DNA from: Rhizophagus irregularis
Taxonomy: Eukaryota
NCBI RefSeq assembly: GCF_026210795.1
Contig: NC_089433.1
Location: 868,001 to 932,000, forward strand
Length of the DNA: 64,000 nt
Direction: 5' to 3'
Shown here: positions 1 through 64,000 of the stretch, piece by piece
How the letters are laid out: the number at the start of each line of letters is the position of its first letter
Position numbering within the stretch: position 1 is the first letter of the stretch
Translations under genes and position numbers: made by a program
The notes under the pieces: model-generated
The model's input: only the letters and a program-made list of their open reading frames with translations
The model's database searches: none
What the model was told of the DNA's origin: nothing

Positions 1-62
1 TGAGAGTTAGAGTCGTATGGTAAAATATTAATTTACTTATAAAAGAATAGTATTTATTAATT

Positions 63-473
63 ATGATGTTCGTACAAAATTTAGGATTATTGATAATTTT
101 ATTATCTCTTATCAATACTTCCTATTCATATCCCCAACATAGAGTAGCGTTTAATCCACGAGGAGTTAATTCGGTTATAAATAGAATATGCATTCATTGG
201 TACGATTATCATCAAAATGAGATATCGACTGAATGCGACATACCAGCTGAACTCTTTTCATCAAAGACATCTCCAGCAAATTGGTCAATAGGATATAAAC
301 TCTCTATACATACAGTGGCTGGTACATTTCATAATGGCCCATATTTTTGGTGGGATGGCTGGGTAAATGGGATATATTGTAACGATATACATTTTCATTT
401 ACGAGAAGGTGGTTTAGTTGTTGTAGAAACTTTAAATAAGTCTATAGTTTATGATAAATGTTCCTGGGAATAA
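63..473 (+). CDS. Small secreted protein (136 aa), unknown function
   Basis: Single-exon ORF. Hydrophobic N-terminus (LGLLIILLSLINTSYS) resembles a signal peptide. Mature part is Trp-rich with 4 Cys. No family recognised. Confidence 0.7.
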   Translation: MMFVQNLGLLIILLSLINTSYSYPQHRVAFNPRGVNSVINRICIHWYDYHQNEISTECDIPAELFSSKTSPANWSIGYKLSIHTVAGTFHNGPYFWWDGWVNGIYCNDIHFHLREGGLVVVETLNKSIVYDKCSWE

Positions 474-1750
474 TAAATCAGATGATTGATTACTATTGGA
501 AGAATTCACAGAAGTAATTGTATTTGTTTTAGTAATATATCCTGTAGTTTAGATAACAGAAAGTATTTTTCTTATTAAGTAGAAAAACAAATAGTTTAAT
601 TTTCTGTATAAAAATATTTGAAATCAAATTAATTATCTATATCTATTATATAAATTACCTGACTTGTTATTTGTGTTTTGTGAACAGGTTATGATTTATA
701 ATTTTGTTATATGATTTAATCAATAAAAACGAATACAATATAATTTGTATTCCGACTTTATTTATCTATTCCAAGAAATTTTTTCCAAACTTGTATCAAC
801 ATTTTCTCAATTAGTGATATTATAACATCTACTTTACAGGTGACATAAAAAAAATAAAGATAAATGAAATAATAAAGTAATGATAAAAAAATAAAAAATA
901 AAAAATGATAATATAAAAAAATGGCTAAGGCGGCCATCTAGGGCTTAGTTTTCCAGAAAAAAAAAATTTAAAATAATTTACTTTCATTAAAAGTATAGTA
1001 CTAGTATAGTCCGTTACATTACTAATGGAATTTTGCGTGTTACGAAAAATTGCCAAAGATCATGAAATTCCCAGGCAAATTTGCCTGCAATTTTATAATA
1101 CATAACACAAAATCATAATTCCCTGCATGCTCGTAAATAAATATTTCAATGACTTTTACATAAAAATTTAAGTAAAGAGCTTCATAAACCAATTTAAAAA
1201 TTTCGCATGCAAATTTGCCTGCGAGATATTTGCGATAATAATTTATTGCTAATTTTTGCTTATCACATAAAATTTAAATTTTCAAAATTGGATGCATTAT
1301 AGATGAAGAGTTGTGCAATGTTATGCCAATTTTGCCATATTATAATATGCTTAATATGGTTATGGGTCTAAATCGCGACGGGTCAAAATCCCGAATGGGT
1401 CAAAATCCCGACAGTTGGCCCGCGTTATGCAGAATTATGCGGAATCACGTGATATTTTGGCCAGCATTAGAATTCGAGATTTTGACCGGATCACGCTTAA
1501 TATATAGTAATTTAAATTCAAAAAGTTCGCAAGCAAATTTTGCCTGCGTTACAGATGAGGGGATAATTCAAAGAAATTGTATGTCGATAAGTTAAATTTA
1601 TTATTTTTATTCCAACTTTATCAATTAACCGCGTTCTGAGAATCTTCACCTCAAATGTTTAGTACATAAAATAATAAACCAGTGTGATAAATAAATTTAT
1701 TTAAATATATTAAAGATTTTATATATAAAAAAAAGGTTAATTTAAAATAA

Positions 1751-2640
1751 TTACTCGATTTTCTTAATACAGATACCGTAAGGACGTAAATTATTCCCAT
1801 CGGGTGAAATCTAATATTCACCGATTCCAGTTTCTATATTTGAAATTCTAATCAAATTCTCTGGGTTAACTCTATTTTGGAACACAACCAGATAGTCATC
1901 TCCTTCATAAGTAAATTTAATGGCATATTTAGATGCGACATCAATATCTGGAGTGGAATAAAATCTGTATCCAAATGGTAATGGTTTCTTACAAGAGAAA
2001 TTTCCATCTCTAGCGATTGAATTACAATTATGTTCGGCAGTTCCATGATAAGATACTATTAAAAATAAATGAATTGTTTGAACTTTGAAAGAAATTGACA
2101 TAGATAAGAGAAATTTACTATAAATAACAAATACCTGGCCACTCATCTTGTACTGAACTTGTTGGGAATTGTCTACTTTTATCAGCACCTAACCAAATGT
2201 TATCTTCATATTTATCAAGAACATTGATAGCAAATCTCTTCCAACCACAAGGTCGTTTATACCTAAAATCTCCCCGCATAAAAGTTTCTCCATTATCATT
2301 TACATCCGTAAAATCACGATCATATTTTGGAGCAATATGATTAGATTGAAAGTGTAAAGCTACAATCACTGCTGTCGTCATCTCTTAATTTCAAAACTAA
2401 TTGTAGCGTAGAATTATCTTGCATATCGTAATCTGTTAGAGTACGTTCATCTTCAAGTTGTTTGTCGTCAAGAACAAATCTTGTTTGATCTGGTGATACA
2501 CCTTCAATTGGAATTCTCGCCTTTACTTGATCAAGTGTATCATTGAAATCAACATATAATGATACAGTCATACCGGATAATGTTTCAACGTATATATCTC
2601 CATCTCGGGGTGATGTATATACTTTACCTCCAACTAAAAA
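1751..2640 (-). pseudogene. Ubiquitin-like domain fused to a PARP-like ADP-ribosyltransferase-fold domain, disrupted
   Basis: Ub-like segment (IYVETLSG...PDQTRF...[12 protein letters not shown]...LQLVLKLR). A frameshift near 2,340-2,380 leads into YKRPCGWKRFAINV. After an intron come VSYHGT...FYSTP...GEY*ISP...RPYGICIK, with an in-frame TAG at 1,811-1,813 where Trp is expected. Confidence 0.75.
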
Positions 2641-5187
2641 AGACTTATTATTATATTTAATACATTCCCCAATTTTTTCTTTAGAATTATCATCATGAGT
2701 AGCAATTTTATTGTTATTGTTCGTAATAGCACTTAATGCTGTGGCTAAAAGTGAGTTTTACATTTTCAATTATTAATGAATAGTAAATATTTTTATCAAA
2801 AACGCTTCATTTATATATACATATGGTTTTATACCTATTTTATATAATATATAATATATTAAGCTTATAATGTTCTACTTATGTTTATTAATCATAAGTT
2901 TTTAAGTCATAATAGATCATAAACAGATTAGCATGAAAAAATAAATTGGTCTTTAATAAACCTTTTAATGATTTAAAACGCATCATTAGGAAACCAAATA
3001 TAATAAAGAATGAACTAAATTTCTTGATTTGTAGTAAGTTATTCATCTCAATTTCATGCTTTTTCTTCATTCCTGCTTTTTTTATTACTCGATTTACTAT
3101 TTATATATATAATTGAAGATCAATATGTTTACATATTCAGCAGAATATCAAGAATTCATTATCAGGAACGTCACGTGCACACACATAAATACGCGTCGAT
3201 CCTACTTTAATGCACTAACGTGATCATATTACAATTGTTACAATTGACTCCTGATGTGTCCGTAGGGGTAACCATTAATAGTTAGTGGAAATTGAAAGTC
3301 ATAGTCCGATCAGGAATACTGCGGTGACCAATTATCATAGGTCATTAAAATCCCGCATATTTGCTAATCGACAGAACAATAACATAATTTAAAATTACCA
3401 TGTGAAACGGGTGGTCTCCTTCGTCAGTATCTAAACGAACGTGTTATTTAAAATCTCTTTTAAATAATAATTAAAAATAACCATGATAATTATCCTTAGT
3501 GATAAAAGTAATATCAACTACTTCTCCAGGAGTATCAAAAATATAGGCATTTCTATCTCGTGGCAAGTTATTCGCTTTTCCTGCAAAGATTCTTGATAAT
3601 GTCGGAAATTTTATATCGGGCACATAAGAAGATTCATTAAAAAAAGCTCTAACAACCCCTGATGAATCATTATGAAAAGCGATTGTAAGTTCCATCTCTT
3701 TTGTTGCTTTAGGAAGGTTTTCTTCATATAATGGCTGTAAAGTTTCATGTTTTAAATCAATACATTCTTCCAAGAAATCTTTCCATGGTACGTCCTTTGG
3801 CGCAGAATCTTCTGGGGCTCCATCATAATGTACAATAGCTTTTACAATTGAAAGTTTTTTGGCATCGTCTGGCATACATTTCTTTTGAAATTCCGATCGC
3901 ATTATATAATTATCAACAGGTTGGTTTACGGTAACAATAACGGAATATCTCTGAGCAACATTGATAGGAAGACGATGAATCTTATTTCGTTTAGTATAGG
4001 AACCTTCTACTTCTATAACTTCCATTTCATGTTTATCAATTGAAAAGAAGAATGCCGAAAATGCGCTGAAAGATAAGAGGTTATGAAACAACACATAATG
4101 AATTATTAAAATTTTAAATTGTATTGATACTATAATGACGTAAATACGTAAATTTACCTAGTATTAATGATACGAAGACGATATCTTTTATTAGAAACAA
4201 ATTCAAATTTAGCAAGACCAGAATTATCCACGCATTTGGATACATGTGGAGCTTGTGAACAATCGAAATTATTTTTTCCGTTGATCTATCCGTTATCGGG
4301 AACTAAACAAGAGTTTAAATTAACGCCATGCGTCTATTGCGTCATTGTATGATGACATTTCTTATTGTCCTTACCTGCCTAATATAAATTATTAATAATG
4401 TAAATTTTTTATTAAAAATATAAATATAAATATAAATCAATTAACATGAAATTAAAACAATTGTAGATCAACTTTAATTTACCTCATCGCCTTCGCTTGA
4501 AGGAGTCAAGAATTTTTTTAATAAAATTTCTGATTCCGTGTGATGATAATCAGTCAACATGACGATGATTTCCTCATCGTATTCATTTAAATACGGGTCA
4601 TCAGGATCGTGAATGACTGATAAAATGAAAATGAAAAAAAAGCGTTTTAAAATTCCAAAAAAAAAAAATAGTCGACTTAAATATGAATTATTAACTTACT
4701 TAACGCTCCAACAACTCCCATCGACATATTGCGTCAATGCGTGTGAATGGCTAAAATTCGGTGATATCACGTTAGACATTTCAGTTTCACCATTCAAAAA
4801 GAAAATTGTATATACTTACTACCAATAAGTGCCGGCTTGATCAGGAACAGTAAAATCATAAGTAAATGCGTAATTGTCTGGTATCAAACATTGAGTCTGA
4901 CAATGTTATATATTACCAGTGAACGAGAAACGGAAATATAGAATTAGAATGTGTAAGTTACGTAAAGACGCTTATTTAAGAACATGAATTGATTGAACTC
5001 ACTTGTCCTGCCACCCCGTCAAACCTAAAAATTGATTATAAATTAGTCATTTATTTTAATAAAAAAAAATCATTAACTATAGCCGATAATTACATACCAA
5101 GGAGTCCCTCTTTGGAACACTCCATGTGCGTGAATGAATTGCTGGAGATATTTATTTGTTAATAAATAATTATTCAATAAACATACC

Positions 5188-6753
5188 CCCTATAAGAAAT
5201 ATGTATACGGAAAGGATACGTTTTGTATACATTTTATGTACGTTTCTATAGATTCCGTATACAAATTCCGTGTATTTAATAAGCAATTCATTTTTGAACA
5301 TCTTTTAAAAAAACTAATGTATACAAAATGTATACGGAAAAAATTAATCATGCGGAATGTATACGGAATTTTTAAACTTAATATTTTTAGAAAATAATTT
5401 TACAAAAATCTCGTATCATAACACGAGATCACGTGATTGTTTATTGTTTTGTTATGATACGTTTATTTGTTATTTTTTTCTAAATTTTTCTTCTTTTCTT
5501 CGTCAATCGTTTAAAAAAAAAATTTTTTTTTTTTTTGTGCCTCATTTTAAAAAATTTTTTTTCATCACTCTTCTTTAAAAAAAAAATTTTTTTGATTTTA
5601 TTCTTTTATTCCCACTCTTCTTTTTTTAAAAAAAATTTCTTCTTTCTATTTCTATTTCCTCTTTATAAAAAATTTTTTATTTTTCTAACTTTGACGTCCT
5701 CCCTTTAAAAAAAAAAATTTTTTTAACTTTCCTAACTTCGTTACCCTCTTTAAAATTTTTTTTTTTTTTGATTTATTCTTTATTCCCTTTTCTTTTTTAT
5801 TTATATTTATCCCTTTTTTTTTATTTCATAGGCCAGCAGATTTTTTTTTGTGAGAGGATTCAGTTTCTTTTTTCTTTTTTGTAGATCAGTTTGAGAGTCC
5901 TTTAGGTTGTTTCAGTTTTATTGCTTCAGAGTCTTCTTTTTTTGTAGGTCAGTATTGGATTTATTTTGTTGTTTTGGTTTCTTTTTCATCAGATGCTTCA
6001 TAATTCTTTTCTTTTATGTAGGTCAGACATTCTGGAGTTCTCTTTCTTTTTTTGTAGGAATGCTGGCCTTTGGTGACTTGGACGATTGCAGATACTATAT
6101 GAAGGGGGGTTTGTTTCCAATTAAGTTAGACATTCTTATGTTTCTTTTTTTTGTTTTTTAGGTTGTTTGACTCCAAATGAACCTGAACTTACAGATAATT
6201 TTGGTTGCAATAGGGTGGTTTTAATAAAGAGGGAATTTTCATAATATATTTGTATTTCGTTTATTTTTTATTTTTTATTTAATTTAATAAAGTAAAATTA
6301 GATTTATGTAAATACAATTATAGTAAACTGTAATACAAATAGTAAATTCAGTGACCAAATCGTATAAATTTCGTGATAAAATCAGTATGAATCCCGTGCA
6401 AATTCCGTATCCAAACCATATTTTTAGTGATACGGAATAGTGCTTCGATCCGGATGGGTTTTTAACGGATCAATCCGCGGTTTACTACGGTTTGGCAACG
6501 GTTTATTTGAGTTGGAGCTATAAGTTTGGCCAAAATTAATAAAATTTGAAGAAGAATAATTTTTTCAAATCTGACAAAAATTATAGTTTGACAAAAATAA
6601 TAGAAAAATGTTGTGATCCTAATCAACGGATCAATCCGGATAGAAGCACTAATACGTAATTGTGCATTTTTCCGTATCCTATTATGATACGTTATTTCTA
6701 AGGAAAAAACCGTATAAAAACTTTATAAAAACGTATCCAATTTTTTTATAGGG
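5188..6753. mobile_element. Non-autonomous TIR DNA transposon (CCCTATAA termini) in laccase intron 1
   Basis: Termini CCCTATAAGAAA...TTTTTATAGGG, 3-bp TSD ACC on both sides. A second copy lies at 46,612-49,356. Confidence 0.85.
6438..6651. mobile_element. hAT-type MITE nested in the CCCTATAA element
   Basis: TIR TAGTGCTTC...GAAGCACTA; 8-bp TSD ATACGGAA/ATACGTAA. The paralogous host copy shows the empty site near 49,255. Confidence 0.85.
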
Positions 6754-7730
6754 ACCAAGAAAAACTTCCTTTGTAACTTACATGTTGGTTCTCCTAATTC
6801 ATTACGAACGTTTATTACAATACGATCTCCTTTTTTGGCTTCTATAGTTGGACCAGGGTATTGCCCATTAATAGTTGCCAAGCTACGAGTAAATCCATCC
6901 GGGGCTAAAGTAACTCTTTTTAAAGTGAGATCGAAAATATTTTTTTTTGGCTCACAATTCCGGGATTTAATAAGTTCTTGGTTCAAAATTGGCTTAGATA
7001 AAACTAAAGTTGCCCAAAAAATAACGCAAAAAAGATGAACAAATAATTTATAAAAAATCATGACAATTCGATTGTTAATTCAAATGAATTGGTCGATGAT
7101 TTGAAAATTTCTTGGTATTTTTATTAGTTTTTTTGGCAAGGTCACAAATTTTTGGGACAATAAATTCGCTTCTCACTTAATTGTCTTTATGCACATCCAT
7201 TGTGGTGTTATAATTACGCACACGACCTTTAGGCTAGACTGAAAGGTGAAACATCTAAAAATAGCTCTTTTTTTGTCTTTTTTAAAATATTCGTACATAT
7301 AATGAAATAAATGATTTCCTATAGATAGAAATCTGATTCTGTATACGGAATTGACGAAGATCTTCAAATGTTTTTCTTGCCAATTTGCAAGGTAACATGG
7401 GTGCATGGGTGACGCCTACTGACCATTTATGGTCCGGTTATATTGCATTTTTCCTCGAACGCTTCTTCTGAAGAATGTTACGAGTTCCGGTGTTGTTAAG
7501 AATCTTTCTTTCAATACTGGATTAAAGGGCATGGTATTTCTACGAGCGATCAACCGAAAAGTATATATATAAAGGAAGTTTGCGTAAGATTTTCAAATCA
7601 AATTATTTACGTAAACTTGTAAATTTAGTAAGTCGGTAATTCCAGAAATGAAAAGTTGCTTATTTTAATATTTTATGCCACGTGTATTATGTATTCTGAA
7701 GACGTTCCCATTTGACATTACAAATACTTA

Positions 7731-7859
7731 GGGGATGGCCAGAAATGACGTAATTTAAATTTTAGGATTTTTGATCCCCCCCTCCCTATGTCATCATTCA
7801 TTTTAGGAAATGACACACTCTTAACCCCTTAGGAAATGACGTCATTTCTGGCCATCCAC
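7731..7859. mobile_element. Short MITE
   Basis: Terminal inverted repeat GGATGGCCAGAAATGACGT / ACGTCATTTCTGGCCATCC. Confidence 0.65.
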
Positions 7860-8885
7860 ACATTCACTCCTGTTGTACTTTGATATATCTATTATTTTGA
7901 TTATTTTGTTAATCAGAATATCAGATCATCAGATTTCCCTAAACCGTTTTTAACCATTAAATGACCGTAATTCAACTCCAAACTTCATAAAGTCGGTCTT
8001 ATGATCTTAATATCATACATAAAAATGAAAAGATTTTATTTTTTTCTTTAAGTAAATTTACTTTAAAATAGTCTCATTTTATTATTAATTTGGCAATGAA
8101 ATATTTTATAAAATTTCAGCAAAATCAGCAAAATCAGCAAAAATACATCATATCCAGCTGTTACACTGCATAATCTGATGTATAAATGTAAAATAACAAC
8201 CTTCTAACGGTTATAAAATAATAACTAAAAAAAATCATAATGTTCAATGAAGTTGCAGGTCCCAGGAATATACTGCATGTAAAAGGGTCAGTGAGTTTCA
8301 AAATAATCATACAGTATCTTTCCTTTGTGATAATTCTCGCTGAAATACTGACTGATGTTACTATAATTCCGGCCCTGAAAAAGATGCGTTCAGATTTTTT
8401 TTTTTTTTTGACACAACCTTATCCTTAAAGTCGCCCGGAAAAGATCAGGATCGGTGGATTCGTGCAACAATCGGTAGATTCGGCAAAATAGTGTTTCAGA
8501 ACCGAGAGGTAACAAGAGATCGGCACTCATTTACTATTAGCTCTGGCCAGAATTACATAATGTGGAATTATCCAAAAAAAAAAGAATGTTAACTTTACGC
8601 AAACTTTGACACTTTGTATACTTTTTATGTATTGCTCGGAGTCCTAGTATTTCCCTGATTTGACCTGGTTTAAAAATCGTATCTATGTACCAAAACGATC
8701 GGCGATCTTGAATGCTACGGTATAACCAATATACCTTGTATCACTCTGATTTGCGTTTAAGTTTACAAAAAAGGAAAAATTATAATTAATAAAAATTTGT
8801 AAAACCATATGTTTCTTATATTTGTAACACAATCATACGTCTTCTTTTAAAATTTTAAATCTTTTTAAAAAAAAAGAAACCAAAA

Positions 8886-9340
8886 ATGTCTCAACTTCCC
8901 GCTGATTGTTTGTATGAGATTTTCAAATACTTAGAAAATGATAAAGTTACTTTAAATTCATGTATATTAGTTAATCGATTTTGGTGTGAGGTTTCGGTGA
9001 GGATTTTTTGGAGAAATGTTTGGAATTAAAATACTTTAAATTTTAGAACTTTAATTGCTTGCCTTTCAAACAAGTCATAAGAAATTTTATGTGAGAATGG
9101 AATTATTATTTCGACCCCAACTTCAAAATTTCCAACTTACAATTATGCATCATTTTGTAAAGTTTTATCAGTTGAACAAGTTTTATAATAAGATAAATTT
9201 ACTTCTTAAAAGAACTATTTCATCAAAAGATTCCAATAATATTAAACATATGTTACCAATAGTAGTACAAGAAATATTTAAATTGTTTATAAAACATGTA
9301 TCTTCTTTAAAAAAATTAGAAATATTATCATTTTGTCAAT
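8886..9340 (+). pseudogene. F-box protein pseudogene (5' fragment)
   Basis: MSQLPADCLYEIFKYLENDKVTLNSCILVNRFWCEVSVRIFWRNVWN then a premature TAA. A later frameshift leads to PTYNYASFCKVLS. Cut off by a repeat at ~9,340. Confidence 0.8.
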
Positions 9341-9550
9341 GGCAATCTCCACCCAATGTCGGACAACTTCCCGACAACCTTTTTTCCGACATACCCTTTA
9401 CCCGACAACGATTACCCGACAAGACATATTCCCGAATGAACATTTTACCGACATGACACATTCCCTAATGGACATTATACCGACATGCTATTTTTCCTGA
9501 CATGACATTATCCCAACAACACATATCCCGACAGACATTTTCCTGATTAA
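9341..9550. repeat. Array of ~10 degenerate TTCCCGACA motifs, probably a transposon subterminal repeat
   Basis: Repeated cccgac/ccgaca units roughly every 15-20 bp. Confidence 0.55.
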
Positions 9551-9775
9551 AAAAAAGTGATTTCCCAATTATTTAAGATAAAACATATGGAGAAAATTTT
9601 TATTATTTGTTTATTCATATTTATTTTAATAAAAATTCGCAATTTCATGTATACTGTATATTTGGGTATATATAAAATGTCCATGAAACAATGCAATTGA
9701 AACATGCTGCTTTTTTAACGTAATCTTTCCTGGTATCATACTTTATTTTTAACGCGATAAAGATCGATTTGCGGA

Positions 9776-10871
9776 TAGTGCTTCGACCCGGATGAAAACC
9801 GTCATCCGGATTACACAAAAAAAAAATCCGGATTATATCCGGATTGACCCGGATTTTGAATCCGGATCAGATAATCCGGATAGAAACCGGAAACCGGATT
9901 GGATTTACAAATGATCGGCAATAATTCTGGCCAGAATTCATAACGCCGGCCAGAATTACAAATTGTGTAACATTAAATTTTCATGCCAGCCGATAAAAAA
10001 TTTTTTGCCCGGTGGCTAAACTATTTTCTCGGTGTCACGTGATCTTAATTTCGGCCAGAATTACAAATTTGGCCAAAATTATCCAAGACCACGAAATTTA
10101 CATAATTCCAATTTCATTAAATACTTTTCTTTAAAACAATTTCATATTATTTCAGCATTGTCTCAGACTATTGTTTAACATTTCTTTGTAAATTAACTAA
10201 TTATGAAATTTTAAACAAGATATTTTTATATACAGCTAAAGATTACTATAAATAGATGTGTTGGGTTAGTAAGGCAATTTTTTAAGGATTTGTTTCTTCT
10301 TTCAAAAATTAAAGAATCATTTGAATCAAATTACATAACACTAGTTTTAATTTTTAAAAAAAGTTGTTATAATTATATAAATTTATAATATTGAACAATT
10401 TTTCATTTTAAAACAATAATTATTATTTTGTTGTAACAAAAATAATATAAAGTTTTTTTTCTTTTGAACGTTTGAATGTGAAATCTAAAATTATTTGTTA
10501 TTTGTTAATGTATAAATTTAAATAAACAAATCTGATACAAACTTCAATAAATAAATTATAATTGAAAAATCTTCTTAAACTTACTGTATTAAAAAGTTTA
10601 ATAACAAATATAAATTTAATAAATTTTAATAAAAAAATTGGTATTAGGCGCAAAAATAATTAGCCATAATATCATTTAGATATAGATCTTTATGGATCAG
10701 CAAAATTATTATTAATAAAAAAAAAAATAATAAAAATTTCATCCGGATTCCGGGTCAAACCGGATATTTTTCATCCGGTTTATAATCCGGATGAAAACCG
10801 TGAAAATCCGGATATCCGAAAAAAAAAATCCGGATCAATCCGGATTGATCCGGATACGGGTCGAGGCACTA
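9776..10871 (+). mobile_element. 1.1-kb non-autonomous hAT element, copy A
   Basis: TIR TAGTGCTTCGACCCG / CGGGTCGAGGCACTA, perfect 8-bp TSD TTTGCGGA, subterminal ATCCGGAT repeats. Confidence 0.92.
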
Positions 10872-13800
10872 TTTGCGGACATTAAAAAATATCAGTGATT
10901 ACATAAATAATATTAACGTGCGTCATCTTGTTTAATGAATTTAGGATTCCAGCTTTATTAAATACGTTAACTAACAATTTCTAGATTGTTTATTTATTAA
11001 ACTGACCTTAACTCTCCTCTCAAATGTTCATTAATTAACAAAACTTGTCTCAGTCAATGTATTACAATGTGTAAATATCATCTTCGAATTTGGATTTTAG
11101 CGAGCAAATAAGTCTTTTCAGAATTACATATTTCGTCTGAATCCTGCAAAGATAACGAGAAATTATCTGCAAATCCATTTGAAACATTTAAAAATATTTA
11201 ACACAACGAAATATTGCTATTCAAAAATATGCTTGCTTCGTTAATAATAAATCTTTTGAATACTTTAGACAAATTAAATTTTTATGACTCATTGACTCTA
11301 TAAAAAAAATCTCCAATGAAAGAAATTATATTTCATTGTTATTTACTATTTCTAATTCGCAAATTTACAAGAGCTTGAACAGACAGACAGTCAGTGATGA
11401 CAAATGACCAGGTCATTTGGCCATTTTGGAATTGACCTTCGAATGACATGTCATTTGGGTCATTTGTCATTCGAGTTATTTAGAATTAATTCAGGCCAAA
11501 TTTATGATGCCGGTCAGCATTAAAATTCATATTATCAAGTGATATATATTTATCCTCGAAACAATGAAATTACATAGATAATTTTGGTCAGAATTATGAT
11601 GTAATTTTTAAATGACTAGGTCAAATGTCAGAATTGAAGATTTGTTACATCATGTTAGTTTTTTATAATTAATAATTTTAAAGTTCAACGTACTTGATCG
11701 AGATATGTATTAGATATTTTAGAAATCAATGAAAGAACTGTATTTTGATGAAACGTAATAGTTCATAGTTCATTAAATTTGCCTATCGCAAAGTTAAAAG
11801 CTATTTATTTATACCATCTAGAACTGCATAAAGTATCCCCCTTGAACGTACGGGTCCGATTTTATAAGATCTAGTATGTATTATTCATAGTATCATTAAA
11901 TTACGGTATAATATATTCCCCCCTTAATGCTAGCAAATCAATGTTTGATTTCTGGTCAAACTTACATATCCTCATATAATATCCAGTATCTACAGAGTTC
12001 GTTTCTTAAACTCTTATTTTATTTAACAAAAAAATTAATACCTTATAAAAATTTATGCTTGAAGTTACCTTTATTTCAATTATAAAAATATTAATTTTAA
12101 AATTTTCTCTATTATTTTTTGATAAAGAATATCAAAACTCAATAAAAATATACTTTTCAATACAAGATAATTCAAATCTTTCATATCTAATGGTCAATAG
12201 ATTTTAGTGTGAAATTGTGATTTCGATTGTATTGAGAAATCCTTGGTACCATGATCCAGGCAATTACCAGCATTTTCACGTCAATCACTTTGTTTGGTTA
12301 TTATCCTTCTTTATATAAATATTATGAATACCGTAATTTCTATTGTGTTTTCTTTATCTTATAATCAAATTCTTTACAAGCAAGAATTTTACAGAATTAA
12401 TGTATTTGATATGAAATCAATCAGACACCAATTACAAATATTTTCGTTCTAGAAGTTTGAAACATTTGTAAATTAATTTCTTCATACTTTTATGAATTAA
12501 CACGTTTCTGTCAATATAAAGAGACATGGAATTGTTAAATTAATTGAAGTTCAAAGGATTTAAAGTATCTTGAATTGTCTTGCCAATCATATTGATTTTA
12601 ACTTTTATCTCTGATCAAATTGTATGGTCAATTGAATTCTTAACCTTTTTTTTTTTAGAAAGATTCGGAATTCTGTCATTATCAAAAATTATATAATTTT
12701 CTCATTATAAGTCGACTCTTCATATGAATGACAGATTAGAAATTTTATTAAAATTTTAGTTGTTCAATACCGACTAAAATAAGGAAATTATATTTTGGGT
12801 GCCTTAGGGAAATTCTTAGGAAAATAGTAAGGTTATGCAACTTCCATACTTACAAGTACATCCAATTATAATTATGAGGAAATTTATATAAAACTGAATA
12901 ATAAATATGAAATTTATGGAGCAATATTTCCGAATATAGCAAACATATATAGACTTTAAGATATTAATACTAGTAAGTGCTTTCATAATATTAAGATTTT
13001 AGAATTTATTGTATTTTTTAATTTTTTTAATGAGTTTTAGGAATATTGTTTTCTAACCCAAAATATGATCATTTCAATATACGAGAATAACAAATTAGAA
13101 TTAGAGTCTAGTATCACGAGATTATATTTTCTTGGACGAGCTAACGATATCATAGTTAAAAATATTAATTAATACAGCAATATATAAAAAATGCAAATAA
13201 AATACGTTACAGTGGTTAAAAAATTAGTAATCATTTACTTTACCAACTTCTAAATATTAACTAATTTGTTACACCATCAAAATTATGTATTTTTGATTCA
13301 ATTTGGATCGAAATTCTGGGAGCCAATAAATAATAATTCAAAGTAGCTTATTAACGATTAAGTATATATAATTATTAGTAATTAATGAATATAATTTGAA
13401 ATTGGTTAAAAATTTAAATGAAAAGTAGAGTTATAAGACAAACTAACTCTGATTATTTATAAATTATTGGATTATTATTATTTGAATAATAAAACAAATT
13501 ACTAAAATTAAATGAACCACTTCAGTTCGGAATTGACGTCGTTCAACTCCAAAACTGATCTCATTAGATGTAAAATTTTTATTTGTACAGCCCTTAAGAA
13601 TATAATTATATAAAAATTTGATTTTTTACTAGTATATAAATATGGTTTACTATGTATTTTATAATTTTATGAATAAATAAAAATGTTTAAAATAATAGAT
13701 AAAAATTTAATAAAAAAAATGTACATAGTTTTCATAAACAAGAGACGGAGTGGCGAATATTTTATTGTAAGGCAATTATTTTTTTTTAAAAAAAATTACA

Positions 13801-14389
13801 TCTAAATTAATTATTTCAACAGACAAATAAACGAATATTATAAATTTAATTTTAAACACCTTTTTCTTAGCAATGTAAATAAATATATGAGTTAGTGAGA
13901 GCGTTATATTACCGAAGATGCGGTCGTAAAAGGTAAATAGTATATCATGTGATTTGGATTCAGAATTATGATAATTCTGGTAATTTCGGCAAAGAAATTT
14001 TGCAACAATTCATATTAACGATCACCATGACTTTAATGAATTTATTTTTTTTATATTTATATATTTCCTTGTTGAATCATGAGATATTATAAAATTTAAA
14101 TTTAAAATATACCTTAAAATTTATTTAATAAAAACGCGTTCAGTTTACGCTGCTAATATATTAATATAATGAGAAAGAAAAAGATAAAAATAAAAAATAA
14201 ATTATTCAAATTACAAACTAAGAATTTGAAGAAAATCTCATAAGTCATAGTGTTTAAATAATTTATGATAGTATCTAAATATCTAAAAGAAAAAAAATAT
14301 TAATTTCAAAGGTAAACACTTCAAAAATTTTTTTTTACTTTATTGAATTAACGAAATATTATATTAACCTTTCTTTAAATTTTTTTTAG

Positions 14390-15640
14390 TCTAGAACAGG
14401 AAAACATCTCATGCAATGTTATTCGCGTCCAGTAATCATTGCAGGGTGAGTGCGTTTTTTTGTTTTGTTTATCATTTTTTGTTGCTAATTTCTTTTTTAC
14501 TAACTATTTCTTGTTTCTTCTTTTAAGTTTCGGTAATTCTTCAAGGCCCTGGTGAGTTTATTCTTTCATTTTCATTGTGTTTCAAATTTCTTGTTACTAA
14601 TTAGTTTCATTATTTTTCTTTTAGATTCTAGGGGTTTCGAAGTTCTGAACGAATGAAATTGGTGAGTTCGTCTGACTTTAAAAATATTTATTTTTTTTTT
14701 TAAAATAAGAGAAACGTTTTACTAACCGTTTCTTCATTTTTTAGGATCTCCTTTGGAGTCTTTGAATGGACAGAATTTGTAAGTTCATCCGATTTTCTTT
14801 TCTCTTTTTTAAAAACGTTTTATTAATGTTTCTTCTTCTCTTCCGTAGGTTCTTCCAGTTTTCGATTTTGGATTAGAATACCAGTAGGTTTAAAGCTTCA
14901 AAACTCATTTTTTTTCTTTTATTTTTTTAAAGAAACATTTATTAACGTTTCTTACTTTTTTCTTGTAGGTTTTTTAGACTTTTGACTTTGATTTCAGGTT
15001 TATTCGGCAAAAAGTTTTAAAGGTATTCTTCGAAACTTATTTTTAAAAATTTTATATTTGATGGAAGCATTCTTTGACACTTCCTTCTTTTTTGTAGATT
15101 CTGGTATTGTGGATTCGGGACATATTTTTTTTAAAGGAAATGTTAGAGCTATGGCTTCCTCAGCTGAATACCGGGCTCAATTTACAGCCTTGAAAGTCCT
15201 AATAAGTTTTTTAGACACTTTTGAAAACTTTAGGTTTTACTGGATATGGCTGCTTTTTGAACAAATTTTAATAGCTGTTTGTTGGAATTGAACCAACTGG
15301 AACAATGTCCAAACCAAATACATTAACAACATATATATTTGTAGTATAGAATAATTACTAGTGTAGTTTTAATTAATTTGTACATATAATTTGTAATGCT
15401 TTTATTAAATAAATTGACACACATTAAAATAATAGCAGATAACTGAATTTGAGTTGTTTTGTTTTGAAAAATTCCGGAGAAAAATTTTTAAAATTCTGTG
15501 CAGATTTTTTTAATACTTGCAGATCTGCGCATGTTTTATTAAAAATTTTTCTCTGATGTGCGTTGACAGGGTAGCAAATCTGCGCAGAAATTTAGGCCAG
15601 AGATCTTTGCAGATTTTTACCCTAAAAAATTTACCGATGT
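14390..15640 (+). other. Multi-exon, apparently non-coding spliced unit with a TE-like right end
   Basis: At least 7 exons, mostly 24-56 nt, bounded by polypyrimidine-AG and GTRAGT-like sites with CTAAY/TTAAY branch motifs. Subterminal TCTGCGCAGA repeats at 15,495-15,615. Confidence 0.5.
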
Positions 15641-16189
15641 AGTAATTAATAAATTGAGGTAATAACTTCATAATCTGCCAATATCGCAAAGAATTTAAGA
15701 AATTTTTATTTTTTTCTATTTTTTTTTTATATTCAAAGTAATTCTGTGGGTTCTAATATTAGCTCCTCTCAATATATTTCAAATATTTACAAGGTAATCA
15801 TTTATAAATTATTAACATTATGTAAAAAATATATATATTTATTAGTACTTCCCATTAATAGTGCATAGACCATCAATTAATAAAAATCGAGCTTTCAATT
15901 TTTTTTAAAAAAAAACAGGTTTTTTTAGATTTTAATAAAACAAAAACTGAATTTTTTTATTATTTAATAAAAAGGGTTTCAATTTTACCTAAATAAACAT
16001 TTCAGCTAGTAAAAAAAAAAATTTGTTTTTTTAAAATATATACGAATTGTTAATTACTAATCAGCATCGGGATTCAGAGCCTTATGAAAAATGTTGAAAT
16101 GACATTTTTTTTATAAATAAGTAATAAATAATAGATCTATTTTATTCTTTAAAAAAAAACATACAAATTTTTTCCAGTAACAATTATTA

Positions 16190-16990
16190 GTAAAAAGCAA
16201 TTATCTGCCATAGTAATGATAAAAAGGAATCAAATAATTATCATATATGTATGGCAAATTATAATATTTCAGAAGTAATGCTTATTTATAAAAAATCAAT
16301 CATAATAGCTTATTATGCCCTAATAAATAGATGGTATTCATGGTAAAAAACTTGAAATATTAGCTAATTTATCTTTTGCCTCTTTAATTCCATTGTCTGA
16401 AGCTTTTCCATACCAATAATTTGCTCTATCAATATCTTTGTAAATACCTATACCACCAAAATAGCATTTTGCTACATAATTTTGTGCTTCTGCAATTCCA
16501 CCTTCAGTTCATAACAAAATCCTAAATTACATTGTCCTAAAGCATACTCTGCATTTGCTGATTTTACGTACCATTCAAATGCTTACCATACTGAAAATAA
16601 AGACCTAAATTATTTTGTGCTATTGCATATCTATTTTCTGCTGATTTTAAATACCATTCAAATGCTTTATTTCATTCTTTTCAGTTCCTATACCATGGTC
16701 ATAACAATAACCTAATTTACATTGTCCATTAGCACTTCCTGAAATAGCTGATTTCATGTACCATTGAAATGCTTTTGTTTTATTTTTATCTATACCTACA
16801 CCATGGTCATCTAAATTGCATTGACCATCAGCATACCCTGCATTAGCCGATTTTGTATACCATTCGAATGCTTTTATTTCATTTTTTATCTATTCATTAA
16901 AAATTTTTTCATTGTAAAAATTATTAAATTTTTTAACAAATTCTCATCATCATCATCTTGAGAAATAATGAAATTATTATTATTATCCAT
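16190..16990 (-). pseudogene. Sel1-like repeat protein relic
   Basis: Minus-strand translation gives KAFEWYTKSANAGYADGQCNL and KAFQWYMKSAISGSANGQCKLGYCYDHGIGTEK repeats, broken by indels and stops. Confidence 0.8.
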
Positions 16991-17580
16991 GGTTTTTTTT
17001 TAACAAGTTTGATGATATTGTTTATTGTTAGGAACGTTAAATTATTATTAGGACGTTAAATATTTATTTCTTTTATATTCACTATTTGGGTGAAAGATTT
17101 TCATGCTTAGTGTATAAAAACAATGTAGTAATTAGTAAACATTTTATTGCAAAAAAATGAGACCCAAACCATGTGATTCAATGTAACAATATTTACTGCG
17201 CTATTTAAATCAAAAATATAATAATGACTTCATCCTTCTTATAAATAATAGTTTGGAAAAACATAAATTTATTAATAAATCTTGTGGAACAATCATGAAT
17301 TGATACTAGATGTACAGTATAACTAAGAATTATTGAAAATGACAATTTTTTTTTTTTGTAACGCATTTCTTTATTAATTAGAGTTGCCTATCAAAAGTAA
17401 TACCAATTACAGATAGAAATACTTAGACAAATATGATATGACCCTATAACAAAAAAAAAGATCTAATATAATAGGCTAACTAAACTATGCTGATAACGCT
17501 ACAACACTTTACACGAAAAAAAATGTATATATATATATATTGTTTTATATTTTATTTAAATTGTTAGTAAAAACAATATA

Positions 17581-17694
17581 CACAGTGAAATTCGATATAC
17601 CGGAACCTCGATATAACGGATCATAAGTAAAATCTTGATATATCGGAACGGATTAACATAACGTAATGGTTCCATTATGTCGAATTTCACTGTG
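17581..17694. mobile_element. Tc1/mariner-pogo-like MITE
   Basis: TIR CACAGTGAAATTCGA / TCGAATTTCACTGTG, flanked by TA on both sides. Confidence 0.75.
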
Positions 17695-18237
17695 TATGTA
17701 TATAAACCTATATCTAAAATTGTCTAGTAAAATCACACGATTTTCCGTTTACGGAAATGGAAAATGGCAAGTTGTTGATAACTGGTTTGTATTATGTAGA
17801 CTAACGTCTTGTATTATAAAACTAAATAAAAATTTCAATCAAAGTATAAAATAAATACTGTCTGTAAGGTGACTATAGCTGGTATATATTGAATCAACTT
17901 TTTATAATTCTCATATTAAAGAATAAAATAGTGAGAGACGTAAGATTTTATTTAATTCCATAAATTCTTATATTGGAATAATTACATCCGATTATTTTTT
18001 AGTATTTAATTTTACGGAAGATAAGTGTTATAAACTTTTCTAATAACCAAAGGCAAGTAGACATATTATAGTTTTATTCCGTTACAATACAATATTAAAT
18101 TCTTATAAATTATTTAACGCAATAATTTTAATGGAGCGTTAAATAAAAATCTACTTTTTTTTAAAAAAAAAACGGGTTGCGAGACTATATAATAAAGACC
18201 AGTGAACAATTCATTGTTTTTTAAGATTGTGAGCTAG

Positions 18238-18404
18238 CCCTGTAAAAAAAGTCGATCCGTCCGTCTTTTTTCCGTAAAAGGTCGGAATTAATAACCTTAT
18301 ATCACGGAATTTATCGAATTATTTACATTTTCCGTGAATGGATCCGTGAAAGGCTCATTTTACAGAGTTTTTTACAGAAATAACGGATAAAATTTTTTAT
18401 AGGG
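18238..18404. mobile_element. MITE with CCCTRTAA termini
   Basis: CCCTGTAAAA...TTTTATAGGG with 3-bp TSD TAG. Confidence 0.75.
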
Positions 18405-18842
18405 TAGTTCGTTGATCAATCTGGTGTAACGCATATCGCACGCCATACTAACTTATCATACTATTTAGGAATTATCATAATGATCATAGTCACCATTTTC
18501 ATCACATGTAACTATATTTATTGTTTACTATTCCAAATTAAAAGGTTTGGCGTATAGCATTTCAGCATTAAAAGTTAGTTTAAAATGAAAATGATTTAAC
18601 CTTGACGAAATTTGTTTGGATATTTACTAAAAGCAGATAGATTCTGCACTACCATGTGAATAATCTAATTATTTAAATTGTTCTCTTTTTCTTTCTTTTC
18701 CATTCTTAATAAGCATTTGGTTTTTTGAGTTTTTCCCTGCAAAAAATCAAAAAAAATAATTTTCATTTTATAAAGATTTAAATTATTTATCTCACGTATT
18801 TATTCATTTAAATTCATATTTTTAGTTATTTAATAAATAATA

Positions 18843-19211
18843 ATGTCACATACTTTGTCAATACCACTTGAATTCCAAATATGTATGCATAGCAATAAAA
18901 AACAACAACAACCTCAACATTATTTTCCAGAAGTTGAAACGTATAATTGCGAGTTTAGAGAGGCAGATCGTATCGCAAGTATATTTTACAAATGGAAACT
19001 TAAATACAATTTAAACAATCTTGAATTTGATATTTTAGAAGTATGGTATTATGGAATCGATTTAATCACGAAAAAAAATACCTGGAAAATTATCCTAGAT
19101 TATGATGATCGTGTCATCGGGTCATTTTATAATAAGAAAAGTTTTCATCGTTTATTATTTCGATTCATAGTAAGAAGGAAATTCAGTAAGTACGAAATTA
19201 TAGAGGTGTAA
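18843..19211 (+). CDS. Hypothetical protein (122 aa)
   Basis: ATG-initiated ORF with globular-protein-like composition in otherwise non-coding DNA. No motif recognised; the 3' end may be spliced at GTAAGT ~19,186. Confidence 0.5.
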   Translation: MSHTLSIPLEFQICMHSNKKQQQPQHYFPEVETYNCEFREADRIASIFYKWKLKYNLNNLEFDILEVWYYGIDLITKKNTWKIILDYDDRVIGSFYNKKSFHRLLFRFIVRRKFSKYEIIEV

Positions 19212-21498
19212 CTTGTAATGTAGAGGGGATGGGAACAGGGAACAGGACGCTGGGACAGATCATTTTTAATGGAAATACAGTCACAGCCGATTACTAGGAC
19301 ATATATTTGATTTTCGCCGTACAAGACGATAAACCAATTTTTTTATTAGAAAGATTAATAAGATGAATTTAATAAATATTATATTGCCCTATTCCTCAGA
19401 ATTAAATCATTTCTAATATTTACTAGACGCATGATTATTATGACTTGAAACGATTAAAGCGCGGACAACATTGTCCCAGCCAAACGCACCAAACCATACC
19501 ATTTGTAATGCATGAGAATAGAGAAAATCAAGTTAATAATCACAATAGTTAAAATAAGTAAAATGTAGTGTCTTAATAGTTTATTATAGTTTAATATAAT
19601 AAATAGTAAAATTAATAGTACGTAAAATAAGTTTTTAACTTTTTTGCTGATGAAGTTGTTTCACTATCACCAAAAATAATTATACTCAAGCAATAATCTG
19701 ATCTCCGTCCAACATACAATGACAAAGAAAATTCAATAACAACACGTTTGAAGTTGGTAACATTAAAAGTAGTTTGTAGTAAGATCATATATATACAAGT
19801 TAATATTTACTATTTATAAATTTTATCAATTATATTCGCCATTATTTTTACCAGCGCCGTAATTATTTTTATTATGTTTTCAACTCAAGTATTTCTTACA
19901 TTCATACCTAAATTAAATACATGCGATATCCTACGATATAATTATTTCCCATTTTATAATCTCTTTCTTTTTTCCAATTTTTTATTATCTTTCGATCCAT
20001 CATCTCTTCTATAATACCTTTTGTTTCTCAAGCTCGCTTATTTTGATCACATCTATATTCTTGTTTTTATATTCTCAAAAACATTAAATATAAACTCTTT
20101 TGCTCGATGTTTATTAAAAACTATTAATAGTTCCACTATTAAAAAATCTAAATAATGATTATAACTCAGTGGATATAACAATTATTGTTCATTCTTAGCT
20201 AAACAATAATACCTCGACAAATAAGCACTTTTTGCGACAGAGACTAGCCAAACTAATCACCAGTTACTATAGGATATTATGTATAGCTGATTCGTAAACT
20301 TCTGCAATTCATTAAATGCTTAATTAGGTAGTCATGTTCGCCTTTTCAATAATATGATCTTCTAATTTTTGATGGAAAAAATTTGGAGAAAAAAATAAAA
20401 TAAAATAAAATAAAAAATTGTATTTCACCAATTTAAAATGCATCAGTTTTGCTCGAGTAAAAAGACTTGAGAGGATTTATAACTTGAAACAAAAATTTAT
20501 TAACCCATAAAATCTTATACTTGTTCATTAATATACTGTATATAAAGTATAAAAAATATTTTTTTTTTTTAGACAAAAATTTCATCAATCCATCTTAAAG
20601 AAAAATATCAAGAATTAATAATTTAGTTAGTATGATTTTGTAAAATAGTATGTAGTTTAGTATCATACGTATGATTTTAAATCGTACGTACTACTTTGAT
20701 TGCTAAATATAGAAAAATTGTACGTATATACATACTTTTTTACCAGCCTCGTCATACACTTTTTCAATCCCTTGAAGTCCTAGCATGTCATTATTTATGT
20801 GTATTCATCTTTAAATGAATAAATTATAAACACAATCATATTTAAGCTTTTTCATGTTCTTTATTAAATTTTAAATTTTAAATTTTCTCGCAGAACTTAA
20901 GTGAAAAAAATTGAAGCTGCAAAATACTAAATTACCTATAAAAAAATTCTATAGTAGGATTATAATCCTAATCCTTTTTCTTTACTAAATTAGCCAATTC
21001 TAAAGCTTCGATAATTTCTTTTACATCTGAGAGAACTATTTCCATTTTATTAATTATTTAATATTTGAAATTTTTTTTTTTTTTAAAAAAAATAAATCTA
21101 AAAAATTAGGGAAAGAATAATTACATATTTTTCGTATTTTATAATTGTCTACTGTGTAACCGTTGATCAAACTCATAAATTCGTTATTTGTGTGTAATAA
21201 AAAAATTTAAATACATACATAAGTATATATGTACCATAAAAAATCATACATACAAAGTAAAAATTCCATCAAACATACTAACAAAATCATACTATACTAA
21301 TATTATATATACTCGCTTTTCAGGCGCGAACGTTGCCAAATTCTTAGTTTACAGTATGTATGATATAGCTAATAGCACATGATCATTGTGTAATCCGGTT
21401 AAATGATTTTCCGTTTGCCGAACAAAAATAAATACAAATATCCAAATTTTACAATTTTCGCACCATAAACTTCAACCTCTATTGAATTATTCTCAAAA

Positions 21499-23805
21499 AT
21501 GACAAATTATTATTGGATTATAGCTCAACATTCTGGAAAAGTTCTTGAAGTTGAAAATGGTTCTTTTTGTAGTTGTGCTAACATTATACAACATACTAAG
21601 AAATCTGAGCTTGACCCCTTCGTAAAGTGTTGCATATTCTTTTAATAAAAATAGTTTGTTATTATTAATAATAATTTGATTATTATTTAATTAATCATTT
21701 TTTTTTTATCTATATTTAGGTTGATATGCAACTCTGGTATTTTGATGGTGGATTTATTGTAAACAAAAGATCTGGCTTCGTGATTGATGTCGCTGAAGGT
21801 ATGTAACACTATGTATGATTCATTATTATAAACCGAAATCTTCTAATTTCTAACTCAAAAACTTTTTTTCTTTACTAATCAAGAGATAATCGAAAATTGT
21901 AAGTAATTATGTTTTAAAATATTATTGTGTGTTTTTTTTCTTTAATTCCATAATTAACGTATTTCAATAATAATTAAGGTACGAAAATTATTCAATATCC
22001 AAGGAAACCTGAACCATCTCAAAATCAAGAATGGGAATACAACCATGAGGACAACACTATCGGTTTGAAATCTAATCGAAATTTTGTCCTTGATGTTGAG
22101 GTAAAAATGTTATTGAAATACATTACTAGAAATAAATAATTAAGAATTCAATATTTAATCCCTTTTCTTGTTTTTGTTACAGGAATCAAAAACAGATAAT
22201 CATGCCTTCATCATCCTATATGAAAAGCATGGTGGAGAGAATCAACAATTCATTTTGCAAAAATGGAATGATTGTTCAGTTATCGAAAATGCAGTACCGA
22301 AAATTATTGACAATTATAGATTTTTGCCTAAATTATCACAAAATTTCCTTGAAATTTTGAATGATGACGAATATTATGATATTAATATTGAAGTTGGTAA
22401 CGACCCACATGTAAAAACATTTCATGCTCATATGATTATTTTAAATTACCGTTCTCCTTATCTACGAAGTAAGTTGTCAACTAATAAAAAGAATAATGAT
22501 GGAACTTTGGCGCATATTGAACTACCTAATATTTTACCCGAAATTTTTGAAGTGATTTTAAGGTAAGTATTAATTACTATGTATTATTTTTTTTTTTATT
22601 TATCAATATATTTTAATTTCAATCGTTATCTTAGATACATTTATGGTGGAAAACTTTCTCTGAAAGAATGTGATTCTACGGATGTAATTAAGTTATTAGT
22701 TGCCGCTAAAGAACTAGATCTTCAGGAATTAATTATCTATATACAATCTTTTTTGATTGAATATAAAGCAAACTGGATGGAACAAAATTTTGAATTAATC
22801 TATCGAACGAGCTTTGAAAATAATTCTTTCTTGGACCTTCAAAAATATTGTAATAATTTAATATCTAATGAACCGGATAAGATATTCAGGTCACCAAATT
22901 TCACTTCAATTCCGGAAAAGCTTTTGATTTCAGTTATTCAAGATGATAATCTTCAAATGAGTGAAATTCAAGTTTGGGAGCATGTACTTAAATGGGGAGT
23001 CGCTCAAAATCGAGAATTGCCATCTGATGTCGCAAACTATTCAAAAGATGATTTCAACACTTTGAAGAGTACTTTACAACAATGCATCCAGTTTATTAGA
23101 TTTTACAATTTATCATCTGTAGAATTTGCGGAAAAGGTATTTCCTTACAAAAAAATTTTACCGAAAGAATTATGTAAAGATTTATTATTAAGTCTTTTGA
23201 ATCCTAATAACAAGAAAGGTGATTCAAAACCTCGTATACCTAGAAACATTGATATAAAAGATATTGATTCTAATATTATTACATCTCAACATGCTGAAAA
23301 AATCTCAAAATGGGTCGATAGATTAGATGTTAATGATGAGCAAGATTCTCCATACGAATTCAAATTATTATTTCGTGGATCTCGTGATGGATTCTATCCT
23401 AATAAGTTTCATGAAATTTGTGATCTACAATCTCACACTGTGACAATTGCTAAAGTGAAAGACAGTAACGAAATTCTTGGAGGATATAATCCTCTTGAAT
23501 GGAAATCTGTTGATAGATATAGTAATACTTATGATAGTTTTATATTTTCTTTTAATAATAAAAATAGAAACGAGAATTATATTTTAAGTCGTGTAAAAGA
23601 TAATCAATATGCTATAGATAATAAATCTTATTATGGTCCATCATTTGGTAACGGAGATCTTATTATATGGGGATTAGATATTAAAGCATTTGGTAATTAT
23701 TGTAATGTTTGTAAAAATTCTTATGAAAGTTCGATTAGGGAAACTGAAGAGAGATTTTATGTTGAAGAATATGAAGTATTTCGATTGATGAAAATTTACT
23801 CATGA
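21499..23805 (+). CDS. Ricin-B (CBM13-like) lectin + BTB/POZ + BACK + TLDc protein, 6 exons
   Basis: Exons at about 21499-21621, 21720-21798, 21884-21898 (15 nt), 21979-22100, 22183-22562 and 22635-23805 join in frame. QxW-type repeats (MQLW, NQEW, NQQF); BTB FHAHMIILNYRSPY; TLDc LLFRGSRDGF...ILGGYNP...YGPSFG. Confidence 0.9.
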
Positions 23806-24056
23806 ATTTTTTTCTTTATAAAAAAAAACAAATAAAAAAATAATAACAAAAATAAATTATTTACAAATGCTTAAAATGCTTAGCTTATTTACTTATCACA
23901 TGAACATTTCACATGATTGATATCAAATCAAATGTTGTCTCACGCACTAAAATTTAACGTTGCACAGACATTATTTTATTAAAAACCCGTTTCACAAATT
24001 ATGCAAATCATTGGGGAATTCTTTCTCATTTCTTCTTTATCGAATTAATTTATATA

Positions 24057-25665
24057 ATGGATGATGATAAACTTTTTTTATCTAAATTATCCCAAAATTT
24101 ACTTGAAATTTTAAATGATGAAGAATATTATGATATAACTATTGAAGTTGGTAATGACCCTCAAGTAAAAATATTTCGTGCGCATATGATTATTTTATAT
24201 TATCGTTCTTCATATTTACAAAGAATTTTATCGACTAATAAAAGAAAAAATGATGAAACTTTGACACATATTAAATTACCAAATATTTCACCTAAAGTTT
24301 TTCAAATAATTTTAAGGTAATAAAATTCTAAATTTAACAGGACTTTAAACAAAAAATTTAATATAATTTAATATAATTTAATATTCCTAATCCTAATTTT
24401 ATAATTTTTTTTTTATTATTATTTTTAGGTATATTTATAGTGGAAGAATTTCTTTGAAAGAAAATAATATTTTAGATATAATTAATTTACTAGTTTCTGC
24501 TAGTGAACTTGGTATTCAGGAATTAATCCTTTACATACAATCTTTTTTGATTGAAAATAAATCAAACTGGATGGAACAAAATTTCGATTTAATCTATCGA
24601 ACAAGCTTTGAAAATGATTCTTTCTTGGATCTTCAAAAATATTGCACTGAATTAATTTCTAAACAACCAGAAAAAATATTTAATTCAACAAATTTCACTT
24701 CAATTTCAGAAAAACTTTTAATTTCAATTATTCAAAATGATAATCTTCAAATGAACGAAATTCAAGTTTGGGAAAATGTTCTTATATGGGGACGTGCTCA
24801 AAATCCAGAACTTCCATCTGATATCACAAACTATTCAAAAGATGATTTTAATGTTTTAAGGAATACCTTGCAACAATGTATTCCATTTATTAAATTTTAC
24901 AATTTAACTACTAAAGAATTTGTGGATAAAGTATTACCTTATAAAAAAATTTTACCAAAGGATTTATATAAAGATTTATTAAAAGTCCTTTTAAATTATT
25001 TAGATCCTAATATCAAACTAAATGATAGAACAAAACCCAACGTAACTAAAGAAATTATTAATACTGAATCTATTGATTCAAAAATTATTACACATCAACA
25101 TGTTGAAGCAATCCCAAAACCCAACGTAACTAAAGAAATTATTAATACTGAAACTATTGATTCAAAAATTGTTACACATCAACATGTTGAAACAATCTCA
25201 AAATGGATCGACAGATTAGAAATTACTGATGAGTTAACTTCATCTTATGAATTCAAATTGTTATTTCGTGGATCTCGTGATGGATTTTGTCCTAAAAAAT
25301 TCCACGAAATTTGTGATAATCAATCTCGCACTGTTACGCTGGTTAAAGTAAAGGGCAACAACGAGATCCTTGGAGGATATAACCCGACTGAATGGATGTC
25401 TGATTATAGTCGGAATTATAATGAGGATTGTTTTATATTCTCTTTTAATAATAATATAATTAAAGATTGTATTATAAGTCGCGTAATGGCTAATAATGGA
25501 GCTACATGGAATTGTTTTTGTTATGGTCCATTATTTGGTTCTAATGATCTTATTATATGGGGATCCAGAGGTGAATGTCGTTGTTTTAAATCTGACTATG
25601 AAAAACCGATTAGAAAAGAGAGAAGATTTTCTATAGAAGAATTTGAAGTATTTAAAGTCGTGTAG
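24057..25665 (+). CDS. BTB/POZ + BACK + TLDc protein, 2 exons
   Basis: Tandem paralog of the upstream gene without the lectin domain. Intron about 24,317-24,428 at the same position (ILR/YIY). Internal 84-bp tandem duplication. Confidence 0.9.
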
Positions 25666-26800
25666 GCACTCACTTTTCGATAATGACAAATTCTTATAGT
25701 TTTTTAAATTTTTGGTGAGCTAATTTTTCTTGTAAGTTTCTCAGATAAATAAAATTTTGAATTTAAACTACCACATAACAATAATTTTTAGTGAATTTTT
25801 TTTATATCATGTCATATGTTTTTATCGTAAAAATAACAATCTTGGTTATAATTTATACGAAGGCACAGTTCATGTCCTAACGTAAAAATCAAAAATGATA
25901 TTTTAGACTGAAATTATGCATAGTGCATAGTTTTTTGAGTTTATAACGAAATATTACCTTCTGTTACCGATCTTCTATTTGAAGATATATTATGTCATGA
26001 TTAGGCGTCTACTTATATGCAAAAAATATGGGTACAAGCATGTATTAATTATCTAGCATTTAACCTTTTTTAAAAATAATGTCAGACTGTGACATAAAAG
26101 TGGCAAGATTTATTGGGAAGTCAGTAATTACATAAATGAATTTCAAAAGGGAAAATATTTCTTTCTGTAACAAAATAATAACTGAATGATCGATAAGTCA
26201 AAATTTGACCAATATAAATAACATTCTGATCTAAATAATGTTGAATAACATCAATGTCAATGATAAATAATTATGTATTCACGAAGCATAATTTAGGATT
26301 CTGCAACCCGGCACATGCCCATGCCTAAAAAAAAATTTGGGGCACGGGAGTAGGTATTGCTATAGGCATCAATGCCTGGCAAATAAAAAGGCTTGAACAC
26401 TGTAATTGGGATTGCACTGCACTAGTACTTGACATGGTGCTAAGTAAATAATATATACATTTTTTGCTCAGCAAAGAAAAATACAATTTTTTAGAAAAAA
26501 GTACATACATTATATTGATAACATTAATAGCAAATATCATATATTGTTAGGGTATATTGTTGTCAAAGCTTCCATTAGAAAGTAAACAAAAAAATGACGG
26601 GCAAATGGGCACTATCTTGCATAAAGCTAAATGATATCTAAAATTGGCTCTTAATTAAAATCATAATAATATCATTTTTATAATTCTCATTACATTTTCT
26701 TTTACCATTTAATTACTTAATTTTAATTTAATTTTAATATTAGATAATAATATCGCGTTTTAAATATATTTCATATAGATAAAAATTAAATACCTCCGAA

Positions 26801-29800
26801 TAGTGTTTCGGGCGAAACCGAAACTAAATTTTTGGCGAAACTTCCGAAACTTGGCGAAACTAGTTTCGCCACCAGTGCAAAATTCCGAAACTGGCGGAAT
26901 TTCCGAAACCTAGCGAAACTTGCCCAAACTTCCGTAACTTCCGTAACTTGGCAAAACATGTTTTATTTATTTTTTTGTAATACATGACTGGTTTAACAAA
27001 AAAAATAACAAAATTTATTTATAAATTGCAACTTTACAATTTAGAATATTACAATATTACATAGTATTAATTATTTCATCAGCTTCGGCAGCTGGATCCC
27101 ATTCAATATCATCATTTTCATTCATAGGAACGTCTACTCTATTATCTTGAATCTCATCTTCTACACTATCTATACTATCTTCAATTATATCACCCAAAGT
27201 ATCAACAAATGCATCTAAGTCCAAAATATTATCAATATTTAATTCTTCCTCCTCACCAATTACTATTTCCTCCTCATTATTGTAATAATCAAGTAATTCA
27301 TCTTCCAATTCAAGAAGGTCTTGGTCGGGATTCAAATGTGCATCAATTAATATTTGATGAATTTCTTCAGTGGATTTTTCTATACCATAATAAGGCAATT
27401 CTTTTTTCACATTTGCATGATAATAGGCTGAAAGTTTATACATATTTTCAACTTTATTTAAGCCTAAACGGGTCCTTCTTTTGCCATATATCCAACCAAG
27501 ACTTGACCATACTCGCTCACATCCAGCTGCATGAGGTGTGACGGAAAAAAGTTTAAGTGCTAGTTGAACTAAGTAATCCTCATCTTTAGGAAAGCTATCC
27601 TCAATTGAAAACCACCAAGTATATGGAGTTTCAGTATCACCCATTTCAATATCAAAAGGTTTTTCTCGTATACGATATTGTTTCATTTGATGCATTAATT
27701 CTTTACGTTCAGCTTTGTTTTTTCCCATTTTCATAAAAATTTCATCTGCTATCATTAATAAATCTCTAAACAGACCTCGTGCCCAGCAAATTTCTAAAGT
27801 ATTTATTTGGTATGATAAATTTAATTTAGTAAATAATTTTATAATAATAACTATAATTTTGTCTTTGAAAAAAAAAAATGTGTTTGAATTTTCCATTTAG
27901 TGATTTATTAATTATTATTATAAGAATTACAGATAATATGATCCAAACTTACCAGTATAATACGGGTGTAAAAAAAAGCATAATAAATATATTGGATCAG
28001 CAAATTCAGCGTAACGACGGTTAAAAATTGAAATACACTGCTGACGAAAAACTCGATGATCATTATTAGGTAATTTTTTAATTGCAGCTCCAAGTTTTGC
28101 AAGTCCAAGAAAACAATCAGCAAGGGTGCAAGACTGAGATTCTAATGCTGCAATTGATTGTTTAATAGGACGTAAGGTAAATGCTAACGCACGTACATCA
28201 TCAAAAAATGCACGTGATCGTAAAACTGATAATACTGCTGTTGAAAGGTTTTTGGGTTTTTCACATTTTAACTAAATAAAAAGCAAAAAAATGAAATTAT
28301 TTGTTGAATTAGTAATTTAATGAATTCAGACAAATGGTTCAAAATCTTACATTTTCTAATGGTACTTTATGGCGCATAATTGAATCAACACAGTCATACA
28401 TAGTGTGCCATCTGGTATTTACCCATTTCTTCAATCCACCTCCACTAATACCACAAGCTTTAGCTTCTTCTTTTAATGCAGAACCTTTTTATATTAAATA
28501 AATTAATAAAACAATTGTAATATCAAAAAATAAAATAAAATAAAATTTAAATTAAATTACCTCCTTGATGGCTTTTTTTAAAGTATGTCACAATAGTATT
28601 ACATTTTGTTAAAATCCGATTTGCAAATGAAGTAGAGCAAATATCTTTTGAAATCAGATTAATAGCATGTGCCATGCAACGCACATTAAGAATATTTTTA
28701 TACTTTTCTGTGATAATTTGTCGTGCATTTCGAATATTTGCTCCTGAATCCGATACAATTGCTGAAAAATTTGCTGGACCAATTTCATCAATTATTTCAT
28801 CAATTGTTTTGGCTAAAAATTCGCCAGTATGGCTTTCACTTGATAGATCCTTTAAGCACCACAAATACTCCTTATGGTTGAGTGTGTGAATTAAAAAATC
28901 CCAAATTGACTCATTTGCTGAGTTTGTCCACCCATCACATGCTTGTTAGATTTAAAATAAAGATTAATTAAAATTAAATTAAAATCATTAATCATTAATA
29001 AATCAATAAACAACATACACAATGTTAAATTCACTGTATTTTTCAAATCTTTCATAACTTGTGTGTTCACAACTGCAGTTTAGTCTGCCAGAAAGTAATT
29101 CTTTTGATGGTGGCGTGTATCCTGGACGTAGAGTCTTCAAAAATTCAACAAAAAAAGGATTTTCAATTACATGCCATGAAATGCCACATACAACAAATGC
29201 TTTTACACAAGCACGATCAATTTCATGAATTCTATCCTCAGAGAGTTGACTACTTTCATGAAATTCTGACATTTTTGTTTGAATTGAACCATCATTAAGT
29301 TTTCGCTTTTTAGATGAAAGATTGGTCATATTTCCTTCAGCTTTTGCAGCAAGATGATTTAAGAAAAAGTTCCTTGTATCAGCCGGTACTTTAGAACAAT
29401 CATTAGCGAAGTGTGCTTCCAACTCTTGTGGTGAGCCCTTTTTCCAAAATAAATCACAGTATACACAGGTTGCTTCATAGTGACCTTCTGATTCTTTTCT
29501 ACCTTGTATAGCATTATCTCTCCATACCAAAGACTTAGGACGACCACCAGAATTTTTACTTTTCTTTTTTGTTGGAGTTATAGGAGTTGCATTTGGGGAA
29601 GGGTTAGAAAAGGTAAAAATTTGTGTAGACATAATTGAAGAAAATGATAATTGATAAGTGATTGTTTTCAAAGTTGGGCGATAAGAAAAAAGGGGGTTCA
29701 GGGGTAAATGGTTATTTATAAATAAACGCGTCAGTCACGTCATATAAATCTCCTTACATTTTTGCGAGGTAATACACGTGACATTTTTAGTTTCGCCAGG

Positions 29801-29925
29801 TTTCGGAAGTTTCGCCAGGTTTCGGAAATTTCGCCAAATTTCGGCAGTTTCGGAATGGCCCAAACTGAAACCTAAAATGGGCGAAATGTTTCACCAATCG
29901 CAAAACAGTTTCGCCCGAAACATTA
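26801..29925 (-). mobile_element. Full-length hAT DNA transposon
   Basis: TIR TAGTGTTTCGGGCGAAAC / GTTTCGCCCGAAACATTA, perfect 8-bp TSD CCTCCGAA, subterminal CGAAAC repeats, internal transposase. Confidence 0.95.
27057..29632 (-). pseudogene. hAT transposase (BED zinc finger, DUF659-type RNase H-like core, hATC dimerisation domain), intron-containing and frameshifted
   Basis: CVYC...H...C BED finger, CDGWT, VSDSGAN, RCMAHAINL, TRWHT, WW...LALKLFS...AGCERVWS. Frameshift near 29,080. Confidence 0.85.
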
Positions 29926-31247
29926 CCTCCGAATATAATGTTTGGGATTAACCGTAAACCAGGTAATAAACAATCATACAATATTATTTAAATCATTAAC
30001 TTGGGCTTACCGTGAGCACAATTGTAGTATACATGATTCACTTATAAACTGAAAATCTCTAATTGGATTATATGTTTATTATGTTATTATCTTTATTTAA
30101 AAAGTTACTAATAATATTAACGCTTATTTAGTTTAGCTAGCCTAAGATTTTTCCCATTTCATTGAACTGACGTTCTTTATCATATTCTAAGAGCTGACCA
30201 TAATGTTCAAATCACCGAATTCTTCTTCGATCCCAGAAAAACTTTTGAATCTTTTATCCAAAATGATTATCTTGAACCGAAGTACAAATTTGGAAGCGAG
30301 GGATTAAATGGATTCGCTCAAAATCCTGAACTTTCTTCTGATTTTACAAACAAGAGTATCCAGAATTTAATTACGCCTTTTGTACTGAACCATCATCATG
30401 TAACATTAATTTGAGCGTTATTTTAGAGAATCGATTAAAAAGAACATTTACAAGTAAATTAACTAATAATGGCTGTCAGTTTTTAGTATAGCACATAAAT
30501 TTTACAATGAAGCTATGAAAATTTTTTTGTTTTTGAGAAGTGGAGCCAAAATATATATTTTTTACTATTTGATAAATATTTGGTTTGACCTCTATTTGCA
30601 TCAACAAATTTGAATTTCATATCAATAACCTTTCTAATAATTATGCTATTTTCAAAATTATTTCACTCCTTTCTAAATAAATTGAAAAATGGCTTGTAAA
30701 TTTTTTTCTTTTTTTGTTATTGCTATCTTCTTAATTTACTGCTTCAAAAACAACCCAAAGTTTTCGCTATGATTTGAGATTTGAGCGTAAAATGGACATG
30801 AAAAACTCATTATTTAAAGACAAATTTCATTCCACCTAAATATTATGTAAGTTGTTATTTACACCTCTATTATAATAATAAGCTCATCAATAACCTAAAA
30901 ATTATTTGGTAAGCCAAAAATACATATTTTAAAGTTTTCTTGTTAAGAATTAAAATAATGTGAAAATGACCATCATTTCAATTTTGGTAGTATTTTGCTT
31001 TAGTATTGATATTTAAAAACAAAATATTTAAAATTTCGGCATTTTTTATAAGAGAGGGATAAATTAATACAAATAATGTGATTTATGCTACGCCACAATG
31101 GGAGATTGACAGCTGTCAGCTGACACACATTTATACATGCAGTATCTCATGCAGTGCTTGATCAACATGCATATTGTATCACAATATACTCTTATTAATA
31201 AAGGCGTAAAAAAAAAAAATTTACATTGTTAAGAGAATTATATAGTA

Positions 31248-34200
31248 ATGGCTCAAATCAAAGGTAAATATAACATACTAAGCAGACTGAAATATTAAAA
31301 TTTTTATTTAATAATAAATAAATTTATTTATTAATAATTTAAATATTATCTATTACCTTACGTAATATACATATGATATGATTTAAATGAATTACATTCT
31401 TGTTTAAAAATTATATTAAACAATTAGCTCGTAAGTTAATAAGTTATTTTATAGTTTAATAATATTGGAATTGCTTATTTTATTATATTCTATATAACTA
31501 AATAATTTATTTAACGATTAATAATATTATATATATAGTTAGTAAGTTATCAGTTATTTAAATCTTTAGTTCTTTACTCTATTTTGCATAATATTCAAAT
31601 AACTAAATTCTTTGTTTAAATAACTATTCAATAATCTATTATGATACAGATGGTAAGTTACAATTCTTAAAAGTTATATTTACTTGTTTAATATTTTATA
31701 TAACTAATTATATTCTTTATTTAGATTGTAAGTAATATATTTTATTTACAGTATATAATATTATATTATTTATATGATTATATCTAACTAATTATAATAA
31801 TTAATAATACTACAGGGTGTAAGTTATATGTCATCTACATTATTTCTACTATTTGTATAGTTTAAACTAACTAAATCTATTTACAAACAAATTATTTGGT
31901 TATTTCTTTTAGTTCGTAAGCTGAGTTATTATTTAATTCTATTGTTATGTATGTATATAATATTTACATATAAACTAACTAAATTTTTATTTAAAAATTA
32001 TTTAATGATATAGGGGGTAAGTTATTATTTAATTCTATTATGCTATCAATATTTCTATTGAGTATATAATTTAAATTTTAAACTAATTAAAATCTTTATT
32101 TTAATAATATAGCTTGTAAGTTATTTATTTACTTCGACTATTATTTATTTATATAATAATAATATATAATTTAAACTAAAAATTCTCTATTTAAAAAATT
32201 ATTTAATAATATAGCTTGTAAGTTATTTATTTAATTCTATTATTGCTTGCATATTTATATATTATATATAATTTAAACTAACTAAATTTCTTATTTAAAC
32301 TTAATAATATAGGGAGTAAGTTATTTATTTAGTTCTATTTTATTATATATTTATATGCATTTTAAATTTTTTCAAAAAATTATTTTGTAATTTCTTTTAG
32401 TTGGTAAGTCATAAGTTATTTATTTAATTTTATTATTACATCTTTATAATATTTATACATAATTCACATAATTTAACCTAACTAAATTCTTTATTTGGTA
32501 ATTTATTTTAGAACGTAAGTTATTATTTATTTAATTCTATTAGTATATATTTATATACTGTATTATTTATAATGTTTACGCATAATTTATAATTAAATTT
32601 TTTAATTAAAAAATTATATGATAATTTATTTTAGAACGTAAGTTATAGTTATTTATTTAATTTTATTTTTAAATATTTATAATATTTACATATAATTTAA
32701 ATTATGTAAATTCTTTATTTAAAAAATTAATTAATAACATAGGGGGTAAGTTATTTATTTAATTTTATTATTATATATTTGTATAATGTTTGCATACAGT
32801 TTAAGTTAACTAAATTCTTTATTTAAAAAATTATTTGGTAATTTCTTTTAGAACGTAAGTTATAAGTGATTTATTTAATTTATTATTATATATTTAGGAC
32901 ATTACAACTTATTTGTTAGTTTAATGTACTGATTCTTCTCTATTTTTTAAAAATCTAAAATATAATGAACATATAATAACATTTGTTTAAATACTTTCTT
33001 TAAATTATGATTATTTGAAATTTTCTGAAATTTTCTATATTCTCAAAATTTCTTAGATTTATTTAATCTATTTAATGAAAATTCCTTCTCCCACTTTATA
33101 GAAAATTCTGATGTTAAACAAACAATTAAATTGAAATGAACTTATATAATGTTTAAATGTAATTTAAATTAACTAAACTTTATTTAAATAATTTCATTTA
33201 GATCGTAAGTTATAAGTTATTATTCAATTGTATTATTACACATTTGCAGTACATTATATTTACATATAATTCAAACAAACTAAATTCCTTATTAAAAAAA
33301 ATTATTTAATAATATAGGAAGTAAGTTATTCATTTAATTCTACTATTATTATATACTTATGTAATATATTTATATATGTAATTTAAATTAACTAAATTCT
33401 TTATTTAAAAAAATTATTTAATATTATACTAGGGAGTAAGTTATTTATTTAATTTTATTATTATTACATAATTATATAATATTTACATATAATTTAATGA
33501 ATTAAATTCTTCATTCAAAAAAATTATTTAATAATAGAGAGTAAGTAATTTTATTATTACATATTTATAATATTTACATATAATTTAAACTAACTAAATT
33601 CTTTATTTAAAAATTATTTTGTAATATCTTTTAGTTGGTAAGTTATAAGTTTTTTGTTTAATTTTTTTTATTGTATTTGTATATAATGCTTATGTATAAT
33701 TTAATTCTTTATTCACAAATTATTTAATAATATAGCTCGTAAGTTATTTATTTAATTCTATGATTTATTATATTTTTATAATTTTTATATAATATTTGCA
33801 TATAATTTAAATTAATTAAGTTCTTTATTTAAAAATTATTTGGTAATTTTTTTTAGAACGTAAGTTATAACTTATTTATTAATTCTATTATTATAAATTT
33901 GTATAATGTAATCTAAATTAACTATTTAAAAATTATTTAATAATAGTTGGTAAGTTTTAGGTTATTTATTTAATTCTACGATACATATATCTATTTAAAC
34001 TAATTAAATTCATAATTTAAAATTTTTTTAATAATATAGAAAGTAAGTTACTATTTAATTTTATTATTATATATTTATACAATATTTTACATATAATTTA
34101 AACTAAATTCTTTATTTAAAATTTATTTATTAATTAATATAGGAGGTAAGTTATTTATTTAATTATATATAGGGATGGCAACGGTCAGTTATAGTCGGTC

Positions 34201-35427
34201 ATGGTCAGTTATAATCGATTATAGCAATTTAAACGGTCAGTTATGGTCGGTTAAAAATTGGTTAAACGGTCAGTTAAATGGTCGGTTATACCATTTTACT
34301 TAAATAATTGGTTAAATGGTCAGTTAAATGGTTAAAAATGGTCGGTCAGATGTTAAAACGGTTGGTTATGATCATAACTGTTGCCATCCCTAATTATATA
34401 TTATATAAAATTTATATATAATTTAAACTAATTAAATTCTATATGAAATTATTTAATAATATAGCAAGTAAGTTATTTATCTAATTCTCAATAGTTAATA
34501 TATTTACGTATATTTACATATAATCTAAACTAACTAAATTATTCAAAAATTATAGCTCGTAAGTTATTTATTTTCTATCATTATATATTTATATAATATT
34601 TGCATATAATTTAAACTAACTAAATTCTTTAATAAATTGTTAATATTATAGGAAGTAAGTTATTATTATTACATATTTATATAATATACATAATATTTAT
34701 GTATAATTTAAACTAATTAAATTCTTTAATCTTTATATAAAAATTATTCAATAATATAGCTTGTAAGTTAATTATTTAATTTTACTATTACATAATTATA
34801 TAATATTTATATATAATTTAAACTAATTAAATTTTTTATTTAAAAAAAAACTTAATAATAGATGGTAAGTTATTTATTCAATTCTAATATTATGTATTTA
34901 TATAATGATTGCATATAATTTATATTAATTTAATTCTTTATTTAATAAATTATTTAATAATATAGAAAGTAAGAATTTTAATATATATTTAGTATATAAT
35001 ATTTTTATATTTAAAAGTTAAACTAACTAAATATTTTATTTAAAAATTATTTAATCAAATAGATTGTAAGTTAGTAGTTATTTAATTTTATTACATATAA
35101 TTATATAATTTGTATATAATTAAACTAACTAAATTCTTAAAAAATTTAGATTGTAAATTATTATTTAATTTTGTTATCATAATACTTACATAAAATTTAA
35201 ACTAATTAAATCCTTTATTTAAAAAAATTATTTAATAATATAGGGGGTAAGTTATTTACTTAATTTTGTTATTGTATGTTTATATAATTTAAAATAACAA
35301 CTTTTTATTTTAAAACTATTTAATAATATAGGAGGTAGGTTATTTATTATATATTTATATAATATTTATATATGATTCATTTAATTAATTGAATTCTTTA
35401 TTAACAAAATTATTAATAATGTAGAGA
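31248..35427 (+). CDS. Candidate gene built from a 16-nt first exon plus 36 three-nucleotide micro-exons (3' end not found)
   Basis: Exon 1 ATGGCTCAAATCAAAG|GTAAAT, then 36 YAG-NNN-GT units about 100 bp apart with CTAAC/CTAAT branch-like motifs. Joined frame is MAQIKALNDWFRASWIEQREHRRKIAQLERATRTYENYWGE, with no stop. Confidence 0.7.
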
Positions 35428-35440
35428 GTGAGTTTTAATT
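31400..35440 (+). repeat. Degenerate ~100-bp tandem repeat whose unit is one intron plus one 3-nt exon
   Basis: Recurring consensus GTAAGTTATTTATTTAATTCTATTA...ATATAATTTAAACTAACTAAATTCTTTATTTAAAAAATTATTTAATAATATAG-NNN. Confidence 0.92.
34170..34392. mobile_element. hAT-type MITE inside an intron of the micro-exon array
   Basis: TIR TAGGGATGGCAAC / GTTGCCATCCCTA, perfect 8-bp TSD ATTATATA, internal GGTCRGTTA repeats. Confidence 0.9.
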
Positions 35441-35471
35441 TTATTGTAGCATATTATTTAATGTTTATATA

Positions 35472-35970
35472 TGTTGTGCCTCAGATCGATTCATGCCTCA
35501 GATTGAAGCTCACGCACCTCACATTGAGATTGTCACCTGACGCACCTCATTTGAATCATTCAATAAAGTCTGTTATAAGTAAACTTTTTTTCTCATTAAT
35601 TAAACCACTTTTTGTAACATAAACAAACTTGTGCGCCATAATGAGTTACATGTTTCCTGAAATCTTTATGTAAATCTGATTCATATTGAAGTTTATACTT
35701 GTATTTTATCTGAAAAATCATTAAATTTTAAGTCATTTTTCAAATGAAAAGATTTAATGAGCATGATTCTAATTAATCTGAAATTTTAGGATTGTATACT
35801 TAAAATAATGATAAATAAGTTTACTTAGTACTTAAAAATACATTAAAATTGGAAATTTTGATGTTTAATTATAGCTCATTTTTATTAGCAATTGAGGTGC
35901 GTCAGATGACAATCTCAAACTGAGGTGCGTGAGCTTCAATCTGAGGCAAGAATCGATCTGAGGCACAACA
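35472..35970. mobile_element. MITE with ~80-bp TIRs
   Basis: TGTTGTGCCTCAGATCGATTC...GAATCGATCTGAGGCACAACA, flanked by TATATA. Confidence 0.88.
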
Positions 35971-35977
35971 TATATAT

Positions 35978-36430
35978 CCCCTATTAAAGAAAAAATTTTC
36001 TAACGAAATGATCTATCAAAACAAAAATCTTTCCTATTAAAAATGGAATTTCCATCAAAAGAAAACAAATTCTCAACGAAATTATTTATCGAAAAAAACT
36101 CCCTATTAAAGAAAAATTCTTCAATGAAATTCTCTCAAAAAACCCCTTATTAAAAAGATGCTCCAATGAAATCTACCAAAAAATATAAATAAATTCTCAA
36201 AAGAAATTCTAAAACTCTAACGAGATTAACTATCAAAAAAAAGAAATTTCCCTATTATAAAAAAATTCTCCAATGAAATTTCTATCAAAAAACAAGCTCC
36301 GCTATTAAAAGAAATTCCCTATCAATAAAAAAATTCCCAACGAAATTTTTTTATCAAAAAATTTCCAAAGAAATTCTTATCAAAAAAAAAAGCTTTGCAT
36401 ATATTAAAAAAAAAAATATCTCTACCAAAA
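35978..36430. repeat. Degenerate minisatellite (CCCTATTAAA...CAAYGAAATT...TATCAAAA units)
   Basis: About 6-7 recurrences of cctattaaa spaced 45-105 bp apart. Confidence 0.55.
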
Positions 36431-36539
36431 ATTTTTTAAAACTACGCTAACCATGTGATTGACAAAATATGTTGCCGGGCAATGTCAGCTCGGTGCTGAT
36501 CTTTTTCAGCATCGGATAGCATTTTTTCAGACTCTGAGC

Positions 36540-37637
36540 TAGTGCCTCGACCCGTATCCGGATCAATCCGGATTGATCCGGATTTTTTTTTTTCGGATAT
36601 CCGGATTTTCACGGGTTTCATCCGGATTATAAACCGGATGAAAAATATCCGGTTTGACCCGGAATCCGGATGAAATTTTTATTATTTTTTTTTTTAATTA
36701 ATAATGATTTTGCTGATCCATAAAGATCTATATCTAAATTATATTATGGCTAATTATTTTTGCGCCTAATACCAATTTTTTTATTAAAATTTATTAAATT
36801 TATATTTGTTATATTAAACTTTTTAATACAGTAAGTTTAAGAAGATTTTTCAATTATAATTTATTTATTGAAGTTTGTATCAGATTTGTTTATTTAAATT
36901 TATACATTAACAAATAACAAATAATTTTAGATTTCACATTCAAACGTTCAAAAGAAAAAAAACTTTATATTATTTTTGTTACAACAAAATAATAATTATT
37001 GTTTTAAATGAAAAATTGTTCAATATTATAAATTTATATAATTATAACAACTTTTTTTAAAAATTAAAACTAGTGTTATATAATTTGATTCAAATGATTC
37101 TTTAATTTTTGAAAGAAGAAACAAATCCTTAAAAAATTGCCTTACTAACCCAACACATCTATTTATAGTAATCTTTAGCTGTATATAAAAATATCTTGTT
37201 TAAAATTTCATAATTAGTTAATTTACAAAGAAATGTTAAACAATATTCTGAGACAATGCTGAAATAATATGAAATTGTTTTAAAGAAAAGTATTTAATGA
37301 AATTGGAATTATGTAAATTTCGTGGTCTTGGATAATTTTGGCCAAATTTGTAATTCTGGCCGAAATTAACATCACGTGACACCGGGAAATAGTTTAGCCA
37401 CCGGGCAAAAAATTTTTTATCGGCTGGCATGAAAATTTAATGTTACACAATTTGTAATTCTGGCCGGCGTTATGAATTCTGGCCAGAATTATTGCCGATC
37501 ATTTGTAAATCCAATCCGGTTTCCGGTTTCTATCCGGATTATCTGATCCGGATTCAAAATCCGGGTCAATCCGGATATAATCCGGATTTTTTTTTTGTGT
37601 AATCCGGATGACGGTTTTCATCCGGGTCGAAGCACTA
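36540..37637 (-). mobile_element. 1.1-kb non-autonomous hAT element, copy B (inverted relative to 9,776-10,871)
   Basis: Near-identical reverse complement of copy A, with its own perfect 8-bp TSD CTCTGAGC. Confidence 0.92.
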
Positions 37638-37928
37638 CTCTGAGCTGATCTTTGTCAGACCCGGACACCAGAACCGTGGAATGCTTAAAATAGGTTTATT
37701 CAACAAAATATTAATGCTGTACGACTATCATTGGCTTAATATAGGTTTATTATACACTCATTTACACAACAAAATATCGGAGAAAAGGTTTTTCCTAGAA
37801 TGTTTAATTGTTCATGAAAGTGACGAAAAATTTTATTGATTATTCATTGAGAATATACAAAACGAATATTTCATTTGGTTTTTAGATTATAAGAAAATAA
37901 AATCTTTTAAAAAAATTATTCTTAAAAA

Positions 37929-39452
37929 ATGAAGAAAATTATTCTCGCTTTTGGCTCAACAGGCCTTGGCAAGACAACAATGGCTCATTTGCTTTGTGAA
38001 GCAAATGTTAAGGGTTCAAGTGGTATTGAATCTGCAACTAAAATAGCAGTATATTATGAAACAGATAAATATTTATATATTGATACTTGTGGATTTGGTG
38101 ATTCATCTGGTAAAACAGATGAAGAATTATTTCATGATATGATGTGTTTATTTCAAAGATATGGACAAAATAATATCTTTAATATCAATACAATATTATG
38201 GTTTTGTTCTGAGAGTGAAAGAGAGACAAGTCACTTACAACGTGAGGCTAATTTTATTCAACGTCTTGTCGAATATACTGATGAATGTAACCCAATAGAT
38301 TTATGGAAAAGTGTCTTGATTATAACAAAGGGCAATTTAAATTTGCGCAAATTAGTTGATGGACCAAAATCTGCTGCAAGGAATGCTTGTTGGGCTTTTT
38401 CTAATAAACAACATTACGAATTTAATGAAGATTCTTTCTTCGTTAAACACTTTCCATGTTGGATCTATGACACTGAAGGTATCACAGAAGAAAATGCACG
38501 TTGGGTTAAAATGGATTCTAAAACTCGTTTCGAATTTAATTGTTATCGTCAGGATGAAATAAAATCAAAAGTTCAACATTTGATTTCAAATTTTAGTCCA
38601 ATAACAATACGCTTTAAACAAGGAATATGTAAAAAATGCAATGTAATTGGGGATCCAAGGCTTTTCATCACACAATGTCATACCAAATCATTTTTTAAAC
38701 ATTCTATAAAAATCGAATATTTTCATCCTGAAGAAATTGTTCATTTTCATTCGGGAAGTAAGTTTCTTGTTCATGAACCTGATGAAAACTCAATAAAAAA
38801 GCTTTTTGAAAGTATATTCGATGGCGATCAAATTGAGATTCCTGTGTCTCAAGTTTCAAGTGAAATAGCAGAAAAAATTATTGAATCGTGCAAATTATTT
38901 AATAATCAAACAAATGCAGCACCAGAGTTACAACCAGAATTACAACCATCATTTATGTCACAAATAATTTCACACGCACCTCAAGCAGCATCAAATTTAT
39001 TACAAACAGTAGCGCCATTAGTGACGACATTGGCCGTTCCCAGAATGGCACCTAGTACTGTAACTTCTACTTATCTTCTTTCAGGTCCTTCAGTAGCCTT
39101 CCTTGTCATTTGCTCCGAAAGAAATAAGTGTTGTTATGAGGCAAAAAATATCTCATGTAAAAGGTGTAAAAAATTGATTGAAGAAATAAATGAAATAGGC
39201 TGTATTGAAAAATGTGATAATTGTAAAAAAGAATGGATAGAAACTGGTTGTGCAACTGGATATGGATGTTGTAAACAAGAAGAGGGAAAGCTCGGATGTC
39301 AAGCACATGAAAGATGCACAATATGTGATGAAGCTGCGATCGAATTAAATTCCCAAGGATGTACGGAATTTTGCGTGAAGTGCAAAGAAATGTGGAATAT
39401 TACACCAGGCTGTGATTCCGCTTCCAAACACGATGTGTTGATAATGGATTGA
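37929..39452 (+). CDS. P-loop GTPase (AIG1/GIMAP- or MMR_HSR1-like) with Cys-rich C-terminal region
   Basis: 507-aa single-exon ORF. G1 GSTGLGKT, G2 SAT, G3 DTCG; many CxxC motifs in the last ~120 aa. Confidence 0.85.
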   Translation: MKKIILAFGSTGLGKTTMAHLLCEANVKGSSGIESATKIAVYYETDKYLYIDTCGFGDSSGKTDEELFHDMMCLFQRYGQNNIFNINTILWFCSESERETSHLQREANFIQRLVEYTDECNPIDLWKSVLIITKGNLNLRKLVDGPKSAARNACWAFSNKQHYEFNEDSFFVKHFPCWIYDTEGITEENARWVKMDSKTRFEFNCYRQDEIKSKVQHLISNFSPITIRFKQGICKKCNVIGDPRLFITQCHTKSFFKHSIKIEYFHPEEIVHFHSGSKFLVHEPDENSIKKLFESIFDGDQIEIPVSQVSSEIAEKIIESCKLFNNQTNAAPELQPELQPSFMSQIISHAPQAASNLLQTVAPLVTTLAVPRMAPSTVTSTYLLSGPSVAFLVICSERNKCCYEAKNISCKRCKKLIEEINEIGCIEKCDNCKKEWIETGCATGYGCCKQEEGKLGCQAHERCTICDEAAIELNSQGCTEFCVKCKEMWNITPGCDSASKHDVLIMD

Positions 39453-40477
39453 ATTTCATCTATTTTTTATGTTTTTTGAACATACGTACAAATGTACGAT
39501 AATTTAAAAGTTTATTACAAGATATACTTGTTTATATTACTTTTATTATAATATTTTTATACATTTAAAAATAAAGTTATAATTAACTCTTTTGTTTGTA
39601 ATTCATTTTATCATTTATTATCATCACCCGTAGACGAAACTAATAATTTTTGCCAATTTAGCGTCATGTGAAATTTGATATAATAATTACAACATTTATA
39701 TCATAATAAAACGAATTTACAAGGCAACTTTCAAAATATAATTTGTTCTTTTCAATATTATTAACAGAAATCTAATCACGATCATTAATGTTGATTAAAT
39801 ACTAAATATATTTAAGGTAGACAAAATAAAGCTTTCCTTTAAGTAAGTCCACTTTTGATTCCAAGTGATATATGGAGAATACAAAGTTTTTAAGAGTCGA
39901 TCAACTATTTAAATTTATATTTAAAGTTTGTGAGGCGCATTTTTTATCTTTTCTTTATTTTCTATGTATGTTATTTGTATTCAAAATGTCTCGAGGCATT
40001 TAAGCTTTAGCAATTATAATCTTCACGCTAACTATCTTTATATTCATTGCGACAGGATTTCTTGCTGTTGTGCGATACTAATGTAGCGCCAATAATATAT
40101 TTTCTTTTATGAAATATGAGTAAAACTTATATGTAATTCTAATTATTAGACGAATAATTGTTTCTTTGAAATATCACTTCAAATATTAAAATATTTCTAT
40201 GAAATAATTCAATCTATGATCTATTGTATTAAAGACATATTATTTCTGTGTATAAACTAAATTTCTAACAATATTTGGCAATGAGGAACGTACAAAGACT
40301 TAGACCCGACGTGGAACATTGCTATATTTTAGAATTAAAGGAATTTGCATGAAAAATATTGTTATACTAGTTGTTGAGATAAACCATCTTTAAAAAATTG
40401 CACTGCGCGTTGAATTTTACTAATTTATATTAATGTAAATTTTCTTTCGCGAATTCTTCTTTCGCGAATTAATTATA

Positions 40478-40728
40478 ATGGCTGATGATAAACTTTTTTT
40501 ATCTAAATTACCCCAAATTTTACTTGAAGTTTTAAATGATGAAGAATATTATGATATAACTATTGAAGTTGGTAATGACCTTCATGTAAAAATATTTTAT
40601 AATTATTTTATATTATCGTTCTTCATATTTACAAAGAATTTTGTCGACTAACAAAAGAAAAAATGATGGAACTTTGACACATATTAAATTACCAAATATT
40701 TCACCTGAAGTTTTTCAATAATCTTAAG
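40478..40728 (+). pseudogene. BTB exon-1 fragment, a close copy of 24,057-24,316
   Basis: MADDKLFLSKLPQILLEVLNDEEYYDITIEVGND with a deletion removing RAHM (frameshift). Only a scrap of exon 2 remains near 41,440-41,490. Confidence 0.8.
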
Positions 40729-41878
40729 GTAATCTTTATAATCTATATAACTAAAAAAATTTGTCCTGACGTTTGGATTAGTCATTTAGTCTCCGTATAA
40801 AAATCCCATGCCATATAATTAAACCCCGTGACATACCTCCGCCTGAGCTACTTATGGTCAAAAACTATATTCCAATCAACTAATTTAATTCAGTTAATAA
40901 AATTTTAACTTAATCGTTTCGGTTTAGTTTTTTTTTTTTAACTGAAAAATTTTTTTCTCATTCTTTTCTCGTTTTAATAGGTTTAATTTTTTTTCCTAAA
41001 ACTGAAATTATTTTTTTAAAAAAAAAATCTATATAACATAGGAAAATTGACTAACGATGATAGAAAGATGATTAATATTTTTTCAATTAAATTGAACGCT
41101 GGATAAATAGTTTGGTTTTCAAATTCATAAAAATCAAAAAAAAAAATGATATTTTTACAATATTTTATAATTAATTAATTAAGAAATTGTTGATTTAATA
41201 ATAGATTATTATAACCTAAGTTGGTTATAAGTTTAAGATTGACGTAGTATAATTTGATAAGAAATTTTATAATTAATTAATAAAAATTTGTAGTATTTTC
41301 ATAATATTAAATTTTTTTCGAAAATACTTCTAAAAAATTAATCAATTTTTATTGATAATTATTTTTTCACAATTCATTAACTGTTAATTCCGAATTTCAT
41401 TCTACACTCAAACGCTAAATCATTAATATAAATAGCTTTAATTTCTAAACAGCCAGAAAAAATATTTAAATCAACAAATTTCACTTAAAATTATACTTTT
41501 TAAAGTGCATCAAATTAAATTTTTTTCACTAAGTTATTTGGATTGGTGATTTATTAAAAAAAGCATATCAAATCAAATTTAACAAAAAATAATGATCAAA
41601 TGGCATGAAAAAGATAAATATGCATAATATCTGAGAAAACTAGAGATATACTGTAATTTCGGTTCATAATGATAACAACAAAAGCACCATCATTTTACTA
41701 ATATGAATAATAATCATAAACAATTTAAATATTTAATAATTATTAAAAAGACAATTAACCAACACAAAATAAACTAAAACCATGATTATGATTTACAAAT
41801 GGATTTACTTAAAAGGAGATTTATGATCTTAAATCATAATGAATTGTAAACTCGCAACCGTCCAAACAAGAAAATACA

Positions 41879-42779
41879 CTACTTAAATATATATTTAACA
41901 TCAGTTACTCCAATATTGTATAATTTACAATCTTTAATATAAGCTATGCTATCAATATCAGCTAAAATACCGCCAGCATTTTTTATATTGGCAACAACAC
42001 ATTTGTTCATGAATAGTTTTGCTTTACGACCATCAATACAAATAGGCGGAACCGGTCCAAAACATTTGATGAACCAGCAGTTGTCTACAAAAACCTGAGA
42101 GGTTTCCATATATAGTGAGTATCCTCGAGTACATTCAACATAAATATTATATAGTACAAGATTACTATCACTACCTCGGAATACATTGATGTCAGAATTC
42201 TTTATTGTCACTTTACCAATTCCAATGATAACGATGTTTCTGTTATCCATTTCCATCAACACCATAGTTGTATATGTACCAGGCTCAAGTACCAATATTA
42301 CATCTTCAAACTGAAACAGATCAAGTAGTCCTTCGTCAAGTTGGTTATCCTCTCTTTTGATAATCTTCGGGGTTGAAAAAGGCATTTTTTTACATTGTTG
42401 GATAAAAAATTCGTCTTCATGAGAAATTTCGCCCAATGCCAGAGAAATTAAAATATTAGCATATGCACCAAATAGATTACTATTTGTAGCATGCATTTTT
42501 GCAAATTATACTGTAAGCTCCTTTATTGCACATTGCATCTAATCTAATTGATGTATTGAGGTAGCCCAAAACTTGAGGTTGGTTTTCTTTTCGTTCTTTA
42601 GATGAAAGAAGAGAGAATGAAGACTCTGGAAGGACAAAAGAAAGTAGCTTTAAATGCTTTAGGATGTTTTTTCTGGAACTTTTCCAGTTCCTGCATGTAA
42701 ATTTCGAAAGTATTTTCAATATTAACGGACTCCATATATCAAAAATATTTAAAAGAAGTGGGTGGGAATCCCTTAACAA
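41879..42779 (-). pseudogene. Fragment of a right-handed parallel beta-helix-containing protein, frameshifted
   Basis: Two overlapping ORFs (frame change near 42,490). LEPGTY...IVIIGIG.VTI followed by beta-helix-like repeats (VDNCWF, MNKCVV, IKDCKL). Confidence 0.55.
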
Positions 42780-43365
42780 TAAAAACTTGCAATTATCAAT
42801 TTAATTCAAGATCTTCAGCCATACATGTGAAGATCAACGTGTAAATCCAAATTTTTTTCTTTGAATTCGTAAACCTGCTTCAAACCCGACAGCTCGGACA
42901 CGTGATCGATGTGGCGGTTGATCTTTTCTTTATGTAAAATAATTATTAAAAATCTAAGTTAAATGTTACACAAGACAAGATAAGCGGATGCACATCACAG
43001 GTCACGTTAACCTATCCTGATCATGTGGAAAGAGTAGCCTTCACAATGTAAATACCTTTTTAAGATTTTCGCGACAGTATATAAATTTCGATTATATTAA
43101 CTCTTTTCATTTTTATTTTTGTTTTTATTTTTTTCTGTTTTTTTTCATTATGATGCTCGTAGTCTAAATTAAGCAAATAATATTAATAATTATGTCATAG
43201 TTGTTGAATTAGTAAAATTTGCTTAATTTAAACTATAATAAGACCTTAGCATACTCGGTATTTGATATATAAATACATTAAAAACGATAAAATTATGCTT
43301 TTCCAACTATATAAATAAATATCGATTTAGGTATATCAAAGATTTTCATATGGATCCTTGACATA

Positions 43366-43751
43366 TGGGGACGCCCGTAGCAAAAGGGGGGGATAGGCCA
43401 AAAAATTCAAATTTGAGATTTTATTATAATTATATGTCTATTAGTCTAATTATTAAGAAAATATGGTTTTTTATTAATAATATATTAGTAAAAAAGTTTA
43501 ATTTTGAAATTTTCTTATTATTTGCATTTTACTTTTATAGAATTAACAAGCAACATAAACTTATTAAAAGAAAATCAATACTCTTAGTAAATTGCCTGTA
43601 AAATTTAGTTTTAGATAAAAAAAAAAGGTCTGAAAGTCAATTTATTTCACAATTAAGTGATGATCTGCCAAATTTATCATGTGATTTAAATTGCGATTTT
43701 TTTTAAAATTACGGAATTATCCCATTCCCCCTTTTGCTACGGGCGTCCCCA
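43366..43751. mobile_element. MITE with TGGGG termini
   Basis: TIR TGGGGACGCCCGTAGCAAAAGGGG / CCCCTTTTGCTACGGGCGTCCCCA, TA flanks. Confidence 0.85.
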
Positions 43752-44087
43752 TATGGAGTTTGATAAATTTTTTATAATAAACACATGTTTCTTTTATGGT
43801 GTATAAATACGGGTTATATAATAATATTTATTATTTATAGTTAGATAATAGGTCTTTTAATACATGCACATTTACTTCCATTTTATAATTTTAAGTATTG
43901 TTATCAGTTATAAAAGGCGTAAAATTGAATTAATAATACAAAGTTAATTGCATCGATCCCTTTTTTAACAATGAATGACACAAAGCCATTGTTAAAAAGT
44001 CTTTATGTAGTTACTTTAAAATCAGTACAATGTAAGAGTTTTATCTGTATAAAAACATAAAAAAGGAAAAAAAAAGAAAAGTTTAGT

Positions 44088-45969
44088 ATGCAAAAAAATA
44101 TTAAAAATAATTTTAAAGATAATAATGATCATAAGATTCTTGAAAGAGAATCTCTAGAACATAATTTGTTGAATAAAATTCATTATAAAAAAGAATCTTC
44201 AGAAAACATTAAGCTTGATAATTATTACGAAAAAGATATAGCTAATAAAGAATTCGGGGTTTGTTTTAATTGTAATAAACCACAGACTGAAGAAAATTGG
44301 TGTTTAAATTGTAATTCTAAATTTTTTCAAAAAGAATTCAATAATTGGAGAAGTGAAAATATGCATATAGATAAATTTATACAAGAAGCTCAATTAAATG
44401 CAAGAAATAATAACGAAGTTATAGAATGGATTAATTATGATCATTTTATAAATATACAATATATTACTCGAGGAGGATTTAGTATTATTTATGGGGCTGA
44501 TTGGTTAGATGGAAGTATTGATTGTTGGAATTATGAAAAGGAAAATTGGAATAGAATTACTCAAAAAAATGGAATTCGTGTAATACTTAAGAGTTTAAAC
44601 GATTCTTCGAATATTCACGAAGATTTCCTAAATGAGCGAGGTAATTATTTTTTTAATTTTTAATTTTTTAAATGGCATTTTTTTTTTTATTAATATAAAT
44701 ATATATATACCATTTTTAGTTGAAAAATCATTTAAAATTTTTATATTCAGCTATAAATAATTATTCAAATTTTGTGAAAATTTATGGAATAACTAAAGAT
44801 CCAAATACATCAAATTATATAATTGTTTTACAAGAAATGCCAATGGGTAATTTAAGATCTATACTTATGATAAAAAAATGGAATCAAAATGATAAATATT
44901 ATAATATATACGAGATAGCAAGTTCACTTTCCGCTTTGCATAAATGTGATCTAGTTCACGGTGATTTACATAGTGGAAATATACTTTTTAAAGATATATT
45001 TACTGCTTATATAAGCGATTTTGGATTAAGTAAACCTGCGGATCAATCTATTGATTATAATGTGATTTCTGGAGTACTTCCATATATTGCTCCAGAAGTT
45101 TTACGTGGAAAACCGTATACAAAAGCTGCTGATATTTATAGTCTTGGTGTTATTATGTGGGAATTTACATCTGGTGTTCCTGCTTTTAATAATAGACAGG
45201 ATGATTTTAATCTTTCCTTAGATATTTGTAGAGGATTAAGACCAGAAATTATAGAAGGAACAGAACCTGATTATGAAGAATTAATGAAAAGATGTTGGAA
45301 TACTGATCCCAATAAAAGACCAACTGCAGATGAATTAGCAGAAATATTTGACGTGTTATCTACTAAATTTATAATGCTAATGAAGGATGAAGAAAGAAAG
45401 TCAGTACCAGCAGTACCAGCAATACCAGGTAAATAAGATTTTTTTTTCTTATATTAATTAAATTTAATCATTAATCGATTATTACTATTATAGAGAATAA
45501 ATCATATCATCCATTAACTTGCTATACAAGTAGAAAATTTGATTATTCTGTAAAGTTGAATGAAATTTTAAATCAAGAAGAATTAAGTTTTAAATTTACA
45601 ATAAATGAGAAAGATGATTATAAAGAAACAATATTAAGTGAAAGTTTAGGTAAGTATTACTTGTTTTTTTTTATTAATTTTAGGAGTTAGTATTAGTACT
45701 AGGTATAATGTATTATTTAATTAACTAAATAACTATGGTGATAAATAATCATTTGCCGCTATATAGTAAATGAATAGCAGAACCCTTTTATTAATACATT
45801 TTTATATTAATAACTTTTATAGAAAATTGTAAGATTTCTAGTACCATTTTAGGTAATTTACATTTTTTATTTAATGTTTATAATTTTTCATATTTTAAAT
45901 TATTATTTTTTTTTTAATTAATTATTTTTTTTTGTAGATATTAATCAAGAAAAAAGAGAAAAAAGTTAA
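44088..45969 (+). CDS. Tyrosine-kinase-like protein kinase (Glomeromycotina-expanded type), 5 exons; exon 1/2 junction ambiguous
   Basis: N-terminal CxxC...WCxxC, RGGFS, VILKSL, HGDLHSGN, SDFG, YIAPE, DIYSLG, C-terminal HPLTCYTSR. Exons at about 44088-44640, 44720 or 44751-45428, 45494-45649, 45823-45852, 45938-45969. Confidence 0.85.
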
Positions 45970-46267
45970 TTGACTAAACAAATTTATAAGGTGCTAGTGT
46001 CATGTGATCATCATGTGCCACTCCGAAATTGATCGATGTTGCAAATGTTTAACATGATTAACATGTCGGACATAATTAATATGCCGAACATGTCAAACCT
46101 AATTAACATGTTGGTTATGATCAACGTATTGAACATGTTAGTCATATTATACATAGTAGATATGTTAAATTTATAGTAAAGAAAGGGAATAAAAAAAGTT
46201 TTTATTTTAAAGTTATAAAGTGATAATTTTTATCAAGTGAAATCCTTTATTCGTGTTTGGAAGTATA

Positions 46268-46424
46268 TGGGAGGCGGTCAGTAGAAAAGGGGGAAATTTA
46301 AAAATTTTAAGATTTTTGGTTATTAAGCTAATTTTGTTCCCATGACCATGATTGGCAAAGTAAACTAATAAAAAAAATTTTGACCAAAATTTGGATTTCC
46401 CCCTTTTCTACTGACCACCTCCCA
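46268..46424. mobile_element. MITE with TGGGAG termini
   Basis: TIR TGGGAGGCGGTCAGTAGAAAAGGGGGAAAT / ATTTCCCCCTTTTCTACTGACCACCTCCCA, TA flanks. Confidence 0.85.
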
Positions 46425-46611
46425 TATGCCGACGTACAGCGCTATACAACACATCTGATCGGATAATTTTGATATATTGTTTAATACATTGTCTAATTAT
46501 ACACTAATAAACCTTCTGCTACCTAACCACATAAATTGCTCAATAAATTTAAGCGTAAAGAACTGACACAACACTAGTATACTGGTATAGAATATAAAGA
46601 TTTGATATAAT

Positions 46612-49356
46612 CCCTATAAGAAATATGTATATGGAAAGGATACATTTTGTATACATTTTATGTACGTTTCTATAGATTCCATATACAAATATCATAATTT
46701 GTTAGATGGGAAAATTAAAGAAAAATACGGAGATCTTAGTAGGGTTTATTCAATTAATATAAACTATAGTCATCTCGACGAAGTTAATTATATTATTACT
46801 TGGAATAATATTATGATAGAAAAAAGACTTCGACATTTTATTCGGCAATATACAGATATAAGGAATTTTGAACAATTTTTAAATTTAAATCGAAACGCGA
46901 AATATAGGAAGAGTCAAGTAGATTGGCAAGTTACATTTACATATTTAAAAGAAAAAGAAACCGCTTTAGAAACTAGTTTATGGACATCTAAAAGACGTCG
47001 TAAAAAAATGTGACGGTTAATAGAGGAGATCCCTACGATTGAACATTGTAAAAAATCTTTATTTGATTTATTTAAAGATTGGAAATGTCCCCGATGTGAA
47101 AAAAAGAAAGAGACCTTTAATCATGTTTGGAGATGTAAATCTCAAAAAAAGAAAATGATGTCGATTATAAAAAATGCTTATGAATTTTTTTTCAATGAAA
47201 TTTTAAAATTGAATTATGTAATTATAAAAGAAGAATTGTTTCAATTATTTCGAGAGGAAACTTATGGTCTATTGAGAGAGGATGTGAATAATTTGACGTT
47301 TATAGATATTATTAAAGGAATATTTCCATTAGATATTACGAGATTTTTAATCAATAATAAAGTGAAGGCGGATGATAGAATAGCGTTAAGCGTTTTATTT
47401 TTAGATTACGTATACGATGAAACCTTTAAGATTTGGGAGGATAGATGTGAGGTACAAATTAAAAAAGAAAAAGCTTTTCAAATTAGCGAAGCAAAAAAGA
47501 AATCAATGAAGAGTTACGATTCCAAATATAAAAATAGGCTTGATGAGTTGACCACTCCGCTATATGGAAGGGCTGAGGGTTTACTTGCTGGGATTTATTT
47601 TAATAAAAAGCCGTTGGATTTTACAATTTTTGTGAGCCAGATTACGTTTAATTTTTGTTTTTATTTTAAATTTCTATTTGTTTGCCCGATAGGGTGAGTT
47701 TTTTTTTATTATACAGTTCTATATTTTCATTTAATCTGGTTTGTTGGGGGTGATTTAATTTATTATTTCATTCTAGATATTTAGTTTAGTATTATTGTTT
47801 AGATAGTTTTTTTTTATTTACTATAACTGTTATCAAACTAAAGACATAATTGTAATTTCTTTGATCAATTAATAAAGTTCGTTTGTTAACCAGAAAAAAA
47901 AAAAAAAAATAGATTCCGTATACAAATTCCATATATTTAATAAGCAAATTCATTTTTGAACATTTTTTAAAAAAACTAATGTATACGGAAAAAATTAATC
48001 ATGCGGAATGTATACGGCATTTTTAAACTTACAAAATCCATCATAACATAATACGTTTTTTGTTTTTTATATAACCCTTACTTTGATGAGTTTGATCTTC
48101 CGATCTTTCTTTCTGTCTTTCCTTTCCTTTCTCTTTTCTCTTGTCTTATTTTTGTTATTTTTTCTAAAATTTTCTTCTTTCTTCGTCACCTCCCTTTTAA
48201 AAAAAAAATTTTTTTTTTTTCGTACCTCACTTTAAAAAAGCTTTTTTTTCGTCACTCTCCTTTAAAAGAAAATTTTTTTTCGTCACTCCCTTAAAAAAAA
48301 TTTTTTTGATTTTATTCTTTTATTCCCACTCTTCTTTTTTTTTTAAAAAAAATTTTCTTCTTTCTATTTCTATTTCCTCTTTATAAAAATTTTTTATTTT
48401 TCTAACTTTGACGTCCTCCCTTTAAAAAAAAATTTTTTTAACTTTCCTAACTTCGTTACCCTTCTTTTTAAAAAAATATTTTTTTTTGATTTATTCTTTA
48501 TTCCCCTTAGTTTCTTTTTTATTTATATTTATCCCTTTTTTATTTCATAGGCCAGCAGATTTTTTTTTTGTGAGAAGATTCAGTTTTCTTTTTTCTTTTT
48601 TGTAGATCAGTTTGGGAGTCCTTTCCTTTTTGTAGGATGGTTCAGGATTTTTTCTTTTTTCAGGTCAGTTCAAATTTCTTTTTTTTTTGTAAGTTGGGTT
48701 CAGATTCTTTTCTTTTTGTAGGTTGTTTCAGTTTTGTTGCTTCAGAGTCTTCTTTTTTTGTAGGTCAGTTTTGGATTTATTTTGTTGTTTTGGTTTCTTT
48801 TTCATCAGATGCTTCATAATTCTTTTCTTTTATGTAGTTCAGACATTCTGGAGTTTGCTTTCTTTTTTGTAGGAATGCTAACCTTTGGTGACTTGGACGA
48901 TTGCAGATACTATATGGGGTTTTGTTTCCAATTAAGTTAGACGTTCTTATGTTTCTTTCTTTTTGTTTTTTTGGGTTGTTTGAACCTGAACTTATAGATA
49001 ATTTTGGTTGCAATAGGTGGTTTTAATAAGGAGGGATTTTTCATAATGTATTTGTATTTTGTTTATTTTTTATTTTTTATATAATTTAATAAAGTAAAAT
49101 TAGATTTATGAAAATACAATTATAGTAAACTGTAATACAAATATAATTTCAGTGACCAAATCGTATAAATTTCGTGATAAAATCAGTGATCAAATCATGT
49201 AAATTCCATATGAATCCCGTGCAAATTCCGCATCCAAACCATATTTTTAGTGATACGGAATTGTGCATTTTTCCGTATCCTATTATGATACGTTATTTCT
49301 AAGGAAAAAAATCGTATGAAAACTTTATAAAAAACGTATCCAATTTTTTTATAGGG
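46612..49356. mobile_element. Second copy of the CCCTATAA TIR element, carrying a LINE insertion
   Basis: Colinear with 5,188-6,753 once 46,691-47,909 is removed. Flanks AAT/TAT are an imperfect TSD. Confidence 0.85.
46691..47909 (+). mobile_element. 5'-truncated non-LTR retrotransposon (LINE)
   Basis: Poly(A) tail at 47,894-47,909 and 18-bp TSD TAGATTCCRTATACAAAT. ORF remnant contains the CCHC finger CPRCEKKKETFNHVWRC. Confidence 0.9.
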
Positions 49357-50775
49357 TATGGGCGTCATTAGTGCATCCGGTAAGAATTTCGGATTGATTG
49401 AAATTGGTGGAATATCTAATCCTTGTTTTGCGAGTTCATCTGCCAATTCATTGAAATGAATTCCGGAATGTGCTTTCACTTTTTGGAAATTAACTGTAAG
49501 GTTATTTTGTAAAACTATATAATTAATTAAACTCCACGTACGTCAATTTTAAGGAGTCTTCGTTCAGAAGTTAAGCGATTGGATGATCGAAAATAAGTTG
49601 AAATAATATTTTGAGAATCTATGTAGATATTCACAATACTGTCTTTTGAACATATTAAAAGGGCAGTTAATAGGATGATGGGTGGAAGACCGTTCCTCCA
49701 TTATAGATAATTGGTGGTAGCCCTATAAAAAAGGAATGTTCAGAAAACATACATAAAATAAACATAAAATGTACATTATACATAAAATGTCTATAGAATG
49801 TCCATAGAATACATAGGATATATGCAAAGGGGACTCATATACTTTTTTGTACATTTTATATACAGTGAGCCCATTTTGTATATTTTTTATATATTTTATG
49901 GACATTCTATAGACATTTTATGTATATTGTATATTTTACGTATATATTCTAAACATTCCTTTTTTATAGGGTAGGAATTTATCCGATACTTCCGCCCAGC
50001 CAAAACCCATTGTCGTTGTACGGTTAGGTGTTTCTGCATATTTGGCGAGTGATTCATCTGTGTAAAATTAAGTGTTCCGATTTTGTAATTGCATGGCCAA
50101 TTGCGTTAATAAAGATATATTATCTTGATTCTCAAGAAGGCTGTTTTTAATTTGTGTTATCGTGGTTAAGAGTGATGTTGACGAGTTGTTTAACGGGTGA
50201 AATGTGGAGTTATGTTGAGTAGATTCTGATGGAGAATGATTATACGGTGTGTTGGACGCGTGTCTGAAAGCGTTAAATAAAAGCCAGTGTCCGTAGCGTG
50301 ATCAAACTTGAAATCGGAAAAAGTAGAACGTTTCGGTAAATCACTGGGATTTTACGGACTGAAAAAAAAAAATTAAAATCGATTCAACTTAATGAAATAG
50401 ATGTTTACTGAGGTTCTATAATTCTTTGAGTGTATCGAAATTTTGATTAATTGTGTGGTACAGCCATTAATACACATTTTGGTCGCAAATCTCTATAGTA
50501 TCGGACGTGTAATGAACATCCCGGACAAGTGCTTAGTATATCGATGTAAGTTTTCTCGGTGTTAAAGTAGCTAATTCATCTCGGCTTGTTGTTGGAATAA
50601 AGTGTTCTCTATATGTAATCGATAACGCAAATGGGTCGTTTGAGTTTCCATATAATTCTTTATTGTTGACTGAATCCCAAGAAATAATCCATTCGTTAGG
50701 TGTTTTATAATGAACATATTTCTGAAATATTTGTTCTTTATTTTGTTTCAGTTGTAGTCGCATTTTCAACATCAT
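49357..50775 (-). mobile_element. Degraded retroelement RNase H region
   Basis: Minus-strand YTDES...MGFGW, DSQNII and KVKAHSGIHFNELADELAK RNase HI motifs, with stops and indels. Confidence 0.75.
49721..49971. mobile_element. MITE with CCCTATAA termini inserted in the RNase H relic
   Basis: TIR CCCTATAAAAAAGGAATGTT / AACATTCCTTTTTTATAGGG, 3-bp TSD TAG. Confidence 0.88.
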
Positions 50776-51576
50776 TTTTATGAAAATGAAAAAAAATAAT
50801 ACTTAAAAAATTTTAATATAAAAAAAAGCCATATTTATGATATAGTCACAATGTATCAGACAACGCAATCACAGTATTGTAGATGTATTGCAATTTCGTA
50901 TTAACTTACAGTACAATGCATTGTTACGTTACTAAAATAACAGCGTGATACTATAGTGAAAGCGATGTCATAAAATCACAGGTTTCAGCAATGTTTATTT
51001 TTTTCGCAGCTCAATAAAAGGACTCTTTATGTACTGATATATTACATGAATGAAACCTTTCACTATAAGCAATACAACATATTAGTTTTAACTAGAATTA
51101 TACTTTCGAGTTTAGATGATCACTTACAATAATATATAATTATCATTAACCTTGTGTTTATCTTAATAATAATATAGGATTCCCTATAATAAATTTATTC
51201 CGTGTTTTTTATTCTGTTATTTCCGTAAATGTATTATATTCACGGAATTTATAGCCTCAAAATGTATAGATTTTTAGTTATTTTTCCGTAATATAGAAAT
51301 TACGGATAAATCTTTTACAGAAATGATATCTTCTAACAAAAAATGTTAATTTTTCGTTACTTATCTAATAAATATTGTGTATTTGCATCAAAAAGATTTT
51401 TTTTCTTATTACAGCATAGAAAATTTACAGTGTACACTATTAGAAAATTAGTTATGGTTTAGACAACTTTTAAGGCAACCTCAAACTTGCCAAAATTATT
51501 AGAATTTAGAACATTTTAAATAATGAATTTAAAGATGTGATTTTATTTTTAGAATACACAAACGATAAAATACAGA

Positions 51577-51749
51577 TAGGTATGGCACGTAATTTAAAAC
51601 AACATGTTCTAAAACAGTTTTCGTTTTATTATATATAAATTGATTTTTTAACCAAAATTTAAGATTTAAAATTTATAATATCGAAGTGTTTTAAAACATT
51701 TTTTAACACATGTTTTAAAACGCCGAAATCGTTTTAAAACATGTCCCTA
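51577..51749. mobile_element. Degenerate hAT-type MITE
   Basis: TAGG...CCTA ends with 8-bp direct flank AATACAGA; internal TAAAAC/GTTTTA repeats. Confidence 0.55.
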
Positions 51750-51974
51750 AATACAGAATATAAGACAAAATATGTAATAGTGATTCGAATATTAAGTAAT
51801 TTGATAATATAATAACACAAGTAAACTAACGAAATATATATATATAAAGTACAATGTATTATTACAAATAAATAGATAAACTATAGACAAATGATTATTT
51901 AACAATATACATAAATGTTTAATTTCCAATCAGATCTGACGATAAAATTCGTAAATGTAAAAAATTTTATTTTA

Positions 51975-52076
51975 TTACATAATTGTACAGCCACCAGATT
52001 CACCCGGTTTTTCAGTGGCTTCAGCAGTTGCGATAGATGGAATGGATAGTTTAATGGTAACTTCAGTCTGATTCAT
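51975..52076 (-). CDS. 33-aa CAAX peptide, candidate prenylated lipopeptide pheromone precursor
   Basis: MNQTEVTIKLSIPSIATAEATEKPGESGGCTIM*. Ends in CTIM-stop, has a CAAAATG start context, and is GC-richer than its flanks. Confidence 0.65.
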   Translation of the reverse strand: MNQTEVTIKLSIPSIATAEATEKPGESGGCTIM

Positions 52077-53419
52077 TTTGTTAGGAAATTTAAAGAATTT
52101 AATTGATTTTAAGAGTTTGAATTATGCGAAAAAAACTATCAAAGTATTTTTTCTTTTTCTTTTTTTTTTTTGATTGAATTTTAATTTTTTGTCTTCTTAA
52201 GAAAATTTTTTGCTAATTTATACTTTTTCATACTTTTGGATTGAAAAATATTTAATATTGTGTGCATTTACGCATGTCTCCGTGTTTGAAAAAACAATTA
52301 GTAATTGATCTACAATACGTAAAATTTTTAGTTACACTTTTTAGGAGCTGAAACATCACAACATACAAAAGAATTTTCATACAGACAATATTTTCACCAT
52401 ATTTGTGTGTTAACAATATTTTTTTAAAATTCAGTATGAGTATTGTCCTAAAATACTATATCGTTATATATATATATATTTTTTTTTTATATATTGTTGT
52501 ATTATCTTTATCTATTATTTGAAATCATTGCAATCATGTGGTGTCACGTTAAGACTCCTTTGAATTGTGTAATTGTGTAGCTTTTCTCCCATAAGTTATG
52601 TTACACAAACAAAAAATGAATAGTATTCCTAAGGAAAATTTTTGGTTACATTAATTTCCAAAAAGGAAATATCGTTTCACGTCGCTTTGGGACGTTCCGC
52701 CTTTTTTTATTTTGTAGGTACCTATCTGGACAATAAATCGTAAATGGATCAGATCCAACGGTAAATGTTGATCTGTAGAATTTATATAAAATAGTCACCT
52801 TTTCTTAGGTGACAATGTCAATAAATGATCGGCAAATTCGTGATTATATAGAGATGTCGAATTGAAAAAGATGTGTTACCAAAGCCCGTGATTAGTCACG
52901 TTGCCACCTTAGATATTGACAAAATAATACTTTATTAATAATATAAATAAATACAATAATATGCTTGGTTTAATATTCGTGCGGGCTTAGGTATTACATT
53001 AGTTTAAAATATATATATTAAAATGTCGGTGATTTGAATGGCCTTTATGTTAACTCAGGCCAATTTATAGTGTTGGCCTGAATTATATATATCAATGTAA
53101 CATAAACATCTTACTACAGTATGGTTAATTATGAAATGGGACACGGAAAATTTATCATTTTGTCGGTGCAAAAATGATATCAGTATCGTTTTTTTAAATA
53201 AATATGAAAGATATAATGTTTTTTGAAGTTTATCTCCATTTTAAGGAGTTTGTCATTTCAGAGGTCTTCAAAAGCAAAAAATTCACTTCAATAATATTAA
53301 GATGTTAATCTAAAAAAAAAAGTTTTAAATGTCAATAAAAAAAGTAAAGGGCGTTAATGATGGTAAGTACAGTCAGACCTCTATGTACCGATATTTTATG
53401 TACAATTGCCGCTCTTTTT

Positions 53420-53780
53420 TTTCTTTAGAAATGCCGACACAACCAAATTTTAAGGTAAATAGGCGTGAGATTGATTTTTTAACATTTATTTGAAGAAATG
53501 GGTATAATATCACTTTTACTCCATCTTTTTCTTTAGAAATGCTTTTAAGGTAAAATAGAAATAGGCGAGACATGAAATTACAGTATGTAGAAGTAATATT
53601 AATATCATTTTTACTTTTTTTTTTCTTTAGAAATGCTGAATTTTAAGGTAAATAGAAATGGGTGAGACGCGAAATTATGTTTTTTAACATTTATTGTGCT
53701 AACAGCATTTCTACATTTTTTTCTTTCTTTAGAAATACTAGACTAATTAAATTCTGAGGTGAATATAGATAGTAGTGGGA
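53420..53780 (+). repeat. Four tandem mini-exon/intron-like units
   Basis: TTCTTTAG-AAATRC...AG-GTRAA repeated four times at ~95-110-bp spacing. Confidence 0.55.
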
Positions 53781-54045
53781 CGCGAGATTTGCTTTACTAT
53801 TTTTTGCATTCCAACATACTTGTCAATAATAGTAGTGAGATACATGTGAAATGGGTGTGCATAAGTAGTTATTAGAATATTGAGTTTATTATATAATGTG
53901 CAAATATTACAATAACGTTATAGTATATATTGACATACATTTTACAAATAAAGCATCAATATTATTGTAATTATGTGATAATACATGTTATAATAGTGTT
54001 ATAAAGCAAATTCTGACATGGTGTTTTAATATATATTGAATCATA

Positions 54046-56725
54046 CATCAGGAAATTTTTCCAGATGATATATAGCGATATATATCACTTTATCGATATT
54101 TATCGCTGTAAAATACTGATAATTAACGAAATATGATAATTAATAATAATTATCTGCTGATAAATTGCGTTATCAGCAGATATTGATAATTATAGAAAAC
54201 AACTATCAAGTAAATTACCGATAATTTGTGATATTGATGATTATCGATAGTTATTGTCAAGTTATTTCATGATATTGATAATTATCAAATATCATCATAA
54301 TTATCAAAAATTAGCACACAGTTAGTTGACGACGCTGGGGTTTGGATCACGTGACAGATTTAATCAGATTGGCCACATGATCGCGTCATGTTTATTTGTT
54401 CGTTCCCCATTACTTCTTTTCGTCTCCCATCACCCCATCACTCCTCTTCATCTTCCCATCATTTCTTTTCGTCTCCCATCACTCCTTTTCGTCTCCTGTT
54501 ATTCCTCTTCGTCTACCATCACTCCTTTTTACTTTCCATCACTCCTCTTCTTCTCCCATCACCTTCCATCACTCCTCTTCGTCTCCCATCACTTTTCTTC
54601 ATCTTCCCATCATTTCTTTTTGTCTCCCATCGCTACTTTTCGTCTTCCATCACTCCTCTTCGTCTCCTATCACTCCTTTTCATCTCTCTATTTCTCCTTT
54701 TTGTTTCCTATCACTTCTCATTACTCTTTTTTACTCCCTTTCATCTTTTATTACTTTCCATTACTCCATTGTTATTTCATTTTTTTATTAGCATCTTTCT
54801 CCTTGATCATTGTAATTTACTTATCTTTTTTATTTATTGATATTATTTTTTTTTATTTGTACCACTTCATTAAAAATAAATACGGGATTTTTTTCTTTAA
54901 AATCGTAAAAGTGTAACTTAAATTTTAATATTTGCAAATAAAATTTCATTAAATAAGATTATTTTGAATAAATAAATATGTTCGCAAAAAAATTTTTTTA
55001 AAAAATATCTTTGCAATAAAATTTTAAGTTTCACCGATCAAAAAATTAATTTACTCAATAACTGAATCCCCTCTATTCTTATAAAATTATGTATTACGCG
55101 TATTATGTATCACGTAATACTAATCTACTTTTTAAACTATTTTTAAACTTTTTTTAACAAAATATTCCTCCCTCTCTTCCATTTTTCCCTTTCCCCTTTT
55201 TTCGTTCTTCCCTTTTTCCTCCTCTCCTCCGTTTTTACCTTTTCCCATTTCTTTCGTTCTTCTTCTCTCTCGTTCCCCTCTCTCTCTTTCTTTCATTTCC
55301 TCCTCTCTTTCATCCTTCCCTTCACCTAAATTAACAGCTTTTCACCAAGTAAAAAATTTACGAATTTTTTTAGGAACATTTTCATTTCGGTGGATCTCTT
55401 GTGAATTTTTGGGTTTTAATTTTTTTTTGGCCTTACTAACCTTTCTTTTTTTTAGGGTTTATCACATTTCGACCTTTGGACGCGTGGAAAATTCTAGACA
55501 GCCAGGTCTTTTAACGCTTTGAAATTCGGTGGTTAGTCCTTAATTTTTTTTTATTTTTACAGTAACGAAACGTTTATTAACGTTTCATATTTTTTCTTTT
55601 TTTTAGATATTGGCTTTTCTTCCTTTTGGGCTTTGGAGTTTGGATAGGTAAGTTTCGAAGTGAAAACTTTCGAAACTTTAGTAATATTTTTTTGAAAAAA
55701 AAACTAATTTTTTTTAGATATCGGCTTTAATCTTCCTTTTGGGCTTTGGATAGATAAGTTTCGAAAGTTTCTTTCTTTCTTTCGAACTTAGATTTTTTTT
55801 TAATAAAATAATCTAATTATTTTTTCCTTTTTTTTAGGTATCGGTTTTGGTTTTGCGCTTCAGATCAGTAAGTTTTGAAAGTTTCGTTTCAAAACTTATT
55901 ACTTTTTTTTTAAAAAAAATAAAAAATTTTTAATTAATTTCTTTTTTTTTAGGCATATATTAGCTTCAATCTTTCTTTCAGATCGGTAAGTTTCAAAAGT
56001 TTCTTTTCATTTTGAAACTTTTTTTTGGCTTTTTTTTAAAGTAAAATTTTCTAATTTTTTTTTTTTTAGGTATGTATCAGCTTCGACTTTAAATTTTGGA
56101 TTGATAAGTTTTGAGGGTTTCATTTCGAAACTTGTTTTTTTTAAAATAAAATTTTTAATTTTTTTTTCCTTTTTTTTTTTAGGTTAACCACTTTGAATCA
56201 GTAAGTTTCGAAGGCTTTGTTTTGAAACTTATTTTTATTTTAAATAAAAATTTTAATTTTTTAGGTCTTTCTCTTTTTTCTAGACGGCTGGGCCTTTAGA
56301 CATGAGAAATTTGGTGTATAAGTTTTGGATTCTGCCATTTTGGTTTCGCAACATCCTGTTGTGAACCAGACTTTTTATTTTATTTTATTTAATTAGAAAT
56401 ATATTTAATGTTGTATTTATTATATTTTTATTTCGTTTTATTTGTATATTATAATAAATTAAATAAAATTAAATTTTGATGTGTAAAGTTTGATATTTAT
56501 TGTTTAAGTTAAATATCGATTGTTGTTAAATATCGATTGTTTATTATTTGTTAAATATCGATATTTATCATTTAGGTTTAAATTTGATGATTTTATCATT
56601 TTTATCCATATCGATACTCGACGAGTGCGATTATTATCGATATATATCACATTTTATAAATAATGGGATATATATCGATAAAGTGATATATATCGCTATA
56701 TATCACCTGTAAAAATTTCCTGATG
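54046..56725. mobile_element. 2.7-kb non-autonomous TIR element with an internal pyrimidine-rich repeat and a spliced-exon array
   Basis: ~54-bp TIR CATCAGGAAATTTTT.CAG.TGATATATAGCGATATATATCACTTTATCGATAT with 2 mismatches; 3-bp ATA on both flanks. Confidence 0.85.
54400..54780. repeat. ~21-bp pyrimidine-rich minisatellite (CCATCACTCCTCTTCGTCT)
   Basis: Direct reading; it explains the three overlapping low-complexity ORFs. Confidence 0.85.
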
Positions 56726-56889
56726 ATATAAGCTAATGAATCAAAAAAGAAATTATTGAATTATAAACTAAATTACAGTTCATCTCCAAAAAAGAAGATT
56801 TTATAATTATTATTATCAATAAACTCGATACTCTAATGAGCAGTTTTTACTACAAGCTTATAGTTCAAAATGAAATTAAAGGTTGAAAT

Positions 56890-59090
56890 ATAGAGAAATT
56901 TATTCTTAGAACAATTATCGAGCCATATACGAATAGAATAATGCATGAAATGGTCTCATTTTCTGGCAATGAATAATTCGTGTGAAGGAGCCGAACCATA
57001 TGGTATAAAATTTTATCTGAAATGACGATAAATATAGAACAATTAATGGAAGTTATATAATAGCAAGGAAATTTAATGGAAAAGATATAGTTTTGAGAAA
57101 AGACTTGCCAACTAGTACGAGAAAAGAAAGCAACAAAGAAATAATAATGTGGAAAAAAGGAAAAGACTACATATATAGCGTTAAGAGTAAAAAATCAAGA
57201 AGTAAGAATTACGATGAAGTTGGTAAGCATTTGATATTACATGAAGATTTAGAAACAGAAAATACGAAATACAATTCACCGTTCTTAATGGATTGTAAGG
57301 GTGTAAATACGATATTAGTAGAAAACGTAATATAGGGAAGTGTTTAGTATATATAGAAAAAGAAATAGCGACGATGATAAAAGGAAGAAAAATTAAAAAA
57401 TAATGAAATCGAGAACGTCATGAAACCGTATATGACGACAGAAAATATAGAAATACAAAATGAAACAGCTATTGAAGCTAATATAGGAGAGGTGAGCGAG
57501 CTTGAGGCTAAAAAAAATGATGATAGATAATAATAAAATAGATAACGTAGAGAATAGTATGATGTGGTTAGAATTTATATTGGAGGATAACGAATTAAAG
57601 GAAACGTTAAGAAATTTTGTTGATGAATGGCTTTATACAGTAGATAAAGAAATAATAGTTAATATAGGAGCAGTGATACAAAAGGGAGATGAGCTATGCT
57701 TAGATGGTTTTTTGGGGATGGAATTAATACCGAAAAGTAGCGATATTTATAAATTTAATTTCGATGGAATATTGAGGTTCGTAAAGGACGAGCGAAACGT
57801 ATATATAATAGCGTTAATTATTGCAATAATTATATTGCCTTGCGATATAAAAACAAAAATAAGGACAGACTTGGAAATAATTGATTGTTTATATAAATAT
57901 AGTAAAATAGGAAGTGTTCGAAGAGAGTTAGACGATAAATTATATATATGCTTAAATTTTATCAATACGGTATTAGTGTTAAAAAACATACATATGTTAG
58001 TAAAGACGATAAGATGGTAACGCAAAAAGCAATACAAGATGTCAAGGTGCCAGCAATAAAAAAAGAATTAATTAGTTGTGAACAAACGATTAAGGAAATA
58101 GAATTCAAGATGAATAATTTGTTGGTAGACGAATATAGTTTGAGGTGGAATTATATTCCAATAGAACATGCATATAAATTTTGGTTTAAAGAGTTGATCT
58201 ACAATAGTACGAAATAGACTTGCTGTCTCTTAGATTCTGTCATTCAAATGGAGGTAATATTACGATAGACTGGAGCGCTTCTTTTAGATTAATCAATAAT
58301 GAAAATAACAACATCGAAGAAGTTACAAATAAAGAAGATGCTATTACAAGGTGTTTTTAGAGTTAAGAATTACCTAAAGATTTTACCAACATATGAGGTG
58401 TTGTGGAACCGTAAAGTTTGGGGAATTAGCAGTAACAAATGCCCGCGGTGCTCAATTGAAACAAAAACGTGGGAACATATTTGGATATGTGGTAAAAATG
58501 ATGTTAATAACACAGAATATGAAATATTCAAATAACAGCGTTGAAGAAGTGTTAAATAAGTCAATTGTCTAAATAACGAAGCAATCGATCGATTTAAAGA
58601 TAGTCTGTTTGAAAACAGGGGTATTAAGATTTATGATAATGCAAACTGAAAATTTGATTAGGGAGATAACAAGAGGTTTATTCAACATAAAGTGGTGGCA
58701 AGCGTGCAAGTTAAAAGATCAAAGGAAAATATTAAATGAAATTTTTGATGTATACATGCAAAAAATACAGCGTTTGATTTGGAACAACAGATGTAGTGAT
58801 ACGATTGATTTGGAACAACAATTGGGGATTATAAAAGAACTTAAAAGGAAAAATAAAAAGAGATGATACTAGTGATGAGGTGATACGAAAATATAATGAT
58901 AGAAAATAGTAAGGATGACGTAGGTTATAATAATAAAAAATCATGGGGAAAATACGTGACATAGAATGCAATACAATAGCTCTATATAGATGGTTTTTAT
59001 ACTTCGTTTTATTATACGAAGATTTTGATATGGAGAAATTTGGAGTTAACGTTTACGTTATCGCCAATTTCAATGTATTTTTTGTATTTA
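56890..59090 (+). mobile_element. Degraded LINE 3' region, same family as 60,686-62,880
   Basis: ORF fragments homologous to the downstream copy (LCLDGF.G.EL, IGS.RRELDD, KCPRCSIETKTWEHIWIC), with many frameshifts. Confidence 0.8.
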
Positions 59091-59091
59091 A

Positions 59092-60644
59092 CTAGATGTA
59101 GCCCGTCGCGCTGCGCCAGGGATGAGAGTAATAATAAACACATTTTACTATTATTATGATGGTATTAGTAGGAATAAATATAATAAATTACACAATTTAT
59201 ATGATTATTTAAATAACAATGAATTGTGTGCAAGTGTTATTATTAAATGCAAATTTTATTTAATATGAAACAAATGTTGCAGTACTATGAAATTATGATC
59301 TATTTGTACATTTACAAAAATAATTTTGTATAAGTAGTTTATTGTTACATTGTTACAAAAAATCTTTTTTTTTTATCTTAAAAAATTTCATTGTAGCATT
59401 AAAAAAATTACATCTTCTGCTGAAAAAAAAAATACATAAAATATTGTTAATATCTCAAGAAATTCATTATAGCAATCTATTGTTATAGAAAAAAAATTAT
59501 CTCACTAATTAATATGAAAAAAAATTCTGAAAAACTTCTATTGTCATGAAAATAAAGAATTCCTCAGAAATATTAATTATAACGATCGATTGTTACAAAA
59601 AATAAGTACGGTAATTATGGTAGTCTATTATTGAGCTTGATACAGCCTAAAAAATATTGTTATTATTAATAATAAGAATCGGGAATTGTAAAAAAGTTTT
59701 TGTTATAAAATTATTAATTATAAAAAAAGGTAATAACCATGACGCCGCAGCATTGATCCAAACCTAAATGGTGAAAGAATGTATTTAGGAAAAAAAAATT
59801 CAGTTTGAAAAGTCAAACCGAAAAAGGAAAAGGGAACAAAATTTCAGATTGGAGAAAAAGCCAACCGGAAAAAAAACAGAAAAAAAAATAATAATAAAAA
59901 TTTTGAAAAATAAAAATGAAAAAAAAAATTGTGGGAAAAGAAAAAGGATAAAGAAAAAAATCGGTTTAAAAAAGGGAAATTTTCAAAAAAAAAAGGAATC
60001 CGAAAAAAAATAAGTACCGAAAAAAAGAAATAATATAAAAAAAAAATCGGTCTTAAAAGACTGAAACAATAAGATTATTTAATAAAAAAAAAAGAATAAT
60101 AGTTTTTCGGTTTGGGGAAAAAAGTCCAAATCTAAACGGGGAAAAGAATAGAAAAAATTTCAGTTTGAAAAATAAAATGAAAAATTTTTAAAAAAAGAAA
60201 AGAAAAAAGAAAAGAAAGAGATGTTTCGAGAGATAAAATTGGAAATATGAAAAAAAAGAAAGAACCGAAAGTAAAAGATCAGTTCAAGAAAAAAAACAAA
60301 AGGGGAGCCGAAAAAATTTAGATTGAGGAAAAAAAAAATTCTGTTTTAAAAATTTCATTAACCGGAATTGGATTAGATGTAAAACATGACTTGCCGATCA
60401 AGCAGGCCTTCTAAACGAATTTATCGTAGAGTAAAAAACAGACAATAGCCTTTTCCTATTCGGTAATCTGTCGTACTCTCTGAAATATAGTGGTACAATT
60501 TTTTTTTATATTTTTTAAAATAAAGTGCCCCATAGACTCCCAGTTAAACGATCATCAAAACACTTGCAAAGTATACTCTTTTTTGGTTGTGATCTACGCG
60601 AAAAGTTTACCTGCGAATTTAATATCTTAGATTTAGATTATAGA
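59092..60644 (-). mobile_element. Probable non-autonomous Helitron
   Basis: Minus strand starts A|TCTATAATCTAAATCTAAGATATTAAA and ends with an imperfect GC hairpin CCCTGGCGCAGCGCGACGGG followed by CTACATCTAG|T. No TSD. Confidence 0.6.
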
Positions 60645-60685
60645 TTTAGGAATAAGAATAATGAATCCTAAATCTAAGAGTATGA

Positions 60686-62880
60686 AACTGATAGAAAAGA
60701 AAGTAACAAAGAAATAATTACTTGGAGAATGGATAACGAATCAGATAGTGTATATAGTATAAGATCAAAAAAATCACGCCATCACTATTATGATGAAATA
60801 GGTAAACATATGGTAAAGTATGATAAATTACAAAATCATAATGATTCGAATAATTCTCCATTTTTGATAAATTGTAAGGGATGTGAATACAACATCAGTA
60901 GGAAAAAAGAAAAAAATTTGGGATGTTTTATTTATATAGAAAAAGATATGGCATCAACGCTTAAAGGAAGATGGGAAAAAGATAGTGATGGTGTAAAATA
61001 CGTAAAGCCATATTACACTCTAGATAATATCGATAGACAAAATGATGAGGCGTATAAAAAGCGAATAATTTAGTTACAATTGGAGATATAGAAAAGATGG
61101 TAATAGATAAAGAAAGTAGCATTTTACGTATGGGTGCAAAGTTATGGTTAAATAGTATTATAGAGGACGAAGGAATTTATGATTTATTAAATAATTTTAT
61201 CGAGAACGATTTTATAAATTTTATAGATAAAGAAATTATATTGCAAGTTGGTGGTATTATTCAAAAAGGCTCAGATTTATGTTTAGATGGTTTTTTTGGA
61301 ATAGAGCTCTTTCCAAAAAATAGTAACATAGAAAAATTTAGCATTGAAGGGAAAATTGTTAAAATAAAAAATGAAAGGAAACTATATGCGTTAGGAATAA
61401 TAATAGCGCTTACAATAATTCCAGAAAATACAAAGGTAGATTTAAAAACAGATGAAAAGATTTTAAAATGGTCGATAGATTATAGTAGGATAGGAAGTAC
61501 ACGACGTGAATTAGATGATCCATGTTATATATTTCTAAATTGCATAAATACAATGTTAGATTTAAAAGGTATAAAATTTTTAATTAACGATAAGAATGGG
61601 GAAATTACAGAAATGATGAAAGAAGTGAAATTGCCAGCTTTAAAAAAAGAGTTAATTAGAAATAAACATTCGATTGAAGAGGTAGTCATTAAATACCATA
61701 ATATAATCATTGACAAATACACGTTAAGGTGGAACTACAATCCGATTGAAGGGGCTTTTAGGAACTCTTTTAAAGAAATAAGCAATAATATCAACCATAT
61801 AGATATTATTCTATTAGATTAAGTAAAAGATTGTTTTATCGAATGTAATGGAGCAAATGTGACAATTGATTGGAAAGAATCGTTTAGACTTATTAATAAT
61901 GAAATATCAACAGGAAGAAATGTCACAAATCGAATAGACGCGTCAATCAGGTCATTTAGAGTTAAAAATTTTTTAAAGATCTTACCTACATATAAAATTT
62001 TATACAGGAGGAAAACTTGGGGAATTAAAAATGACAAGTGTCCACGTTGTATTTTGGAAATAGAATATTGGGATCATATATGGTCTTGCGAGAAAAATGG
62101 TCCCAATAATAAGGAAAACGTCTTGTTTAGAGAAAGTGTAGAGGAATTTTCACGTGTGAAATGTTAGACGAAGACGGAGATGAAATCAATAGATTTAAAT
62201 TGGATTTATTTAATATCACTTCAAGTAAATCAAATATAATGGTTTTAGACAATGTATTTAGAGAAGTCACTCGAGGTATTATTAATGAAAAATGGTTGAA
62301 GATTTGCACTAAAGCATTGTTCAAAGCAATATTACGAGATATTTTTGATCTTTATATGGTAAAATTACAGAAATGTATATGGGAAGAACGATGTAATGAA
62401 ACGATAGAAATAGAAAAACAAATGGGTCTTTTTAAAGAACTTAAAAGAAAAAAGCGGATAGACACAAATGATAGTGCAGATGATGATGACGACATTTCGA
62501 ATAATAAAAATTATAATAATAAAAATGATAAGAAAAAAATTAAAAAAATTAAAAATATAATAAAAATAGATTTAGAAAATAGTGTAAAAGAAGACGTATT
62601 TTGTTTAGGTAGCTCTAACAGACATAGGATAGGTAATAATATTATTAGTAATTTAGTCAATACATAGTAGTTTTTAGATATAATAGATACTTTTAATTTC
62701 TTTGGTTATGTTTATCCTCGCCTTGGTTGGATACCCCTTGGCTTTGGTATGAAGAGATTCAATTTTGTACGAGATTGAATTTCAATGTATTAATGTTATA
62801 ATTATTATGTATTATGATGCGTTATTTTTACTAATAAAATAATTAAATGCGTTTACCAAAAAAAAAAAAAAAAAAAAAAA
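60686..62880 (+). mobile_element. 5'-truncated non-LTR retrotransposon (LINE)
   Basis: Poly(A) tail ending at 62,880 and TSD TCTAAGAGTATGA (60,673-60,685 and 62,881-62,893). CCHC finger KCPRCILEIEYWDHIWSC; in-frame stops. Confidence 0.9.
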
Positions 62881-64000
62881 TCTAAGAGTATGACGCCCAC
62901 CCTCCCTCCTTACGAATAGATGGACTATATATATATTTTTTTCTTCATTTTTTTTTCATTAAAAAAAAAAAAAGTAAAAAAAAAATTGTGTTACTCTACA
63001 TATTACGCAATATTTACTTTTTTTATGTATTACTCAATATTACTTTATTACACAATTTATTACACAATTTTATTACAGAAAAATATAAATTTATTATTCA
63101 AAAAAATTTTCATAAAAAATATAAAAAAAAAATTTTTTATGTTACTCAACATATTGTGCAATATTTACGCAAAAATAAAATTAAAAAATTTTACGTATTA
63201 CTCAAATTATATTGTATTACATTATATAACATTTATCAATTTATATAAAAAATAAAAAAAAACGTGTTTAATATTGCAATATAAAATTTATTTTTTCATA
63301 AATAAAAAACTTTACGTGTTAACTTAAAAATCAATATATTTCGCAAAAAATATATTTTTGCAGCATAAAATTTATTTTTTTCATAAAAATTTTACATTAC
63401 TCAATCAGTATATTTTGCAATATAAAATTTATTTCTTTATAAAAAAAAAATTCAAATCAAAAGAAAAAAAAACTGATCTTTATTTGTTTCCTATCTCTTT
63501 TTTTACTCATTTACTCAAAATAAATGAATCAAATAAATTCATGTAAAAAAACCGGTGTAAAAAAAAAAAATTTTTTTTTTTCGCAACTTTTATTTGGCTG
63601 TTCCAATTTCCATAAAGGTATAAATGAATAATTACAAAAAGGCGTATATGATCAGATGGTGTGGCTATAATACAAATATTACATTAATCAAAATATAAAT
63701 TATTTCCAAATATGTAAGTTGTTTATGTTTCTTCCCAAGATTGATGTTTCTAATATCTACGCTATAGTCATAAAATTTTAAGATAGAAACGTAGAAGAAG
63801 AAAAAAGGAAAAATTCGGATGATGTGGCTTAAATAATTACATATTACATAAATTAATCGTGCTTCTAAAAAAAAAATATTTCCAAAATAGGTTTTTTTCC
63901 AGCGATCAGACTCCTTTATTTTATTATCGAAAAAAAAATTAGATCTTTCATTATCAAATATCAAATAAAAATTTTTTTTAAAACAAAACGAAGAATGATT

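What the first reader, a model, noticed from the sequence alone, without database searches (positions are those of the whole stretch)
31248..35427. A gene written one codon per exon: 36 consecutive 3-nt micro-exons
Seen: after ATGGCTCAAATCAAAG|GTAAAT (31,248-31,263), a 4-kb stretch that looks like AT-rich satellite has 36 sites of the form YAG-NNN-GT. Acceptors are 34 TAG and 2 CAG; donors are 33 GTAAG plus GTAAAT, GTAGGT and GTGAGT. Spacers are 72-120 nt, except two enlarged by insertions, and most carry a CTAAC/CTAAT branch-like motif. Triplets in order (start): ctc 31428, tta 31539, atg 31650, att 31725, ggt 31816, ttc 31913, ggg 32014, ctt 32113, ctt 32215, gga 32313, ttg 32401, aac 32512, aac 32635, ggg 32743, aac 32852, atc 33202, gaa 33318, gga 33433, aga 33538, ttg 33635, ctc 33736, aac 33857, ttg 33947, aaa 34040, gag 34143, caa 34465, ctc 34556, gaa 34652, ctt 34760, atg 34862, aaa 34966, att 35063, att 35150, ggg 35244, gag 35332, aga 35425. 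Spliced to exon 1 (all introns phase 1) they read MAQIKALNDWFRASWIEQREHRRKIAQLERATRTYENYWGE. Splice signals and the 3-nt length stay constant while the payload varies and the spacer interiors drift, which is not how neutral satellite decays. Established: isolated 3-nt exons exist, and schistosome micro-exon genes use runs of short symmetric exons. I know of no described gene made almost wholly of 3-nt exons. Inference: a spliced gene that ORF finders and short-read aligners would miss.
Basis: partly seen in the sequence, partly recalled or inferred. Interest (0 to 1): 0.97.

Follow-up and report, generated by a model that had tools for sequence, protein, structure and literature searches.

The report
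Spliced array of three-base exons
In a mycorrhizal fungus (Rhizophagus), a short gene is laid out as 35 three-base exons in a row, public RNA contigs show the early ones joined exactly and in order, and the same layout sits in front of many related fungal kinase genes, where it likely encodes a fast-changing N-terminal segment that gene annotation has probably missed.

Summary
Confirmed and spliced. All 36 YAG-NNN-GT sites are where stated. Three RNA-type contigs from two studies match the locus without mismatch. Together they show 11 of the first 15 introns removed and seven 3-nt exons kept in order, with no skip seen. A motif scan of metagenomes found about 60 related AT-rich arrays. In those, the arrays lie behind acidic 5' exons or in front of a Glomeromycotina kinase exon, in phase 1. 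After collapsing to 26 arrays, 1 of 233 junction codons is a stop against 11.5 expected, so they are coding. The window copy has no kinase behind it: a half intron and a MITE follow, and read-through gives a predicted 44-aa peptide. Best reading: a still-transcribed, truncated member of a kinase family with codon-sized exon arrays. Precedent exists: Tuber NACHT-ankyrin genes with tens of codon-sized exons (Iotti 2012, seen second-hand). This scan also noted such arrays on other DNA. My searches found none described in mycorrhizal Glomeromycotina or in kinases.

The parts
31166..31175 (+). Upstream motif CATGCATA[AT]T, possible promoter element
   Evidence: Only hit in the window; also upstream of exon 1 in L015, L037, L051, L063, and once inside an intron in L044. 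Function inferred only.
31228..31263 (+). Exon 1: 20-nt leader, ATG at 31248, ends in a phase-1 donor (GTAAAT)
   Evidence: X20 record 22 starts at 31228 behind a 21-nt non-genomic leader (recalled as a template-switch oligo) and is spliced at 31263.
31264..31427 (+). Intron 1 (164 nt)
   Evidence: Removed in X20 record 22.
31428..32854 (+). Micro-exons 1-15 (3 nt each) with introns 2-15
   Evidence: Introns 1, 2 (to an acceptor shifted by 4 nt), 4, 5, 8, 9, 10, 12, 13, 14, 15 seen removed. Exons 1, 4, 8, 9, 12, 13, 14 seen with both flanking introns out. Introns 3, 6, 7, 11 seen only retained.
32855..35424 (+). Introns 16-36 and micro-exons 16-35 (3 nt each, 33202 to 35334)
   Evidence: Sequence only: intact YAG and GT at every site, frame open in phase 1.
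34170..34392 (.). MITE inside intron 26, terminal inverted repeats and 8-bp target duplication
   Evidence: Read from the sequence.
35425..35438 (+). Site 36: predicted terminal coding exon by read-through to TAA at 35436-35438
   Evidence: First stop after 44 codons. Not seen in RNA.
35428..35473 (+). 5' half of a broken unit intron 37
   Evidence: Local score 49 against unit 5' halves, shuffled maximum 42 in 300 shuffles. No 3' half up to 44000: best score 48, true units score 53-77.
35466..35976 (.). MITE with 88-nt inverted arms at the point where the array breaks off
   Evidence: Arms 35466-35553 and 35889-35976, 94% complementary.

Best explanation
This is a transcribed, spliced gene whose coding part is cut into 35 three-base exons by ordinary short GT-AG introns, and it is likely a 3'-truncated member of a Glomeromycotina family in which such arrays encode a variable N-terminal segment in front of a protein kinase. 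How it is spliced (intermediates shown, mechanism inferred): each 72-120 nt intron has its own donor and acceptor, most have a branch-like motif, and each is likely recognised by intron definition. Introns come out one at a time and not strictly 5' to 3', so a 3-nt exon is absorbed into its neighbour once one flanking intron is gone. All introns are phase 1, so each codon is split over two exons. How it evolves (inferred): duplication, loss or conversion of the unit 'intron + 3 nt' adds or removes one codon without a frameshift. The payload then drifts, limited by selection against stop codons and against triplets that mimic splice sites. The result in relatives is a segment rich in Trp, Tyr, Asp and Arg that differs between paralogues, which would suit a binding or recognition role (inferred, untested). 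In this copy the kinase exons are missing behind a broken intron and a MITE, so the mature RNA would read through to a stop and give a predicted 44-aa peptide.
For: RNA: X20 record 22, X18 record 11 and X19 record 18 lie on the window with 0 other letters; joints fall at the predicted splice sites, with the payload letters between (tables 5, 5c, 7, 8). X19 shows four consecutive introns (12-15) removed. Frame: phase 1 has G+C at 8 of 36 third positions and no C (window genes 18%), mean log2 RSCU +0.28; phase 0 has 19 of 36 and -0.52; phase 2 has 5 stops. Family: 60 AT-rich, varied arrays among 117 arrays in 116 loci; phase-1 stops 1 of 400 against 21.6 expected, phase-2 stops 74. After collapsing 63 arrays to 26: 1 of 233 against 11.5, minimum 4 in 5000 within-array shuffles. 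Upstream, 15 of 18 loci with exon 1 have an open exon 2 ending in phase 1, and the array's second codon is Trp in 15 of 15. Downstream, 8 of 12 loci with a kinase motif join it cleanly in phase 1. Payload GTN 3 seen against 64 expected, NYA 57 against 108; the one mis-spliced exon in RNA is an NYA payload. Closest relatives are L061 (intron identity 0.80, shuffled 0.68) and L036 (0.75, 0.64); L036 repeats 4 of the window's first 6 payloads and L061 runs into a kinase. No kinase relic at 35428-44000.
Against: No fully spliced mRNA was seen; only three molecules support splicing, at depth 4.9-16, and all are partly spliced. Introns 3, 6, 7 and 11 were seen only retained. Intron 11 lacks a branch-like motif and is not removed in any of the three molecules, which would end the frame early if it is never removed. 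One of three molecules is mis-spliced out of frame. The runs are labelled RNA only by guess and no DNA run was laid as control. No single contig shows exon 1, array and kinase together; L036 and L061 are separate contigs. Of the 12 kinase junctions 2 are ambiguous and 2 broken. Most related loci come from three assemblies with similar accession prefixes, so they are not independent lineages. None of 390 fetched proteins shows a spliced array. Openness of the window's own frame is only P=0.04 by shuffling.
Confidence: 0.68

Rival explanations
1. The truncation was kept by selection: the 44-aa peptide is a functional stand-alone micro-protein, for example a decoy that competes with the N-terminal segments of related kinases.
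For: All 36 splice sites are intact and the frame is open; exon 1 is short, has its own ATG and a defined 5' end; 11 runs under three organism labels hold half or more of the stretch's words (none of these 11 was laid).
Against: A recent truncation would leave the same signals. The stop lies inside what is recognisably the start of an intron. No translation evidence.
Confidence: 0.2
2. The array works mainly as a splicing-level diversity generator, as reported for Tuber nank genes and schistosome MEGs: exons are skipped in many combinations to give many proteins from one gene.
For: All exons are symmetric, so skipping keeps the frame; one-exon skips give a stop in only 13 of 195 family junctions and 2 of 35 in the window. 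One alternative acceptor was seen. Precedent in Tuber.
Against: No skip in three molecules covering seven doubly spliced exons. Stops are purged at adjacent junctions (1 of 233) but not at skip junctions (13 of 195, about the shuffled rate), so selection acts on the full ordered product. Contigs drop rare variants, so low-level skipping is not excluded.
Confidence: 0.2
3. The gene is not truncated: site 36 splices over a long intron to an exon further downstream, or the kinase is still attached in other isolates.
For: Site 36 has a usable donor (GTGAGT); a same-strand kinase lies at 44061-45700.
Against: That kinase has its own ATG and a Cys-rich 5' exon, is only 47-53% like the L061 kinase, and other genes lie between. 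The ORF at 37929 has an in-frame stop just before its ATG.
Confidence: 0.12
4. A neutral AT-rich satellite whose splice-like motifs are inherited from the repeat unit.
For: The introns are related repeats (mean identity 0.70 against 0.61 shuffled). The generic motif does catch plain satellites: many of the 57 arrays set aside have a single payload.
Against: Exact splicing in RNA; invariant AG and GT beside free payload; stop avoidance across junctions in relatives.
Confidence: 0.02

Closest known systems
Tuber melanosporum nank (NACHT-ankyrin) genes with codon-sized micro-exons (Iotti et al. 2012, PMID 22289772; not held, seen only through passages of PMC4986451, PMC3689799, PMC13449251)
   Same: Tens of codon-sized exons in an expanded gene family of a mycorrhizal fungus, in proteins of signalling or recognition type.
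   Different: Different subphylum; host genes are mostly kinases, also a TPR and an SH3-ankyrin gene, with no NACHT seen. Extensive alternative splicing is the reported feature in Tuber; here no skip was seen in three molecules. In the window copy the array is 105 of 135 coding bases.
Schistosome micro-exon genes (MEGs; review PMC8293314, passages read)
   Same: Coding sequence made mainly of short symmetric exons; TE-rich surroundings; growth by exon duplication.
   Different: MEG exons are up to 36 nt; MEG proteins carry signal peptides. Here exons are all 3 nt and phase 1, the predicted peptide has no hydrophobic stretch, and relatives look intracellular.
Expanded Glomeromycotina protein kinase family (PF07714/PF00069; 'kinase-like domain-containing protein' of Rhizophagus and Funneliformis)
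   Same: Related arrays run in frame into the first exon of these kinases; the L061 kinase is 67-74% identical to Rhizophagus-clade proteins.
   Different: The window copy has no kinase domain. Annotated members show no array-type segment; 9 of 20 printed full-length models start at a Met at most 11 residues before the conserved W-I-P motif, which hints at missed 5' exons.
Isolated plant micro-exons of 1-15 nt (PMC8831610, passages read)
   Same: Very small internal exons that are really spliced and missed by annotation.
   Different: In the passages read these are single or paired exons, not long runs built from one repeated intron unit.

Membership tests
Tuber nank codon-sized micro-exon genes | Tens of codon-sized exons | tested here: met
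   35 three-base exons; seven seen spliced on both sides.
Tuber nank codon-sized micro-exon genes | NACHT plus ankyrin domains | tested here: not met
   No such domain in the window gene; flanks of related arrays give kinase, TPR, SH3 and ankyrin hits, no NACHT in the five flanking ORFs scanned.
Tuber nank codon-sized micro-exon genes | Extensive alternative splicing of the mini-exons | tested here: inconclusive
   No skip and one shifted acceptor in three contigs; contigs drop rare forms.
Schistosome MEGs | Coding sequence mainly of symmetric exons of 36 nt or less | tested here: met
   105 of 135 coding bases lie in 3-nt exons.
Schistosome MEGs | Signal peptide, secreted or surface protein | tested here: not met
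   Highest 9-residue hydropathy of the predicted peptide is -0.07.
Schistosome MEGs | Restricted to schistosomes | tested here: not met
   A neighbouring ORF clusters at 90% only with Rhizophagus proteins, 7 named of 8.
Glomeromycotina expanded kinases | Protein kinase domain in the same gene | tested here: not met
   No kinase match at 35428-44000; met only in relatives such as L061.
Glomeromycotina expanded kinases | Descent from the array-bearing members (pre-array donor, Asp-Trp start, intron unit) | tested here: met
   L036 and L061 share the intron unit above shuffled level, and L036 shares the first payloads and first donor.
Introner-type mobile introns (definition recalled, from no call) | Near-identical introns in unrelated genes | tested here: inconclusive
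   Stretches 88-98% alike between loci, including TPR (L022) and different kinase genes (L031); conversion or exon shuffling explains this too.
Introner-type mobile introns (definition recalled, from no call) | Insertion into pre-existing coding sequence, with transposon ends | not tested
   No intron-less homologue of an array segment was found to compare; ends were not examined.

The most novel reading that the evidence does not exclude
Arbuscular mycorrhizal fungi have a genome-wide system for writing hypervariable protein segments one codon at a time. A transferable 'intron + 3 nt' unit has colonised kinases, TPR and SH3-ankyrin genes and builds Trp/Tyr/Asp/Arg-rich recognition surfaces by unit gain, loss, conversion and skipping. 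This gives a largely clonal symbiont a hidden, unannotated receptor-kinase repertoire for nonself recognition, and the window gene is a released, kinase-less decoy of that repertoire.
Probability: 0.2. Interest if true: 0.92.

Novelty: new variant of a known kind. Interest (0 to 1): 0.76.

Why it matters
It is a natural, RNA-supported substrate for asking how the spliceosome handles long runs of exons far smaller than its footprint, and the intermediates already show piecemeal intron removal. It suggests that N-termini of part of a large kinase family of arbuscular mycorrhizal fungi are missing from annotation and are hypervariable, which bears on how these symbionts generate protein diversity. 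With the Tuber case it points to repeated, independent invention of codon-sized exon arrays in signalling genes of root symbionts. If this copy is only a transcribed relic, the family finding still stands.

Tried and rejected
No whole genome is held for this window, so paralogues in the same genome could not be counted. No RNA holder was on record among the listed runs; the RNA labels are guesses. Run X16 showed no GT..AG joint among those listed, and 11 joints and 105 loose ends were not shown. An exact scan of metagenome contigs for exon 1 followed by a non-G base found 0; the array motif found 0 in viral contigs. A profile of family exon-1 peptides found no longer protein at E<=1 (weak test). 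Searches with the post-array exon returned mostly multi-repeat kinases; none of 390 fetched proteins matched the array-start motifs or the predicted peptide (best E 0.11). Records behind five metagenome loci could not be extended. Phase 0 is also open but was rejected on codon use and on flanking exon phases in relatives. A link to the 37929 ORF or the 44-kb kinase was rejected. The kinase tree has weak deep forks and does not show whether array-bearing kinases form one clade. Intron similarity hardly falls with distance along the array and tracks payload only weakly (Mantel r 0.08, p 0.03), so no duplication order could be read. BLASTN hits of the AT-rich array to most loci are weak evidence, since satellites also hit. 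Literature searches found no description in Glomeromycotina; subscription papers, Iotti 2012 itself and bioRxiv supplements were not visible, and no supplements were read. Passages of PMC7539958 and bioRxiv 2022.10.19.511543 held nothing on micro-exons.

Full report
Observation. All 36 sites are present as described. The 3-nt spacing is specific: 34 hits for k=3 in the region and none for any other k from 0 to 15. AG and GT are invariant, donor positions +3 to +6 are 34-35 of 36, and the payload is free and G+C-rich (41% against 12% in introns). The introns are related repeats (mean identity 0.70 for units 6-36, shuffled 0.61).

Organism. The window holds BTB/BACK-TLDc and kinase genes. The ORF at 37929-39452 clusters at 90% identity only with Rhizophagus proteins, 7 named of 8 members.

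RNA evidence. Four runs were laid on 30600-32570 only. Three contigs match with no other letters. X20 record 22 (study P10) begins at 31228 behind a non-genomic leader that I recall as a template-switch oligo. It has exon 1 joined to micro-exon 1; intron 2 spliced to an acceptor 4 nt downstream, made from the end of exon 2 and the donor G; intron 3 kept; introns 4 and 5 out around exon 4; 6 and 7 kept; 8, 9 and 10 out around exons 8 and 9. X18 record 11 (study P9) repeats the removal of introns 8-10. X19 record 18 (P9) lacks intron 10, and its loose end reads exons 12, 13, 14 and 15 in order, then the start of intron 16 (numbering checked). In all, 11 of the first 15 introns are seen removed and seven 3-nt exons are seen with both flanks out. 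Against: all three molecules are partly spliced, depth is 4.9-16, introns 3, 6, 7 and 11 were seen only retained, no fully spliced mRNA appeared, the RNA labels are guesses and no DNA control was laid. The differing retention patterns between runs fit splicing intermediates better than a retrocopy (inference). X18 and X19 also hold many short contigs 90-95% like the introns (30 of 52 and 12 of 25 laid), some with other payloads, which suggests transcribed paralogues in the same organism.

Reading frame. Phase 1 has third-position G+C 8 of 36 with no C, close to window genes (18%); phase 0 has 19 of 36; phase 2 has five stops. Openness alone is weak (P=0.04). Site 36 reads through to TAA at 35436-35438, giving 44 codons. 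The 46 nt after it resemble the 5' half of a unit intron, and no 3' half exists up to 44000. A MITE with 88-nt arms sits at the break, and no kinase relic lies between the array and 44000.

Family. Of 117 arrays in the 116 loci read, 57 were set aside as G+C-richer or low-diversity, many plain satellites; 60 are AT-rich with varied payloads. Phase-1 junction codons hold 1 stop in 400 against 21.6 expected, phase 2 holds 74. With a slightly changed filter (63 arrays) collapsed by single linkage at 88% identity to 26, it is 1 of 233 against 11.5, never below 4 in 5000 within-array shuffles. One-exon skips give 13 stops in 195, so selection favours the full ordered product. The encoded segments are 10% Trp, 10% Tyr, 12% Asp and 7% Arg, against 1.5, 4.0, 5.8 and 3.5% in window genes; founder payloads may contribute. 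Upstream, 15 of 18 loci with a recognisable exon 1 have an open, mostly acidic exon 2 ending in phase 1, with Trp as second array codon in all 15. Downstream, of 12 loci with a kinase motif 8 join cleanly in phase 1, 2 are ambiguous and 2 broken. Arrays also follow a TPR exon (L022) and precede SH3-ankyrin (L065) and another kinase type (L031). Payloads that mimic splice sites are depleted: GTN 3 against 64, NGT 17 against 46, NYA 57 against 108; my pattern's choice of sites may add to this. Most loci come from three assemblies with similar prefixes, and their taxon is inferred only from kinase hits to Funneliformis and Rhizophagus proteins.

Closest relatives of the window copy. L061 and L036 have intron identity 0.80 and 0.75 to window introns (shuffled 0.68, 0.64); the others are 0.64-0.71. 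L036 has the same first donor and 4 of the first 6 payloads, the other two differing by one base. L061 runs into a kinase 67-74% identical to Rhizophagus-clade proteins. They are separate contigs of one assembly, 88% alike over 310 nt. Nine of 20 printed full-length kinase models start at a Met at most 11 residues before the conserved W-I-P motif, a hint of missed 5' exons. None of 390 fetched proteins carries an array-type segment.

Mechanism. Shown: exact removal of short introns around 3-nt exons, in patches, with exons kept in order. Inferred: intron definition with sequential removal; growth by duplication and conversion of the intron-plus-triplet unit; a variable binding segment on kinases. 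For this locus I favour a recently decapitated but still transcribed family member (0.68) over a selected micro-protein (0.2), a skipping-based generator (0.2; not exclusive), an intact longer gene (0.12) or a satellite (0.02).

Comparison with what is known. [quoted passage not shown] I got this lead from note e1-7448188. Schistosome MEGs have short symmetric exons and signal peptides (passages of PMC8293314). Plant 1-15 nt micro-exons appear single or paired in the passages read (PMC8831610). The window gene works like the Tuber arrays in layout but is not a member of that family or of MEGs. Eight searches (listings and abstract starts seen) found no report for Glomeromycotina or for kinases; subscription papers and bioRxiv supplements could hold one. 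The scan has noted similar arrays on other DNA (8 notes), none by sequence or place near this one.

Verdict. Real, spliced and part of an apparently undescribed gene family layout in arbuscular mycorrhizal fungi: a new variant of a known but very rare kind. Interest 0.76.

Noticed in passing
L043:53-1030 (- strand): A G+C-richer organism (44%) has an exon that looks like a signal peptide followed by at least 11 phase-0 three-base exons with varied, Gly-rich payload: a probable independent, secreted case.
   Followed up: partly
L078 and L035 (- strand): Arrays with 43-59% G+C and varied payloads (11 and 6 sites) in other organisms; could be further cases or satellites.
   Followed up: no
L061:about 1250 (- strand): A TAG-T-GTAAG site between the array and the kinase exon could be a 1-nt exon that restores the frame.
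   Followed up: partly
window 32855-33201: Intron 16 is enlarged to 347 nt by about 250 nt of unrelated sequence; no terminal repeats were looked for.
   Followed up: no
window 36540-37637: Non-coding element with inverted ends and an 8-bp target duplication, hAT-like (recalled class); similar sequence in L053 and L027.
   Followed up: partly
window 26800-29930: Transposase-like gene on the - strand with introns, between blocks of short inverted repeats; no Pfam hit at E 0.001 for two exons.
   Followed up: no
window 30688-30850: An ATG followed by a hydrophobic stretch, an apparent frameshift and a donor site: possibly a decayed secreted-protein gene upstream of the array.
   Followed up: no
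window 37929-39452: Intron-less 507-aa ORF with a P-loop start and a Cys-rich C-terminus; no Pfam hit here, cluster members named 'G domain-containing protein'.
   Followed up: partly
window 31900-33870: Payloads AAC, TTG, TTC and ATC mostly follow a T-rich acceptor type, the others an AATATAG type, suggesting two unit lineages inside the array.
   Followed up: partly
loci L002-L115: Intron units are 88-98% alike over 150-700 nt between different loci, including unrelated genes, pointing to conversion or transfer of the unit.
   Followed up: partly

What the first reader, a model, noticed from the sequence alone, without database searches (positions are those of the whole stretch)
31428..35427. 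Codon-position bias and stop avoidance in the micro-exon payload support protein coding in phase 1
Seen: the middle base of each triplet is the third codon position in the phase-1 reading. It is A/T in 28 of 36 and never C, and 3 of the 8 G cases are obligatory Trp. First and last bases are freely C/G. This fits wobble usage in an AT-rich genome. Seven triplets end in T and twelve begin AA/AG/GA, yet no adjacent pair forms a stop (about (2/3)^7, roughly 0.06, if order were random; suggestive only). Caveat: the phase-0 reading (LLMIGFGLLGLNNGNIEGRLLNLKEQLELMKIIGER) is also open, and phase 2 stops at once. The phase-1 peptide looks like a charged amphipathic helix (inference). Skipping any exon keeps the frame but fuses two half-codons, so alternative splicing could yield a very large peptide repertoire (hypothesis).
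Basis: partly seen in the sequence, partly recalled or inferred. Interest (0 to 1): 0.8.

Follow-up and report, generated by a model that had tools for sequence, protein, structure and literature searches.

The report
Gene spelled in three-base exons
In a mycorrhizal fungus, a 4-kb stretch that looks like AT-rich repeat DNA is a transcribed gene whose three-base exons are joined in order, most likely giving a 44-residue peptide in which every codon is split between two exons, and the same layout in related fungi lies just before kinase domains, where it likely makes a fast-changing recognition segment.

Summary
In detail: 36 AG-NNN-GT units, with the counts as stated. The window is from Rhizophagus. 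Phase 1 follows from anatomy. An upstream exon with ATG 31248 ends in phase 1, and read-through of the last unit stops at 35436-38, predicting 44 residues from 36 introns. An RNA-type contig carries exons 23-32 joined in genomic order (30 of 30 shown letters) and ends exon 1 exactly at the donor. In 21 similar metagenome loci, phase-1 neighbours make 0 stops at 160 junctions against 6.3 expected, and five arrays run into kinase exons in phase 1. Not supported: skipping as a designed repertoire (skip junctions make stops at chance rate) and a special amphipathic helix. The codon-position bias does not repeat in the relatives. Variation more likely arises in DNA, by copying intron-plus-triplet units. 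The gene's 3' end, translation and function are untested. Codon-sized exon arrays are known from Tuber nank genes, and this scan noted others in other genomes. My eight paper searches found none for Glomeromycota.

The parts
31183..31263 (+). First exon: 5' leader (start not mapped) plus ATG at 31248 and 16 coding nt, ending in phase 1 at donor GTAAAT (31264)
   Evidence: No ATG between 31168 and 31247; in phase 0 a stop lies six codons before the donor. The X18 contig piece ends at 31263 before GT; about one read each of X23 and X24 covers this exon (read off the depth bins)
31428..35334 (+). 35 internal 3-nt exons, each holding bases 2-3 of one codon and base 1 of the next; starts 31428, 31539, 31650, 31725, 31816, 31913, 32014, 32113, 32215, 32313, 32401, 32512, 32635, 32743, 32852, 33202, 33318, 33433, 33538, 33635, 33736, 33857, 33947, 34040, 34143, 34465, 34556, 34652, 34760, 34862, 34966, 35063, 35150, 35244, 35332
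   Evidence: Exons 23-32 seen joined in X18; exons 2-5 matched at 11 of 12 letters by a variant copy in X23
31264..35424 (+). 36 introns: first about 164 nt, 33 of 72-120 nt, two long ones (347 and 319 nt); about 10% GC; mutually similar repeat units
   Evidence: lengths; GC 0.096; identity 0.70 against 0.63 for shuffled introns; CTAAY branch-like word in 16 of 33; 31 of 36 unit donors GTAAGT, acceptors TAG 34, CAG 2
35425..35438 (+). 36th unit, predicted terminal exon: read through in phase 1 it adds four residues and stops at TAA 35436-35438; its GTGAGT could instead be a donor
   Evidence: not covered by any laid reads, so inferred
34171..34391 (.). Small inverted-repeat element inserted inside the intron behind exon 25; explains the 319-nt intron
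   Evidence: Terminal inverted repeats visible
35456..35975 (.). Inverted-repeat element about 18 nt behind the predicted stop; holds AATAAA (35562) and ATTAAA (35599)
   Evidence: Self-inverted match at 70% over 537 columns

Best explanation
This is a transcribed Rhizophagus gene whose three-base exons are spliced together in genomic order, most likely read in phase 1 into a predicted 44-residue peptide whose sequence likely varies through copying and exchange of whole intron-plus-triplet units in the DNA. Shown: the units, the phase-1 first exon, ten consecutive junctions in an RNA-type contig, stop avoidance limited to direct neighbours in 21 similar loci, and flanks that travel with the triplet. 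Inferred: each junction builds one codon from base 3 of one exon and bases 1-2 of the next. Gain, loss or swap of a unit by unequal crossing-over or gene conversion between look-alike introns therefore keeps the frame and changes two adjacent residues, and selection removes neighbours that make a stop. In relatives the same layout writes a Trp/Asp/Arg-rich variable segment directly before a Glomeromycota-type kinase domain, or behind TPR repeats. The most likely role is a variable recognition surface, and the window gene would be a free-standing version of such a module, acting as ligand or decoy. Confidence is about 0.85 for in-order splicing, 0.7 for translated phase-1 coding, and 0.3 for the recognition role.
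For:: X18 contig (depth 6.6) with a piece ending at 31263 before GT and a 220-nt loose end whose 30 shown letters equal exons 23-32 joined; that 30-mer is not contiguous in the window. X18 has no depth over 31315-31899 and no record 99% alike, unlike a DNA run. X23 (3 raw reads): a variant intron end, 12 letters matching exons 2-5 at 11 of 12, then the donor found behind exon 5. ATG 31248 is in phase 1 with no nearer ATG. Last base G/C in 19 of 36 rejects third codon position (reference 0.186); the middle base, 8 of 36, fits it. Relatives: 0 stops at 160 adjacent junctions against 6.28 (0 of 5000 permutations), 29 in phase 2. Phase-1 acceptors into kinase exons in L001, L007, L025, L081, L047; phase-1 upstream donors in L001, L026, L061, L096, L106. 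Identical triplets share flanks (P 0.0065 upstream, 0.00005 downstream). TAN, TGA and TGG triplets are 0 of 230 against 17.6 expected; each would form a rival donor with the G of the acceptor, which explains the open phase 0 without coding.
Against: Only 10 of 36 junctions are seen in one low-depth contig of a run whose RNA nature is the tool's guess. That contig also holds about 21 nt of intron end before an AAC exon, so it is not fully spliced; retention there would stop the frame within 5 codons. Raw reads over exon 1 are about one per 11 million records. The X23 variant differs by a base that is silent in phase 0 and Asn-to-Asp in phase 1, and it may be a genomic 12-nt exon of a paralogue. 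Synonymous usage in pooled relatives is weak and favours phase 0 slightly (0.110 against 0.082 bits per codon; reference 0.384). In L007 a nearer YAG gives a longer phase-0 frame, and L075 enters its array in phase 2. Window introns resemble relatives' introns barely above shuffles (0.643 against 0.624), so common descent is unproven. The peptide matches nothing fetched. A Mantel test on number of matching bases was not significant (P 0.12).
Confidence: 0.62

Rival explanations
1. Detached relic. The array is the front of a once longer gene (kinase or other) cut off by the insertions behind unit 36; it is still transcribed and partly spliced but makes no useful peptide.
For: Sequence behind unit 36 starts like a family intron and is interrupted by an inverted-repeat element; GTGAGT is a working-looking donor in L066; arrays in relatives belong to longer proteins; low expression and intron retention; L020 shows that such arrays do decay.
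Against: All 36 acceptors and 35 internal donors are intact although the introns are about 30% diverged from one another; frame open from ATG to a natural stop; no kinase remnant between the array and 44319.
Confidence: 0.17
2. Splice-level diversifier, as in the first reader's idea and as reported for Tuber nank genes: frequent skipping of 3-nt exons makes many peptide variants.
For: Every exon is frame-neutral; 575 of 630 possible exon pairings are stop-free; precedent in Tuber (passages). Contigs drop rare forms, so skipping could be missed.
Against: No avoidance of stops at lags 2-4 in the window or in relatives; ten and three consecutive junctions seen in order, none shown skipped.
Confidence: 0.13
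3. Phase-0 or dual coding: the triplets are whole codons.
For: No triplet is a stop (0 of 230); the one variant base in X23 is silent in phase 0; pooled synonymous usage leans slightly to phase 0.
Against: Exon 1 has a stop and no ATG in phase 0; last-base GC 0.53 against 0.186; Tyr and Trp triplets are missing along with the stops, which points to a splice constraint; flanking exons in relatives are mostly phase 1.
Confidence: 0.04
4. Non-coding RNA or selfish tandem satellite of spliceable units; the triplets are mere spacers.
For: Units are repeats that were copied with their triplet; retained-intron RNA is common in the lay.
Against: Order-specific stop avoidance in relatives (0 of 160); triplets are 41% GC within 10% GC introns; arrays are in frame with kinase exons; no Rfam match at E 0.1.
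Confidence: 0.04

Closest known systems
Codon-sized mini-exons of the Tuber melanosporum nank (NACHT-ankyrin) family, Iotti et al. 2012 (paper not held; known here only from passages of PMC4986451 and PMC13449251)
   Same: Tens of codon-sized exons in a fungal symbiont of plants, in or beside expanded signalling or recognition gene families.
   Different: Glomeromycota, not Ascomycota; no NACHT or ankyrin; the array makes up 105 of 135 coding nt of a predicted micro-protein; evidence here points to in-order splicing, where Tuber is reported to splice alternatively; codons are split in phase 1 (the phase in Tuber could not be checked).
Schistosome micro-exon genes (MEGs) (passages of PMC5825161)
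   Same: About 80% of the coding region in short symmetric exons (78% here).
   Different: MEG exons are 6-36 bp, these are 3; MEGs encode secreted or membrane-anchored proteins, while this peptide has a charged N-terminus with no evident signal peptide; MEG variants arise by alternative splicing.
Expanded Glomeromycota protein kinases (Rhizophagus and Glomus hits)
   Same: The exon behind several related arrays is the front of this kinase type (best-listed identities 39-63%).
   Different: 86 of 118 fetched proteins with the landmark motif carry CxxC within 60 residues before it; in the array-bearing loci that place is taken by the micro-exon segment. The window gene has no kinase exon.

Membership tests
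Tuber nank mini-exon genes | Tens of codon-sized exons in one gene | tested here: met
   35 internal 3-nt exons; 10 junctions seen joined
Tuber nank mini-exon genes | NACHT plus ankyrin protein | tested here: not met
   Predicted 44-residue product; no long frame behind the array other than a separate GTPase-like ORF; relatives carry kinase or TPR exons
Tuber nank mini-exon genes | Extensive alternative splicing of the mini-exons | tested here: inconclusive
   No skipped form seen in 4 runs on the first 1.9 kb, at low depth; no stop avoidance at skip junctions
Schistosome MEGs | About 80% of coding sequence in short symmetric exons | tested here: met
   105 of 135 nt
Schistosome MEGs | Exon size 6-36 bp | tested here: not met
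   All units are 3 nt; no other short length found between units
Schistosome MEGs | Secreted or membrane-anchored product | tested here: inconclusive
   By inspection no hydrophobic leader, 8 basic and 7 acidic residues; no predictor was run
Array-bearing Glomeromycota kinases (as seen in L001, L007, L025, L047, L081) | Kinase exon spliced behind the array | tested here: not met
   Three kinase exons hit the window only at 44319-44636, a separate gene
Array-bearing Glomeromycota kinases (as seen in L001, L007, L025, L047, L081) | Homologous intron units | tested here: inconclusive
   0.643 against 0.624 for shuffles; relatives among themselves 0.71
Recursive splicing at zero-length exons (definition recalled) | No exon letters left between the introns | tested here: not met
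   The triplets stand in the joined RNA

The most novel reading that the evidence does not exclude
Arbuscular mycorrhizal fungi run a family-wide 'codon cassette' diversifier: arrays of look-alike introns carrying split codons recombine in the DNA to rewrite a recognition segment residue by residue, in kinases and TPR proteins and in free micro-proteins such as this one, which act as variable ligands or decoys in self/non-self or symbiont recognition.
Probability: 0.22. Interest if true: 0.88.

Novelty: new variant of a known kind. Interest (0 to 1): 0.67.

Why it matters
A gene with 36 introns in 135 coding bases shows how far exon size can shrink across almost a whole coding region. Such genes are likely missed by gene finders and read aligners, which would see AT-rich repeats. 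The loose reads and the metagenome loci suggest a hidden family in mycorrhizal fungi tied to their large kinase expansions. If the units recombine, this is a way for a fungus with many nuclei per cell to vary recognition proteins one residue pair at a time, and it can be tested with existing strain genomes and long reads.

Tried and rejected
No whole genome is held for this window, so paralogues in the same genome could not be counted. The joined peptide found no credible match in the window, the 109 loci or the 130 fetched proteins (best E 0.31). It was not searched in large protein collections and not folded. Amphipathic moment: not above shuffles. A downstream acceptor into a longer frame: ten candidates of 20 codons or more, mostly inside or beside insertion elements or in AT-rich spacer; the YAG at 37962 lies inside the Walker-A-like motif of the separate GTPase-like ORF and was rejected. 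Rfam: no match at E 0.1. Pfam: no family for the two short kinase-front exons of L025 and L007; kinase shown through and through the frames printed. Of 109 loci from the pattern scan, 85 failed the filter (mostly GTAA-type satellites or GC-richer arrays). Of 25 arrays in 24 loci that passed, L041 (2 arrays), L053, L059 and the first unit of L061 were dropped before counting. Runs were cut at gaps over 130 nt, which removed two phase-1 stops across gaps (L020, L066); both gaps hold units with unusual or broken splice sites. No periodic higher-order repeat stood out. This scan's notes hold nothing for this genome or for look-alike stretches.

Full report
Observation. The window holds 36 units of YAG, three bases and a GT donor between 31428 and 35427, on the + strand, mostly 75-123 nt apart. 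A strict pattern finds 34 inside the array and 2 in 119,402 nt of the rest on both strands; a three-unit pattern finds 14 against 0 in 100 shuffles. The exact permutation value for a stop-free phase 1 is 0.042. Only 17 distinct triplets occur, so the composition tests overstate their case.

Organism. Two window proteins fall in clusters whose named members are Rhizophagus irregularis and R. diaphanus. No genome is held. DNA runs under three organism labels hold up to 0.78 of the sampled words of 30900-39500.

Gene model. Upstream of the first unit lies ATG 31248, followed by 16 coding nt and a GTAAAT donor at 31264: phase 1. There is no ATG between 31168 and 31247, and in phase 0 a stop stands six codons before the donor. 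The last unit has the only GTGAGT of the array; read through, it ends in TAA at 35436-35438. The model is 135 nt, 44 residues, 36 introns, with 105 nt in 3-nt exons. The 3' end is inferred.

RNA. Four runs were laid on 30600-32540 only. In X18 (contigs; RNA is the tool's guess) one contig of depth 6.6 has a piece ending at 31263 before GT, an unknown stretch, 24 letters like an intron end plus an AAC exon, and a loose end of 220 letters of which 30 are shown. These 30 equal exons 23-32 joined in genomic order and are not contiguous in the window. The 24 letters fit exon 22 or exon 15 with one mismatch; exon 22 is the direct neighbour. So ten junctions are seen spliced and one intron at least partly retained. 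X18 has no depth over 31315-31899 and no record 99% alike, which argues against plain DNA. In X23 three raw reads show a variant end of intron 2, twelve letters matching exons 2-5 at 11 of 12, and the donor found behind exon 5. This is either a partly spliced allele or paralogue, or a paralogue with a 12-nt exon. Its one difference is silent in phase 0 and Asn-to-Asp in phase 1, a point against my reading. Exon 1 is covered by about one read each in X23 and X24. X19 showed nothing specific to this gene.

Frame by composition. Against 2,235 codons of 8 window ORFs (GC1 0.40, GC2 0.32, GC3 0.19), synonymous usage scores +9.5 bits in phase 1, -13.2 in phase 0 and -8.9 in phase 2. The last base is G/C in 19 of 36, which excludes third position; the middle base, 8 of 36, fits it; the first base, 17 of 36, fits second position only marginally (P 0.049).

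Similar arrays. A scan of metagenome contigs for three linked units returned 110 stretches from 10 of 64 parts; 109 loci were stored. 25 arrays in 24 loci passed a filter for spacing and low GC. After dropping L041, L053, L059 and one false unit, 21 loci on 20 contigs remained, 18 of them from three assemblies, so they are not 21 independent samples. Cut at gaps over 130 nt, they give 194 units and 160 junctions. Phase 1 has 0 stops against 6.28 expected (0 of 5000 permutations); phase 2 has 29. Two phase-1 stops across long gaps were removed by the cut; both gaps hide units with odd or broken sites. At lags 2, 3 and 4 stops occur at or above chance (6 of 134, 9 of 109, 4 of 87 against 5.3, 4.4, 3.6; window 2 of 34, 3 of 33, 3 of 32 against about 2.2). 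Selection therefore acts on the full in-order product, not on skipped forms. The wobble signal does not repeat: middle C in 18 of 194, synonymous usage 0.082 bits per codon in phase 1 and 0.110 in phase 0 (reference 0.384); whole-codon usage favours phase 1 (52 against 34 bits). Trp is the commonest residue (19 of 160). The flanks fix the frame: family-like acceptors lead in phase 1 into kinase-front exons in L001, L007, L025, L081 and L047, and upstream donors are phase 1 in L001, L026, L061, L096 and L106. Exceptions: L007 has a nearer YAG with a longer phase-0 frame, and L075 leaves TPR repeats in phase 2 and seems to reach phase 1 through a 2-nt exon. The L025 exon finds 227 proteins, nearly all named ones Rhizophagus kinases. 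Window introns and these introns are barely more alike than shuffles (0.643 against 0.624), so they share a layout; shared descent is open.

Why phase 0 is open. None of 230 triplets is TAA, TAG, TGA, TAT, TAC or TGG; 17.6 are expected from position frequencies. Each would form a donor-like hexamer with the G of the preceding AG. Since Tyr and Trp triplets are missing along with the stops, a splicing constraint explains it better than phase-0 coding (inference).

How the array grows. Window introns are 0.70 identical against 0.63 for shuffles. Units with the same triplet have more alike flanks (P 0.0065 upstream, 0.00005 downstream), though a graded Mantel test was not significant. Triplets thus travel with their intron ends, as expected from unit duplication or conversion. 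In phase 1 such an event keeps the frame and changes two neighbouring residues. That this is used for diversification is inferred from the very different peptides of the related arrays; no allele series was examined.

Function. The peptide has 8 basic and 7 acidic residues, no proline, and no amphipathic moment above shuffles. It matched nothing fetched. Because the relatives place the variable segment right before a kinase domain, where 86 of 118 fetched kinases carry CxxC, a recognition or regulatory surface is the likeliest role, and the window gene would be a free module. This is the weakest step.

Literature. Codon-sized mini-exons with alternative splicing are reported for Tuber melanosporum nank genes; I saw only passages citing Iotti et al. 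2012 in PMC4986451 and PMC13449251; the paper is not held. MEG features come from passages of PMC5825161. Eight searches (listings only) showed no report of such arrays in Glomeromycota; subscription papers, and supplements that I did not open, may hold one. Earlier notes of this scan describe single-codon arrays in other fungi and protists, none for this genome; they are leads, not support.

Verdict. A real, spliced and extreme gene structure; a new variant of a known kind, set apart by split codons, near-complete coverage of the coding region, and a family in mycorrhizal fungi.

Noticed in passing
loose ends of X24 at window 32218 and 31929, X18 at 31950: Runs of triplet-like letters that differ from this array, followed by a retained intron of similar type: probably other micro-exon array genes expressed in the same species labels.
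   Followed up: partly
L075 679-680: Apparent 2-nt exon that shifts an array from phase 2 to phase 1 behind TPR repeats.
   Followed up: partly
L020 523-1012: Array with broken acceptors and an insertion: a decaying copy.
   Followed up: partly
L041 69-3666 (minus strand): A second kind of AT-rich array, at least 31 three-base units with unrelated introns and other short exon sizes, open in all frames.
   Followed up: no
L031, L103, L055, L097: GC-rich contigs that also match the three-unit pattern at about 90-nt spacing (12 and 13 units in L031 and L103): arrays in another lineage.
   Followed up: no
window 36540-37646 and 9776-10871: 1.1-kb inverted-repeat element with an 8-bp target duplication, present twice in the window at 98.8% identity.
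   Followed up: partly
window 32855-33201: 347-nt intron with about 240 nt of unrelated sequence; no hidden exon found.
   Followed up: partly
window 37929-39452: Single-exon 507-aa P-loop GTPase-like gene with a cysteine-rich C-terminus; cluster members are named G domain-containing protein.
   Followed up: partly
window 26832-29855: Transposon-like element with long inverted ends and broken transposase-like frames, upstream of the array gene.
   Followed up: no

What the first reader, a model, noticed from the sequence alone, without database searches (positions are those of the whole stretch)
31890..33880. Micro-exon cassettes fall into flank subtypes linked to their payload, suggesting assembly by cassette duplication
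Seen: most units end ...TTTAATAATATAG and resume GTAAGTTATTTATTT (type A; payloads ctt, ctc, ggg, gga, gaa, gag, aaa). Eight units have ...TTTGGTAATTTCTTTTAG-like upstream and mostly GTAAGTTATAAGTT-like downstream flanks (type B: ttc 31913, ttg 32401, aac 32512, aac 32635, aac 32852, atc 33202, ttg 33635, aac 33857). All four aac exons are type B. The types are interspersed, not in blocks. Inference: the copied unit is centred on the exon (half-intron + triplet + half-intron) and is shuffled by unequal crossover or gene conversion between homologous introns. The protein would then have been built from a small library of triplet cassettes, rather than by introns inserting into an existing CDS.
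Basis: partly seen in the sequence, partly recalled or inferred. Interest (0 to 1): 0.78.

Follow-up and report, generated by a model that had tools for sequence, protein, structure and literature searches.

The report
Shuffled three-base exons fronting mycorrhizal kinases
A mycorrhizal fungus carries 36 predicted three-base exons between look-alike introns, and soil contigs hold dozens of related arrays with different triplet orders, sitting in front of kinase genes wherever the downstream DNA can be seen, so these are likely shuffled cassettes that would give the kinases a hypervariable front end.

Summary
Observation confirmed. There are 36 AG-NNN-GT units at 31428-35427. Left and right flank types are linked across the exon (Fisher p=1e-4), not across the intron (p=1.0). 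In 16 other arrays, units with the same triplet also have more alike flanks.

The array belongs to a family: 56 AT-rich metagenome loci have related introns and different triplet strings. In 12 of 15 with enough downstream DNA an AM-fungal tyrosine-kinase-like exon follows (two more by weaker evidence). The triplets are not codons: introns are phase 1, and 0 of 336 junction codons are stops (14.3 expected; de-duplicated set). One 98%-identical paralog pair diverges at a mid-intron breakpoint, as cassette insertion or exchange predicts. Contiguous paralogs have an unrelated Cys motif there, which argues against intron insertion into an old CDS.

Limits: splicing is not shown by RNA. The window copy lacks its kinase exon and is likely orphaned by transposons. 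A sensor role is inferred. Closest known: the 3-bp mini-exons of Tuber nank genes. This scan noted single-codon arrays in other fungi before; I found no AM-fungal case in its notes or the papers searched.

The parts
31248..31263 (+). Predicted upstream exon, from an ATG to a phase-1 donor at 31264. It may instead be an 18-nt internal exon from the AG just before 31246.
   Evidence: Joins in an open frame to all 36 micro-exons. The same exon end and donor type precede the array in 13 of 28 other loci with over 200 nt upstream. Aligns with L058. No RNA depth in X20/X21.
31428..31818 (+). Constant part: micro-exons 1-5 with diverged introns. The junction of exons 4 and 5 makes a Trp seen near the start of many arrays.
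   Evidence: In register with L058: 4 of 5 triplets identical, the second differs. Introns 1-5 are 68% identical to later introns, against 74% among the later ones. Phase-1 readings.
31913..35427 (+). Variable part: micro-exons 6-36, homologous intron-triplet units of flank types A and B, with mosaics at exons 12, 23 and 32
   Evidence: Mean intron identity 0.74, maximum 0.87, no clear decay with distance (rho -0.09, p=0.07).
32855..33201 (+). Long intron 15 (347 nt) with extra AT-rich DNA and no donor-type site inside
34164..34398 (+). MITE-like insertion inside intron 25; both splice sites are left intact
   Evidence: Inverted arms 34164-34185 / 34377-34398, 86% complementary; intron length 319
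35466..35976 (+). MITE-like element that interrupts the intron after exon 36; the intron's 3' half and any kinase exon are missing beyond it
   Evidence: 88-nt arms, 94% complementary. No further unit hit by nhmmer. No kinase hit in the next 2.5 kb or before 44319.
35436..35438 (+). In-frame TAA reached if the last donor is not used, which would end a roughly 45-residue peptide
   Evidence: Read directly from the sequence; use is untested
44061..45579 (+). Neighbouring contiguous kinase paralog with its own Cys-motif N-terminus; a comparison case, probably not spliced to the array
   Evidence: 51-58% identical to array-linked kinase exons; PF07714; Cys motif in ORF 44061-44663

Best explanation
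This is a run of 36 predicted 3-nt exons in homologous introns, one member of a family of such arrays in arbuscular mycorrhizal fungi that likely grow and reshuffle by copying exon-centred units, and that would encode a hypervariable segment just in front of a tyrosine-kinase-like domain. Shown: the architecture, the flank-triplet linkage, the family, phase-1 continuity from the upstream exon through the array into the kinase exon in relatives, and the lack of stop codons across junctions. Inferred: recombination between the conserved intron middles (unequal crossover or conversion) inserts, deletes or swaps half-intron + triplet + half-intron units. Because every unit is phase 1-1 the frame survives, each residue is set by two adjacent units, and selection removes orders that make a stop. 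Also inferred: the segment, rich in Asp, Trp, Asn and Tyr, replaces the Cys motif of contiguous paralogs and serves as a variable binding or regulatory surface. The window copy itself has likely lost its kinase exon to transposon insertions.
For: Exon-centred linkage in the window and in 16 other arrays: left flank vs same triplet r>0 in 14 of 16, Stouffer p=2e-12; exon-centred p=0.0025; intron-centred p=0.4; far-side controls p=0.5 and 0.8 at 20 nt. The nearest flank in another locus carries the same triplet 97.5 of 479 times against 25.7 expected. L033/L047 are 98.4% identical outside exons, then diverge at a mid-intron point with a different unit next. Stops at phase-1 junctions: 0 of 386 against 15.4+-3.0, and 0 of 336 against 14.3+-2.8 after removing 12 overlapping loci; phase 2 has 69. 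Kinase exon downstream in 12 of 15 loci with at least 400 nt, plus L016 (weak Pkinase hit below cutoff) and L051 (similar to L016). The last-exon join to the kinase exon is phase 1 in the 7 of 8 loci where it was resolved. Trp at junctions 36 against 18.4+-2.8, and 14 against 5.5 beyond the fifth exon. The pyrimidine-content vs first-base link has opposite sign in the window and in other loci. The window uses 17 distinct triplets, against a mean of 22.9 in ordinary window CDS.
Against: No spliced read was seen: poly(A) runs X20/X21 (about a quarter read) had near-zero depth on the upstream exon and no intron-skipping joint over the first 12 exons, and it is not shown that their strain has this locus. 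None of the 107 motif-bearing hits showed an array-type N-terminus. The window copy has no partner exon, and its own lack of stops is only P=0.04. Window units are at most 88% alike, so there is no sign of very recent shuffling here. Exon-centred linkage in other loci weakens at 35 nt (p=0.053). Most other loci come from four related assemblies and are not independent. Most pairs are not in orthologous register. Phase 0 is also nearly stop-free (4 of 460), and two public models read a similar stretch in the phase-0 alphabet.
Confidence: 0.72

Rival explanations
1. Old fixed peptide with homogenised introns: gene conversion copies intron DNA between units, and tracts can cross an exon only when the triplets are compatible. 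This links flanks to triplets without the protein being rebuilt from cassettes.
For: The linkage is confined to about 20-30 nt either side of the exon. The first five exons are conserved in register with L058. No block duplication or distance decay is seen in the window.
Against: Array lengths and triplet strings differ widely among paralogs, with no peptide alignment better than E=0.01 among array peptides. L033/L047 differ by a whole unit at 98% background identity. Runs of one triplet occur, such as AAC in L045 and ATG in L024.
Confidence: 0.13
2. Introner-like multiplication: one intron family inserted at every codon of an existing coding sequence.
For: Introns are homologous within and between loci, and 6602 contigs of one DNA run lie on the laid stretch, with depth highest over the array. 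One RNA loose end joins a homologous acceptor to unrelated sequence.
Against: Similarity does not follow whole introns. Contiguous paralogs carry an unrelated Cys motif in this position (23 of 107). Strict 3-nt spacing and a reduced triplet set are not expected from insertion into a fixed CDS.
Confidence: 0.05
3. Splice-signal compensation: particular exon bases need particular flanks, so the link is functional rather than inherited.
For: In the window, exons that start with A/T have more pyrimidine-rich acceptors (0.57 vs 0.49, p=0.012).
Against: Other loci show the opposite sign (0.47 vs 0.57, p=8e-10). The link is to identical triplets, not to Hamming distance.
Confidence: 0.04
4. Non-coding minisatellite derived from an intron-exon unit and never spliced as a series.
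For: No RNA support. The window copy is cut by transposons and has no partner exon.
Against: Perfect AG/GT retention at exactly 3 nt while intron bodies are about 26% diverged. Zero junction stops across the family. In-phase links to upstream and kinase exons. Insertions fall inside introns and spare the splice sites.
Confidence: 0.06

Closest known systems
Tuber melanosporum nank (NACHT-ankyrin NLR) genes with dozens of 3-bp mini-exons (Iotti et al. 2012; not seen, cited through passages of PMC4986451, PMC13449251 and PMC9815663)
   Same: Dozens of consecutive 3-nt exons in an expanded fungal gene family; a proposed way to diversify a recognition region
   Different: Here the partner is a tyrosine-kinase-like domain in Glomeromycotina, not an NLR in an ascomycete. 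The array is N-terminal. Exons are phase 1, so residues span two exons. The evidence here is for DNA-level cassette shuffling, whereas nank is reported to use alternative splicing. Whether nank arrays are phase 0 or shuffled was not checked.
Schistosoma micro-exon genes (MEGs) (PMC10526429, abstract start and passages)
   Same: Arrays of tiny exons linked to protein variation
   Different: MEG exons vary from 3 to 81 bp, introns reach 5 kb, and the products are secreted with signal peptides. Here exons are uniformly 3 nt in homologous introns of about 100 nt, fused to a kinase.
Brown algal NB-ARC-TPR and ROCO receptors with one repeat per exon (passage in PMC13449251)
   Same: Exon shuffling of a repeated exon-intron unit proposed to diversify receptors
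   Different: There each exon is a whole structural repeat; here the unit contributes one residue.
Fungal introner-like elements (PMC4457414, search listing only)
   Same: Families of sequence-related spliceosomal introns
   Different: Similarity here is exon-centred and tandem, and no intron-free version of the peptide was found.
Expanded AM-fungal kinase family, PF07714 (2,533 kinases in R. irregularis per passage in PMC10234402)
   Same: Array-linked exons are members
   Different: The usual contiguous Cys-motif N-terminus is replaced by an intron and the array.

Membership tests
Tuber nank mini-exon genes | Dozens of consecutive 3-bp exons | tested here: met
   36 in the window; up to 29 seen in a truncated relative
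Tuber nank mini-exon genes | NACHT and ankyrin domains | tested here: not met
   The partner in relatives is PF07714/PF00069 kinase; no partner in the window copy
Tuber nank mini-exon genes | Alternative splicing of the mini-exons shown in RNA | tested here: inconclusive
   No reads on this locus in two poly(A) runs; only the first 12 exons were covered by the lay
Schistosome MEGs | Symmetric micro-exons that keep the frame when skipped | tested here: met
   All 3 nt, phase 1-1; 55 of 595 possible skip junctions in the window would give a stop
Schistosome MEGs | N-terminal signal peptide, secreted product | tested here: not met
   By inspection only: upstream exons are short and acidic and the partner is a kinase; no predictor was run
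Schistosome MEGs | Variable exon sizes and long introns | tested here: not met
   Uniform 3-nt exons, 72-120 nt introns
Introner-like elements | Related introns at many loci | tested here: met
   Window introns align with other loci at 64-76%; many contigs of one DNA run match
Introner-like elements | The whole intron is the copied unit | tested here: not met
   Intron-centred linkage null, exon-centred significant
Introner-like elements | Intron-free homolog of the interrupted CDS | tested here: inconclusive
   None among 240 retrieved proteins; large databases were not searched with the spliced peptide
AM-fungal tyrosine-kinase-like gene (window copy) | Kinase exons in cis downstream of the array | tested here: not met
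   None within 2.5 kb; the nearest kinase at 44319 has its own N-terminus
AM-fungal tyrosine-kinase-like gene (family relatives) | Phase-matched kinase exon after the last micro-exon | tested here: met
   12 of 15 loci by tblastn; phase-1 join resolved in 7 of 8, one with an internal stop

The most novel reading that the evidence does not exclude
AM fungi run a residue-level diversity generator on their expanded kinases. A genome-wide library of single-triplet cassettes is exchanged within and between genes, possibly among the nuclei of one mycelium and further varied by exon skipping. It builds Trp/Tyr/Asp/Asn-rich variable segments that work like antigen-binding loops, for non-self or partner recognition.
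Probability: 0.3. Interest if true: 0.92.

Novelty: new variant of a known kind. Interest (0 to 1): 0.76.

Why it matters
AM fungi have thousands of kinases whose purpose and inputs are unclear, and how these multinucleate fungi make and use genetic variation is an open question. A hidden, frame-preserving, hypervariable module directly in front of a kinase subfamily is a concrete candidate for a recognition-diversifying device. It can be tested with existing long-read RNA and multi-isolate or single-nucleus genomes. It also points to an annotation gap: sibling public models differ widely at this position. The phase-1 layout, where each residue is made by two exons, is an extreme case for splicing mechanics.

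Tried and rejected
No whole genome is held, so arrays could not be counted genome-wide.

Phase-0 reading of the triplets as codons was rejected: donors and acceptors on both sides are phase 1, and the middle base is never C in the window.

The upstream-exon motif found nothing in metagenome contigs. The 11 viral hits showed no array like this one.

No RNA holder was listed. Laying two poly(A) runs and one RNA-like contig set gave only short partial matches from other loci.

Three protein searches returned tandem-domain proteins, genome gene models or metagenome fragments; no hit was shown to be transcript-derived or to carry a spliced array N-terminus.

The G-domain protein at 37929 as partner was rejected: it has an in-frame stop just upstream, and public relatives start at the same Met. 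The kinase at 44061 as partner was rejected: it has its own Cys N-terminus and lies 8.6 kb away past other genes.

The window peptide does not align significantly with public models P0226/P0220 (P=0.47 and 0.04). The Atlas search of the P0226 N-terminus gave only unnamed Mucoromycota clusters. A block-duplication or adjacency signal was looked for in the window and not found.

Full report
Observation. The + strand from 31428 to 35427 holds 36 units of AG, three bases, then a GT donor. All 33 GTAAG in the region have an AG exactly three bases upstream, against 2 of 74 elsewhere in the window. A two-unit pattern matched 12 times against 0 in 100 shuffles. Introns are 72-120 nt, mostly with a branch-point-like CTAAY or a close variant, and two are lengthened (347 and 319 nt), the second by a MITE-like element. 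A neighbouring protein clusters at 90% with Rhizophagus irregularis and R. diaphanus proteins, so the host is an AM fungus of that group.

For exons 6-36, left and right flank types are linked across the exon (7/1/2/21, p=1e-4) and not across the intron (p=1.0) (types set after inspection). Label-free Mantel tests give r=0.22-0.30 (p=0.002-0.004) for 15-20 nt flanks across the exon, non-significant at 30-40 nt, and negative r across the intron. Units with identical triplets have closer flanks on both sides (p=0.001-0.002), while controls with the far-side triplet are null. A graded triplet distance gave no significant link. Introns 6-35 average 74% identity (maximum 87%) with no clear decay with distance, so no simple tandem block history can be read.

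The family. Of the loci held, 56 are AT-rich arrays with 460 exons called; most come from four assemblies with related accession prefixes, so they are not independent samples. Their introns align with the window's at 64-76%. Where upstream DNA exists, an exon ending like the window's 31248-31263 exon precedes the array in 13 of 28. Where at least 400 nt lie downstream, 12 of 15 hit AM-fungal kinase exons; L016 has a sub-cutoff Pkinase hit and L051 resembles it; L043 has none. The kinase is PF07714, with named relatives in Rhizophagus and Funneliformis. In 16 de-duplicated loci with at least 9 exons, left flank tracks the identical triplet (r>0 in 14 of 16, combined p=2e-12), right flank more weakly (p=0.003), exon-centred linkage is p=0.0025 at 20 nt and 0.053 at 35 nt, and intron-centred linkage and both controls are null. 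Flanks predict the triplet across loci too (97.5 of 479 against 25.7), though shared constant exons and close paralogs inflate this. L033 and L047 are 98.4% identical outside exons, match through two exons and most of the following intron, then diverge at a mid-intron point where a different acceptor-plus-triplet follows. L058 matches the window's first five exons in register and then goes its own way, which defines a constant 5' part and a variable part.

Reading frame. Upstream donors and downstream kinase acceptors are phase 1, so each codon is the last base of one exon plus the first two of the next. In that frame 0 of 386 junction codons are stops, against 15.4+-3.0 for within-locus shuffles, while phase 2 has 69. 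After dropping 12 overlapping loci it is 0 of 336 against 14.3+-2.8. The window gives an open 41-codon frame from the ATG at 31248 (P=0.04 on its own). Junction residues are rich in Asp, Trp, Asn and Tyr, and Trp exceeds the shuffle expectation even beyond the fifth exon (14 against 5.5). Inherited adjacent pairs could contribute to that excess. Phase 0 is also nearly stop-free (4 of 460), which is unexplained. Public models POG70100.1 and POG71973.1 carry a phase-0-like stretch at this position and POG80810.1 a weakly phase-1-like one, while sibling models have little or nothing there. Their DNA could not be fetched, so they are hints only.

Against intron insertion and compensation. Contiguous paralogs, including the window's own kinase at 44061, have a Cys-x2-Cys motif pair in this position (23 of 107), and no array peptide aligned well with the 240 proteins then held. 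The spliced peptide was not searched against the large databases, so a contiguous homolog is not excluded. The link between acceptor pyrimidine content and the exon's first base has opposite signs in the window and in the other loci, which fits descent rather than a fixed splicing rule.

State of this copy. The intron after exon 36 is cut by an element with 88-nt inverted arms, and no unit remnant or kinase exon follows. DNA run X19 holds 30450-30975 and 31079-31332 without mismatches at low depth, and 6602 of its contigs lie on the laid stretch with depth highest over the array, which suggests many related units in the genome but gives no copy number. Poly(A) runs X20 and X21 showed no coverage of the upstream exon and no spliced joint over the first 12 exons; it is not shown that their strain has the locus, and the other 24 exons were not examined. 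Splicing is therefore inferred, not observed, and this copy may be a pseudogene or end in a short peptide at 35436.

Mechanism. Most likely (0.72), recombination between the conserved middles of homologous introns copies, deletes or swaps half-intron + triplet + half-intron units. Symmetric phase keeps the frame, selection removes stop-forming orders, and the result is a variable segment between an acidic N-terminus and the kinase. A role in recognition is inferred from position, variability, composition and analogy, and I put the strong form at 0.3.

Comparison and novelty. The closest known case is the Tuber nank family with dozens of 3-bp mini-exons diversified by alternative splicing. I saw this only in passages of PMC4986451, PMC13449251 and PMC9815663, not in the original paper. 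It works like nank in architecture but is not a member, since the partner is a kinase. MEGs (PMC10526429, passages) differ in exon sizes and secretion. Passages of the R. irregularis long-read genome paper matching exon, intron, kinase or isoform do not mention such arrays (PMC10234402; supplements not seen). Searches listed no report of them in AM fungi; most subscription journals are outside the library. Earlier scan notes describe single-codon arrays in other fungi but none by sequence or words in AM fungi. GC-richer fungal contigs in my scan carry arrays open in phase 0 instead, which suggests separate origins. Verdict: real, first reading supported and extended, new variant of a known kind, interest 0.76.

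Noticed in passing
L015, L023, L040, L046, L056, L065, L093, L100, L101, L113, L125: GC-richer (37-47%) fungal-type contigs with arrays of 3-nt exons in introns of about 80 nt that are open in phase 0 and broken in phase 1; L023 has 35 such exons. Possibly nank-like or independent systems.
   Followed up: partly
P0220 (POG70100.1), P0234 (POG71973.1), P0378, P0226 (POG80810.1): Public R. irregularis kinase models with 10-37 residue stretches at the array position in the phase-0 alphabet (first three) or weakly in the phase-1 alphabet (P0226); sibling models lack them.
   Followed up: partly
All AT-rich arrays: The triplet alphabet is almost stop-free in phase 0 as well (4 of 460), although the genes appear to use phase 1. 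Unexplained.
   Followed up: no
L087, after the last 3-nt exon: An apparent 1-nt exon (AG-T-GTAAG) precedes a degenerate kinase acceptor. A few 2-nt candidates also occur in gaps of L039, L052 and L080.
   Followed up: no
L039:35-400: A TPR-repeat exon lies directly upstream of a 3-nt exon array, so arrays may join other domain types.
   Followed up: partly
window 37929-39452 (+): Intronless 507-aa P-loop G-domain protein with a Cys-rich C-terminus, no Pfam hit at E 0.001, conserved in Rhizophagus.
   Followed up: partly
window 30689-30846 (+): Short ORF with a hydrophobic, signal-peptide-like start that ends early; two donor-like sites at 30847 and 30909 follow. Relation to the array unknown.
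   Followed up: no
window 36566-37576 and 35975-36450: A third inverted-repeat element and a degenerate A-rich repeat tract follow the MITE that cuts the array.
   Followed up: no
window 32216, run X20 loose end: Six poly(A) reads from another locus match the unit's acceptor and continue into unrelated coding-like sequence, so a homologous intron may precede an ordinary exon elsewhere.
   Followed up: no
L020, L037, L064, L092, L127: Tandem 28-nt units, each with an AG-CCT-GTAAG core, in GC-richer contigs; could be micro-intron arrays or plain repeats.
   Followed up: no

What the first reader, a model, noticed from the sequence alone, without database searches (positions are those of the whole stretch)
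51975..52076. Unannotated 33-aa CAAX peptide resembling a fungal mating lipopeptide pheromone precursor
Seen: isolated minus-strand ORF MNQTEVTIKLSIPSIATAEATEKPGESGGCTIM*, below the ORF-track cutoff. It is GC-richer than its flanks, has an AAAATG start context, and a TATATAAA lies about 140 bp upstream. Established: yeast a-factor and basidiomycete pheromone precursors are short peptides (about 25-70 aa) ending in CAAX, with Met at X favouring farnesylation; many basidiomycete ones are cleaved at a charged dipeptide such as ER/DR about 10 residues before the Cys. Here EK precedes PGESGGC. Inference: a candidate prenylated signal peptide in a lineage with no observed sexual cycle and, to my knowledge, no characterised peptide pheromone.
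Basis: partly seen in the sequence, partly recalled or inferred. Interest (0 to 1): 0.8.

Follow-up and report, generated by a model that had tools for sequence, protein, structure and literature searches.

The report
Variable CAAX peptide family in Rhizophagus
A 33-codon gene of the mycorrhizal fungus Rhizophagus irregularis belongs to a small family with a nearly constant front part, a highly variable core and a lipid-attachment motif at the end, and is likely the precursor of an exported lipopeptide signal, making it an untested candidate for the peptide pheromone that has been missing in these supposedly asexual fungi.

Summary
The ORF is there as described (51975-52076, minus strand, ends CTIM-stop). 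The motif alone is at chance level: 0.52 such ORFs are expected per window. Independent data make it a real gene. Neighbouring genes place the window in Rhizophagus irregularis. Six RNA-library runs from five studies hold contigs over it with no splice joint. Ten database proteins share its first 22 residues: six end in C-T-[IL]-M, two show C-T-[IL] before a predicted intron, one end is hidden and one lacks the motif. Across five variants the front part is 89% identical, the core before the cysteine only 28%. Published work reports one Ste3-type receptor and a Ste6 exporter in Rhizophagus but found no ligand gene. Best reading (0.5): precursors of a-factor-type lipopeptide signals with variable specificity. 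Main rival (0.27): an intracellular farnesyl-anchored microprotein whose variable core is only a linker. Against the pheromone reading: the conservation pattern is the reverse of yeast a-factors, known cleavage motifs are not met, no receptor is linked, and no homologue was found under another species name. Farnesylation, export and receptor activity are untested. I found no description in ten literature searches.

The parts
51975..52076 (-). 33-codon single-exon ORF ending C-T-I-M-stop
   Evidence: exact protein is in the collection with 3 close variants; RNA-library contigs without joints
52011..52076 (-). Codons 1-22: conserved Ser/Thr-rich front part (putative pro-region), ending T-E
   Evidence: mean identity 0.89 over 19 aligned residues in 10 pairs of 5 variants; 6 of 22 residues Ser/Thr; alignment
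51987..52010 (-). Codons 23-30: K-P, variable core and Cys (putative mature peptide; 8 residues here, 12-13 in three relatives)
   Evidence: core identity 0.28
51975..51989 (-). CAAX box (CTIM) and stop; C-T-[IL]-M in relatives
   Evidence: 6 of 10 database proteins end so; I32L variant in an X17 contig
52077..52141 (-). A/T-rich 5' leader with no ATG, an in-frame stop at 52122-52124 and no AG between that stop and the start codon
   Evidence: RNA-library contigs reach 52126-52141, where a poly-A repeat cuts the alignments
52216..52222 (-). TATAAAT box 146 bp upstream of the ATG (function inferred)
52251..52288 (-). About 38-nt upstream block also found in a contig carrying a divergent copy with otherwise different flanks; possible shared cis-element (the end coordinate is approximate)
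   Evidence: tables 5 and 8 (X7 record 8)
51623..51974 (-). Probable 3' untranslated region, with AATAAA/ATTAAA at 51971, 51923 and 51630
   Evidence: contigs of X15 and X16 extend to 51623 and 51686

Best explanation
This is one member of a small multi-copy R. irregularis gene family encoding 33-38-residue peptides with a conserved front part, a variable core and a C-T-[IL]-M end, which likely act as precursors of a-factor-type lipopeptide signals. Predicted route: the peptide is made in the cytosol (no signal peptide); farnesyltransferase would modify the Cys; the last three residues would be removed and the new end methylated; the front part would be cut off near T-E|K-P; the 8-13-residue lipopeptide would leave through a Ste6-type ABC exporter and act on the single Ste3-type receptor reported for Rhizophagus. 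The variable core would carry specificity between strains or nuclei, in mating-like or vegetative self/non-self recognition before hyphal fusion. Shown: ORF, family, conservation pattern, unspliced contigs in RNA libraries. Inferred: every biochemical step, the cleavage site, the receptor and the biological role.
For: Family with a kept end: 6 of 10 database proteins end C-T-[IL]-M and 2 more show C-T-[IL] just before a predicted intron. Core identity 0.28 against 0.89 for the front part; P0008 and P0039 have identical 19-residue front parts and 10% identical cores. Several copies per genome: two models from one named assembly lie on different contigs, likewise two from another; run X7 holds at least four versions. 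Contigs from 6 of 6 laid RNA-library runs cover part or all of the ORF with no joint; in 4 of 6 one contig spans all of it with no listed substitution in the coding part. No hydrophobic signal stretch (best 9-residue hydropathy 1.39). K-P-to-Cys lengths of 12, 12 and 13 in three variants match the 11-13 residues of mushroom pheromones (PMC7288658 passage). CTIL/CTVM-type ends and Ser/Thr-rich N-termini are reported for putative Leotiomycete a-factors (PMC10569646 passage). One STE3 and a STE6 were reported in Rhizophagus with no pheromone gene found (PMC3834313 section 12). In a 72-species table, the receptor cluster that I read as Ste3 (unlabelled, no. 670) has 1 copy in R. irregularis and 0 in every other non-Dikarya column (PMC6733946 supplement).
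Against: In yeasts and Leotiomycetes the mature C-terminal part is the conserved one and the N-terminus varies; here it is the reverse. The ascomycete Asn site and the mushroom ER/TR site are not met. No Ste3 match among 144 window ORFs of 62 aa or more, unlike basidiomycete P/R loci. Only one receptor gene is reported for at least five cores. P0040 has the front part but no terminal CAAX, and the ends of P0007 and of the X16 variant are not visible. All named relatives are R. irregularis; a profile search of 1.84 billion representatives gave 5 hits. The cores are polar and Gly/Ser/Lys/Asn-rich, as linkers are. RNA contigs differ from the window at 51962, so they may come from a sister copy or another strain's allele; contigs show neither strand nor level and RNA libraries can hold DNA. 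A 2024 study argues that R. irregularis is asexual (PMC11414155 passages).
Confidence: 0.5

Rival explanations
1. An intracellular membrane-anchored microprotein. The conserved N-terminal motif (alternating hydrophobic residues at positions 5-15) is the working part, the variable core is a tolerant linker like the hypervariable region of small GTPases, and the farnesyl group holds it on a membrane.
For: Conservation is highest in residues 4-22 and lowest next to the Cys. The cores are polar, low in complexity and tolerate indels. No known pheromone cleavage motif is met. The a-factor literature shows the opposite conservation pattern, and a CAAX end is not exclusive to pheromones.
Against: Cores differ far more than recent copies with near-identical front parts should under mere tolerance (identical front part with 10% core identity), which looks like diversifying selection or cassette exchange; this was not tested at codon level. 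No Pfam family or usable Atlas look-alike for the front part.
Confidence: 0.27
2. An exported lipopeptide aimed at another partner (plant root, hyphosphere bacteria, competing fungi) or at a receptor other than Ste3; the variability reflects an arms race rather than mate or self recognition.
For: The RNA-library runs that hold it include root and rhizosphere samples. The gene lies among transposon remnants. There are many cores for one reported Ste3.
Against: AM-fungal RNA from soil or root samples would hold any expressed gene, so the habitat says little. I know of no farnesylated fungal peptide acting on plants (recalled, not searched).
Confidence: 0.1
3. A transcribed dispersed repeat (transposon-borne fragment) whose short ORF has no selected function; the CAAX end is inherited by copying.
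For: The motif alone is at chance level. Copies share several hundred bases of 3' flank (P0005 and P0007 map down to 51532). The family is known only from one species. P0040 lacks the motif.
Against: The C-T-[IL]-M end survives in four distinct cores whose neighbouring residues are almost wholly replaced, and length changes are whole codons (out-of-frame copies would be under-reported in protein databases). The ORF is GC-rich against its flanks and sits behind a leader free of ATG.
Confidence: 0.09
4. The ORF is an exon of a longer spliced protein, as five public gene models have it.
For: P0005, P0006, P0007, P0008 and P0039 are annotated as 54-212-aa proteins that include it. Contigs drop rare splice forms.
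Against: The models attach different sequences at different ends (two upstream, three downstream). There is an in-frame stop at 52122-52124 and no AG between it and the ATG. Contigs bridge the inferred donor at 51978 unspliced in 5 of 6 RNA runs and show no joint anywhere in the ORF.
Confidence: 0.04

Closest known systems
Basidiomycete lipopeptide pheromone precursors (P/R or B locus; e.g. Pleurotus, Lentinula, Coprinopsis phb genes)
   Same: Short precursor, CAAX end, several copies with different mature peptides, predicted mature length 8-13 residues (11-13 and 9-15 reported), sensed by Ste3-type receptors.
   Different: Precursors are shorter (33-38 against 53-72 aa), the ER/TR site with Pro at -4 and Asp/Asn at -2 is absent, no receptor gene was found in the 64-kb window, and there is no sequence similarity.
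Saccharomyces a-factor (MFA1/2) and putative Sordariomycete/Leotiomycete a-factors
   Same: Length, no signal peptide, CAAX with Met, multi-copy, Ser/Thr-rich N-terminus.
   Different: There the mature part is conserved and the N-terminus varies; here the reverse. No Asn cleavage site 5-20 residues before the Cys in the window's peptide, and no GY motif.
Non-mating pheromone-receptor-like systems (Schizophyllum Brl2-4)
   Same: A precedent for Ste3-type signalling in vegetative growth and self-recognition (PMC8161036 passages), which fits a fungus with anastomosis but no observed sex.
   Different: That work concerns receptors; no ligand link to the present family was tested.
Small prenylated intracellular proteins (G-protein gamma subunits, small-GTPase tails)
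   Same: Variable polar stretch followed by a farnesylation-type CAAX box (recalled).
   Different: 33 aa with no Pfam match; too short for either domain.

Membership tests
a-factor-type lipopeptide pheromone precursors | ORF under 100 aa ending in CAAX-stop | tested here: met
   6 of 10 family proteins end C-T-[IL]-M, 1 of 10 (P0040) clearly does not, 3 are hidden by predicted introns
a-factor-type lipopeptide pheromone precursors | No N-terminal signal peptide | tested here: met
   best 9-residue Kyte-Doolittle mean 1.39, GRAVY -0.04; a simple hydropathy test, no dedicated predictor
a-factor-type lipopeptide pheromone precursors | Transcribed as a stand-alone unit | tested here: inconclusive
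   contigs in 6 of 6 laid RNA-library runs, no joints; contigs cannot show strand or level, may include DNA, and differ from this copy at 51962
a-factor-type lipopeptide pheromone precursors | Several copies per genome | tested here: met
   two models on different contigs in each of two named assemblies; at least four versions in X7, which may be a mixed sample
a-factor-type lipopeptide pheromone precursors | Farnesylation, AAX removal, methylation, N-terminal cleavage and ABC export | not testable with these tools
   needs mass spectrometry and genetics; Ram1/2, Rce1, Ste14 and Ste24 could not be looked up because no genome is held
a-factor-type lipopeptide pheromone precursors | Activates a Ste3-type receptor | not testable with these tools
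   receptor presence rests on papers only
Ascomycete a-factors | Asn cleavage site 5-20 residues before the Cys | tested here: not met
   the only Asn of P0001 is residue 2; rule
Ascomycete a-factors | Mature C-terminal part more conserved than the N-terminus | tested here: not met
   0.28 against 0.89; rule
Agaricomycete B-locus pheromones | ER/TR site 9-15 residues from the end, Pro at -4, Asp/Asn at -2 | tested here: not met
   the junction reads T-E-K-P in most members; rule
Agaricomycete B-locus pheromones | Linked to pheromone receptor genes | tested here: not met
   0 of 144 window ORFs of 62 aa or more matched a Ste3 family; short exons, and anything beyond 12 kb on one side or 52 kb on the other, are not covered
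Agaricomycete B-locus pheromones | Alleles or copies that follow mating type | not testable with these tools
G-protein gamma subunits | GGL domain before the CAAX box | tested here: not met
   0 Pfam families for P0001 at E 0.01

The most novel reading that the evidence does not exclude
This family is the ligand set of the orphan Ste3 receptor of arbuscular mycorrhizal fungi: the first peptide pheromone outside the Dikarya, multi-allelic like a mushroom pheromone locus but built as a constant pro-region with an exchangeable core, and used by R. irregularis strains or nucleus types to tell compatible partners apart before fusion or cryptic mating. Lipopeptide pheromone signalling would then predate the Dikarya-Mucoromycota split, and synthetic peptides would let one probe sex and compatibility in these fungi directly.
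Probability: 0.33. Interest if true: 0.95.

Novelty: new variant of a known kind. Interest (0 to 1): 0.8.

Why it matters
Whether arbuscular mycorrhizal fungi mate, and how their hyphae recognise compatible partners, is a long-standing open question. A Ste3 receptor and a Ste6 exporter were reported in Rhizophagus in 2013, but no ligand gene was found (PMC3834313). This family supplies concrete, cheap-to-synthesise candidates of 8-13 residues with natural specificity variants. They can be tested on the receptor in yeast and on germinating spores. A positive result would extend lipopeptide pheromones beyond the Dikarya and give a handle on strain compatibility in a symbiont used in agriculture. 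A negative result would still leave an undescribed family of prenylated microproteins that five public gene models have absorbed into longer predictions.

Tried and rejected
No whole genome is held, so copy number, synteny and the processing enzymes could not be counted. Two scans of the metagenome contigs found nothing (pattern: 0 matches; alignment: 369 pattern matches, 0 confirmed). Viral contigs (81 matches, 0 confirmed) and prokaryote genomes (55 matches, 0 confirmed) gave nothing. Pfam: 0 families for the peptide. ESM Atlas: no usable hit for P0001; only scores of 0.81 or less and TM 0.40 or less for the family part of P0008. Rfam at E 0.1 over 50500-54200: 0 matches. The four RNA runs left 50500-51550 and 52260-54000 without cover apart from short pieces with unrelated continuations, while X7 covered all 30 bins of 51450-52450. 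The runs were chosen for holding the gene, and contigs do not show absence, so this is only a weak hint of transcript limits. A motif count in the upstream 1.3 kb showed no convincing pheromone-response or HMG-site cluster (CACAAT 3 against 0.42 expected and ACGTG 3 against 0.56, out of 10 motifs tried, uncorrected). Earlier scan notes: nothing by sequence, place or the Glomeromycotina words; one search listed CAAX candidates in other genomes, none used. No fold or complex was predicted, because a 33-residue peptide without its lipid would not be informative. Supplement file 19 of PMC6733946 and passages of PMC8778642, PMC8401276 and PMC11844451 held nothing relevant.

Full report
Observation. 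The minus-strand ORF 51975-52076 translates as described and ends C-T-I-M-stop. It has GC 0.40 against 0.19 and 0.175 in the 200 bases on either side. The box 146 bp upstream is GTATAAAT; TATATAAA lies 417 bp upstream. The motif alone is not surprising: 1 of 366 ATG ORFs of 20-80 aa fits a strict CAAX pattern, and 60 shuffles gave a mean of 0.52, with 40% holding at least one.

Organism and setting. Of 5 neighbouring ORFs looked up, 4 are in the protein collection and 3 fall in clusters whose named members are Rhizophagus irregularis, plus one R. diaphanus. The window holds a multicopper oxidase, a Sel1 repeat, tandem BTB-BACK-TLDc genes, a hAT element, a kinase and an RNase H remnant; none of 144 ORFs of 62 aa or more matched a Ste3 family. 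The exact 33-aa protein is on record only from JGI/IMG, not from NCBI, in a cluster of 4. No whole genome is held.

Is it a stand-alone gene? Of 24 runs listed, 20 hold the stretch; 6 are on record as RNA. I laid all 6, from five studies, and one run of unrecorded kind (X7). All 6 have contigs on the ORF and none shows a joint. In X15, X16, X18 and X20 a single contig spans the whole ORF with no listed substitution in the coding part. Aligned ends stop at 52126-52141 in five of them, where a poly-A repeat cuts alignments, while X7 runs on; this is a weak hint only. The leader has an in-frame stop at 52122-52124, no ATG, and no AG between that stop and the start codon, so an upstream exon cannot be joined in frame before the ATG. 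Caveats: contigs show neither strand nor level; RNA libraries can hold DNA; and the RNA contigs listed at 51962 carry G where the window has A, as do 122 of 128 depth units in X7. The RNA may therefore come from a sister copy or another strain's allele encoding the same peptide.

The family. A near-length search found only the peptide's own cluster. A search of longer proteins found four R. irregularis gene models that contain it, a second near-length search one more, and a profile search of 1.84 billion representatives 5 hits, one new. Of these 10 proteins, 6 end C-T-[IL]-M (P0001-P0004, P0006, P0008). P0005 and P0039 read C-T-I or C-T-L and then run into a tail; for P0005 the junction falls on a GT inside the last codon and stop, and 5 of 6 RNA runs bridge that place unspliced, so I infer that both models splice out a real Met-stop. 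P0007 is spliced earlier and its end is not visible. P0040 (unnamed, 62 aa) has the front part, a Cys eight residues later, and no terminal CAAX; it counts against the reading. Between K-P and the Cys the cores are GESGG, GDSGG, GDGKNQAGG, EQKKDANFE and VDSGIKAGGS. Over 10 pairs the 19-residue front part is 0.89 identical and the core 0.28; P0008 and P0039 have identical front parts and 10% identical cores. A second contig of X16 matches codons 1-22 with 7 differences and continues in frame as GPNPNPTKTS (my hand translation of the 30 letters shown); its end is not visible. X7 holds at least four versions at unequal depths, one with other flanks but a shared 38-nt upstream block; X7 may be a mixed sample. 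Two models from one named assembly lie on contigs of 4.55 Mb and 0.28 Mb, and two from another on contigs of 113 kb and 63 kb, so there are several copies, or nucleus-specific alleles, per isolate. No relative carried another species' name. Genes this short are often left unannotated (PMC10282164 passage), so this does not show that the family is confined to one species.

How it likely works. The peptide has no hydrophobic signal stretch. A CAAX box ending in Met is a farnesyltransferase substrate (established knowledge, recalled). In the a-factor pathway the precursor is farnesylated, loses AAX, is methylated, is cut at the N-terminus and is exported by Ste6 (bioRxiv 2021.09.28.462209 passages; PMC7288658 passages). 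Halary et al. reported one STE3 and a STE6 in Rhizophagus and found no pheromone gene, blaming short length (PMC3834313: passages, section 12 and supplement hits). Kiss et al. state that mating pheromone receptors are the one GPCR family conserved across fungi (PMC6733946 passages; preprint passages). In their receptor table, cluster 670, unlabelled but with the Ste3 pattern (S. cerevisiae 1, Schizophyllum 6, Laccaria 12), has 1 copy in R. irregularis and 0 in the Mucorales, Umbelopsis, Mortierella, Zoopagomycota and chytrid columns (supplement file 16, part 23 of 34); some ascomycetes also show 0, so the cluster is incomplete. I therefore read the family as precursors of exported lipopeptides, cut near T-E|K-P to give 8-13 residues, with specificity in the core (0.5). 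Whether the signal serves mating or vegetative recognition is open: R. irregularis has Dikarya-like homeodomain MAT candidates (PMC10386755 passage), mating-related genes rise when isolates coexist though no pheromone gene was seen among them (PMC7490403 passages), a 2024 study argues for asexuality and points to recognition steps in anastomosis (PMC11414155 passages), and Ste3-like receptors serve self-recognition in Schizophyllum (PMC8161036 passages).

Against, and rivals. In yeasts and Leotiomycetes the mature part is conserved and the N-terminus varies; here it is the reverse. Neither the Asn site of ascomycetes nor the ER/TR site of mushrooms (PMC4136793 passage) is met. No receptor is linked, and one reported receptor faces at least five cores. 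These points favour the main rival, an intracellular farnesyl-anchored microprotein with a conserved N-terminal motif and a tolerant linker (0.27). Lesser rivals are a lipopeptide aimed at another partner (0.10), a transcribed repeat without function (0.09) and an exon of a longer protein (0.04).

Known or new. It is built like an a-factor-type precursor but fails the sub-family tests that could be run, and the defining biochemical tests could not be run, so I do not file it as a member. Ten literature searches, one of them for a family motif and four model names (0 papers), showed no description of a peptide pheromone or of this family in Glomeromycotina. I saw most hits only as listings; subscription papers are largely missing from the library, and supplements were searched for two papers only, so an unseen table could list these genes. 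Verdict: a real, apparently undescribed family of small CAAX peptides and a testable candidate for the missing Rhizophagus pheromone; new variant of a known kind; interest 0.8.

Noticed in passing
window 53412-53789: Degenerate tandem repeat of about 100 bp, 4 copies, 1.3-1.7 kb upstream of the peptide gene.
   Followed up: no
window 52251-52288: Upstream block shared with a contig of a divergent copy whose other flanks differ (X7 record 8); it contains CACAAT and may be a cis-element of the family.
   Followed up: partly
window 51978 and 52003 (minus strand): GT donor-like sites inside the ORF that public gene models appear to use to splice out the stop, which hides the CAAX peptide inside longer hypothetical proteins.
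   Followed up: yes
PMC6733946 supplement, receptor cluster 670: R. irregularis is the only non-Dikarya species with a copy in the cluster that I read as Ste3.
   Followed up: partly
window 37929-39452 (+): Single-ORF 507-aa protein with a P-loop-like N-terminus (relatives named G domain-containing) and a long cysteine-rich C-terminus.
   Followed up: no
window 22159-25665 (+): Two tandem BTB-BACK-TLDc genes.
   Followed up: no
window 27057-29734 (-): hAT-type transposase pieces (DUF659, hAT dimerisation).
   Followed up: no
window 3471-7079 (-) and 2341-2757 (-): Multi-exon multicopper oxidase and, next to it, a ubiquitin-like domain.
   Followed up: no
window 46606-49542 and 57021-62667: Retroelement-like remnants on both sides of the peptide gene; an RNase H match at 49198-49542, the rest by appearance only.
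   Followed up: no
window 50536-50775 (-): 80-aa ORF 1.2 kb downstream on the same strand, on record in NCBI, without Pfam match.
   Followed up: partly
window 54326-54916: Low-complexity C/T-rich repeat stretch that opens long frames in three phases.
   Followed up: no
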